In this document: piece by piece, positions 1 to 64,000 of the stretch
How positions within the stretch are numbered: the stretch's first letter is position 1
Layout: the number at the start of each line of letters is the position of its first letter
Source of the DNA: Eledone cirrhosa
Taxonomy: Eukaryota
Direction: 5' to 3'
DNA length: 64,000 nt
NCBI GenBank assembly: GCA_964016885.1
Contig: OZ024741.1
Location: 83,824,001-83,888,000, forward strand
Position numbers and translations under genes: made by a program
The notes under the pieces: generated by a model
Seen by the model: the letters and a program-made list of their open reading frames with translations, nothing else
Database searches by the model: none
What the model was told of the DNA's origin: nothing

Positions 1-38
<38 letters not shown>

Positions 39-40
<2 letters not shown>

Positions 41-199
41 AAAGGTAAACAGAAATAACAAGACAATCGGTACAGTATATGGAATGGATATATTAGGTTA
101 ATGATAGATCAGGAAGAGGGTCTTAACGTTTCGGACGCTGGTCCTTCGTCAGAAGAAAGAATGAGAAATAAGTTAGATTATGGGGACGGGCGGGATGGA

Positions 200-200
<1 letters not shown>
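39..200 (-). mobile_element. 3' pLTR fragment of a Neptune-type Penelope-like element, between (TA)n tracts
   Basis: Reverse complement resembles the 3' end of the Neptune element at 8740-8860 (ttctttcttctg..ga.ggac..gtcc.aaac...ctcttcctg...tactg.accgat..gttatttctgttta); contains an HHR. Confidence 0.7.
121..155 (-). ncRNA. Minimal type I hammerhead ribozyme
   Basis: Minus strand: UCUU-CUGACGA-A-GGAC(cagc)GUCC-GAAA-CG-UU-AAGA; stem I UCUU/AAGA, stem II 4 bp, palindromic AACGUU at stem III. Confidence 0.7.
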
Positions 201-260
<60 letters not shown>

Positions 261-779
261 TAAATAAACGTGTGTGTGTATGTGTGTCATAGTTTAAGTC
301 ACTCATCTTACACACGATCTCTAATGAAGGAGAAACAATGTCGTTAATCACCAGAAACCTGCACAGCTTAAACAGACTGAAGTGTTCTAAATATTTCTTT
401 TATTTACTTTGTATTACTCATGCTTTTGATTTATTCATAATTACAGGGGGAAAGAAACCGCAAGAGAGCTCTTTCAAACACCTGAGCCGACCGAGTAATC
501 TGCGATATTGTGTGTGCTTCTGTAATGGAAGGCATGCTGGTAGGACTGTTTCGGAAAAGCATGGAACACAAGGTACGGATGATCTTTCTAGATAGGGTGG
601 TAAATTAATAGATATGTATGTGACTATTAGCCAAGGTTGTGTCTGCACACTGATGACAACCAATGTTAGTACTGAGGAAGGATGACCAGATTTAGTTCTG
701 CGTCGAGACGTCTTTTATAACATTCCACTCTTTCCTGTTATTAGAGTAATGTAATGGCATATTTGATGCCCAAAGGGAT

Positions 780-2130
780 TAGTTGTGAGTTGCAAATATT
801 TGGTGGTATTCCCTCAAGAGGTCTATGCGTAATAGAATCACTAGCTTGAGGTAAAGAGGTAACAATAGTAAAATATAGCAGGTTGGGGAGTTAGCAAAAC
901 TAGAAGAAGCAATTAGGAGTGACATTGCAACCGACAGGCTAGATACGAGAAGGGTTATGGACAATTTCCTCAATGCGAAACACGATGAATGCATAGTCGG
1001 AGCTGGTGCACGTCTTTTGACACTTAAGTAAACAAAAGCTGTTAAATGAGCCCGAGTAGCAGAGGTGCAGCATGTGAAGAAAACTCCAATTCAGACATTT
1101 TTGGACAAAGATGGATGCATGCTACTTGATTTAAAGCAGATCCGTGCGGTTCCTCGGCGTCTCTTTGAAATTATGATTGGGAAAAGCAGGAGTACGGAGA
1201 CGTTATCGGTCTAAAAGTGCATACCTTGTAGGCGTGCCTGGATTCTCTACCGAAAATACGGCACATAACTCTGTGCAACACAGAATTTAAGAATTTGACC
1301 AGAATGCTAGCAAGTTAGTTGGTGAAATGTGTATCAGGTTTCATCGGGGAAACACAGACATGCGTACTCAAAGACGTGGCAGACCTGCTTCGGCTTACAT
1401 AGATGACGTTACCGTGATATTGTCGAACACCTCGCAACTCGACGTCGTCGACAGCATCTTAGAGAAACTGAAAAAGTTGACGGGATAAAAAATCAACTCA
1501 TAAATGTTCGTGAGTTTGAAGCGCGGTACCTGGAATGGCAAATATAAGTTGTTCAACAGCTTCGTGTGAAGCTGACTGAATGAACCGATATATTTGCTAG
1601 CGTATAGTTTTGTCCGGACATCCTTGTGGATAGAAATTGAGTTAAGGTGATGAGCAGTGCGATCACCTCTTATAAATTTATCACTTACGGATCGGGTGGA
1701 GTTGTCGAACGCGTATATCGCATCTGTTATATGTTACCACATGAACGCCGTGCATTGCCCCAATTCGAATCTGACCAGATTGCAGCTTCTGCTCCCCCGT
1801 TGTGTGTCCGACAGGTTGCATTATCAGATGGTCCATTTCCTACCAACACACTTTGGCTTGGCATTCCGTGGCTGATGATGTTTCTCCCTCTAATAGAGCT
1901 GCAGTCTTGCCTCTCAACAACCAAGACTGGGCGGGTGGCATCTGGAATTTGTTCAGGGATCGCAGCTCTTTAGCATTTTGGAAAAGCGGTCAGTGACATT
2001 TCCATGTTAGTATTTTTTGGATGATTAGTGATGGGGCGAATCGATGATGCTCTCGGAATAACTCTAATTCTCGACCAAAAAATCAAACACACTGCTCCAG
2101 AATGGATGCTATCTAAGGACAAATCTCAGT
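780..2130 (+). pseudogene. Highly degenerate Tx1/L1-clade ORF2 fragment
   Basis: Remnants YIDDVTV (about 1396-1416), SNAYIASVICY and LGIPWLMM match the Tx1 copies at 26-29 kb and 46-50 kb; many stops and deletions. Confidence 0.65.
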
Positions 2131-2139
2131 AATTGCATA

Positions 2140-3130
2140 AATATTTTTTTAAACTTCTTCGAGAAATACATAAATAAAATATGTAAATAAACAAATAAAT
2201 GACATCATGAAATAAAATAATTGAATAAAAATCAATTTAACTAATAAAGAGATAAATAAACAAATAAAGAATTAAAATACATAAAACAGTATAAAGCAAA
2301 AGAAAAAGAAAGTAAGTGAATGAAATAATTATAATCAAATGAATGAGGTAATTGAATATACAAAATGATACAATATATAATATAAAAAGCACAATTACAT
2401 AAATAATTATATTAAACAAGTATGAATATTAATTGTAGTAAATGAATTCAATAGATTAATGAAATGAAATTATATAAACAACTAAATCTATATTTAAAAT
2501 ATATAAGTGACTTGAAATTAGAAAGAAAGAAAGAAAAGACATAAACAACAGTTAAATTAAAACATAAATAACTAAAATGTATAAAAACTACATATCAATA
2601 TTATAATATATAAGAAATGAATATATGAAGAAATAATTTTTAAATATGTAAAATATGAATAAAATATAAATATGAAATATATTAATGCATAGATAAATCC
2701 AATCAATATAATTAATTATATTCATAGTATTTACAAAAAATATTTAATAACAAATAATTGAAGAATGGAAAATGCCGCAGAATGAAAATAAAAAAACATA
2801 TTGTAATAAAATCGTTAAAAGAAATATCCAAATAAAAGAAAATCGAAATGACTAAAATAAATAAAAAGGAAAAGAAAAAAGCTAACGAAATAAAATAATG
2901 AGAGAAAGAAAGAAGAAGAAAAGAAAGAATAAAGGGGATAGATCGAATGAAAAGTGTAACAAAGATAAAAGTGATAAAGAGATTATAACAGAAACGGGGG
3001 CAATAAAAAAAAGACACTGAAATAAAGAATGAAATAAAAACTAACAAAAAAAGAAATCATAAAAAAAAGATAGAAAACGAAATAAAGAAGGTTTTAAGAG
3101 AGAAAAAGATTCGGAAACTGAAGGATAAAT
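2140..3130. repeat. A-rich low-complexity tract
   Basis: Very AT-rich, purine-biased sequence; its ORFs are compositional artefacts. Confidence 0.7.
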
Positions 3131-4269
3131 GGCAAACGTGCTCTTGGCCGAATCGAACTTAGAAAATAAAGAACAAGAATAAATGCGAATAAGCATTGGT
3201 CCCGGTGTTCGAACTATTTAGTAAGTTACTCTGCGAATAAATAAGGATTTCTACTTTAGTTACAAGTCCAGTAATTTGGAAAAGGAAAGCCGTTCGCGGG
3301 GGCATTTGGAATCAATATGTAAAAAGACGGTAACTAAATGTTGCAAATCATTTTGTCCAGCGTTATACAAATACTGTCAATCTACTATCCTTAAAAGGAA
3401 AAAATTATGAAAACAAGAAACAAAGAAACTAAAAGAAAGGCAGCTCGAAAGAAATGACGCATTCTAGCGAATTATAAACTATACAGATGGTGATTCTAAC
3501 TGTAGAATATGCAGCTTAAATCAACCTCAGAAAAAAGAAAACGATATTAACAATAATGTTTTGAACCGATAAATCAATAAAATATTCTATATATGTATAT
3601 ACATGATTTACTTGCACAAAAATATTATTGTAAATATTTTTCAACCATTTGCATTTTAGATTTTACTTTTGTCATATTTGTAGTTTTATTTTGATATGTA
3701 TTTTTCTCTTTTTAATTCGCATTTTGTATTTCATCACTGTCATAACATATATCAGATTCTTTGTACTATTTTTCATGTTGAAAAAGTATATCTCTTTTAC
3801 CTTTTTTTAAGATATCCATCGTCATGTCTATCTAGGAAGATATGAAACATTCTTTAACAATAGATTGCATATAGATTAGGAGCAGCGTTAGCTTTGCTCT
3901 TGCAAAACTAATGGCACTTTCTTTCCTCCAGTTTTTTCTTGATTCGTTTAATTGTACTTTTGTTTGTATATTTTGTTTGATTATATAGACATACTCACAT
4001 ATACATATACATTCAGATATCAATGCACCCAGAAATATATATACACAAACAGACATGAACAAACAGTTAGATAAGAGGGGAATTATTTGCAGATTAATTT
4101 GCTAGACATGACTGGTATTGTATTCCCAGCATTTGTGTGTTTTTGTGCGTGGGCGTATATATATATATATACAAACACACACACATATATATATATATAT
4201 TCATATAAGTATGCATACGTACACATATATACATAGACACATATATCACATACATAAGTACGTATGGGT

Positions 4270-4302
<33 letters not shown>

Positions 4303-4540
4303 GATGGCGTAGGACAGAACAAAAGAGAGGCACAAAAACAAAGAAAATAATCCCCAGTCACTGAAGAGGTCACAGCATGTGTGACGAAAGAACTTTGACA
4401 ATATATAAACTATCATCTGGTTGTGGAACCAACCAACCAACCGGAAATTCATAAATTTATTATAATAAATTGAAGTGAAAGCAAATGGTGCGTGTGTTTC
4501 TTATTGGCAACATGACCCTCCCAAAGTATAACAATATATA
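4303..4540 (+). mobile_element. Short HHR-bearing non-autonomous PLE-type element; related copy at 11215-11470
   Basis: Near-identical to 11215-11470; flanked by (TA)n. Confidence 0.7.
4357..4399 (+). ncRNA. Minimal type I hammerhead ribozyme
   Basis: GUCA-CUGAAGA-G-GUCACA(gcaug)UGUGAC-GAAA-GAAC-UU-UGAC; stems I and II pair. Confidence 0.7.
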
Positions 4541-5781
4541 TATATATATATATATATATTCAAAAGAATGACCAGAAAACAATATTTTGATATGCGAAAC
4601 AAATTGTTTTAAATTCTCAAAAAAATCTACATCTTTTATATTTATTGATAATACAAAACTTTCATTTTGAAAATGGGTGCGTGTTACAACTATATGTAGG
4701 AACACAGTACTTGGTTGGCTTCTCAGTAAATATTATTTCATTGATTTATGCCCTAGATGAAATATTTTCTCTAATTCGAGTAAATATTCGTATACCAAAT
4801 TCCATTCATAGAGATTGGTTAACCATATGCTATAGTAGATGCCACTTACCAACTATGACACAGGAAGGAAATAATCTGTAACTAAGTTATTTTGAACTCC
4901 TTAACCACATATCCGGCTTGATTTCTTTGCTTAAATTATTTACAGTGATGAGTGTTTGGGACGAAGTAATTGAAGTTTAGCCTATATACCATTAATTAGG
5001 AATTTATTAGAATGAGTGTTTATTTCATTCTTGTTTATGTGCTGATGTGTGTTCCTCAGACTAACATATTTTCTTGCTTTCGTTACTACATGTTTACATA
5101 AGCAACAAATGGTATCTAATTAATTGTAACGCTACAAAAAAGAATAATAATTATTTAAATTAATAGTGAATACGAATATATTGTAGCACGTTGCTATCCT
5201 TGTTCGTAATGCTATTGTTTGTTCGTCGTTGACATTGCTGTTGTTCTTGTTTTTTATTGTTTGTTTTTTGTTCTAGTTGTAGCATGAGTAATTTCTTACA
5301 AATCAGATACATCTCTTTCTAACAATAGGCATTAATGAGCCATTTAGTATAAATAGGATCCAGGTGGTATATAAGAAATATATATGAGAAAGGTTGAGAG
5401 TATGTGTATATATATATGTGTGTGTTTGTGCCGGTATATTTAAATAGAAAGACAAGGCGGTCGATTTGGCAAATACTACAAGGCGTTCGATATTTGTTCA
5501 TTGTGTTCCACTTTTCTGTGATCTAATTTGCATTTCTTGCTCTCAGAGGAGACAAAATGTGTCAGTCTGTTGCTCGTGATACTCATGATCGTACCAACTG
5601 TCCCATGCTGTATATTACGCTCAATAATGTGAGGATGAGACGATGGGGTATCTACGTGTACATACGACTGCATGGACCCCCCCCCCCCTTCCCCGCCATA
5701 TACATATATATAAATATACATGCATATATGTATGTCCATATATACATATATATGTATGTATATATATAAATATATATATAT

Positions 5782-6470
5782 GGAAAAAATGAAATTGCAT
5801 TTCTCACTCTTAGTACGGCTGATACTTAAATATAAGTATGTATACGTACATACATATATGTATACAGACGTACAGTAGCATGTATATACATACATGCACA
5901 CATATATATATGTACGTATGGGTTTACCAAACATTTATTATAATGCTCGGTTTGTTTGTGAACAAACATCCCAAATTATTAGCCGTAGAGTGTTCGGCAA
6001 CCATCGCTGCCCTTTTGTTCAACACTGACAAAGGAACGATGAACTAGTTTCTAGCTTATTAGCTGTCATCAGCACCGTATACCTTCCTGTCAGTCGATTG
6101 AACGTTTGAAAATATATACTTTCCTTATGCATATTAACGGCTGAGCAGCCTAATTTGCATATCGAGTGAGTTAGCCGGCTGGGTGTACCGAAAATGATAA
6201 ATGGAAAAAATGAAATTTCATTTCTCACTTTTAGTACGGCTAATAAGCTAGAAACTAGTTGATCGTTCTTTAGTTAGTGTTGAACAAAAGGGCAGCGATG
6301 GTTGCCGAACACTGTACGGCTAATAATTCGGGCTGTTTGTTTACAAACAAACCAAGCATTATAATAAATGTTCGGTAAACCCATACGTACATATATATAT
6401 GTGCATGTATATATATACATACTATTGTACGTCTGTATACATATATGTATATACGTATACATACTTATAT
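5782..6470 (-). mobile_element. Retrozyme-like element: 421-bp unit with about 45-bp terminal duplication plus inverted copy (6239-6470)
   Basis: ggaaaaaatgaaatt..ttagtacggct at 5782 and 6203; 5830-6063 is inverted relative to 6239-6470; HHR at 6037-6077; octamer at 6153-6160. Confidence 0.75.
6037..6077 (-). ncRNA. Minimal type I hammerhead ribozyme
   Basis: CGGUG-CUGAUGA-C-AGCU(aaua)AGCU-A-GAAA-CUAG-UU-CAUCG; stem I 5 bp, palindromic ACUAGU stem III. Confidence 0.8.
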
Positions 6471-7002
6471 ATATATATGTATGTATGTGCGTGTTTGTGC
6501 GTGTGTGTCTGTGCATGTGTGTGTGTGTGCATGTGTGTGTATGCGTGTGTGTGTCTATATTTAGTTCGAACAATGAAAAGAGAGAGGTTGTGCCTAATTA
6601 TTCACTGCTTTAAGATGTTTCAAAGGGAAACAAAATGAACGAGGATATTAACCATATATTCACTAATAAATAGCAGTTATGTAACTCCAAATTATTAGCC
6701 TGAATACCTTACAGCCATTTTGACATTCATCTTCAGAGACAATGAGTTCCGAAGTTTTATAGAAAATATAGAAATACTATCGTTTAACGGTTAATATAGT
6801 GAAAGCAAGGCTATGCGGAAGACGGGATAGCGAAATGCATTTTTTTTTAATACACATGTAACAAGACAGCACATTTCTAGAAAAAATAAGCCTCGGATAG
6901 TTACGAGGAGATATTCAAAACCACACTACATGTGGTTTTGAACATCTCGTAAGTAATTAGGTAATTAGGTAGAATACTACATATATATAGAGAGAAAGAG
7001 GG

Positions 7003-8860
7003 GCTCTCCAACAGTTTTTAGACTTACGCCCTACCACTTACCCCAGCACTACCACTCTTCTCCATCTGGCTGAGCTTGTTCTCAACCTCAATGGCTTTTT
7101 TTTTCAGGTGAATTCTATCAGCAGGTCTCTAGGGTAGCGAAGGGAACCAGAATGGGTCCAAACTATGACAACTTGTTTGTTGGCTACGTCGAAGCCCAGA
7201 TCTTCTCTCAGTACGCTGGACCCACTCCTGAGCTATACGGTCGTTATATCGACGACTGTATCGGCGCCACCTCACTATCACGAGAACAGCTCCACTGCTT
7301 TCTTTCTTTTGTCCTATCTTTCCTATCCTGCTCTCAATTTCACCGCTTCCACATCCGTTTCTTCTGTTGCTTTTCTAGATATCTCTCTATCTATTAATCA
7401 CTCTCACCACACCCTCTCTACTTCCATCTTCATAAAACCAACAGACTTACAATCTTACCTCGACTTCACCTCCTACCATCCAACACACACCAAACACTCT
7501 ATGCTCTATTCCCAATTCCCCCGTCTTCTTCGGCGCTGTAGCTAGGACCACGATTTCGAAATCCATTCCCTTCGCATGGCTTCCTGCTTCATCCAGCGTG
7601 GATATCCCCCCACCCAACCCTGATCCAAGCTGCTCTCACCTTCGTCTACACCACAGCACTCTCACCTCACCCCCACCCTCCCAATATCCGCGTTCCTTTC
7701 CCTCTCACCTACCACCTCATCACCCTACCACTTCGGCGACATATCCTCGGTTCCTTTCGCATCCTCTCTTCTGACCCCGTCACTTCTCGCTTTTTTCCAA
7801 ACCCACCCATTACTTCTTTTAAGCGCACTTGCAACCTCCACGACCTCCTGGTTCACAGTTCCTTCTCGTCCTCTCCCACGACTCCACCCGGCTCGCATCG
7901 TTGTTCCCGTTCCCGCTGCAACACTTGTGCCTTCATTTCCACCCTCACCACTCTTACAGGCCCTAACAGGTCTTTCCGTATCCGCCACACTTTCACCTGT
8001 ACATCCACACACGTCTATACCCTTCGGTGTTCCCTTTGCAGGTCTTTATACATCAGAAAAACCGGACGCCGTATGGCGAACCGTTTTGTCGTGCATTTGA
8101 GGGACATACAACTCGTTTTGGATACTCCTGTCGCCCGTCATTTTTGTTCTCCTACTCATTCTTCCCTACATGTTTCAGTCCTGAGTGTCCTTTTACATCA
8201 TGGATCACAGGCCTCGCGCACTAGGACTGAACAAAGTCTGATTCACCGCCTTGGGTCCTATCCCCTCTTGGACTCAACTCACCTTCCCAATTTGTCTAAT
8301 ACCCCGTCCATTAGCACACTCCTAGATTCCTATCGCTTTCTCTTGATCATTAACATCTTGTCTTTCAACTAATACAGGCCGACTATATATGCTCACTCCT
8401 CTTTTCCATTCACTGCTCTATATACACACCTACACACCACATACTTTTGCTCATAGCTTCGTACTTACATGCACAGACACACTTTTACTCAGATAGGCAC
8501 ACACATATTTCTTCTTAGCTTCGTACGGACGTATAATAACACACACACACACATCCTTACACACGTGCACAAGTATAGCTCTTTTTCATGAGTGTTTTTT
8601 TTTTCCATTTCAGGTAGACGCGCTCCATCATCCACTTTTCTAAAAAATAAATCATACACAAAACGCCAACACCAACAGTTTTGCAAGAGTTGTCAACATA
8701 ATGGACCTTTTATTTTTATCTAAATACATTTTTTCCTATTCCAACCCGCCCCCGTCCCCTCGTTCTTTCTTCTGGTGATGGACTAGAGTCCAAACCTAGA
8801 TACTCTTCCTGCTACATACTGAACCGATGTGTTGTTATTTCTGTTTAATTTTACATATAT
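7003..8860 (+). mobile_element. Neptune-clade Penelope-like element, 5'-truncated and disrupted (RT + GIY-YIG + pLTR)
   Basis: GTRMGPNYDNLFVGYVE, RYIDD, KPTD..YLDFTSYHP, SQFPRL; Cys linker (RCNTC), NRFVVHLRDI..PVARHF; degenerate HHR at about 8768-8800. Confidence 0.85.
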
Positions 8861-8902
8861 ATATGTATATATGTAATCTGAGTTTTTCGAATATTAATAA
8901 TT

Positions 8903-9078
8903 GTTTCTACTTTTGGCACAAGGCCAGAAATTATCCCATTGTATTACTGGTACTTTATTTTATCGACCCCTTAAGGATGAAAGGCAAAGTTAACCTCGGC
9001 GAGATTTAAACTCAGAACATAAAGGGCCGTAACTCTTTGCTGCAAAGCATGGCTTCCGACCCTCTACCGATACTGCCA
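8903..9078 (-). mobile_element. tRNA-derived SINE with Meta-like central domain
   Basis: Minus strand: A box TGGCAGTATCGG, B-box-like GAGTTTAAATC, then ttaactttgcctttcatcc..ggggtcgataaaataaagtaccagt. Confidence 0.8.
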
Positions 9079-9140
9079 TTCCAAACATTCGATTCGTTTG
9101 AAATTATACAAACAATCCTCACTTTTAAAGCTATGTCAGT

Positions 9141-9238
9141 AGAATGAACCCTTCATTCTTGCTATGGTGTTGGCATGTAAACAGAACTGCAGTACTGTTT
9201 ACATGCCAACACAAGAGCAAGAATGAAGGGTTCCTTCT
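9141..9238. repeat. About 100-bp fold-back palindrome
   Basis: gaacccttcattcttgct..tgttggcatgtaaacag / ctgtttacatgccaaca..agcaagaatgaagggttc. Confidence 0.8.
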
Positions 9239-9255
9239 AGGTATATACACAATAG

Positions 9256-9326
<71 letters not shown>

Positions 9327-10045
9327 TACACGGGTGTGTATGATTCTGTATAGAAGATTATATTAATAAAAGGAATTCCAACTTTGTCTGATTTACTTGT
9401 TTTATTTACAATCCTTTAAAATGATAATGATATTAGAATGAAATAGTATGGTAGAATATTAAATGTTAAGTGTTAATTGAACAAGTACTTTCATGCTTTC
9501 GCAATCTTCAGGTTCAATTATGTGGTGACAGTCAAGTTTGCAATTTTCAACTGTAATGAGATGGGTAAATTTTGTGCCTTATATTCAGTGAAAAGTGGCT
9601 ACAGAATGCTACATTTTCCAAACTGTATTTCGACCAATCGGTGTGTAGTTTCACTGGATTACTAAAGCTGATTGGTTTAGGCGTCACGGTTGGTTGAGTA
9701 TGTCTAACGACTTCTATTTGACCCTATCTAAAGCATCAATTGTTTTGCTATTTTTAGAAATGATGAAAATAGCATTTTCTAGTAATCATCACCATCAACA
9801 TCACTTTTATTATTATTACTGTTGTTGTTGTTAGTGGTGGTAGTCTACATGGTTGTAGTCATAGTCATATTAGGAGTAATTCCCCATTATTATTGTTCAT
9901 TTAGCTTGGGTTGGAATTCATCAATAAAATTATTTTCTTTGATTGTTCTCTTGATTTCACTTGGCCTGTGTAATTTGTAGAATGGAAATACAATTATTTT
10001 CTGACCACATGTTGCTAGATGGTTACTCAGCGGTATATATATTTG

Positions 10046-10157
<112 letters not shown>

Positions 10158-10172
10158 ATTATGTATGTATAT

Positions 10173-10822
<650 letters not shown>

Positions 10823-10919
10823 GTGTGTGTGTAAGCACACACAGCTAGGTAGGTAACTAATTAAATTTTAAATAGAACTTCAAATATAGATATCTTTTAA
10901 AATTATTAATCTTCCTTGT

Positions 10920-11520
10920 ATATATTTCATTAAAGAAATATATTTCACCATTTTGGGGATATATATATTTCGTTTCTGAATTTGTTTAGCAAGATTCTTT
11001 ATCTGAAAACTTGTGTGGAAACCGATATTGTTATGCTTTGGAAGGGTAATGTTGCCTATAAGAAACACACTCACCAGATGCATTCACTCTAATTTATTAT
11101 AAGTTAAATGTATTGTGACCTCTTCAGTGACTGGGGATTCTGTTCTTTGTTTTTGTACCTCTCCTTTGTTCTGTCCTACGCCATCTTGTTTTTGTGGCAT
11201 AGGACAGAACAAGATGGCGTAGGACAGAACAAGATGGAGAGGCACAAAAACAAAGAAAATAATCCCCAGTTACTGAAGAGGTCACATAATGTGTGACGAA
11301 AGAACTTTGACAATATATGAACAACCGTCTGGTTGTTGAACCAACCAACCAACCGGAAATTTATAAATTCTTAAATTTATAAATTTAACTTATAATAAAT
11401 TGGAGTGAAAGCAACTGGTGCTTGTGTTTCTTATTGGCAACATGACCCTCCCAAAGCATAACAAGATATATATATATATCCCCAAAATGGTGAAATATAT
11501 TTCTCTAATGAAAAATATAC
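10920..11520. mobile_element. Inverted pair of the 4.3-kb HHR element; HHR at 11269-11311 (+)
   Basis: 10920-11190 is the reverse complement of parts of 11215-11515; GUUA-CUGAAGA-G-GUCACA..UGUGAC-GAAAGAACUU-UGAC. Confidence 0.7.
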
Positions 11521-12130
11521 ATTTGAATAGGTAAATATTTATATTATATTTTTTAATTTTGATTTATTTTAATTGTATATTAATTTTGATTTATTTTGAA
11601 AAATTGGTTGAATTTTACTTGTTCTGCTTATCTTGATATTATGTTCTGGTATATCAAATTATTACCATAGAACCACCTTAAATCATAGACACACTATATA
11701 TTTCCGGGGGTACATTGTACCCTCAGATATATATTAACCTTATTCAATAATCTCCAGTATGTAGAGATAAATTTTGTCGTTCTATTTAGTTGCTAAAAAT
11801 CTTTTTTAGTAGCGATCATAGACGGCTAGTCTACGATTTCCCGCCTTCACTATACACCAATGTATTTACGGGTCACTTTCACGACCTTTCAGACCTGTAT
11901 TAGTTGGAGTGAGGTCATATATTTTGTCGGTCCTGGGGTTTTTAACCCTAGGACAGGAAAATGCTTCTCTGATGATCGTTGCTTTTCCATTAATATCCTC
12001 GTGATATTTAATGTTTTGCACCGTGAAACTGTACAGTTAGGGCCATTTGAATAGGTAAATATTTATATTATATTTTTTAATTTTGATTTATTTTGAAAAA
12101 TTGGTTGAATTTTACTTGTACTGCTTATCT

Positions 12131-12135
<5 letters not shown>
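11521..12135 (+). mobile_element. About 525-bp unit with terminal direct repeat and an HHR at 11965-12042
   Basis: atttgaataggtaaatattt..cttatcttgatat at 11521 and 12046; CUGAUGA (11969)..long stem II..GAAA-CUGUACAG-UU. Confidence 0.6.
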
Positions 12136-12189
<54 letters not shown>

Positions 12190-12258
12190 AAAATGTATGA
12201 CCCCCGACGTTTCGAGGGGTTATTTCTGAACTGAAATAGCAGTCGAAACGGCTTGAGC

Positions 12259-12296
<38 letters not shown>

Positions 12297-12299
<3 letters not shown>

Positions 12300-15235
12300 G
12301 ATATTAATAAATGGAAACTATATTTATAAAACCATATTTATTTCATTATACATATTTCAGGGATACCAAATTAAAATATGGTATGCCTTCATCAGACAAA
12401 ATACAATATATAAGCAGTTTTATAAATAAATTTGACGTACCCTATTAAATGCAACCATTATTTTTGGAAGCTGTCTGGATAGTGAAATGTTTATATTATT
12501 TTATTAGTTATAGTGTTATGCACAATTAGAAAAAGACGGAGAGAAAGAAAGACAAAACGGAGAGAGAGAAGGCGAGAGAAAAAGAAGGAGAGAAATGTAT
12601 GTAGAAAAGAAAGAGATAAATAGATAGGAGGAAATAAAAAGAAAGAAAAAAGGAAGAAATAAGAAAAACAAAGGAAAGCAACAGAGAGATAATAAGTCAT
12701 CATACAGATAGAAAAACTCAAGAGAGAGAAAATACTATATAGAGAGAGGGGGAGATAGTGACAACTTTACGTCATGTCATATTAAGTTGAGTTAACAATT
12801 TATATGAAATGAATAATAAAAATATAAATATCAATATTCATGAATGGGACATAGATATATAATATGAGAAAATAACATTGTTCAATAATGACCATATGTT
12901 TAGTTTAAAAACTTGAGATCAATATACCAAAATCTGAGTTAAATCCTTCAAAAAAGTACCCTATTTATAAAAATCAGGATACAAATATGTATATATATAT
13001 ACACACATATGCACGTCCTGAAAATAGAAATAATGTCTACTCAAGCCAATAATATAGACACACAAGGCGCAAATGATTTCACTTGATGACTGCTATACAC
13101 TTCTTGTGTTATAGAAAGTTCACAGTATATATACATAAATATACGATTAATATTCATGTCCTCATATATACGATTACCATTCATGTATTTAATATTATGC
13201 ATATCTGCAACATACATCGCATATACACACACACATATATACACATACATATGTATAAATAAATAAATAAATATCTGCGTGAGTCTTCCAGCATCGCTCA
13301 TGTATATATACATACATATATACAAACACATAAATAAAACCTATAACACTTTTATATGCATGTTAATACACACATATGGCATTTGTATAGAGATAATCAA
13401 ATATCAATACATTAATATAGAAATATCAAAGCATTAAATATCTTTAAAACACTATAGAGTATCTCAAGTTAAAATAATATGTTTTATATGTTTAGTATAG
13501 AAATGTATCCTACCTATATCTCAAACAAGATATTGAAAGGGTAGACTTATCAAAGTTATTAGAAGCTATCAGAGTCAAAACAAATGAACAAAATAAAAAT
13601 AATTTAAAAGATTTAGAAGACCCAGTGATTCTACGGATAACCTTATATTTAGTATAGAAATTTATCTTACGTATATTTTATTTAATACATTTAATACACA
13701 TATCCAAACAAAAAATCTTCAACTTCGCTATCTAGCCTACTCTGGCACCTTAAACGAGATAATGTTAAATATTCGATGAATTGGAATATTATTTCACAGG
13801 GTACTCCTTTTAATTCCTCTTCAGAAAATTGCGATCTTTGTATAGAAGAAATATTCTTTATATTAAAGTCCAAAAATTCAATTAATTTAAGGAGCAATTT
13901 ATTCAGTTGCTGCAGACATAGATTGAACTCAACGTTTAAATATAAATATAAATTTAAAATGTAGTATAATTAATTAAGAAATTTAGTTAATATATGAAAC
14001 TTGTCGATAAATCATTAGATTCCTTCACCTTTTCATTTTATACTTTCTTCCTAAATATAAACAAGGATATAATAAACTACTCTAAAATGTATATGCTCCC
14101 AATGTATTAAATAGGTTTTATTTATGTGTTTGTATATATGTATGTATATATACATGAGCGATGCTGGAAGACTCACGCAGATATTTATTTATTTATTTAT
14201 ACATATGTATGTGTATATATGTGTGTGTGTATATGCGATGTATGTTGCAGATATGCATAATATTAAATACATGAATGGTAATCGTATATATGAGGACATG
14301 AATATTAATCGTATATTTATGTATATATACTGTGAACTTTCTATAACACAAGAAGTGTATAGCAGTCATCAAGTGAAATCATTTGCGCCTTGTGTGTTTA
14401 TATTATTGGCTTGAGTAGACATTATTTCTATTTTCAGGACGTGCATATGTGTGTATATATATATACATATTTGTATCCTGATTTTTATAAATAGGGTACT
14501 TTTTTGAAGGATTTAACTCAGGTTTTTTTTTTGAAGGATTTAACTCAGATTTTGGTATATTGATCTCAAGTTTTTAAACTAAACATATGGTCATTATTGA
14601 ACAATGTTATTTTCTCATATTATATATCTATGTCCCATTCATGAATATTGATATTTATATTTTTATTATTCGTTTCATATAAATTGTTAACTCAACTTAA
14701 TATGAGATGACGTAAAGTTGTCACTATCTCCCCCTCTCTCTATATAGTATTTTCTCTCTCTTGAGTTTTTCTATCTGTATGATGACTTATTATCTCTCTG
14801 TTGCTTTCCTTTGTTTTTCTTATTTCTTCCTTTTTTCTTTCTTTTTATTTCCTCCTATCTATTTATCTCTTACTTTCCTACATACATTTCTCTCCTTCTT
14901 TTTCTCTCTCCTTCTCTCTCTCCGTTTTGTCTTTCTTTCTCTCCGTCTTTTTCTAATTGTGCTTAACACTATAACTAATAAAATAATATAAACATTTCAC
15001 TATCCAGACAGCTTCCAAAAGTAATGGTTGCATTTAATAGGGTACGTCAAAATTATTTATAAAACTGCTTATATATCGTATTTTGTCTGATGAAGGCATA
15101 CCATATTTTAATTTGGTATCCCTGAAATATGTATAATGAAATAAATATGGTTTTATAAATATAGTTTCCATTTATTAATATCGTATATCTACTCCCAAAA
15201 CTTGTCGAGTGCTTTATATCAGTTATAAAATATTT
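12297..15235 (+). mobile_element. 5'-truncated Hydra-like PLE: GIY-YIG C-terminal remnant (about 13690-13964), 3' pLTR, and a 1.05-kb inverted pLTR copy
   Basis: 12297-13344 is the near-perfect reverse complement of 14111-15187; ORF WNIISQGTPFNSSSENCDLCIEE..CRH aligns with the C-terminus of the 15.4-kb PLE. Confidence 0.8.
15080..15142 (+). ncRNA. Hammerhead ribozyme in pLTR (mirror copy at 12340-12402, minus strand)
   Basis: AUUUUGU-CUGAUGA-AGGCAUACCA..UGGUAUCCCU-GAAA-UAUGUA-UA-AUGAAAU. Confidence 0.75.
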
Positions 15236-15270
15236 ACTTGTTGTATCCCAACAATTTTAAATAGAACTTT

Positions 15271-15315
<45 letters not shown>

Positions 15316-15380
15316 GGAAAAAGTACGTTGAGTGCTTGAATTGAATTGCATCAATGTTTACCCTAATATCAATGTTTACC

Positions 15381-15450
<70 letters not shown>

Positions 15451-15465
15451 AAAACTTATTTCTCC

Positions 15466-17580
15466 TTGAAGAACATCCCTATCCCTCCAAGGAAACTATA
15501 CTTAAAAACACTCATCAGACGTACCGACGAGTTCATCAAGCGAATTAGATGGAGGGCCTTCTTCCTCGACAACCCTGATGTAGCATCTACCAATGATGAG
15601 AAATTCGGCTTCAAAACGAATAAGATACCACCCACCAACAGCCTACTCCAACCATTTGAAGAAGACCTCTTCAAGTTGATCAAGGATATTAAATTCCGTA
15701 GAGCCATCACACCATTCCAGGCCTACTTAAATGCCGAATTACGGAATATAAAAAAATCTCCTAATCTTTATGTCTCCTCCGATAAAACCAAAAACGTTTA
15801 TGAGGTAGACCCACAGACCTACAATAAGCTGGCAAAAAATACCATCACGACCACCTACAAAAAGGTAATAGAGAGGGCACTGACTGAGACAAACGCGGCC
15901 GGAAAAGAAATCGCCAAGTCCCTTAAGTTACACGACCGAACCGAACCTTTAAGGGTAAAGACCCCGCACTTTACCCTGAAGGACCATAAGGGAAATTTCC
16001 TCAACAAACCATCAGTCAGACTTATCAACCCCACTCGTTCTGACATCGGCTCTATCAGTAAGAAGATCCTGGATAGAGTTCTACCATCATTGCGGGCAGC
16101 CTCACCACTTCCACTCTGGAGCAGAACATCTGAGGCAATATCATGGTTCCAAAAATTACCCGATAAACACCACACTCGCTTCCTGAAACTCGACATAGAA
16201 AACTATTATGCCTCTATCTCGGAGCCCCTCCTGAAGGACGCAATTAACTTTGCCAGGAATTTTACCACCATTACCGATGCTGAGCAAGTTGTTATCCTCC
16301 ACGCTCGTAAGACCTTTCTATACCACGATGGATCTTACATGATCAACAAGAAATCTCAGACCCCATTTGACGTTAGCATGGGGGCGAGTGACTCGGCTGA
16401 AATTAGCGACCTTGTGGGCCTGTTCATCTTACATAACCTGAAGAACCTCTTTACCGGCCTAACGGGAGGTTTATACCGAGACGACGGCCTCTTCGCTCTG
16501 CATAAGGTTAACCTCAGAAACACCGATGGGTTTCGGAAAAACTTAAGCACTTTCTTTTCTAATCTAGGATTTAGTATAACTATAGATTCTAATTTGACTA
16601 GGGCCAACTTCTTAGATGTCACTCTCGACGTAGATACTTCCCTCTATTACCCGTACCACAAACCTAACGAGTCCCTTAAATATATTAATGTTAATTCAAA
16701 CCACCCCCAAAACATCACTGATAACCTAGTAAAAAGCGTTTCTATTAGAATATCTGGCCTCTCCGCCAACAAAGATATTTTTAATGCATCTGCCTCCTAC
16801 TACAATGACGCCCTCGCCCGTAGCGGATTTAAAGATAAGATAACTTACCTAGAAACCACCGCAAGATTGCAGAGGAGGAATATACATAGGCAGATTAGCT
16901 GGTACAACCCTCCCTTCAATAGAGAGGTATCTACTCCGATAGCTAGGATTTTCTTCACTTTACTGAAATTACACTTCCCCATACAACATAGGTACCACAC
17001 CATCTTTAATAAGAACACAATAAGACTGTCTTACTCCACCACACCTAACCTAGCTAGGAATATAGCCAACCACAATTCTAAAAAATTAAATAAGCCAACT
17101 ACCTCCGAAACCAATCCCCGGACTGGGGCTCTATGTAATTGCCTAAATAAGGAAGCATGCCCAAATGAAAACAAATGCCTCACAAATGATATCGTATACA
17201 AATGCGATGTCATCTCAGGCGCCGAGGATTGCAAAAAAAACTTACATCGGCATGACCTCCAACAAATTTAAGACCCGTTGGTATGCCCATACCCACTCCT
17301 TCAGAAGACCGGATAAATCAAATCAGACAACACTCGCCTCCTACGTTTGGGACCTCAAAAGGAACTCCACCCCCTTCACGCTTAAATGGAAAATACTCCA
17401 GAAAGCGCGCTCTTACAACGGAGGACACAAGGGCTGCGACCTTTGTATTTCATAGAGCTACGAAATTTAATTCGCCAAGGGCCCGCTACTGAACAAACTC
17501 TCTGAACACTGCCCGAACTGCATGCACAAGAACTTTGCAACTTTCAAACACTTTAAGCCAGTGTTAAAGCCCGATGGCTA
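15466..17580 (+). CDS. Penelope-like element RT + GIY-YIG endonuclease (probably Hydra clade); frameshifts near 17235 and 17452
   Basis: 601-aa ORF with [39 protein letters not shown], CNCx5C linker, IVYKC; continues in the next frame with YIGMT..KTRWYAH..CDLC. Confidence 0.9.
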
Positions 17581-17619
17581 AAAACGACCTCCCCCTATTG
17601 GCCCCTATACCTCCTCCCC

Positions 17620-18800
<1,181 letters not shown>

Positions 18801-19251
18801 TGTCTATTGATTTTTGGCATATAGTTGATTAGTTTAAGAGAAGTTCGAAGATAATTGTAAGATATGCACTCAGTATTTTGAATCTGTCTACAGAATTCCC
18901 TAAACCTTTGTCACTTGGTAGAACCTTAATGATTTTAGCTTTTAAAGAATCTCCCTTTTCTTTAATTCTATCGACCATGACTGACCCCCCCACTGATCTT
19001 ATAGACATCTGTTAGCTTAAGAGAAACATAATGACAAGGAATGGTATGCCATCCGGAACCTGTTTATAGAATTCTGTCTGCCCTTGTTACTCTAAAAACA
19101 TAAATAAATAAAAATAAACTATAGCTTTGTAGAATTAGCTTTTAATGAATTCCCTTTTCTATCAATCAATGACCTACACCCATCCCACTCCCCACCCTCT
19201 CCTACCACTTGTAGAGACCTATAAATACCATTTTTTATTTTTTGATACCCA

Positions 19252-19300
19252 GATTCCTGATGATTTCTAAAGAATGAAACAGTTCTAGTCCTGTAGAATC
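19252..19300 (+). ncRNA. Hammerhead ribozyme, probably in the pLTR of the 15.4-kb PLE
   Basis: GAUUC-CUGAUGA-U-UUC(uaaa)GAA-U-GAAA-CAG(uucuaguc)CUG-UA-GAAUC; all three stems pair, GUA cleavage site. Confidence 0.8.
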
Positions 19301-19383
19301 TCATCTATATTAAAACCTTTATACTCTGCTATGTATTGAGTACCTTACTTACTGTGGTTACCTCCGATTCAACCCGGAATAAC

Positions 19384-20337
<954 letters not shown>

Positions 20338-20410
20338 TTGCGAGGTTTTTTATATGAAATCGTGTGTCGAAACAATTATTGCTATACTTGGGGACGGTCA
20401 TATTTGGGTA

Positions 20411-20644
20411 ATATTGCCAGAATCAATAACAGAACACACTCACTGTTTGGTTATTATGGGCAACGAAAGAACTTTAATAAACTATATATATGTGTTTGTG
20501 TCTATATCGTATTTGTATTTTTGACCATTGGTCAGTCAATGGCAACATTGAGGACCGAATATATTAAATTAACCGATATAAAAGACACAGAAGCGAAAAG
20601 CAACCAGACAGTGAGTGTGTTCTGTTATTAATTCTGGCAATATT
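20411..20644. repeat. Short element with about 42-bp terminal inverted repeats
   Basis: atattgccagaatcaataacagaacacactcactgt / acagtgagtgtgttctgttattaattctggcaatat. Confidence 0.7.
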
Positions 20645-20677
20645 ACACAAATACTACGCATATATATATTATATATA

Positions 20678-20720
<43 letters not shown>

Positions 20721-21494
20721 GAAAATGTATGACCCCGGCGGCATATATATATAAAGTGGAGAGACTGTGTGCTTACTGAAAACGAAGTCTTAGAAGATAA
20801 TCGGGACGTAAACAAGAAAAGAAACGTTTCCCTCCGTCAGCTGTTTACTACGGATCTTAGATGTTTCGGCGCTTAAAACAGAACAACGCTCCGTAGCGCG
20901 CCCATTGCCTTTTATCCATCAAAAGGGCATGAAGGAAAGAAGTGATAGTGAAGAGAGAGGAAGAAATAAAAAAGGTTAAAAAAAAAGGAAAAAACGAAAA
21001 ATCGAAGTAAACATACAGATACAAGGGGGAACACAGGACAATGGCATATGTATGTAAATAACCGAGGAGAAATAGATCAAGTTATAGCAGGCCCATGTGT
21101 ATAAGCAGTAATAACTGAAGAGCAAGGTTTTTCTGTGGCGATTCTCTACACTCACTTTATTGAGAATAGCCACGGAAAAACCTCCTCAGTTATCATATGT
21201 ATATATTGAGAAAGAGAGAGAGATTAAAATGTACAATACCGCCGGTGAACCCCGCAATTTCAACATGTACCCGTCAACGGCCTTCTTATTTTTAATTATA
21301 CTCACTATATATTTCATCATACTTCGCATATTTATTCTCCCCCCTCCTCTTTATCCTCCTCTCTCTCCCTATATATATATATATATATATAAGAAAAGTG
21401 TCAGGACCCCGACGGCTGAGCTCCGGCCGTTTCGACAGCTATTTCTGAAATAAATATATATGTATATATATATAAAAATATATTTATATATAAG

Positions 21495-21810
21495 AAGAAC
21501 AAAGTGAAGGTGTTACATAGGAGTTTTAGTGCTCATTCCTGGTTACAAATGCATCTCAAGCAGCCGGTTCATGTTCTGGGTTGGTATCCCAGACCAGACT
21601 CTCACTATGTCTGATTCTCAGACCTATGTTTACACAACACAAATTACATCAAATAATTGTGTTGTTGTGTTAAAACTGGTGTGAGGATCAGGCATATTTG
21701 GAGTCTGGTTTGGGATACCAACGCAAATCACAAGCCACTCTGCTTGAGATACATTTAAAAGCCGGAATTGAGCAATACATCTCCTTTGTAACACCTCCGC
21801 TTTAATCTTT
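21495..21810. repeat. Degenerate fold-back palindrome of about 315 bp
   Basis: aggtgttaca..tctcaagcag..gttggtatcccagaccagactc mirrored by gagtctggtttgggataccaac..ctgcttgaga..tgtaacacct. Confidence 0.75.
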
Positions 21811-21852
21811 AATGCACTCGCCTCTGCATCGAGTGGTGACTTACTGGATCAA

Positions 21853-21934
<82 letters not shown>

Positions 21935-21961
21935 ATGTATTTATATATATATATATATATG

Positions 21962-22822
21962 TATGTATTTATAGTATATTTGGCAATATACCGTATGTTT
22001 AATTAAAAACACTTTGAAGACCATACGCTATAGGTTTTAAAGTAGCGACTATGTCACTTACTTCTTTTCGGCGAAAGAAGGGAGAGGAGCTAACAATCTG
22101 TTTCACGCTGTTTGGCTATCATCAGAGGCACACACTCTCTGTTCCCGCCGAAAATTATAGAAGATGGATTCTTATAGAATTCCAGTAATGAACAGGAGCT
22201 GATTATACAGAGCGATTGTCGATCAAGCAAAAATTAGGTATTAGGATTGGTGCTCTGAAATAGCGATGCATACATGAATGTATGTATAGTATATTCAGCA
22301 ATATACCGTATGTTTAATTTAAAACATTTTGAAGACCATACGCTATCGGTTTTAAAGTAGTGACTATGTCACTTAGTTCTTTTCGGCGAAAGAAGGGAGA
22401 GAAGCTGACAGTCAGTTTCACGCTGTTTGGCGATCATCAGAGGCACACACTCCCTGCTTCCACCGAAAATTATAGAAGCTGGATTCTTATAGAATTCCAA
22501 TAATAATCAGGAGCTGATTATACAGAGCGATTGCCGATCCAGCAAAAATTAGGCATTAGGATTGATGCTCTGAAATAGCGATGTATACATGTATAGTATA
22601 TTTGACAATATACCGTATGTTTAATTAAATCGCCAAACAACGTGAAACAGACTGTTAGCTTCTCTCTCTTCTTTCGCCGAAAAGAAGTAAGTGACATAGT
22701 CACTACTTTAAAACCGAAAGCGTATGGTCTTCAAAATGTTTTTAATTAAACATACGGTATATTGCCAAATATACTATACATGCATTCATGTATACATCGC
22801 TATTTCAGAGCACCAATCCTAT
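21962..22822 (-). mobile_element. Retrozyme-like element: about 310-bp unit x2.1 in tandem plus inverted partial copy (22630-22822)
   Basis: aatataccgtatg recurs at 21985, 22300 and 22607; HHRs on minus strand at about 22089-22129 and 22404-22444 (CUGAUGA-U-CGC(caaaca)GCG-U-GAAA-CUGACU-GUC). Confidence 0.75.
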
Positions 22823-22892
22823 ACCATATATATATATATATATGAGCATTGTTTTTTAAGGACACGTAGTCACACACACACACACAAACACA

Positions 22893-22995
<103 letters not shown>

Positions 22996-23009
22996 ATGCA
23001 TGTAGCTAC

Positions 23010-23120
23010 AGCTTTGATCTTAAAATCGTGAGGTTGTGAGATCGATTTCGGGTCCGGGAGACGCGTAGTGTCCTTTTGCAAGACATTTTATTTCACGATG
23101 CTCCAGTTCACTCAGCTCTA
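23010..23120 (+). mobile_element. Degenerate tRNA-derived SINE of a second family; related fragments at about 23690-23830 and 33960-34100 on the minus strand
   Basis: B-box-like gagatcgattt followed by gtgtcctt..gcaagaca.tttatttcacg.tgctccagttcactcagct, shared with the 34030-34100 reverse complement. Confidence 0.55.
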
Positions 23121-24375
23121 GATAACACCATTCGCAAAGAGATGGGAGACTAGTATGCATACGTGACTGTTTGGTACACCTATACAACCTCGAGTCCAAA
23201 AACCTTAGCCAATAGGCTACACGGCTTTACTGAGTCAGCTTTATCCGTTTCTTTTATCTTTGCTTTCAAAGTATATTTACATATTACGCAAGAAATAAGC
23301 TATTAAAATATGCGGTAAATCTATGGAGGAGTAAAGATATAGTTCAAATTATAGAGCAAAGATACTAAGTTATTGCGTTAATATATTCATATTCTATTGA
23401 TTCCATATATCATTAAAAAAAATCAATGCATATGAAGTTTCTAATAGCACACCATGCTCCAAAAGAGTCGTAAGTTCTGTGCTGGAAACATAAAGCATAC
23501 GGTAGATATGCATAGGTTGGATATAGAATGAAATGGACTTCCGTCGATTTCACGATGAATGTTCCAGTTCTTCGATTAATGAATCGGCTTGCTCATGAAA
23601 TTAATGGGTAAATGCTTGATCATTCCACAGACACGTGCACTTTTTAAATGTTCCCATGGCGAAACAGTGGGAGAATGTGAGATAAGACTGGCTCATTGAT
23701 TTACAGCTCAATGAACTGGTGTGACGTCAAATATGGTGCCTTGCCGAAGGTCATGACGTGTCGCCACAAATAGAAACTATGATCGCGCTCTAAACACTCT
23801 GATCACGAAGCCACGCTAACTCACAATAGGCTAATACAAAGAATATATAGACCAGAGAACATATTACACCAATATCTAATTTATAATTCAAATATATTTC
23901 AATTCATGTATGAATATTCATGATTTTCTTCATTCTCCTACTGTTCAGAATTTCACAATTACGTCTTATCTCGCCGAAAAATAAAGATTTGTTTTTGACA
24001 AAGGAACACAAGAAAAAAAAAAAGCCTATTTAGTAACGTTTATTTGTATGATATTTGTAGTCGCTTTTATTAATATTCTTTTGTGTGTAAAGTGAAATCA
24101 TGGATTGCCGGCCTATAACATTTTGTATTGAACACACTGTAAAACTTCTTGATTAATGTTATACAAACTTCAAATATCACGTATCATTATCATCATCACA
24201 ATTATCGTCGTCGCCAGACAAAGCATTCGCCAAATTGTTGAGATCTCTGCCAACATTTTCTTCGGAATATAAACCTAATACTGTGCTCCTATGCATTGAG
24301 TACTCATTCAGTTGATGTTTGAATGTTTTATGTACACTCATAGGTAAAACACATACTTCAGTGTATATATATATA

Positions 24376-24465
<90 letters not shown>

Positions 24466-26279
24466 ATATATATGTTATATACATACTGGATATTTATAAA
24501 TGTAAGATTTATGGGTTTTCATGAAATACATTTTATACAAGTGTCTCTGTTTGGTAATTCCATAAATATGTATGGTATATTTGCTGCGGCAATTGCATCT
24601 GTGCAGAAATAGAATATAAGCAAAATACACTCGACTAAAGTATGGCTAGAAAGAGATTGGGAACAAAAACAAACAGAGAAACAGAGAGAGGAGAGCGATG
24701 TGCTAATAATATATGAGATTAAGATTCCTTGGACTAAGCTGTACGGTATCACTTGGGAAATGAAATTTGAGCTGCTTAATGCTTCGCCATTCACTTGATC
24801 TAAACTCTCTGACATGACATATTGGCAGCAGAACAGAATAGATTTTGCGCTGTTATAGTTTCTATATATCCTCAAGAGAATTGAGGAAGAAAGATTTTAA
24901 GATAGACCCGCTTCAATCTGTAATAGATATAAGTAATTTAAAATCAACTAAAGGAAGTGGGGATGTAAAAGTAGGGAAAAAAGAGGAAACATAGAAAACT
25001 GATAGAGAGCAGTTGGTAATGTTGTCATTTAATTGAGGATATCAGTTGAAAAATACATGAAAGGCCTGAGGTAGTTGACATTCTTCAGTGTCAAACGTTG
25101 TGTTATTTAGTCCCACATGTAGCTTCGTCAAGAAGCAATGATACTTACACTTGCCAAAGAATGGAAAGAATGGGAAGCACTAAATAATGAAAGAAGGATG
25201 CAAGAGAATAGCACTTCTTTGTTTGAAGCAATGTTCCAGTTATAGTAACAACAAAAACAACACCTGCAGCAGTAGCAGCAATAACAACAAAATCAAAAAA
25301 ATAGGCAAACACAGTATCAACTTCAAGAATTATACACTATCAGATATAGCAATAACATTTTATTTAATTCACACTCTGCCATCCTGTAAATTGTAATGTG
25401 TAAGACTACTCTCACAGTGTAGAATATATAATAACAACAATATTAAGATGGGATTATTCATGGCTAATATATTTTAGATCAGAGTTTTCCATGTTGGAGT
25501 TACCTCTCACTCACACACTTTTATCACAGAATATATTTTATCCACACTCTCCATTGTAAAGTGGATTTAAACAAATATGTATTGAACATTTAATTTTTAT
25601 ATTTGCTAATATTTTATTCCTTGCGCATATATTGAATAATTAAAGGTGAAGGAATAGCGTGCAAATATTAATTTGCATTCTTTGTCCCTTTCCTACTTCA
25701 CAACTCCTTGTTTCCAGCGACCTGTTACAACGCCATTGCTTTCTGTTGTCAGTGTTCAGTCTCCTAGTACTTTGAGAATCACTGCTTTCGACCATAAATT
25801 TGCTTAATCATGTTTGATTTGGAAGGTAAATAAAGTAAATACCTATAATAACGTTTTCTAATTTCGGCTCAACTCCAGATATTATGGCGGTAATGATGAT
25901 GTCGACGACGAAGGTGACAACGACGATGATCCTGTTGATGATGATGATGATGATAATGATGATGATGACGGTGGTGGTGGTGGTTGTGGTGATGGTGGTG
26001 ATGGTGGTTACTCAATGAATCTATTAGTAACACCATCAGAAATAAGATGAAAGGAAGCAAAAGAATGAAACGAAAATAAACAAAATAAATATAAGATTCA
26101 ACATAAAACCAATGTGTACTGTCATTTTTGCGTGATGCAAAAATTAATGTATTCATAGAACACATTCAAAAATTATAGATAGATAGAGAGATGGTTAGAT
26201 AGACAAATAGACAGATAAATAGACAGAAAGATGGATAGATAGTTACATAGATGTTTTGAGAGATAAATAGTGAGATAGG

Positions 26280-28875
26280 GTATTGGCAGCAGATGGATCT
26301 TCTCACCAAAGGAGCCCGCTTCTTCCAAATGAATTGGAAGAGAGCATGCTCCATTTTGGGGAGAGTTTTGGCTGAGCAAGCTACGACGGTCAAGCGGTAG
26401 TAGATGGCGGACGCTATAAAAGTGTTCGCCACCTCCGCTCGACCTTTCAAGGATAGTTTGCACTCGGCCCACTTCTGGGTGAGTGCAAACATCTTGGCCG
26501 TCACTTCGTTCCAGTTCTTCTCCACCTGGAGGTCCGGACCAAACCAGACCCCGAACAGCTTTACCGGTCCTTCCGTCCAGCGTCCGACGACGCATCGGAA
26601 GGCATCGGTCTGCCTCTCCACGATCCGAGTTGCAAACCGATGGACCTGTCCCGGTTCAGCTTCGCTCCTGTGAAACTTTCGTATTCCTCCAGTAAGGTGC
26701 CGACTTCCTCGATTTGCGAGGTGCTTGACACCACTACTGTTACATCGTCGGCGTAGGCCGACGCCGCTTTCCGCAGTCCCGGTTCCAGAGGGATGCCCTG
26801 CAATAGCTCCAACTTCCGCAGTAGTGGCTCGAGAGTCAGTACGTACAGAAGGGAGGAGAGAGGGCATCCCTGTCGAATGGATCGCGTAATATGGAACGGC
26901 TCCTTGAGGTAGCCGTTCACCTTGAACCTTGAGCAGATGTTGCTGTTGTGCATTGCAGCAATCCAGCCCCTGAACACGGGTCCGAAGCCTGCTGCCTCGA
27001 GCACCGCATCCAGGTAACGATGGTCAACCCTATCGAAAGCCTTAGACTGATCCAAGTTGATCAGGGCCCCACCGAAGCCGGGTTTACACCCTACCCTCTC
27101 TATGATGTATCGCATGAGGTGGAGGTTGTCGTGTATGGACCTGGTCGGGATTGCGCATGTCTGCGCTTCTCCCACCAGGTTCTCGGCGACAAGCGCCAGC
27201 CTCTTTGCCAACACCTTGGCCAACATCTGTAACTCTGTGTTTAGCAGAGTTATGGACCTTATTCTCGTCCTTCCTGATTAGTGTGACCACGCCCCCGATT
27301 ACAGAGCTGGGAATTCTCCCGTTCTGTTGCCAGTTGCAGTAGACCGCTTCCAGGAGACCGGAGAAAAGGTCCGGCATTGCTACGTAAAATTCGTAGGGTA
27401 GACCGTCGAGACCTGGAGATTTGCGTTTGCCGCATTGGCTCAGCGCGTCCCCTATCTCAGCGGCTGAAATCGGCTTTTCGCAGAACTTTGCCTCGCTGTC
27501 CGAGAGTCGCGGTATGCCGACGAGGTATGGACCGAAATCCATAGCCCCTCCCGGCGCCCCCCCCCCGAACAGTTGAGCAAAGTGCCGCTGAAAGGCCGCA
27601 CACATCTGCTTCGGGTCACGTATAACGCGTCCGTTTTGGTCCTTCAAAGACCGAATCGTGGACTTGTTACCACTTTTTGCCTCCGTCACTCGGGCCCAGC
27701 TAACAGCTTTGGCTCCCTCGTTTCCCAGAGCACGTATTTTGCTTCTGACAACGCAGCCCTCGTGCTTTGCCTCGAAGAACTGGTCCAAGGCCGTTCTCGT
27801 TGCTAGCACGCTGGCTACGTTGCCACTTCTAATTGCCTCTTCTACTTTATCTACCAGTTCCTTCTCGGTTCTATTTCTATCTAACGCTAATTCTTTACTA
27901 AAAACTATCGAGTCTAATCTAACTGCCCTCTTGAGAGAGTACCACCATATGTTGTTGACAATGGCCCCTGTCAAGTGCTGTTTAACTAAAGTGCTAATCC
28001 GTCTACTGTAGGCTTTGCTTGTCGGTAACGACAAGTTCAGCTTCCAGTAGCCGGGTCCTTGTCTATGGGTTCTATCAAGGTTGACCATGCAGGTCACTAG
28101 TTTGTGATCTGAATAGGCAAACATGAACATTTGTGGACAGCTTAACATGTCCCTATCCTTATTTCTAACTAGAGCCCTATCTAGGTACGATCTAGATGTT
28201 CCGCTACGATTACTCCACGTCCACAGTGGCGCAGTCGGAAAATCTAGTCGATCTCTATCGGCCAGGTCAAATCGGTCGATTAACTGTTTGAGGCTGTTAC
28301 ACTCCCCTTTATCGGGACATGCTCCCACATAGTCCCAACGTGCATCTAGGATTCCATTCCAGTCCTCCACTAAAAGCAAGGAGCGGGACGTTCCCAGAAA
28401 AGTCTCTAGACGTTTGAAGAAGTCTGGCCGCGGTGTCCCGGATGGGGCATATGCGGCCACCAGCCTGAAGGCTCCACCTTCACTACCTTCAACGTCTAGG
28501 ACCACCAGTCCACCCTCCGGGTCCAGATGTACCGTCTGTGTTACGAGGCACAGGTGTTTCCGCAGCAAAACGGCAAGTCCGCCCCCACCCCCCGGTTGAC
28601 AGAGAGATGCGTAGATCTCAAAGTCATCGAAGATGGGGGCCAGCTGTCGCTCGCTGTGGATCCTGGACTCGCAAATGGCCACCACATCCATACTGTGCGA
28701 CCTGAGGTCGTTTAAGAGTTTGCCCTGTTTCCAGGGCATCCCCAGGCCGCGTACGTTCACACATCCAACTCTTATATTGGCCATGTTGGTGCTGAAGAGT
28801 TAAAAGAGGAAAAGAGATCACTCACCCTTTCTCTCCTGGGGACCAGGCTGCACGATTTCCATGGGGGTGTTGGTG
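26280..28875 (-). mobile_element. Tx1/L1-clade LINE ORF2 (APE endonuclease + RT), disrupted, 3' end missing
   Basis: CVNVRGL, ICESR, DWN, SYLDR, SDH, GYWKLN, KSPGLDGLPYEFY, LDQSKAFDRV, RQGCPLS, AYADD; bounded by (GATA)n. Confidence 0.9.
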
Positions 28876-28916
28876 AGATAGATAGGTAGATAGATAGATA
28901 GATAGATAATAGATAA

Positions 28917-29690
28917 ATTTCTTTATTAGCCACAAGGGCACAAAAGAAGTGGAGAAATACAAATGGGGAGTTTACATACAGGTATATGAAAATAAAACTA
29001 TTAATAAAACAACAAATAACAATTGAAATCCGCAATAGGGGGGAGGCGTTACACGGGGGTTGTACACACCCCGAAAAAATGTACAACCCTCATCTCCAGG
29101 AGCACCAAGAGTGAGTACTCTCTTCCTCTCCTCCTCTTTTTCCTCAACCTACAGGCTTATATAGAGAGAAGGCCCAACCTCTCGGGCCATCTTTCCCACA
29201 TTCACCCACATTTCATAAAATTTTCCGGGGTACAGCAACTCTCTCTCCATCCTGATTCTTCTTCCAAGATAATACTTGAAAAAACGAATCAGTTGTTCGC
29301 CGGAGAGAAAAGTGTCTGACGTCAGCCCTTTTAACCTCGTCCACCATATAACCTCTTTCACCATAGTCATAACACATAGGAAATCAGCCTCTCATTCGTT
29401 TTTGAAGGAGGGTGGTGGTTTGATCATGACAATGGACTAGGTGGTCAACTGGATTGGTCCCACCCGCGACAATAGTCGTTCTACACAGCCCCAAAAGTCG
29501 GTAACGCCCGGGCAGTGTACAAATGCGTGCGCGACGAGGAAACTGTCACGCACGCATCTCGGACAGATTTTTTTCGAAGAGTCCCTGCCCGGTCGCCCGT
29601 GTCTGTAGAGCTTGTCTCGAACTGATAGAGTTCCTCGGTAGCACTGCCAGGCCAGGGATTTTTGGAAGTTGTCCATCGGTCTCGGGCGGA
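28917..29690 (-). mobile_element. 3' end of another Tx1-like copy (zinc-finger C-terminus + 3' UTR), in tandem upstream of the previous copy
   Basis: DNFQKSLAWQCYRG..CPRC..HAFVHC; ends cccttgtggctaataaagaaat followed by (TCTA)n. Confidence 0.8.
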
Positions 29691-29965
29691 AGCTCCTACC
29701 GAATAGACTGGCCAGTTCGTAGATATATAGACAGATATATAGACAGATATATAGAGAGAACGCAAGTAAAATAAATGATATTTCACTGGAATATATGAAA
29801 TTATTTGGCAGGGAACAGCCACTAGTCGTTGTGATTTGTTGATGTGTTATTGTTGTTGTTTTGTTGGTGGTGCTGTTCTTGTTGTGTGATTGATACTAAA
29901 ACAAATATTTCACACAAAAGTACATTAACGTAACTTTAATATATTTGTTTGTGATTAATTTCAAC

Positions 29966-30048
29966 TGAAGAGCGTAGAAATACTGCTATTTACACATTTA
30001 TCGTGTGTATTAGAAATATACATAGATAGATAAAGAGAGAGAGGTATG

Positions 30049-30128
<80 letters not shown>

Positions 30129-30207
30129 CATACCTCTCTCTCTTTATCTATGTATATTTCTAATACACACGATAAATGTGTAAATAGCAGTATTTCTCCG
30201 CTCTTCA
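29966..30207. repeat. Palindrome with about 90-bp arms centred on a (TA)n tract
   Basis: tgaagagcgtagaaatactgctatttacac.. / ..gtgtaaatagcagtatttctccgctcttca. Confidence 0.85.
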
Positions 30208-30208
30208 C

Positions 30209-30303
<95 letters not shown>

Positions 30304-30344
30304 CTGCGTGTGTGTGTACATACATATACATATAAATAATTGAC

Positions 30345-30540
30345 TAAGGAATTGTGGTAAGGAACCAGAGGACCATAACGCACTAGAGTACTCAATACTC
30401 AGGGTAGTAGAGTGGGTAATAGGAAAAAGTATGACCCCGACGGCAGAGCTCAAGCCGTTTCGACGGGTATTTCTGGACTCAGAAATAGCCGTCGAAACGG
30501 CTTGAGCTCTGCTGTCGGGATCTTACCTTTTCCTATAAAT
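30345..30540. mobile_element. Short PLE-type family with a fold-back (30433-30522) carrying HHR 3' halves; other fragments at 12189-12262, 20720, 21398-21450 and 43575-43690
   Basis: Shared gaccccgacggc.gagctc..gccgtttcgac; GAAA-CGGC..GCCG-UC-GGGGUC. Confidence 0.65.
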
Positions 30541-30871
30541 ATTTGTATATATATATATATACTTAATTATATATATATAAAAACAAATAACGAAACGAAA
30601 TTAAATTTCGTTTCGTTTGTAACTCACTTTTGTATGACTGACGCTTAAACAATTAAGTTAAAAATGTACATCCACATATGTATACTGAAATACTAGTATG
30701 CATATGAATACACACACGTGTACATATGTAGATGTACCGAGTTTTTCACTGGACACTTTACTGTGAGTGTCCAGCTATTCTGTATGTAAACACACAGACA
30801 AACCGGTTTTTAGAGTCATACTGGTTTTCGAGGAAACACCTTTCCTCTATTCTCCAGAAAGCCAGACAAGG

Positions 30872-30916
30872 AATATTGGACTAGTTTCGATGTTGTTACA
30901 TCTCATCAGCAATATT
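30872..30916 (-). ncRNA. Canonical minimal type I hammerhead ribozyme
   Basis: AAUAUUG-CUGAUGA-GAUGU(aaca)ACAUC-GAAA-CUAG-UC-CAAUAUU; 7-bp stem I, 5-bp stem II, GUC site. Confidence 0.9.
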
Positions 30917-31001
30917 TACCTATCTTCCGGCCTTTCTAGAGAATCGTAAAAGCACATATCGTTATATGCTTTTTCTATGAAAATTAGTAGTGGGCAGACT
31001 A

Positions 31002-31009
31002 ATTTGCAT
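31002..31009 (-). promoter_or_regulatory. Octamer ATGCAAAT upstream of the HHR (also at 31468-31475 and 6153-6160)
   Basis: Exact octamer in the conserved context actcac..tATGCAAATtag.ctgc.ca in two diverged families; function is inferred. Confidence 0.45.
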
Positions 31010-31337
31010 AGAGCGTGAGTACGTACCGGTTCAGCGGAGACGATAAAAACAAATAACGAAACGAAATTAAATTTCGTTTCGTTTGTAACTCACTTTTGTA
31101 TGACTGACGCTTAAACAATTAAGTTAAAAATGTACATCCACATATGTATACTGAAATACTAGTATGCATATGAATACACACACGTGTACATATGTAGATG
31201 TACCGAGTTTTTCACTGGACACTTTACTGTGAGTGTCCAGCTATTCTGTATGTAAACACACAGACAAACCGGTTTTTAGAGTCATACTGGTTTTCGAGGA
31301 AACACCTTTCCTCTATTCTCCAGAAAGCCAGACAAGG

Positions 31338-31382
31338 AATATTGGACTAGTTTCGATGTTGTTACATCTCATCAGCAATATT
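31338..31382 (-). ncRNA. Canonical minimal type I hammerhead ribozyme (second unit)
   Basis: Same sequence as 30872-30916, 466 bp away. Confidence 0.9.
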
Positions 31383-31644
31383 TACCTATCTTCCGGCCTT
31401 TCTAGAGAATCGTAAAAGCACATATCGTTATATGCTTTTTCTATGAAAATTAGTAGTGGGCAGACTAATTTGCATAGAGCGTGAGTACGTACCGGTTCAG
31501 CGGAGACGATAAAAACAAATAACGAAACGAAATTAAATTTCGTTTCGTTTGTAACAAATTAGTCTGCCCACTACTAATTTTCATAGAAAAAGCATATAAC
31601 GATATGTGCTTTTACGATTCTCTAGAAAGGCCGGAAGATAGGTA

Positions 31645-31689
31645 AATATTGCTGATGAGATGTAACAACATCGAAACTAGTCCAATATT
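31645..31689 (+). ncRNA. Canonical minimal type I hammerhead ribozyme (inverted copy)
   Basis: aatattg ctgatga gatgtaacaacatc gaaa ctag tc caatatt. Confidence 0.9.
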
Positions 31690-31910
31690 CCTTGTCTGGC
31701 TTTCTGGAGAATAGAGGAAAGGTGTTTCCTCGAAAACCAGTATGACTCTAAAAACCGGTTTGTCTGTGTGTTTACATACAGAATAGCTGGACACTCACAG
31801 TAAAGTGTCCAGTGAAAAACTCGGTACATCTACATATGTACACGTGTGTGTATTCATATGCATACTAGTATTTCAGTATACATATGTGGATGTACATTTT
31901 TAACTTAATT

Positions 31911-31982
<72 letters not shown>

Positions 31983-32439
31983 ATGTGTGTGCGTGAGTGT
32001 GTGTGATTGTGTGTGTGTGTTTATGTATGTGTATGTGTGTCTGTGTATGCAAAACTTAAACGGAAATAACAAGGCAGTGTAAGTTTAACGCATTATATTC
32101 GTAATTACACGTAACATATGTTGCGCAAATAACCAGCTCTGACCCTTAATCCATTACAATCAGCTTCAAGTCTGGTCTCCACTGCAATTATCGATTCAAG
32201 ATCAAGGCTTATTGTAATTGTTTCACCCTCATCACCTTCATCATAGGCGGAACATTTGGTAGGCGCTTTTACGATAAATTGTACTAAACTGAAAATTCGA
32301 TCTTAACATAGAGAATATTACGCCAATAACAATCAGATTTCGGCGTTAATATAAACACTTAACGCTGTATACTCAATCCATGTGAAACCTGGTGCCATCT
32401 ATAGTAGTATATCATTATTTACCAAGTGACACTATATAA

Positions 32440-32880
32440 CATCATCAGCATCGTATTTTTTATGCTGGACACAATAATCCCTAAGTAGGGGTAAGACCTG
32501 CCTGACAGCACTCCTTAAAATACTGTTCCGTGTGTTTCTGTCAGCCGTTCTCATGTGGGCCAGGCCAAGCTTAGGTTGATCCCAACGGACATCCTCCATC
32601 CAAGGCCTTGTTGGTCTTCCTGGGCTACTACAGCCTCCTTGATCGATATTCCTCACTTTGCTGATCCAGTCCTCACTGTGCTCGACGCCAGTACCAGAGC
32701 AAGCGTCTCGTGTGAAGCACATCCCCGAGACCGTCGATCAGCAGTTTTAAGGAGCACAGTTGAGCTGACATCATTCTCAGTGGCCATACCGCACATCCAG
32801 CGGTTCGTTTCTTCTGCGCCGATTCAGACAGTCGAATGATATGGTCCAGGTATCGCTAACAGCAAGTAACACGCCTCTCT
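32440..32880 (-). pseudogene. Degenerate 3' fragment of an RTE-like LINE
   Basis: PGRPTRPWMEDVRWD..LG....TADR resembles the RTE C-terminal GRP..W.D...D...A.DR pattern. Confidence 0.55.
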
Positions 32881-33733
32881 TCTGTCGAGAGCTTTATTCG
32901 ATTTGTGATATTGTTATATTTTTATATTTTTATATTTGCTTGACCCGAATTACTTGATCGTTTTTTCGCTGAGCGGATGATTAGTTTAACCACCATCTCT
33001 AACGTATGTTGTAGCTCTAATTCATATGAATTATCGAGCGCTTGCCACACAACTCGGAAGTGTTTTTCGTTAATTCCTGAGCTGAAATTCGATCCTCGCT
33101 AATTTATACTTGTATTAATCCCCAGTGTCCAGCTATTGGCCAGTTAATTTTATCGATTTTTTTTGGTTGATTCTATTGACTGTTGAATAGCTTTGTTATA
33201 TTGAACCATTCTGTCGAGAGCTTTATTCGATTTGTGATATTTTGCATTTTCGCAATATTATACACACCTGAATTCATTCGCCTAATATAGGTGTTGCTTC
33301 CCTTGCTGAACTCCACGTGGGGTCAGTAACAGACAAACTTATGTATACCATTGAGGAAAAAACCTGTTGATAACGTGACTTCCTTGTTCAGTCATCTTTC
33401 CAGAAGCCTCACATCCTTCATGTAAGCGGATAGTAAATGACTTATGGAGCCGCAGAAAACTAAATACTGGATTTTACCATCTCTCCAGGGGTCCGGGTAA
33501 ATTTTCATTCATATATATTTTTATATATTTTTATATTTTTATATTTGCTTGACCCGAATTATTTGATCGTTGTTTCGCTGAGCGGATGATTAGTTTAACC
33601 ACCATCTCAATGTATTTGGCCTTTAACGTATGTTGTAGCTCTAATTCATATGAATTATCGAGCGCTTGCCACATAACTCGGAAGTGATTTTTCGTTAATT
33701 CCTGAGCTGAAATTCGATTCTCGCTAATTTATA

Positions 33734-33737
<4 letters not shown>
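32880..33737. repeat. About 610-bp partial tandem duplication (pLTR-like)
   Basis: ttgcttgacccgaatta..tcgctaatttatactt at about 32935-33110 and 33545-33737. Confidence 0.65.
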
Positions 33738-33786
<49 letters not shown>

Positions 33787-34211
33787 TAAATCATGTCTAT
33801 AGAATCAATCAGATATTATATATATATATATATATAAGGCCCCCATGTCGCTACTGACCATAGTTTTGCATCTAGATACCCCCACCCCACGACAAAAACC
33901 TGGGAAAGGTTTGTTTGTGGAATACCACCAGTTGCCCATGCATACAAGTCCCCCATCTTGCCCTCTCCGCGACACCGGTGTTGTCCAGCAGGAAAGGCAA
34001 AGGCTGATACAGATTAGAACCAGTGACGTCTCAACTCATTTCTACAGCTTAGTGAATTGGAGCAACCTGAAATAAAGTGCCTTGCTCAAAGACAGAACGC
34101 ATCACCTGCTGATGTGAAATTGCGTGGCTTAGTTGTTAGAGCGTTGGGCTTGCAATTGAGAGGTTATGTGTTCTCGGAACGGATGATATATTTATATATA
34201 TATATATATAC

Positions 34212-34527
34212 ATTTTGAGTATATATTTGCTGTATACCAACACTTCAGTATGCAGATTGGAGCACTCGACGAAGTGTGCAGGTTGGTTTGGTTAGTCCGG
34301 AGTAATGTAAAATAAAATAAAATAAATAAGTCAAACGTTTAAAATTTGGCTTCGTTTATTACTGCTATATATATTTCGGTGACAGCCATCTTTGGCTGTG
34401 ACCTCTTCAGGCAGTCCGAATTAGTGTGGTAGAGAGAGGAGTACACATGTTGTTGAGGTGTATAACTTTGTCAGTACTCTGATATGTCCAGCTCCTGGTT
34501 GGGTTGTTATTTCACTGAGGAACTGGA

Positions 34528-34530
<3 letters not shown>
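34212..34530 (-). mobile_element. Second copy of the 10.2-kb HHR element; HHR at 34362-34414
   Basis: CUGC-CUGAAGA-GGUCACAGCC..GGCUGUCACC-GAAA-UAUAUA-UA-GCAG; (TA)n flanks. Confidence 0.8.
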
Positions 34531-34566
<36 letters not shown>

Positions 34567-34570
<4 letters not shown>

Positions 34571-37500
34571 TAAAATAACAGATTAAAGTTTAAGCAAAGA
34601 ATCGCTGCTTTCACCCTTAACGGGATCTTCTGAAACTAACAAAGTCAATCTGTAAACGCAGAACTGGATATTTCAAAAAACGTTGCAACCGGATGAAGAC
34701 AGGAAGACGATATTTTGGTTTGTGGAAACGTTCGCTGGCAAAGAACGGGAAAAAACGAATAATACGTCATTAATAGAAGCGGTGAAAAACAATTACGCGC
34801 AAAGACAGAACCACGTTTATGGTATAAAAGAGATCGTAGACTAATGTTCTCTTAGGTGTTGCATAGAGACGTTCTCTGGCAATGAACGAAAAAACGAAGA
34901 TAATAAGTCATATGTGGTGGAACCCAGCATTGCTACCCTTCTAAAATGATGTCTTGGAACTCATTCGGAGTATCAAATTTCGGAATAGGAGCAATTCCTT
35001 CCAGCTAGACCTGAAGAATAGAATTCGTTCTATTAAGGATTCTAATGCCGTGCACGTCCATTCCGACAAAACTGGCAACCTATATCAAGTGGAGCGCAGT
35101 ACTTACCATCAACTACTACATAATGCTGTAACTAAGGATTACCGTAAAACTAATCGGTGTGTCGTCAATTAAATCAACGATGCTGGGTTTAAAATCACAT
35201 CTGATCTTAACATCCTGGACTGGACCGAACCTCTGGACCCTATCTCTCCCCACTTTACCCTGAAGGATCACAAATCCAATTTTCCGAACAACCCTTCTAT
35301 TCGGCTTATTAACCCTACGAAGTCCGATGTAGGTAGACTTAGTAAAACGATTCTTGATAGAATTATACCTGAAATTAGAAGTTTGGCCCCTCTCGCACTG
35401 TGGAACAATTCTTTCGCGGTGATTGATTGGTTGAACGGCATATGTAACAAGGAACATTGCCGTTTTATCCAATTCGACATCAACAATTACTACTCCTCCA
35501 TCACTTTACCACTTCTCCTTAGAGCTATCAATTTCGCTAAAACACTCACAGTGGTTAAGGATTTCGAAGTTGATGTCATCCTTAATGCCCGAAAGTCGGT
35601 GATTAATTTCGACGACTCTATTTGGATTAAAAAATCCAATAATACCCCATTCGACGTGAGTATGGGCGCCAGTGACTCTGCGGAGGTTACTGATCTTATT
35701 GGCCTTTTCCTTCTTTTCTCTATCAAGGACGAATTCGCCAACGCGGGCGGTGGTTTGTACCGTGACGATGGTCTTTTGACCATGACTAAGTGCGGACCTC
35801 GTGCTTGCGACAGGTTCAGAAAAGAACTCACAGCCTTCTTTAAAGGCTTCAACCTCTCTATACAGGTTGAGGCCAATCTCTCGGTCGTTAATTACCTCGA
35901 CGTTACCCTCAATTTATTGAATGGGTTGTATTACCCGTATAGAAAGCCGAATGATACGCTTAATTACATAAGTAAGCATTCCAACCATCCTGCCAGCATA
36001 ACCAAGAACCTGGTAAAAAACCTTTCGTTGAGGCTTTCCCGTCTTTCCACCAACGAGCGCATTTTCAACGACCATTCCACTTATTACAATGAAGCTCTTG
36101 CTCGAAGTGAATTTGTCGATAAGGTAGCATATACAGAGTACGAAAATAGACCTAGAAGAAATAGATCCCGTCGCATTTGTTGGTTTAACCCACCATATAA
36201 TATGGAGGTGGCAGCACCATTAGCTAAGATCTTTCTTTGCCTTATTACGAAGCATTTTCCCCCTACACATAAATATAGTAACATTTTTAATAGAAATACT
36301 ATTAAAATTTCTTACTCTACGACTCCTAACCTTGCACATAACATCACAGCTTCAAATTTAGCTAAACTACCTAGCCGTAGGAACACGTGCAACCCTGTAG
36401 GTAGTACTAACTGTAATTGTAGGAATCGGGCTGATTGCCCCCTATCCGGGAAATGCCTCTCTAGTAACATTGTCTACAAATGTAAGGTTGTAACACCCAC
36501 GTCCCGTAGGGCCTACATAGTGTTAACCGCCAATAGTTTCAAGCAGCGTCTTTAAATGCATAACCATTCTTTTCGTTACCCTCTAAGAAGGAATATGACG
36601 TCATTTTCAGCTTATATCTGGAGTCTAAAAGACAACCACACCCAATATAAGTTACACTGGGAGATCCTAGCTAGGGCTAGATCGTATTACGGAAATAAAA
36701 GACCATGTGACCTCTGCGCCGCTGAGGCCCTGGAAATACTCTACGCCACAGACCACATCTTAAAAAAAATATCTGAGGCAATTTCGGCTTGTAAACATAA
36801 ATTGCACAAAACTTTTCTGTATTACAGCCCCACGTTATACCCTAACGGATAGCACGATCTATACGTGGATATTTTACGTCTTGATGTGGGAGCTAAGTAT
36901 ATGTTTTGTTTATTCCTTTACTTATTTGCATAGGTAAGTATATATTACCCGTATGTTTTGTGAAGGTATGTATACCTTCTCGTACGTATATTTGACTGTT
37001 ATGGCGTATAATCTTTACATATTCTGGTATTTAGTGTTTGGCTATGTGTATACGGGAGTTTTGCGTCTGCGTGAGTATGCAGGTTCGTACGTATGGTGGG
37101 TGTGTGTATATGTGTACTTCTTGTTTTAGTTGACTTACGTCTCCGAACATTCGTCTATTTATTTGTAGGTATGTGTGTGCGCTTCTTATATACGTATTTA
37201 CTTACTTATATACGTTTATATAATTATTTATTTATTTGTACACAAGCATACACACACACACATATTTATATGTGAGTGGTTTTGTATACCTATGGTAAGG
37301 TTTTGCGTATGCTTGTGTATGTACGTATCTGTTTGCGTGTATGTATTTATTTGTTTCTATTACTTCTGTATTGTATTTATTTACTTTGTTCTTAACTCTG
37401 TAGCGGAGATTCATTTGGTCTCCTAGTTAGAATTTTAGTCTACGACTTCTGCTATACCATTTACGTGGTTTTGTCTTTGCGCGCTTTGTTCTCCACGCTC

Positions 37501-37890
37501 CACATATGACTTATTATCTTCGTTTTTTCGTTCATTGCCAGAGAACGTCTCTATGCACCACCTAAGAGAACATTAGTCTACGACCTCTTTTATACCATAA
37601 ACGTGGTTCTGTCTTTGCACGTAATTGTTTTTCACCGCTCCTATTAATGACGCATTATTGGTTTTTTCCCGTTCTTTGCCAGCGAACGTTACCACGAACC
37701 AAAATATCGTCTTCCTGTCTTCCTCCGGTTGCAACGTTTACAGATTGACTTTGTTAGTTTCAGAAGATCCCGTTAAGGGTGAAAGCAGCGATTCTTTCTG
37801 TTATTTTAATAAATATTTGCTCTACGGTTCTTATATATTTGATATATATTTTCCTTATCGAGCCCTCTCTGGATTTTAGTCTTCAATTTT
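34567..37890 (+). mobile_element. Hydra-like PLE, 5'-truncated with in-frame stops (RT-GIY-YIG about 34920-36852); inverted pLTR copy at 34567-34918
   Basis: [30 protein letters not shown], CNCx5C, IVYKC, KQRL, CDLC; 34567-34918 is the reverse complement of about 37500-37811. Confidence 0.9.
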
Positions 37891-37898
37891 ATTACTAT

Positions 37899-38048
<150 letters not shown>

Positions 38049-38164
38049 GATGATAATATTGACTAAAAGGTTGCAGCTGCGATTAGCATTTTTCGAAATC
38101 TTCAGAAGCCGGCACGAAGCACTCAATGAGATGATATCGATAATCAGAGTAATATATATATATA

Positions 38165-38255
38165 TAGAAGTGGTAACACAACAGTTAGTTCAACATACCG
38201 TTCTCGGTATGGTGAACTAACTGTTATGAACTGAATTGTTGTGTTACCACTTCTA
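38165..38255. repeat. Hairpin palindrome
   Basis: tagaagtggtaacacaaca..cataccg(ttct)cggtatg..tgttgtgttaccacttcta. Confidence 0.75.
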
Positions 38256-38355
38256 ACTAACTCGTCCCATGGGCTGAGTGCTTTACCACTACGGATATTA
38301 CCTTCCAGTGTTCTACCTCTCTCTTCCCATATATATATATATATACATATATTCA

Positions 38356-38491
38356 ATTATATAATAAACAACACAATATGGTTATTCAATTAACTGAGGT
38401 TTCATGAATCTAGACAATCTTAACAGAGACGTCTAGTTTCATGAAACCTTAGGTAGTGGAATAATGATATTGTGTTTATTATTATATAATT
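38356..38491. repeat. Fold-back palindrome with an HHR 3' half
   Basis: Arms mirror each other; centre catgaatctagac..gtctagtttcat followed by GAAA-CCTTAGG-TA. Confidence 0.7.
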
Positions 38492-38544
38492 AAATAGTTG
38501 TGTACTATACATAGAACACTCTCCTTTCCTTTACCTTTTCTATG

Positions 38545-38697
<153 letters not shown>

Positions 38698-38749
38698 GCA
38701 ACGGGTCACTTTGTGACTCAATGAAGAGTTAATAAATTAAATAATCAGA

Positions 38750-39450
38750 GCTATATATCATAAAAATGTCTATAGAATCACCTGATAAAATATATACCGT
38801 TTCCTCTCCCAATTAGCTTAATTAACCATATAAAAAATCGATTAGACCAAGCTATAAGAATATATATATATATAAGAATATATATATGTAAACCTTTATA
38901 TGTAATAATCTCCCGTTAGGTTGAGATACAATTTTGGCTGTATTGTGCTGCGCTTTCTAACAAAAGGCCACCAGCCGTAAGCAACTAATCACATTCTTTT
39001 CTAACCTGACCGCTGCTACGTCACGACTCTTAGCCATTTTTGAATGTATTCTTGACCCGATCACTTTGGAAAATTAATTGTCTAAATTTGAACTAACTCC
39101 TGAAGAGTCCGGTGCTCAAGATGTCCAATGTTATCGGATATTTTAAAATGCGGACGAAACCATGGTAGAGGTAACTAAATATGTTCACTTTTCTCCTCGT
39201 TTATTTTACACCTAATTCCGTTTAGTTGACTGTATATCTGGACGATTTATACACGCTGTCGAAATACTCGATAAATACTCCGTCGCAACCGCCGCGAAGG
39301 GATGCTTTCGCTTATTTGTCGGAGATTTCTTCATAGAAGCCTTTATTCTTATAGCTTCGTCTAATCGATTTTTTATATGGTTAATTATGCTAATTGTGGG
39401 AGGAAACGGTATATATTTTATCTGGTGATTCTATAGAGATGTTTTATGAT
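38750..39450 (+). mobile_element. HHR-bearing element with about 105-bp inverted ends
   Basis: 38750-38858 is the reverse complement of about 39347-39452; internal HHR. Confidence 0.7.
39097..39170 (+). ncRNA. Hammerhead ribozyme
   Basis: CUC-CUGAAGA-GUCCG..long stem II..CGGAC-GAAA-CCAUGG-UA-GAG; palindromic ACCAUGGU. Confidence 0.8.
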
Positions 39451-42400
39451 ATATATATATATATATATATATTTACATGTATATATATGCTATATCTATT
39501 TTTAAAGTGTGTACTGATGGAATGTTAATATCATCATCCTCATTATCATCATAATCATTATGTGAATATACATAATTCAACTTATTACATCCATAGTCCA
39601 ACTTACAAAATTTATTGAGTCGATTTCTCGAAGTACAATCGCAAGATATGTTGTATTGTCTTTAGTAAAAGTGAAAACCAACTTCTTTCCTATAGTATGT
39701 CCGTTATTGTTCTACAGCTCCAGAAGTGTTGTTTCATCTCCCATAATACACATGTCATTTTTGTTTTTGCCGTTTATGATGTTGCAGCTCACATCTCAAA
39801 AAATACCTCTCCTTTGCATTATTTATAGGGTTTCTATTCTTGTCATGAAAATCAACGTGAATTGAAACGTCATTCTCACAGGTCTAGTAATCACGCACAT
39901 GACCTTATTATCGTGAATAGACGCTAGCGACTGAGTATGTAGAAAGAAAGACTGGTTCTTATTTTCCTACAGTGCTTTCCTAAGTTCAATTAAGTAATTT
40001 TTAAGTTATGTGTCCGCATACTAGTTATTTTTATTAAATATCGCCCCTCGTGCTTCCGCTATTTTATATATTTATTTATTTATTGTTTTCAAAATCAGTC
40101 GAAGCATAATAGACAGAATTTCAAAAGAAATATGATTATGAAAGGGTTAAACAAAATTAAGAATATCCTATTTGCTAGCTTCTGACATTTAAATGTTTAT
40201 CAAAGATTGATTTTATTGAAATTAAATTTTGTATGATATATTAGAGGAGACTCTTTGTATTGGCAAATTAATATGTATATATATATATATATATATAAGT
40301 GTTTGTGTGTGTGTGTGTCAGTGTGTGTGTGTGTCAGTGTGTCTGTAAATGAGTTTGTGTGTATAACAAAAAGCTATGCTTTCAGACTTCTGTTGAAATA
40401 TATATTTACTTAGCTAGCTCTAGTAACTTCAGCTGAACTCGGCACAATAATTTATTTGAACAGACGAAATATAAACACAGGAAAAAGAATAGTTCTGCTT
40501 AGGAAGCTATTGAAATTTATAATCCTCTAGTTAACTCGTGTAACATCAACTGACCCAAACATTAAAAAATGCCTGAGTTCGTACAAATCATTATTGAACC
40601 ATCGAGCACTATAAGGTTAAACACTTCCAATGTTTAACAGATATATATTAAACTATATAAACGGCTAAAATTTATATTTGGAGAAGCAAGCCATAGATAT
40701 TTTCTAACGATGTTGATGTCTCTTATAGATTATTCGTATGAAATTCAATTGAATAATATAAAACAACATGCTAATAAAAGTCTTTATATCTGTGTTTATG
40801 TGTATGCGTGTTTGTGTTTATGTGTGTGTGTGTCTGTGTGTTTGTGTGTGTATGTATGTGTGTGTTAATATTTGTGTGTATCTGCTATGCATTAAAGCTG
40901 ATTAATATCATTACTAGAACAGATACATTTCACTCTTCTTCTGTAATATGTACTTTGTCTCCGTTTTGGTTAGGATTTAAAGTGCAGATGTTTGAGTTTC
41001 GGGAGTCATGATCATAAAATATGAATTTCAGTTCAAGGATCAGTGTGTCTCTTTCAATTTGACCTTTCTTCATTTCCCTACACGGACATAAAATTACTTG
41101 TAGCTCTAATTGAACGTGCCAGCCTTGCCTCAGGTTGCATCACGCCGAATGAGTGTGTGTGTGGAAAGTTGAGACCCTGACCATTAATTTCACGCGTTGA
41201 TTGTTCCGTTGATGAAGCAGTTTGAATACTCATTATCAGAACCGAACGGAGGGTCTACATACAGTGTTTCAACGGCTGTGGTCAATATTTACATGATTCA
41301 ATTATCATATATGCTTATGAAATCACCATATAAATTAATCTGACACAGACATTATTATGTTTTTTGATGTAGGCAAGGTCCACCAATTTAAACGAATGTC
41401 GATTATATCAACTCCGCTACGTCACTGGTGCTCAACTTTTGTCAACCACGGAAGAATAAAAAGCAATGTTAATTGCAGCAGGATGTGAACTTGAGACAGG
41501 AGAAATACTAAAGCATTATTATTATTAATCAGGCATCCTAACAATTCTGTCAATTAGATATGTGAGACTTTTCTTTGTTTATAATCTCCTATATTTATCG
41601 CATGTGATAATGTATAGTTTTGTGGTTTGAATAATATTTTTTATTATCATTTGGTTTCTCATTTCTTATATTCTAAATGATTTCAAGCAATGTTGTTTAC
41701 GCAGTGTCACTTTCCCCAAACAAACCATTGCGGCATTCTTTTTATTTTGTATATTTTTATTTCTATTATGTATTTTTCATTTCTATTCATGTAAAGGTTT
41801 TTGAGGGAACTGCTAAACTTGAATCTAACATAAAACTTAAATAGGAAACTAAATTTATATTCATAACACACATCTTAAAAATATCTTTAAATTACTGCAT
41901 AATATTCAAAATATAAGTATTGAGATTTGAATCTAATATAATGCAAACTTCATCGATCAATGTCATAATTCAAAGCAGGTTGGTAACCATGACAACATGT
42001 CTTATTTAAATATAATAAATATTTTTTTTGAAATATATATACGAGGCCCCCTTAGGCGAGGGAACCAATTAAGGAGAATCAATACAGGAAGACTGCACAA
42101 CCAGCAATACACAGAGATACAATCGCATGCATATATACATATATGTTTATATGTTTATATATATATATATATGGGGGGGGGGGGCGTGTGTATGTGTATA
42201 TGTATATATAATCATATATGTATGTGTGTGTGTGTATTTGTATGTGTAAATCAAATGGAAAGACTCGAGTAGGAATTGGCTATGAGAGAAGCGAGATATG
42301 AAGGCAGAATGGCCGTTGTTAGGTCGTCTAAAGATCAGAATTTTCTTTGTATTTGTTATGTATCTCGCTTCCTTTGTTCCATTCCTCACTCCTTTCTTTC

Positions 42401-42562
42401 CATTTGATTTATCACATTCCAACGAAACACAGTATTCTGTCCTCTTCCCTTTGTTTGTAACTACAATATTACTCTGACGTTACATCATTTCCACGTCTTC
42501 CGTACTTTATTACTTTTTGCTCTATTTCCCGATGTTCGATATCTGAGGCGACAGCGTCCCTG

Positions 42563-42940
42563 GTATTGGGTCGTTAAGTATGAAATTTGTAGAAGAAAAT
42601 GTTTGTTAATGCTTTATAAATACAAGGAATAGTTATATTCATCAAAGTATGCACCCGCATTGTCAATATTCTTTTGCCATTTCAGCAGTAGCTTCATCAG
42701 TCCGGTGGCGTAAAAGCCTGGTAATCGAGAGTCAATGAAATCTTGGAAGGCCTGTTATACAGCATTGGCAGAATTAAATTGTTTTCCTTTGAAGAGATTT
42801 TCCAAATTCCTGAAGAATTGGTAGTCAGTGGGGCAAGATCTGATGAGTATGGTGGATGATGGAGTACTTCTAACTCCAAATCCTGTAGTTTTGCCACTGT
42901 CATTTGTGTGATGTGTGGTATAGCGTTGTCGTGCAATATA
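42563..42940 (-). mobile_element. Mariner transposase C-terminal fragment
   Basis: HDNAIPH...LEVLHHPPYSSDLAP matches the mariner HDNA and YSPDLAP motifs. Confidence 0.85.
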
Positions 42941-43688
42941 TTCTGATCCCTTTTATCTCACACTCACGCTTCAAAATGGATGCTTCTCTGTGTCTGTCAC
43001 CAGCTGACTCCCTTATATTTCCTAACACAATCAATATTTCTCTATGGATGCTCTATTTGTTTTCAAAACGTTTAACGCCACGTTGTCCGATCCTGTTCTT
43101 GCCTGTCCATCATTCTATCAAAGGATTTATTTACAATATTTTGTGTTTGTCTAACTATCTTGTTTTTTTTGTCTGTGTGTCTTTCGCACATTATTTCTGT
43201 CTCTCATATTGTTCATCTCTTCCGAACATACCTACCGATAAACCGTGGGATTAGGGAAGTCACCTGAATATCAGAATTTTCTTCTTATTCGTTGTCTCTC
43301 AGTTTGATTTATTTTGATTCCCCACTAGTTGCTTTGTATTGAATTATCACACACTATTTGCTTTTCTCAGTATATGTTATATACGGCACCTTTTGAACAA
43401 GTTGGGCGTCAACAATCAACGAAATGTACGTATCTGGTATGGCGTCGTTGAATATTTATATTGGGACGAGTTTTAATATTCATATTCAAACTCGTCCCAG
43501 GGACTTGAGTTGTTGTACACCTTGGATATTATTCACATATTACTACTTCTACTATATATATATAAAACAACAAAGAAAGTGTGGTAAGGACCATAACGCA
43601 CCAGAGTACTCGACACTCAAGGTAGTAGAATGGGTAATAGGATCTACCTGTCGAAACGGCCGGAGCTCAGCCGTCGGGGTCCTGATTA

Positions 43689-43766
<78 letters not shown>

Positions 43767-43772
<6 letters not shown>

Positions 43773-43944
43773 AATAAGATAACAAGGACGATTGGTTACT
43801 CCTTCATTACGTGTATTGGTTGGTGGCGCGGGTTACAGAGTCGGGTCAGATAGAACCTTGAGCTGATCAGTGGCGAAACGCGCGTCACCAACCAATAAAC
43901 GTAATGAAGGGGTAACCAATCGTCCTTGATATCTTATTTCACTA
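43767..43944. repeat. Fold-back palindrome with an HHR 3' half
   Basis: About 70-bp arms; right arm begins GAAA-CGCGCG-TC-accaacc. Confidence 0.75.
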
Positions 43945-44042
43945 TAATACAATGTCTAGCTCTACACCTCGACACTGAAGTGAACCTAAACATCGAGTGC
44001 TCACCCGGGTGAACCTACGGTAACTCCAAGTTACACTCCCTG

Positions 44043-44093
<51 letters not shown>

Positions 44094-44216
44094 CTATATG
44101 GAAAGGGTCAGAACACACTCAGTTTGGTTTGGGCTGGTTTTCGCTTCTGTAAAGCAAATATATATATATATGTGTGTGTGTGTGTGTTTGTGTGTGCGTG
44201 TTTGTGTGTGTGTGTG

Positions 44217-44289
<73 letters not shown>

Positions 44290-44735
44290 GTCTCATCACA
44301 TATAAATGTTAAATATAAGCATTTTACATAGCAATATACTGAATTCAAAAAAACATACATTATATTTTTCAATAATTTCCTATTTCTCCTGGCAGTAGAA
44401 AGGGATGATCTCAAATTGAAATTTTCTCAACTTTACGTACATCACTGTATTACCACTTCAATTCCATAAAGAGAAATTAAAAATTCCGAAGAAAATTATT
44501 ATGTTTTTTACAAAATAAATAATTTTTCTTAGTAACTCATATAAAAATAAAGGGTTCTAATTTAGGTACAAGACGAGGAGTTTTGAGTAGAATGGAGCAA
44601 CACTACTAATTCTTATCTACTTCGAAAGAATGAGAGGCGAAGGTGGGATCTGTAACATGGACATTCAGAGACCTGGAAAATGTTCAAATTTTCAAATTTT
44701 CTTAAATAATCCCCCTGATTCTCATTGAAATAATT

Positions 44736-44933
44736 GTTTCTGATTTAGGCATAAGGCCAACAATTTTGGGGGAGGGGAAAGTCGATTAAATCGACCCCAG
44801 TGGTGCTTTATTTTATCGGCCCCGTAAAGATGAAAGGCAAGGTTAACCTCGGTGGGATTTGAACTCAGACCGTAAAGGGACGTAACTCTATGCTGGAAAG
44901 CAGGGTGTCTGACTCTCTACCGATACTGACCGG
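44736..44933 (-). mobile_element. Meta-like tRNA SINE with 17-bp target-site duplication
   Basis: B box GAGTTCAAATCC; TSD cct(g/a)attctcattgaaa at 44714-44730 and 44934-44950. Confidence 0.85.
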
Positions 44934-45050
44934 CCTAATTCTCATTGAAACATCTTTAACCCGATTCTTATAGGATTTCAAATATTAATAATATATATAA
45001 TATTAATAATTGTTTCTACTTTAGGCACAAGGCCAGCAATTACCCAGTGC

Positions 45051-45107
45051 ATTACTGGTACTTTATTTAATATATAATTTATATATTTATATATAATATT
45101 ATAATAT

Positions 45108-45139
<32 letters not shown>

Positions 45140-45430
45140 ATATATATATATAATATATATATATAATATATATATATAATATATATATATAATATATATA
45201 ATATATATAATATATATATATAATATATATATAATAATATATATAATAATATATTACTGGTACTTTATTTAATATATAATTTATATATTTATATATAATA
45301 TTATAATATATATATATATAATATATATATATATATATAATATATATATATAATATATATATATAATATATATATATAATATATATATATAATATATATA
45401 TATAATAATATATATAATATTAATAATATT
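45051..45430. repeat. AT-only tract duplicated with a period of about 201 bp, starting inside a SINE 3' fragment
   Basis: attactggtactttatttaatatataatttatatattt at 45051 and about 45252. Confidence 0.75.
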
Positions 45431-45439
45431 AGTAAGAAG

Positions 45440-46175
45440 TGATGGAAAATTAATCTAGCAGTACCATGGAAACATTTCAGCGGAGGAAAAGAATACTATA
45501 ATATTGAGACGTGTTGAGAGTTGACAAAAAAGAGGAAAATGATAGCAATAATGATAGAAACATTAAGCTCAGTATCGAAAACTGATATTTAGAGGAATTT
45601 GGCACTTCACCAAATATAACCACAAAACTGCTTTGTTGGAAACTGCGAACCTTATGCGGAGAGTAATTTCAGTCGGAAGTTCATTTGACTTGATTGGGAG
45701 ATAACTTTTATCACCATACAAAGAACTGTGCAATCGTTGAATAATATGGGATTTCAGGATACAGAGAAGAAATTAGAACACAATGATGGACCTGACCTGT
45801 TGGTTTTGGACAAAGAAAAAAGATCGTGCCTGATTGTAGATGTAGCCTGCCCCTTTGACACAATTGTGCAGGAAGAGGAGAAGGAGAAAATTAACCGATA
45901 CCAGGATTTAAAGTGGGAATTTTAAAAAGATTTGGGACTGTCATGAGATCAAGGTCGTCACGATTGTTATAGGAGCACTAGGTACTATCTGAAAGAGTTT
46001 GCAAGGATGGTTAAAGAACATTAGTCCAGACCCATTCTTTGGAACACTTCAAAAGGCATGCTTGTTGGGAACAACAAGAACTCTCTGATACGTCCTGAAT
46101 ATCCAAGCTTGCAGGGAGCGGCTTCATGTTCATTTGAACAAACTTTCCAGTTAAATAACATTAATGACCGAGAAT
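45440..46175 (+). pseudogene. Degenerate RLE (R4/Dong-type) C-terminal fragments
   Basis: PDLLVLDKEKRSCLIVDVACPFD..EKINRYQDLK; IVIGALG; QKACLLGT. Confidence 0.7.
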
Positions 46176-46202
46176 CCAATAACAATAATAATAATAATAA
46201 TC

Positions 46203-46374
46203 GTTTCTACTTTTGGCACAAGGCCATTAATTACCCAGTACATTACTGGTACTTTATTTTATCGACCCTGTAAGGATGAAAGGCAAAGTTAACCTCGGCG
46301 GGATTTGAACTCAGTCCGTAAAGGGACGTAACTCTGCTGCAATGCATGGCGTCCGCCCCTCTACCGATACTGCT
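46203..46374 (-). mobile_element. Meta-like tRNA SINE in (AAT)n
   Basis: Same family as 8903-9078; B box GAGTTCAAATCC. Confidence 0.85.
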
Positions 46375-46386
46375 AATCAAACATGC

Positions 46387-46421
<35 letters not shown>

Positions 46422-46422
<1 letters not shown>

Positions 46423-49400
46423 TTTCTTTATTAACCACAAGTAGACATTAAGGACAGTACAGGACAATACAGGGCGGTACAAATGGGCATTTCTGCGTGT
46501 AAAAAACAAAAACAGAGGATGTAACAAAAAAATAACACTGCCTGCCCTTCCCGACTAAAGGAAGAGGGCGGGGCAATCCTCACGATGGACTTAGATAATA
46601 GCCGGATCCGTCCTACACGTGAGAGCAGGTGTTCGACATAAACCCACAAGTCAGCAATGCTCGGACAATGGACGAGTGCGTGCAGGACGGTTTCGTCGCC
46701 CTGGGCGGATCTCGGACATGCCAGACTGACGGCACCTCCATGCCTGTAGAGTTTATCCCGAACTGGCAAAGCTCCCCGGTAGCACTGCCAGGCCAGGGAT
46801 TTCTGGAAGTTGTCCATAGGCCACGGCCCGAAAGTTCTTCCGAAGAGATTGGGTATTTGATTTTCGTCGACGCCTAGAGTTTCCCCAAGTAAGTCGTCGC
46901 TCTTCCCCTCCACTAATCCCCTATAGAACGCCAAGGTGGAGTTTCCACCGATCGCATTGCCCGATTGGTCGAGGGCTGTGAGCGCCTGAAGACATTCCAG
47001 TCTCTAAGTGCTCCCTCTCGGTCTTCGCTTGACCCAGGACTGCAGCTCCGTCAAGGAGACGAGCTGGGGAAAGACGTGATCACCGTCAAGGAAGAGGTGG
47101 AGATGTCGTAGCCTGAGCGCATGTCTGCGCATCATCAGCCACGGCATTCCCAGCCCTCCTCGTAGCGGGTGTTGACTGCAGATGGACCGCCTGGCCATCG
47201 GAGCGCGTCCCTTCTACATAAAGCGAAAGAGCAAACGCTCTAGCGCAGTCAGGCGGGGATTAGGACAAGGTACGACGGTCAGGCGGTAGTAGATGACGGA
47301 CGCGATATACGCGTTAGCCACTTTCGCTCGACCTTTCAGGGATAGCTTCCTCTCGGCCCATTTCTGGGCGAGACAAGCCACCCTGCTCGTCACCTTGTCC
47401 CAGTCTTTGTCCGTCTGGAGATCCGGACCGAAACAGACCACGAGCAATTTCACTGGTCCGTCCGTCCAGCGCCCGACGACGCTGTTGGACGGCATGGACC
47501 TGCCTCTCCAGGTGCGCAGCTGCAGGCCCACTGACTTTTCCTGGTCGATCATTGCTCCTGTCAACGCTTCGTATTCTCTTAGTGTAGTGCCGATCGCCTC
47601 GATGTTTTTGGCGTTCGACACCACTACGGTGACATCGTCCGCATATGCTGACCCGGATCTTCCGCATCCTAGTTCGCGCGGGATTCCCCTCAACGTCTCC
47701 AGTTTGTGCAGTAATGGCTCGAGAGTCAATACGTACAAGAGGGACGAGAGGGGACATCCTTGGCGGACCGAGCGCATGATGTTGAACGGTTCCGAAAGGT
47801 GACCGTTCACTCTCACCACAGAGCAGATGTCGCTGTGCATGGCAGCGATCCAGCCTCTGAAGACGGGCCCAAAGCCAGCCGCCCTGAGGACTGCCGCTAG
47901 GTAACGATGGACGGCCCTATCGAAAGTTTTCGACTGATTTAAATTGATCAAAGACCCACCCGTGCCAGGTTCCTTAGCTAACCTCTCTACGATGTATCGC
48001 ATGAGGTGGAGGTTGTCGGGGATGGATCTGTTGGGAATGGCGAATGTCTGCGCCTCTCCCACCAGACCACCAACGACAAGCGCCAACCTCTTTGCTAGCA
48101 CCTTGGCCAAAATCTTGAACTCTGTGTTTAGCAGAGTTATGGGCCTAAAATTATCTATGTTATCCCCCTTGTTCAGATCCTTTCTCAGCAGCGCCACAGC
48201 TCCTCGGCTCACAGAGCTGGGAATTCTCCCGTTCTGTTGCCAGTTGCAGTAGACGTCCGCCAAGAGGCCTCCGAACAAGTCTGGCATCTGTACGTAAAGT
48301 TCATAGAGCAGACCATCCAAACCAGGCGATTTACCCCTTGTGCAGCTAGTCATTGCCTCCCGTACTTCAGCGGCTGTTATCAGCTTTTCGCAACACTCCG
48401 CCTCAGTGGCCGAGAGCCGCGGCAGTCCGTCGAGGTAGACACTAAAGTCCATCCCTCGACCCGGCCCACCGCTTCCCCCGATCAGCTGAGCGAAGTGTCG
48501 CTGAAAAGCTTCACACATTTGCTCGGGATCGAGTAGCATGCGCCCGTCGTGGTCCACCAAAGACCAGATCGTGGCTTTGTTGCCACGACGCGCCTCCGCC
48601 ACTCGGGCCCATTGAACGGCTTTCGTCCGCTCGTGTCTGAGAGCACGCACCCTAGCTCTGACAACGCAGCCTTCGTGCTTTGCATTGAAGAATTGGTCAA
48701 GGGCCAATTTCGCTGCAAGTACGTCGGTCGCGATGCCTTTGCTAAGCGCCTCGTCTAACTAGTTCTCCCTCTGCTCTATTTTTCTCTATTGCTAAAGCCT
48801 TACTAAACCTAATGGACTCTATTCTAATTGCTCTTTTCAGAGCAAGCCACCACGATCTTGTTGACCATGGCCCCCGTCAACGCCCGCTTAACTAGTTCGC
48901 TAATCCGGTCTCTGTAGGCCTTGCGCGCTGGTAAGGACGCGTTTAGCTTCCAGTAGCCGGGTCCTCGTCTATGAAGCCTATCTAAGTCAAGTACACAGAT
49001 CACGAATTTGTGATCCGTGTAGCTGACTATCTTGAATTGTGGACAGCCTATGCTAGACTTATCTATTTCTCTACAAAATACTCTATCTAGATATGATATG
49101 GATGACCCTATACGATTTTTCCAAGTCCACATTGGCACATTCGGGAAATCCAATCGGTACCTGTCAGACAGTTCAAAACGACTGAGCAGGTTGGTGATGC
49201 TCTTGCACCCTCCTCCCCTATCCGCTAATGCCACACAGTCCCATCGTGCATCTAAGATCCCGTTCCAGTCGCCCACTAACACTAAAAAGCGGGACGTTCC
49301 AATAAAGGTCTCCAGACGCCGGAATAAATCAGGCCGCCCTGATCCTGTCGGGGCATAGACAGCCACTAGCCTGAAAGCTTGCCCGTCTCCGCTGGTCACG

Positions 49401-51980
49401 TCCAGCACCACCAACCTACCTTCTGGGTCCAGGAAGATGGCCCGTATGGCGAGATCCAAACCTCTCCGACAAAGCACAGCAACTCCGCCCCCTGATCCAG
49501 GACGGCTGGGAGATGCGTACACATCGTAGCCGCCGAAGATCGGTGCGAAGGTCCGTGCTTCGGGGGATTCTGGTCTCGCTGATGGCCACTACATCTATGT
49601 TTAGTGACCTGAAGTCGTTTGAGCAGGTGACCCTGCTTCCATGACGACCCCAAGCCACGCGCATTTATGCTGCCTATTTCGTAGAGGAAGGATGGTTTCT
49701 CCATCCCTTTTTACTTGATCGTCTGGTGAAGGGACCGTTGAATCGTCCCTTCGGCTGGTCGTCGGCTCTTCTATAAGTATGTCCGAATATAGTCTCCGGT
49801 TGAGAGTCCCTCCTAGGTCTCTAAAATCACCAACTGCGTTGGGGAATTTCGTTATTATGTTTGTGTATTGTTTCTGTGTTATTCTTACCAGTCTTATGTT
49901 CGTTGGTGTTTTGATTGGTGCTGGTATTATGCAGTCGTACTGTGAAATGTCTGTGTGTTCAATTATGTAAGTCATTAGTTTCTTGTTGTGTGTATTTATT
50001 GCTGTGCATTTGTTTTTCTGGGTGGGCTGTGGTTCTGCTACTTTCTTGTCATTGTTGCTGGATGTGTGTGTTTTGTTGTTGTGTTTGAGATGTTGGTGCT
50101 TGTGGTGATGGTGTTGAAGGTGTTGTTGTTGTTGGCGGTGGGGTTGTCGCCGGTGGTGATGGTGGTGCTAGTGTGGGTGGTGATGGTGTTGGTGGTGTTG
50201 CTGCTGTGAGTCTCTTTGCAGTAGCCTTTACCCTTTTTTCATTTCTTTCCTCCTTTTTCGAAGGCGTCGATGCGCTGCTTCTGCGTTTGTGCCTTCTTGC
50301 GACCTTTTGCCATCCCTCTCCCACCTCACACTCCATGTCTGATTCTGTGAGGTCGGGGAGGGGTACCAGCTCCACTCTTTCACTTATTGTTGTTGGTGAT
50401 GTTTGCAGTGGAGTCTCTGTTGCAGCTGCAGTTGGTATTACTGTTGTTGCTTTAATACGTCCACTGCTGCTGCTGTTCTTGATTTCCGTGGCATGGGTAT
50501 GGGTGCCACGGACCTATCGTTCCTGGTTGTCGCTTGTCCTGTTGTGATAGCTGTGGAGCCGGTTTCAGAAGGATGGGGGTTTTCTCCTTTCTCAGGGTCT
50601 TCTCGTTGAGAAGGCCCTGAGGTGAGTCTTCGATCCATAGTGAAAGCATTTCGGGCGTTTGCCCTCATCACTTATGGGCAGTTGAGTGCCGTTATCGAAG
50701 TCTATCACATCCGAAATAGCTTCGATGCACTCCTGGTTGGTTCGTATTATCATCTCAATGGAGGTGCCGACCGAATCTTCTCTTACTTTTTTCTGTACTT
50801 GCAGTACAGTTGTTTTGTCCTCGATTCCGACGAGGACAGACGCAGCCAGCCAAGAAGGGGCCATACCGGGGGGTACGTGGGTCAGTTTGACCCTCACAAT
50901 TTTTTTCCCGCAGTAGGAGGGCACCAACACCATTTCCTCGCTCCTTAGGGTCACTAAGGATTGAGCCTTTGCCTCCTGGGGTGTGGCAAAAAGCACGTCT
51001 ACGGTGGCATATTTCTTGCCTCGGGTGATATGCGTTTTACGCTGCCACACAGACCCTAAGGCCTTTTGTATTTGAGCCTCTGTGGCTCTTTCAACCCTAC
51101 GGGATTTTGTGCTTACTGTACGGTACGTGACCGTACAGTGCTGTTGGGATTTCGAAAAATGTTTCGGCTGCCTTGCAGATTGCTCGGTGTCCGGTTTTCG
51201 TCTCCATCTTCTTTGCTTCCTGTAATTCCCCATTTGTTATGAGGATGGTTTCCATGTTCTTTGCGATACCTGCAAACGAGATTGGTCTTTCTTTGCTGCT
51301 GTTGTTGTTGTTGTTGTCGTCAGAGCTGCTGTTACTTTTGTTGTTGCTGCAGGTACTACGACTACTGTCGCCGCCGTTGTTGCTGTGGTTGTAGTTGTTG
51401 TTGCTGCTGCTGATGCTGTTGCGGCTGCTACTGTTGTTTTCCTTGTCACTGTGGCGGCTGCAGCTGCTGTTATTACGACTGCTACTGCTATTATTCATGA
51501 CGTCAGACGAATGAAATGGGTTTTCGTATTTACCGCACACCTTTTTCGTCGTTGTAGTCGTCGTGGAGAAATGTTCCATGTTTTGCACGTGATTTTGGAA
51601 ATTATTTTTCTTTACTGGCGTCGCTTGCGAAAGAGAAGGGAGGGAGAGAGACACATTTAAAGAAGGGAGGGAGAGAGACAATCTTCTCTCTGCTGTAGTG
51701 ACGATTGAGGAAGAAGAAGACAGAATGAGTGGGAGTGACTTGTGAAAATTCTTTTTTGTAGCCATCTTTCTTTTTGGTTTATAATAATTATTGGACACAA
51801 AACCCAAATAATCGGTTATTTAACTCCGAAGGGCCAAATAACGGGCAGAATGACCCCTATCACGAGGAGGACGGTGTTTTTGTCTACAGTTTGGTCAAAG
51901 TTTTAAACAATTTACAATTGTTATAGCGGTCAAAATTTACAATACCTTACAGAGTCAAACCTCCGTCAACCATGGCATTC
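46422..51980 (-). mobile_element. Near full-length Tx1/L1-clade LINE (ORF1 about 51807-49700, ORF2 about 49704-46530), disrupted, flanked by (AAT)n
   Basis: ORF1 with degenerate zinc knuckle (KCFHYGSKTHLRAF) and N/S- and T/P-rich tracts; ORF2 SINARGL, GDWN, YLDR, TDH, GYWKLN, FRPITLLN, RQGCPLS, AYADD and C-terminal CPR..ET..HAL..C. Confidence 0.9.
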
Positions 51981-52061
<81 letters not shown>

Positions 52062-55000
52062 TATAAGGGAAGAAGACGCATGAGGTGGTAGAAGGTCATG
52101 AAATCACTCCCGTAAGTTTTTGATTTTTAACATATTTAAATTAATTGTGAAATAACAATTCTTAGTACAAATGTTGCATAAACCACCGAATGAGGTCCCA
52201 TAAAGTTTCGGATCCATATTATATTGTTGTATCGCTCAAATATTCAATTTTGTATTATATATTTTGTATTAAAAAAAAGAAAATGGTTATAAATGGAAGA
52301 AAACACCCTCTGTCTACACTATATAGAACAGCCAAATAACAGCAATTTCACCAACACCAGAAACTTGATACACCACCTATCCCATCACACTAAATATAAC
52401 AGCCAGATAACGGCAATTTCACCACCACCACAATCAATCCCAGCATCATAATAATAATTACTATTATTATTGTCTCAAATTTTAACAAAATGTTTAATTC
52501 CAATTTTACGGGAATATGTCAACACAATATATAATAAAAATATATATTAAACATACGAACACAAACTCATAGATACAACATATCAGTAACCACAACGCCA
52601 CCGCTGACACGACTCCACCCCATCCATCACTGCTACCACTATCCCATCGCCGCCGCCACCACTCCTTCATTGCTACCACCACTATTCCCCTGTTAACTTG
52701 AGAGAGAAAGGGGAAGGTGGCGGTATCACTAGACAAGGGAGAGGCTAGAAAAAGATATAAATAGATTGACTTAGTGACCTGGCCACCGGCCAAACGTCAA
52801 CATCAACAACTATGGGACTGCTGGCTCACCCCTTCCTCACCAACAATATAAAAAGCAGCGGCACCACCACCGACATAGCCAACAACAATAACAGCCAACT
52901 ACAACAAAAAGTATATTATATTATTGTAATTCACTGGGTGATTGCTGGCCTTGTGCCTGGAGTGGAGACAGTTATTAATAATTTCATTCTTAAGCCACGC
53001 AATGCTCACATTAAGGAACCACTCATGATAATAACAATTTTAAAAAAACAACAAAAAGAAAACCCTGTGACCAAAAAATACCTGGATGGCGGCCGGCGGG
53101 GAATAGCCGTGTCTCTAGGGGAGAACGACCCTTCTAGTCTTGGTTGACACTCGTTCTAAAAGTGGTAACACGAAATGATTACCCCTTGGTGGATAAGGAT
53201 AAAACGCGACAAAATAAAGTAAATGTCTAATGATAAAATCTCATACCGGATCGGCCGTCACCCGGGTAAAAAAGGGCCGCGTCCCTCAGAGAGGAACCAG
53301 ACTGGGGTCGAAAAATCAGCTAATGGTTCAAACCTTCCCATAACTTCGGAGCTGGAGACCTCCCATAACCGGAATACTCCTACTGTTGGCCCTCCATGCT
53401 CACCACCAAGAAATCTAAAGAAAAACAGAGAAAAATGGTCAAGGGAAGATAATAAAGAAGTCCTTAAGGCTTTCTACACTGCCATGTACTACCCATCAAA
53501 TACATCGAATACAGAACAGACATATATCAACTGTTAAAAGAAACATCCCGAAAACAGAGGCTATATTGACAGTAACAAACTAGCCAATATACGAAGAAAT
53601 ATTGTAAGAAAAAAGTTACTAACTGATATAGAAATTGATCAGATCAAGCTATTAGCACAAAGTCAGCGAAGGGAAAATGAAACATGTGTCAGTGAAAACG
53701 AGGTAAACTGTAACACTTCGAATCCCAGGGTTGGGGCGGAATCACTGGCAACAGAACAAATTAAAGAAAGGATCGAAAAGTGGAGGGAGTGCATACTCAG
53801 GATGAAACTCCAAATGAAAATAATGAGATCGTAAATGATAAAGAAATGAATGAGAATGAACTTGCCAACTTGAAGGATGAAATTATGATCGAATGGATGA
53901 AAATGAAAGAATTGAACAGGGGGCAACGAGACACCCTCCCTAAGATTCACAACTCCAAACAGAACCAAAAGATAATACACAAGACTAACATAATTCTCAA
54001 AAACATTATCATCACAAACAAACTAAACATTACTGATTTAAATCATCTCTATTATGCATCGGCTAAAGTCACCACTCACTTATGTGGAGTGAAGATGAAA
54101 AAACAAAGGAATTCCCACAAGAAATCTACTTGGCAAGAGAACATCAATCGCCAAATAAACCTTCTCCGATCTGACATAGAAATTTTAACAAACTATAAAG
54201 TAGGTGAACATCTTAAACAAACTAAACTTAGAAAATTGAAAAAAAAGTACAGTATAAAATCAACATGTGACATAGACATGCTGATAGAAATAATCAAGCA
54301 AAAAGTGTCGGCCAAAGCTGCTCGTATAAGGCGCTTTGAAAAACGATCTAGATTCTATAAGGACAATAATATGTTCAAAAACAACCAAAGAAACTTCTAC
54401 AGAAAAATTGGTAAGTCAACAATAACTGCTAAATCAATACCACCCAAGGAGGAAGTGCAAGAATTCTGGGAAAAGATCTGGGCCGAAGAAAAAGTTCATA
54501 ACATACATGCCCCATGGATAGACAGACAAATGAAAGATACAGCTCACCTTCAGGAACAAATATTGGAAAATATAACAGTTGAACAGTTGCGTTTGGCTCT
54601 AAGAAAAACCAACAAATGGAAATCCCCAGGAAAAGACAAAATACAAAACTTTTGGATAAATGCCTTCACAGAGTCTCATGAGCTGTTAGCCCAACTTTAC
54701 ATAGAAATAGTTAAGGAGCCAGAAAAGATACCATCATGGCTAGTTAACGGCATTACATTCCTGCTTCCGAAGAATGATGAGACAAACAATCCCAAAAATT
54801 ACAGACCGATAACTTGCTTGACCTCAACGTATAAAATGTTAACATCAGTCCTAACTGAATACACATATGACCACCTGATAACAAATGACCTATTTCCCAT
54901 TGAGCAGAAAGGGTGTAAACGAGGCTCATATGACTGTAAGGATCAGCTTCTGGTTAACAAAATGATACTGGAAGATTGTCATAATAGACACAAAAATCTA

Positions 55001-57007
55001 TCGATTGATTGGATAGATTATAAAAAAGCATTCGATAGTTTGCCACACAGTTGGATTGAAAAATGTTTAGAGATTTTCAAAATATCCCCCGTTGTCAGGA
55101 GGTTTTTGTCATTCAGTATGAAGACATGGAAAACGACACTCCTTTTGAATAGTGAAACAAAATCACTGGAAGCTGGAGAAGTTAATATTAATTGTAGAAT
55201 TTTTCAGGGTGACTCTTTATCACCGCTTTTATTCTGCATCGCACTTATACCATTAAGTAAAATGCTCAATGAAACAAAACATGGATATAAAGTCTATGAC
55301 AAAACCATTAATCACCTGTTCTACATGGATGACCTGAAACTATTTGCAAAAAATGATGAACAATTTCAAGGGCTATTATCCACTGTGGAGAGGTTCAGTG
55401 ATGACATTAAAATGGAGTTTGGAGTAGATAAATGCGCCAAAGCAACGTTCAGCAGAGGAAAGCTGCTGAAGAGTTCAGACATTAATCTTGATCGGGGGAA
55501 CGTGATAAGAGAACTTGATCAAGAAAAAACTTACAAATATCTAGGTGTTTGTGAAGGAGACGGAATCAAGCACTCGACAATGAGGGAAAGGATAAGGAAG
55601 GAATGTTACCGCAGAGTAAGAGCAATCTTAAGAACGGAATTGAATGCATGGAATAGGATCGATGCCATAAACACGCTTGCCATAACAGTAGTAACCTACA
55701 GTTACAATGTCATCAACTGGTCAAGCACAGAGATCCGTAGGCTCGATACAAAAATTCGAAAATTCTTAACCATGCACAGAATGCATCACCCTAAGGCAGA
55801 TATACAGAATATATGTCCCTAGGAAAGAAGGAGGACGTGGGTTGATCCAGTTAGACATTGCGTTGAAAACTGCAACAAATATCTACATATCTAAGGGAAT
55901 CACATGATTGGATGATCAAACTCGTTTTGAAACACGAAAGCATCAAAAGATCATATTCCATTACAAAAGATTCACAAAGTTACAGTAATGGACTACAAAT
56001 TTCAGGAGTCCCATTTACTGCTGAAATGGAAAACACAGAAAAAGCAAAGCAGGTAAAAGTAACTGCAAAGAATGAACTGCTACAGAAACTGGCTAAGAAA
56101 TGGCAAGAAAAGCCTCTGTATGGAAAATACCCAGAGCGAGCTAACAATCCTGATGTTGACACAACTTTAACTCTCAGTGGTTGGCATCCTCTGGACTGAA
56201 ATCGGAGACTGAAGGACTGATTATATCAGCACAAGATCAGTGTCTGCTAACAAAAAATTACCAAGCCAACATAATAAAAAATGGGTGCAGTCCATTATGC
56301 CGTGTATGCAAAGAACAACCAGAGACCATTGACCATATAATTTCAATGTGCAGTCCTATAGTTCCAACCGAATACCTAAACAGGCATGACAGAGCTGCAC
56401 AATACATACATTGGATAATGTGTAAGCATTTTGACCTGCCCCATCAAAAGAATTGGTGGGAGCATCAACCACCTCCCATACTTGAAAAAGATCACATCTC
56501 AATCTTGTGGAACTTTAGCAACCAAACAGACCGAAAAATAGATGCAAATAGACCTGATATAATATTGAAGGACTTTCAAAAGAGGGTATGTCTGCTAATT
56601 GATATGTCTGTTCCAATAGACAAGAATGTATCTATAAAAACATTTGAAAAATTGAGCAAGTATAAGGGACCTGGAGATAGAAATTGGAAAAATGTGGAAA
56701 TTGAGAACTAAAACAATACCAGTGGTTGTAGGCGCTCTGGGAATGATACCTAAGGGGTCTAATGATTACATATCGCAAATCCCAGGAAACCTGCGTATAG
56801 GAGAAATACAAAAGATAGTACTAATGGGAACTGCCCATATACTAAGGAAGATTCTGTCAATATAATTACATCACAAGTCTAAACACTAAAGATGCATGTG
56901 TGAATATGTATGTTCTTTATTGAACATGGCGGACCTTGTTGTCTCTTGAGGTCACTGGTTGTGACTTGGTGATAACTCGTATGAACATAAAGCAAGATAA
57001 ATGCAAC
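52062..57007 (+). mobile_element. R4/Dong-clade non-LTR retrotransposon, copy 1 (single ORF about 53223-56865, disrupted)
   Basis: YRPITCL, IDYKKAFD, IFQGDSLSPLLF, YMDDLK, CRVC..ETIDHI..C, RHD, NRPDI..ID..K..KY (RLE domain); (TAA)n on both sides. Confidence 0.9.
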
Positions 57008-57061
<54 letters not shown>

Positions 57062-57063
<2 letters not shown>

Positions 57064-60000
57064 GGGAAGAAGACGCACGTGGTCATGAAATCTCTCCCGT
57101 AAGTTATTGATTTTTAACATATTTAAATTAATTGTGAAATAACAATTCTTAGTACAAACGATACATAAAGCACCAGACTCAAGTCTCAGAAAATTCTGAT
57201 CCATAATATCCTGTTATATCGCTCAAATATTTAATTTTGTATTATACATTTTATATTCAAAAAAGAAAATGATTATAAATGGAAGAAAACCCCCTCTGTC
57301 TCCACTATATAGAACAGCCAAATAACAGCAATTTCACCAACACCACAAACTAGATACACCACCTATCCCATCACCCCTCTGTGTACACTAAATACAACAG
57401 CCAGATAACGGCAATTTCAGCACCACCACCACCAATCCCAGCATAATAATAATAATTACTGTTATTATTGTCTCAAGTTTTCACAAAATGTTTATTTCCA
57501 ATATTAAGGAAAATATGTCAACACATATATTAAACATACGCGACAAACGCATAGATACACAGATCAAACAAAACTAGTCTATTCAACAAAACTCAGTAAC
57601 GACAACGCCATCACTTTAGACACCGCCGCCACCACTCCATCCATCATTGCTACCACTATCCCATCACCGCCACCACCATTCCTTCATTGCTACCACCACT
57701 ATTCCCCCATTACCTTCTGTCAACTTAAGAAAGGGGAAGGTGGCGGTATCACTAGAAAAGGGAGAGGCTAGCAAAAGATATAAATAGATTGATTAGTGAC
57801 CCGGCCACCGGCCAAACTTCTACGTCTATGGCACTGCTGGCTCCCACCTTCCCCACCAACAATAGAAAAAGCCCCAGCACCACCACCGACATAGCCAACA
57901 ACAATAACAGGCAACTTCAGCAAAATGTATATTATATTATTAATAATTTCATTCTTAAGCCGCGCAATGCTCACATTAAGGAACCACTCATGAAAATAAC
58001 AATTTAAAAAAAGAAAAAAAAAAGAAAACCCCGTGACCAAGAAATACCGGGATGGCGGCCGGCGGGGAATAGCCGTGTCTCTAGGGGAGGACGACCTCTC
58101 TAGTCGTGGATGACACTCGTCCTAGAAGTGGTAACAAGAAATGATTACCCCTTGGCGGATAAGGATAAAACGCCTCAAAATAAAGTAAATGTCTAATGAT
58201 AAAATATCATACCGGATCCGCCGTCACCCGGGTCAAAAAGGGCCGCGTCCCTCAGAGAGGAACCAGACTGGGGTCGAAAAATCAGCTAATGGTTCAAACC
58301 TTCCCATCACTTCGGAGCTGGAGACTTCCCATAACCGGAATAATCCTACTGTTGGCCTTCCATGCTCACCACCAAGAAATCCAAAGAAAAAGAGAGAAAA
58401 ATGGTCAAGGGAAGATAATAAAGAAGTCCTTGAGGCTTTCTACACTGCCATATACTACCCATCAAATACATCGAATACAGAACAGACATATATCAACTGG
58501 AAAAAGAAACATCCCGAAAACAGAGGCTATATTGACAGTAACAAACTAGCCAATATACGAAGAAATATTGTAAAAAAAAAGTTACTAACTGATATAGAAA
58601 TTGATCAGATCAAGCTATTAGCACAAAGTCAGCGAAGGGAAAATGAAACATGCGTCAGTGAAAACGAGGTAAATTGTAACACTTCGAATCCCAGGGTTGG
58701 GGCGGAATCACTGACAACAGAACAAATTAAAGAAAGGATCGAAAAAGTGGAGGGAGTGCATGCTCAATAAAACTCAAAATGAAAACAATGAGATCGTAAA
58801 TAATAAAGAAATGAATGAGAATGAACTTGCCAACTTGAAGGATGAAATTATGATCGAATGGATGAAAATGAAAGAATCTGACATGGAGGAACGAGACACC
58901 CTCCCTAAGATTCACAACTCCAAACAGAACCAAAAGATAATACACAAGACTAACATAATTCTCAAAAACATTATCATCACAAACAAACTAAACATCACTG
59001 ATTTAAATCATCTCTATTATGCATCGGCTAAAGTCACCACTCAATTATGTGGAGTGAAGATGAAAAAACAAAGGAATTCCCACAAGTAATCTACTTGGCA
59101 AGAGAACATCAATCGCCAAATAAACCTTCTCCGATCTGACATAGAAATTTTAACAAACTATGAAGTAGGTGAACATGTTAAACAAACTAAACTTAGAAAA
59201 TTGAAAAGAAAGTACAGTATAAAATCAACAAGTGACATAGACATGCTGATAGAAATAATCAAGCAAAAAGTGTCGGCCAAAGCTGCTCGTATAAGGTGCT
59301 TGGAAAAATGATCTAGATTCTATAAGGACGATAATATGTTCAAAAACAACCAAAGAAACATCTACAGAAAAATTGGTAAGTCAACAATAACTGCTAAATC
59401 AATACCACCCATGGAGGAAGTGCAAGAATTCTGGGAAAAGTTCTGGGCCGAATAAAAAGTTGATAATATACATGCCCCATGGATATACAGACAAATGAAA
59501 GATACAGCTCACCTTGAGGAACAAATATGGGAAAATATAACAGTTGAACAGTTGCGTTTGGCTCTAAGAAAAACCAGCAAATGGAAATCCCCAGGAAAAG
59601 ACAACATACAAATGTTTTGGATAAATGCCTTCACAGAGTCTCATGAGCTGTTAGCCCAACTTTACAATGAAATAGTTAAGGAGCCAGAAAAGATACCATC
59701 ATGGCTAGTTAACGGCATTACATTCCTGCTTCCGAAGAATGATGAGACAAACAATCCCAAAAATTACAGACCGATAACTTGCTTGACCACAATGTATAAA
59801 ATGTTAACATCAGTCCTAACTGAATACACATATGACCACCTGATAACAAATGACCTATTTCCCATTCAGCAGAAAGGGTGTAAACGAGGCTCATATGGCT
59901 GTAAGGATCAGCTTCTGGTTAACAATATGATACTGGAGGATTGTCATAATAGACACAAAAATCTATCAATTGCTTGGATAGAGTATAAAAAAGCATTCGA

Positions 60001-61981
60001 TAGTTTGCCACACAGTTGGATTGAAAAATGTTTAGAGATTTTCAAAATATCTCCCGTTGTCAGGAGGTTTTTGTCATTCATTATGAAGACATGGAAAACG
60101 ACACTCCTTTTGAATAGTGAAAAAAGAATCACTAGAAGCTGGAGAAGTTAATATTAATTGTAGAATTTTTCAGGGTGATTCTTTATCACCGCTTTTATTC
60201 TGCATCGCGCTTATACCATTAAGTAAAATGCTCAATGAAACAAAACATGGATATACAGTCTATGACAAAACCATTAATCACTTGTTCTACATGGATGACC
60301 TGAAACTATTTTCAAAAAATGATGAACAATTGCAAGGTCTATTATCCACTGTGGAGCAGTTCAGAGTGATGACATTAAAATGGAGATTGGACTAGATAAA
60401 ATCCCCAAAGCAACGTTCACCAGAGGAAAGCTGCTGAAAAGTTCAGATATTAATCTTGATCGAGCGAATGTGATAAGAGAACTTGATCAAGAGGAAACTT
60501 ACAAATATCTAGGATTTTGTGAAGGAGACGGAATCAAGAACTCGACAATGAGGGAAAGGATAAGGAAGGAATGTTACCGCAGAGTAAGAGCAATCTTAAG
60601 AACGGAATTGAATGCAAGGAATAGGATCGATGCCATGAACACGCTTGCCATACCAGTAGTAACCTACAGTTACAATGTCATCAACTGGTCAAGCACAGAG
60701 ATCCGTAGGCTCGATAGAAGTTAGACAATTCTTAACCATGCACAGAATGCATCACCCTAAGGCAGATACAGATATAATATATCTCCCTAGGAAAGAAGGG
60801 GGACGTGGGTTAAACCAGTTAGATATTGCGTTGAAAACTGCAACAATTGGATTATCTACATATCTAAGGGAATCACATAATTGGATGATCAAACTCGTTT
60901 TGAAGCACGAAAGCATCAAAAGATCATATTCCATTACAAAAGATTCACAAACATACAGTAATGGACTACAAATTTCAGGAGTCCCATTTACTGCTGAAAT
61001 GGAAAACACAGAAAAAGCAAAGCAGGTAAAAGTAACTGCAAAGAAAGAACTGCTACAGAAACTGGCAAAGAAATGGCAAGAAAAGCCTCTGTATGGAAAA
61101 TACCCAGAGCGAGCTAACAATCCTGATGTTGACAAAACTTTAACCCTCAGTGGTTGGCATCCTCTGGACTGAAATCGGAGACTGAAGGACTGATTATATC
61201 AGCACAAGATCAGTGTCTGCCAACAAAAAATTACCAAGCCAACATAATCAAATATGGATGCAGCCCATTATGCCGTGTATGTAAAAAACAACCAGAGACC
61301 ATTGACCATATAATTTCAATGTGCAGTCCTATAGCTCCAACCGAATACCTAAACAGGCATGACAGAGCTGCACAATACATACATTGGATAATGTGTAAGC
61401 ATTTTGACCTGCCCCACCAAAAGAATTGGTGGGAGCATCAACCACCTCCCATACTTGAAAAAGATCACATCTCAATCTTGTGGAACTTTAGCATCCAAAG
61501 AGACAGAAAAATAGATGCAAATAGACCTGATATAATATTGAAGGCTTTAAAAAGAGGGTATGCCTGCTGATTGATATGTCCGTTCCAATACACAAGAATG
61601 TATCTATGAAAACATTTGAAAAATTGAGCAAGTATAAGGACCTGGAGAGAGAAATTGGAAAAATGTGGAAATTGAGAACTAAAACAATACCAGTGGTTGT
61701 AGGCGCTCTAGGAATGATACCTAATGGGTCTAATGATTACTTATCGCAAATCCCAGGAAACCCGCATATAGGAGAAATACAAAAGATAGTACTAATGGGA
61801 ACTGTCCATATACTAAGGAAGATTCTGTCAATATAAGTACATCACAAGTCTAAACACCTAAAGATGCATGTGTGAGTATGTATGTTCTTTCTTGAACATG
61901 GCTGACCTTGTTGTCTCTTGAGGTCAGTGGTTGTGACTTGGTGATAACTCGTATGAACATAAAGCAAGATAAATGCAGCTG
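57062..61981 (+). mobile_element. R4/Dong-clade element, copy 2 (ORF about 58189-61836, disrupted)
   Basis: Highly similar to copy 1; head-to-tail, separated by (TAA)n. Confidence 0.9.
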
Positions 61982-61995
61982 TAATAATAATAATC

Positions 61996-62168
61996 GTTTC
62001 TACTTTAGGCACAAGGCCACCAAATACCCAGTGCATTACTGGTACTTTATTTTATCGATCCCGTAAGGATGAAAGGCAAAGTTAACCTCAGCGGGATTTG
62101 AACTCAAACCGTAAAGGGACGTAACTATGCTAGAAAGCATGGCGTCCAACCCTCTACAGATACTGCCA
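61996..62168 (-). mobile_element. Meta-like tRNA SINE in (TAA)n
   Basis: A box TGGCAGTATC, B box GAGTTCAAATCC, same body as the other copies. Confidence 0.85.
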
Positions 62169-62199
62169 TGTAATAATAATAATAAGAAGAAGAAGAAGA

Positions 62200-63126
62200 A
62201 GGAAGAAGTAGACGCACGTATGGAAAAGCCTCTGTATGGAAAATACCCAGAACGAGCTAACAATCCTGATGTTGACAAAACTTTAACCCATCAGCGGTTG
62301 GCATCCTCTGGACTGAAATCGGAGACTGAAGGACTGATTATATCAGCACAAGATCAGTGTCAGCCAACAAAAAATTACCAACCCAACATAATAAAAAATG
62401 GATGTAGCCCATTATGCCGTGTATGTAAAAAACAACCAGAGACCATTGACCATATAATTTCAATGTGCAGTCCTATAGCTCCAACCGAATACCTAAACAG
62501 GCATGACAGCGCTGCACAATACATACATTGGATAATGTGTAAGCATTTTGACCTGCCCCACCAAAAGAATTTGTGGGAGCATCAACCAACTCCCATACTT
62601 GAAAAAGATGACATCTCAATCTTGTGGAACTTTAGCATCCAAACTGACAGAAAAATAGATGCAAATAGACCTGATATAATACTGAAGTACTTTAAAAAGA
62701 GGGTATGCCTGCTAATAAATATGTCCGTTCCAATAGACAAGAATGTATCTATGAAAACATTTGAAAAATTGAGCAAGTATAAGGACCTGGAGAGAGAAAT
62801 TGGAAAAATGTGGAAATTGAGAACTAAAACAATACCAGTGGTTGTAGGCTCTCTAGGAATGATACCTAAGGGATCTAATGATTACTTATCGCAAATCCCA
62901 GGAAACCCGCGTATAGGAGAAATACAAAAGATAGTACTTATGGGAACTGGCCATATACTAAGGAAGATTCTGTCAATATAAGTACATCACAAGTCAAAAC
63001 ACCTAAAGATGCATGTGTGAATATGTATGTTCTTTGTTGAACATGGCGGACCTTGTTGTCTCTTTAGGTCACCGGTTGTGACTTGGTGATAACTCGTATG
63101 AACATAAAGCAATATAAATGCAGCTG
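62200..63126 (+). mobile_element. R4/Dong copy 3: 5' tip joined to the RLE domain and 3' UTR
   Basis: Begins ggaagaag.agacgcacgt (as at 57065), then EKPLYGKY..RHD..NRPDI..LRKILSI in one open frame. Confidence 0.85.
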
Positions 63127-63154
63127 TAATAATAATAATAATAATAATAATAAT

Positions 63155-64000
63155 GGATGGATAAGCGAGTTGGAACTGTATGGAGTGTGCAGAGAGATTA
63201 GGTTAGAAATGGAGAGTCGAGTATGCCAGGCAAAGGAGCCAGTGGGAAATGAAGGTAAAGAGGTTGAGAGAACGGAGGAAGCATCCGAAGCAGACAATGA
63301 TCTGAATGCTTAAATAAATAACATCTGGAACAAAGATACGGCCATTGAGGAAATGAATGCTGACGGGCTAGGACAAGATTTGGTTGATATCCTAAACTTA
63401 GTGCTAGATGAAATGAACAATGATAGCGTGAAACCTATGAACCTAAGATTTGTAGACAGGAAAAAGTGAAAAGAAACAACAGCTAAGGTAAACAAAGTCA
63501 TCCCATACCTTGAGGCGAGTAACCTTCACCAATGCAACAATATCCTCAAAGCAACAGCAAATGCGGTGAAGAAATTATTTGGCATAAAAACGAGAGGAAA
63601 CAACAAACAAGAAAGATCAGGACCTTGGTGGAAGAAACGACTGAATGGTCAAATCAAGGAATTGAGAAATGACATTAGGATGCTTGAGTGCCTACTGAAA
63701 GCGACACTAAAAAATATAGACACTAAAATTAGACTGGAAATAAAGTACAAAACTAGGAAGAAAATGCTAAATATCATCTTAGAGTAACTGAAGCAACGCA
63801 TTGTAGCAAAGAGTGCAAAGATTAGGCGGTATGAGAGCAGAGTCAGTCAGTATAGACAGAACCGCATGTTTGACAACAACCAGAAGATGATGTTTGGACA
63901 GCTTGAAGGGAAAGAAAGAGGCAACGACTTGATCCCTGAGGCGGAACAGACTAAGACATTCTGGAGAATAATATGGGAGCAAGATGTTGAACATAATGAT
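63155..64000 (+). mobile_element. N-terminal part of a different R4/Dong-like family, running off the window
   Basis: PWWKKRLNGQIKELRNDI..LKQRIVAKSAKIRRYE..QNRMF..FW..IWE parallels WQENINRQI..KQKVSAKAARIRRFE in copy 1; follows (TAA)n. Confidence 0.75.

Follow-up and report, generated by a model that had tools for sequence, protein, structure and literature searches.

The window, that is, the whole 64-kb stretch of DNA analysed here, belongs to a 3.0 Gb genome that is AT-rich and rich in microsatellites. Positions 5782 to 6470, which a sequence-only reading had taken as one unit, really hold three pieces: a full retrozyme unit of subfamily A (minus strand, 5825..6245), 421 bp long, 37% GC and non-coding; a tail (minus strand, 5776..5824) that consists of the next unit's first 43-49 nt up to a fixed 3' end, where it passes into (TA)n; and an inverted partial copy of A (plus strand, 6236..6473; unit positions 180-419, 92.5% identity). 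The inverted arm is joined to the full unit via about 10 nt of microhomology and its 3' end (position 419) adjoins a TA-rich flank. Read along the minus strand, the full unit first shows a terminal hairpin with a T6 run (6204..6226), recognised from sequence and fold, which lies just before the fixed 3' end, is repeated in the tail at 5783-5805 and is a candidate reverse-transcriptase recognition site. It is followed by the octamer-containing 12-mer TATGCAAATTAG (minus strand, 6150..6161), which doubles as the 5' arm of an RNA hairpin in the predicted fold, by a TATA-like box region (minus strand, 6108..6123, with the box at 6118-6113) placed 43 nt after the motif start and at a hairpin centre, and by a predicted type I hammerhead (minus strand, 6037..6077) with the core CUGAUGA...GAAA and a predicted cut after 6042.

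A sister locus of subfamily B lies on the minus strand at 30577..31915, flanked by (TA)n runs. It comprises a pair of identical units, each of 466 bp, together with a tail of 47 nt and an inverted arm (positions 84-444); the motif lies at 31476 and 31010 and the hammerhead core at 31375 and 30909. When unit A (6245 to 5825) was compared with unit B (31555 to 31090), every part that had been named for the minus strand was present in both and in the same order, with TATGCAAATTAG at 6161-6150 and 31476-31465, TATA-like boxes at 6118 and 31434, CTGATGA at 6072 and 31375, and GAAACTAGT in both units. CTGATGA is located 80 nt (A) and 92 nt (B) past the octamer end, within the 80-95 nt first given for the hammerhead. 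The terminal motif is likewise present in both units, and we place it in a predicted hairpin, as we do the octamer and the TATA-like box. The two units had been said to share these parts and yet to differ overall; the shared parts stand, but the units align end to end. Their whole-length local score is 195 versus 28±4 in 500 dinucleotide shuffles, and the part upstream of the ribozyme alone scores 78 versus 21±3 in 500 shuffles, with no shuffle as high in either comparison. Since they can be aligned over their whole length, A and B are true homologues. Both the 421- and the 466-bp units have 37% GC, and B forms tandem arrays. The only ORF-like feature in the unit is a low-complexity stop-free stretch overlapping the TA-rich end; there is no LTR pair, the layout being tandem/inverted, and the unit holds no RT or GIY-YIG ORF of the kind that marks an autonomous Penelope-like element (PLE).

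The non-LTR retrozyme to which A and B belong has at least eight subfamilies. Among 4394 first-look candidates, the 40 A copies with the best scores show 92-95% identity to the window copy, and B copies are 99-100% identical and stand in long arrays. A hammerhead-core pattern gave 37,992 genomic matches, a number that includes an unrelated-looking 311-bp family, and 0 in the reversed control. A motif-plus-core pattern avoiding intact A and B gave 519 matches (control 0), the first 30 loci of which belong to the subfamilies labelled A, D, E, F, G and H-like, and a pattern with the host motif-to-TATA spacing gave 101, mostly of an older family, J. The representatives of D, H and most of those of J were chosen through the motif, J having one complete unselected copy, and homology between the J spacer and the A-H spacers was not significant. 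J carries a T6 run directly after the ribozyme. Subfamily E has three tandem motif-like copies upstream with a period of about 31 nt, and an inverted motif-like copy lies nearby in F and G. One H-like copy was located on the minus strand about 500 nt upstream of an E copy, A2 and B arrays are nested in one another at TA-rich ends, and one sequencing run joined A-type sequence to the B terminal hairpin. Scars of A-to-I editing were not seen in B1 copies (A>G 6, T>C 4 in 40,522 aligned bases from overlapping loci). The sense strand of A copies shows A>G 62 versus T>C 34 and G>A 151 versus C>T 108, an asymmetry in which subfamily structure may be a confounder.

Other repeats share the window. Frames at 15086 and 15385-17570, at 35173-36850 and at 7138-8372, all on the plus strand, are presumably PLE-like because of RT and C-terminal GIY-YIG-like motifs; a Pfam scan of these three PLE-like frames returned 0 families. 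One of them is preceded by a hammerhead of different sequence, and hammerheads related to that one are frequent in random genome samples. A short hairpin-rich repeat end (30340-30525) lies beside the B insertion, and decayed non-LTR retrotransposon frames occupy 26166-28799, 46431-51236 and 53765-62981.

Predicted hammerhead ribozyme

In the window copy, stem I is CGGUG/CAUCG, stem II is AGCU/AGCU and stem III is the palindrome ACUAGU, of 2 bp. As had been noticed, stems I and II of B (AAUAUUG/CAAUAUU and GAUGU/ACAUC) are different and still pair. The comparison was extended to 19 hand-picked representatives, 15 of the motif lineage and four of the 311/315-bp lineage, in which 84.6% of 247 cells pair and 10 of 13 pairs change on both sides. 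The covariation score was 0.678 versus 0.243 in shuffles (0/500 as high) and at most 0.116 with the partner slid; it is not to be read as a probability, because we assigned the structure using the consensus, and the representatives are related to one another. This covariation supports one of the proposals made from the letters, that the hammerhead is under structural selection. At pair 10.1-11.1 of stem II, A has a C.A mismatch and B has G-C. This position is unpaired in 11 of the 19 representatives, the window copy included, so that cleavage activity, that of the window copy among them, may be low. Stem III is short and mostly palindromic throughout (ACUAGU, ACAUGU, ACGCGU, ACAGCUGU), and a short palindromic stem III has been linked to dimer cleavage (PMC6765202, PMC7229834). 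An Rfam scan of the 64-kb window gave 0 matches at the gathering score, and the hammerhead call is therefore based on motif and covariation.

Promoter elements in the host and matching motifs in the retrozymes

We looked at the promoters of the host's own small-RNA genes. The sequence TATG(C/G)(A/T)AAT(T/G)AG, allowing at most one mismatch, is found at -77 to -79 in five of five unrelated U6/U6atac/MRP promoters (three unrelated U6 types, the best U6atac locus and the single MRP gene), against a background of about 8e-5 per 5-nt slot, and the TATA box of these genes stands 47-49 nt after the motif start, at about -30. None of 14 U1/U2/U5/RNase P promoters has the motif at that place. It is also missing there in six of 14 U6 loci, namely one dispersed copy and five array copies in which the promoter is interrupted and the motif lies about 190 nt further upstream, and in 13 further dispersed U6 copies and seven other U6atac matches. 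The 14 U1/U2/U5/RNase P promoters show AATTA near -90 (not in RNase P), (T/C)CAGT near -57 (in RNase P at -67 from the model start) and TATA near -30. A TATA box in U1-class promoters is unusual for animals. Host small-RNA promoters form two classes, U6/U6atac/MRP versus U1/U2/U5/RNase P. The layout of the RNase P promoter is that of the U1 class, but its gene is followed by a T9 run. Each repeat of the U6 array holds a second motif-plus-TATA block with no U6 gene behind it, and some repeats have an insertion between TATA and gene. Dispersed promoterless U6/U6atac copies, several of them beside (TA)n or Penelope-like tails, are likely retrocopies.

Because the octamer is placed at -77 to -79 in U6/U6atac/MRP, it is a proximal, U6-class element in this host. 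The 12-mer probably equals the extended POU2F binding consensus. A different motif, TTAYYTCCCTT, is the host distal element, occurring at -257 to -288 in 11 of 19 promoters with at most one mismatch; it was not found for U6atac and is weak for MRP. It is absent from units A and B, where 96 of 300 and 245 of 300 shuffles, respectively, score as high. The octamer had been read as the distal element of snRNA-type promoters, the position it has in human (-250 to -170; PMC9652321), and this assignment does not apply here.

The proximal motif, in the form TATGC(A/T)AAT(T/G)AG, is present in A and B. Within the 165 nt examined upstream of the core, TATGCAAAT(T/G)AG is the sole 10-mer block common to all eight subfamily representatives. 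Among six representatives the motif is 92-100% identical, as against 40-74% for the DNA between motif and core (shuffled baseline 42%), and its predicted pairing partner varies. The conservation of the octamer, claimed at first from two units, is borne out by these comparisons. Since most representatives had been found with the motif, the search was repeated using downstream sequence only. Eleven of the 16 matches among these unselected copies (800 kb evenly spaced samples), a set from which subfamily D is absent, have the motif at no more than one mismatch; three others have 2 mismatches and in two it is replaced at junctions. The motif is also present in 19 of 19 hammerhead-selected loci and in 181 of 186 A/B loci, which overlap heavily. 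In A copies, six of 444 motif cells are mismatched versus 3-4% elsewhere, and the contigs aligned to A contain no variant within 6150-6161 among the matches listed (40 of 44).

Of 70 distinct copies gathered without selection for a TATA-like box, 57 have one at offset 42-44. The spacing is 43 in A and 42 in B, and all of A, B, D, E, F and G keep to 42-44, that is, 4-6 nt below the host; in the older subfamilies J and H the spacing equals that of the host, at 48-49, and one complete J copy was found without TATA selection. The spacing is regular within six subfamilies, but agreement with the host's 47-49 is seen in J and H only. Retrozyme TATA scores are below those of the host, and three F representatives and two H-like copies have no clear TATA. 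TATA+30 precedes the core by 12-29 nt in seven representatives, which leaves room for the 5' strand of stem I. By host geometry, transcription of A would start at about 6088-6083, and in tandem context the motif lies about 74-78 nt from the predicted start. A U1-class three-block promoter was considered for A, B, D, E, F and G and rejected, its score being no better than shuffles, and TCAG at +17 in A, a putative U1-type element, was dropped with it.

The match to the host U6/U6atac/MRP genes and the conservation across subfamilies both speak for the internal snRNA-type promoter proposed earlier, which is as yet a prediction, and the retrozyme probably does contain a working internal promoter of the U6 class. 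Promoter motif and predicted RNA fold, however, occupy the same bases. The units are highly self-paired (computed z -8.8 for the window unit and -13.2 for B, each against 40 crude dimer shuffles). Pairing takes up 86-90% of the motif, which makes one arm of a hairpin in A, B, D, E and G, and the TATA occupies the middle of a hairpin whose arms covary. As both elements lie in predicted hairpins, RNA structure could explain part of their conservation. On such grounds, and because the motif-to-TATA spacing of most subfamilies is unlike that of host genes, one might suppose a retrozyme without a promoter of its own, transcribed passively by the host, with octamer and TATA kept as RNA features, either hairpin arms or a protein-binding site on the RNA. 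But pairing alone predicts that both arms change, as they do in stems I and II, whereas the motif arm is fixed and its partner varies. The agreement of the fixed sequence, T/G variant included, with the host U6-class motif would then be a coincidence, and the host spacing in J and H another, so that we judge passive transcription unlikely.

The motif could also act on DNA in a narrower way. In this subfamily (A) it might be a site for an octamer factor that serves as an activator only, the TATA being vestigial and transcription starting elsewhere or at scattered points. A spacing 4-6 nt, or half a helical turn, below that of host genes and J/H would fit such a role, as would the several F copies without TATA and the multimerised motif of E. 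This possibility seems quite improbable to us, because six subfamilies whose identity otherwise approaches the random level keep the offset of 42-44, and the distance between TATA+30 and the core remains within 12-29 nt.

With an internal U6-class promoter as the preferred reading, the T-runs bear on the polymerase. The first run of T4 or longer after the predicted start comes at 298 nt in A and 272 nt in B (P 0.12 and 0.24), and T4 avoidance as a Pol III signature was discarded as not significant. Insertion ends were also considered as Pol III termini, an idea that was abandoned because most A ends extend past the T6 run. Pol III would be impeded by T5-T6 runs within the units, and the copied template runs through these tracts, which favours Pol II. 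Type 3 promoters can load Pol II in mammals (PMC9652321, PMC11340601). We lean slightly to Pol II over Pol III as the transcribing polymerase.

A second, abundant hammerhead lineage with units of 315/311 bp is devoid of the octamer motif and is represented in the window at 21955-22629 (minus strand). In its 311-bp unit, the 3' arm of stem I contains the host distal element, which scores 19.9 (0/300 shuffles as high) and precedes TATA+30 of the following unit by 257 nt; the score in the 315-bp unit is 8.6 (16/300). The proximal blocks of the 311-bp unit have U1-like spacing by eye, but the U1-like blocks of the 311- and 315-bp units do not reach significance, with 67 and 7 of 100 shuffles scoring as high. 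A tentative reading, about which we have more doubt than confidence, is that retrozyme lineages took up both host small-RNA promoter classes into their RNA structure, the octamer lineage the U6 class and the 311-bp lineage the U1 class, with host spacing in the old subfamilies and a shorter spacing in the younger, expanding ones. If so, the 4-6 nt shorter spacing may have switched the polymerase and let transcription pass the T-tracts into full units, and the distal element of the 311-bp unit, being in the stem I arm, would make a complete promoter only in tandem copies.

Insertion anatomy and proposed mobilisation

In 30 A loci the 3' ends fall at unit position 44-49 in 26 cases, at 36 and 54 in two and at 419 in two; the A query ran to tail position 36, which favours tailed copies and not the end point. 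All visible B 3' ends are at 46-48 or 438-444, nearly always against (TA)n, and the tails measure about 50 nt in A and about 70 nt in B. An inverted piece lies upstream in about 19 of the 30 A loci, counted by eye, and in both window copies. The 5' truncations, also judged by eye, show no evident pile-up at the cut site or at the predicted start. The flanks consist of (TA)n or similar repeats, and for this reason a target-site duplication cannot be read in them. These arrangements resemble what is described for PLEs. A PLE protein cleaves AT-rich DNA and begins reverse transcription at two internal sites, with the tail between them (PMC11167929), and PLE features include tails, inverted 5'-truncated copies and (TA)n targets (PMC8557442). 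The element is almost certainly a retrozyme with Penelope-type insertion marks, and given such marks its copying likely needs a retrotransposon protein acting in trans. The phrase minimal replicon, used when the locus was first described, was accordingly too strong for it. Since the inverted arms and the extra units span the promoter region, the template was longer than one unit, and we infer a circle or a multimer.

A self-sufficient, viroid-like RNA replicon whose DNA arrays arose by ordinary satellite amplification would be compatible with the highly self-paired circular fold and with the long B arrays, whose units are 99-100% identical. Insertions that are dispersed and show fixed ends, tails and inverted arms point, however, to reverse transcription, and the opposite strand of the unit yielded no hammerhead core; we give this explanation very little credence. 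The whole of the evidence is best explained, in our estimation with fair probability, by a Penelope-mobilised retrozyme with an internal U6-class promoter, and not by a self-replicating RNA. In the Penelope-mobilised retrozyme, a host octamer-binding factor and TBP would set the start of transcription at the base of an extended stem I, 12-29 nt ahead of the core. The polymerase would read on into the next unit, so that the promoter is copied into the RNA. Two hammerheads, probably dimerised via their palindromic stem III, are predicted to release a monomer that can be circularised. The PLE reverse transcriptase would then start at two internal sites on circular or multimeric RNA, with insertion into (TA)n sites likely performed by a Penelope-like element's enzymes, and the fixed 3' ends, the tail, the inverted 5' arms, the multi-unit arrays and the (TA)n flanks seen in the DNA would be the outcome of this step.

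Comparison with known systems

The element is a member of the non-LTR retrozymes, a class already described. Like the metazoan retrozymes of Cervera and de la Peña (2020, PMC7229834), it consists of tandem units of low GC and a few hundred bp with a type I hammerhead, has a self-paired fold and neither ORF nor LTR, and is present in thousands of copies; PLE mobilisation was also proposed there. Cleavage and circular RNA, which are predictions for the window element, were demonstrated for those retrozymes. The 466 bp of B exceed the 150-450 bp given in PMC7229834 and are inside the 51-972 bp of Li, Clavereau and Pollet (2026, bioRxiv 10.64898/2026.07.22.740005), who describe tandem hammerhead repeats related to, and co-occurring with, PLE pseudo-LTRs. 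That preprint is centred on vertebrates, and its main text does not mention promoter, octamer, snRNA, Pol III, octopus or cephalopod. In the accessible text of PMC7229834, promoter refers to T7 only and no promoter analysis is given; here, a host U6-class motif is present in eight subfamilies. The likeness to PLEs (PMC11167929, PMC8557442) extends to the tail between two RT start sites, the inverted 5'-truncated arm, the AT-rich or (TA)n targets and the hammerhead, but PLE tails are reported as 30-40 bp as compared with about 50 nt (A) and 70 nt (B), and the RT/endonuclease ORF is missing here.

Animal retrozymes are reported to be highly expressed, and neither PMC7229834 nor Li et al. (2026), in the text available from each, states what drives this expression; in the sources cited, internal promoters are attributed only to newt and schistosome repeats. 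The present case supplies exact bases, matching host genes and a predicted start site for retrozyme transcription. Its series of subfamilies with two spacings is a natural test of polymerase choice, and as a by-product the U6-class promoter of this animal is mapped, which is of use for guide RNA expression. Our literature search, whose scope stopped short of subscription journals, Repbase/Dfam and bioRxiv supplements, returned no paper on this motif in a retrozyme. What appears to be new is the host U6-class motif inside retrozyme subfamilies, and the internal promoters of the newt and schistosome repeats are its precedents. The Pol III promoter of the schistosome Sm-alpha/Sj-alpha repeats is tRNA-like.

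In the vertebrate snRNA promoter (PMC9652321) the octamer is distal, a position that it has neither in the window unit nor in the host. Newt satellite 2 (Coats, Zhang and Epstein 1994, as cited in PMC2220036 and PMC6765202) is a hammerhead repeat of about 330 bp with a weak palindromic stem III and an internal snRNA-type promoter. It is cited as a Pol II snRNA promoter, whereas the match seen here is to the U6/U6atac/MRP class, with proximal octamer and TATA and without the distal element. Schistosome Sm-alpha/Sj-alpha (PMC6765202, PMC2220036) resemble our units in the order of promoter and then hammerhead and in tandem units that transcribe the next; theirs is cited as a Pol III promoter, and the putative promoter of the retrozymes described here has upstream, type 3-like elements.
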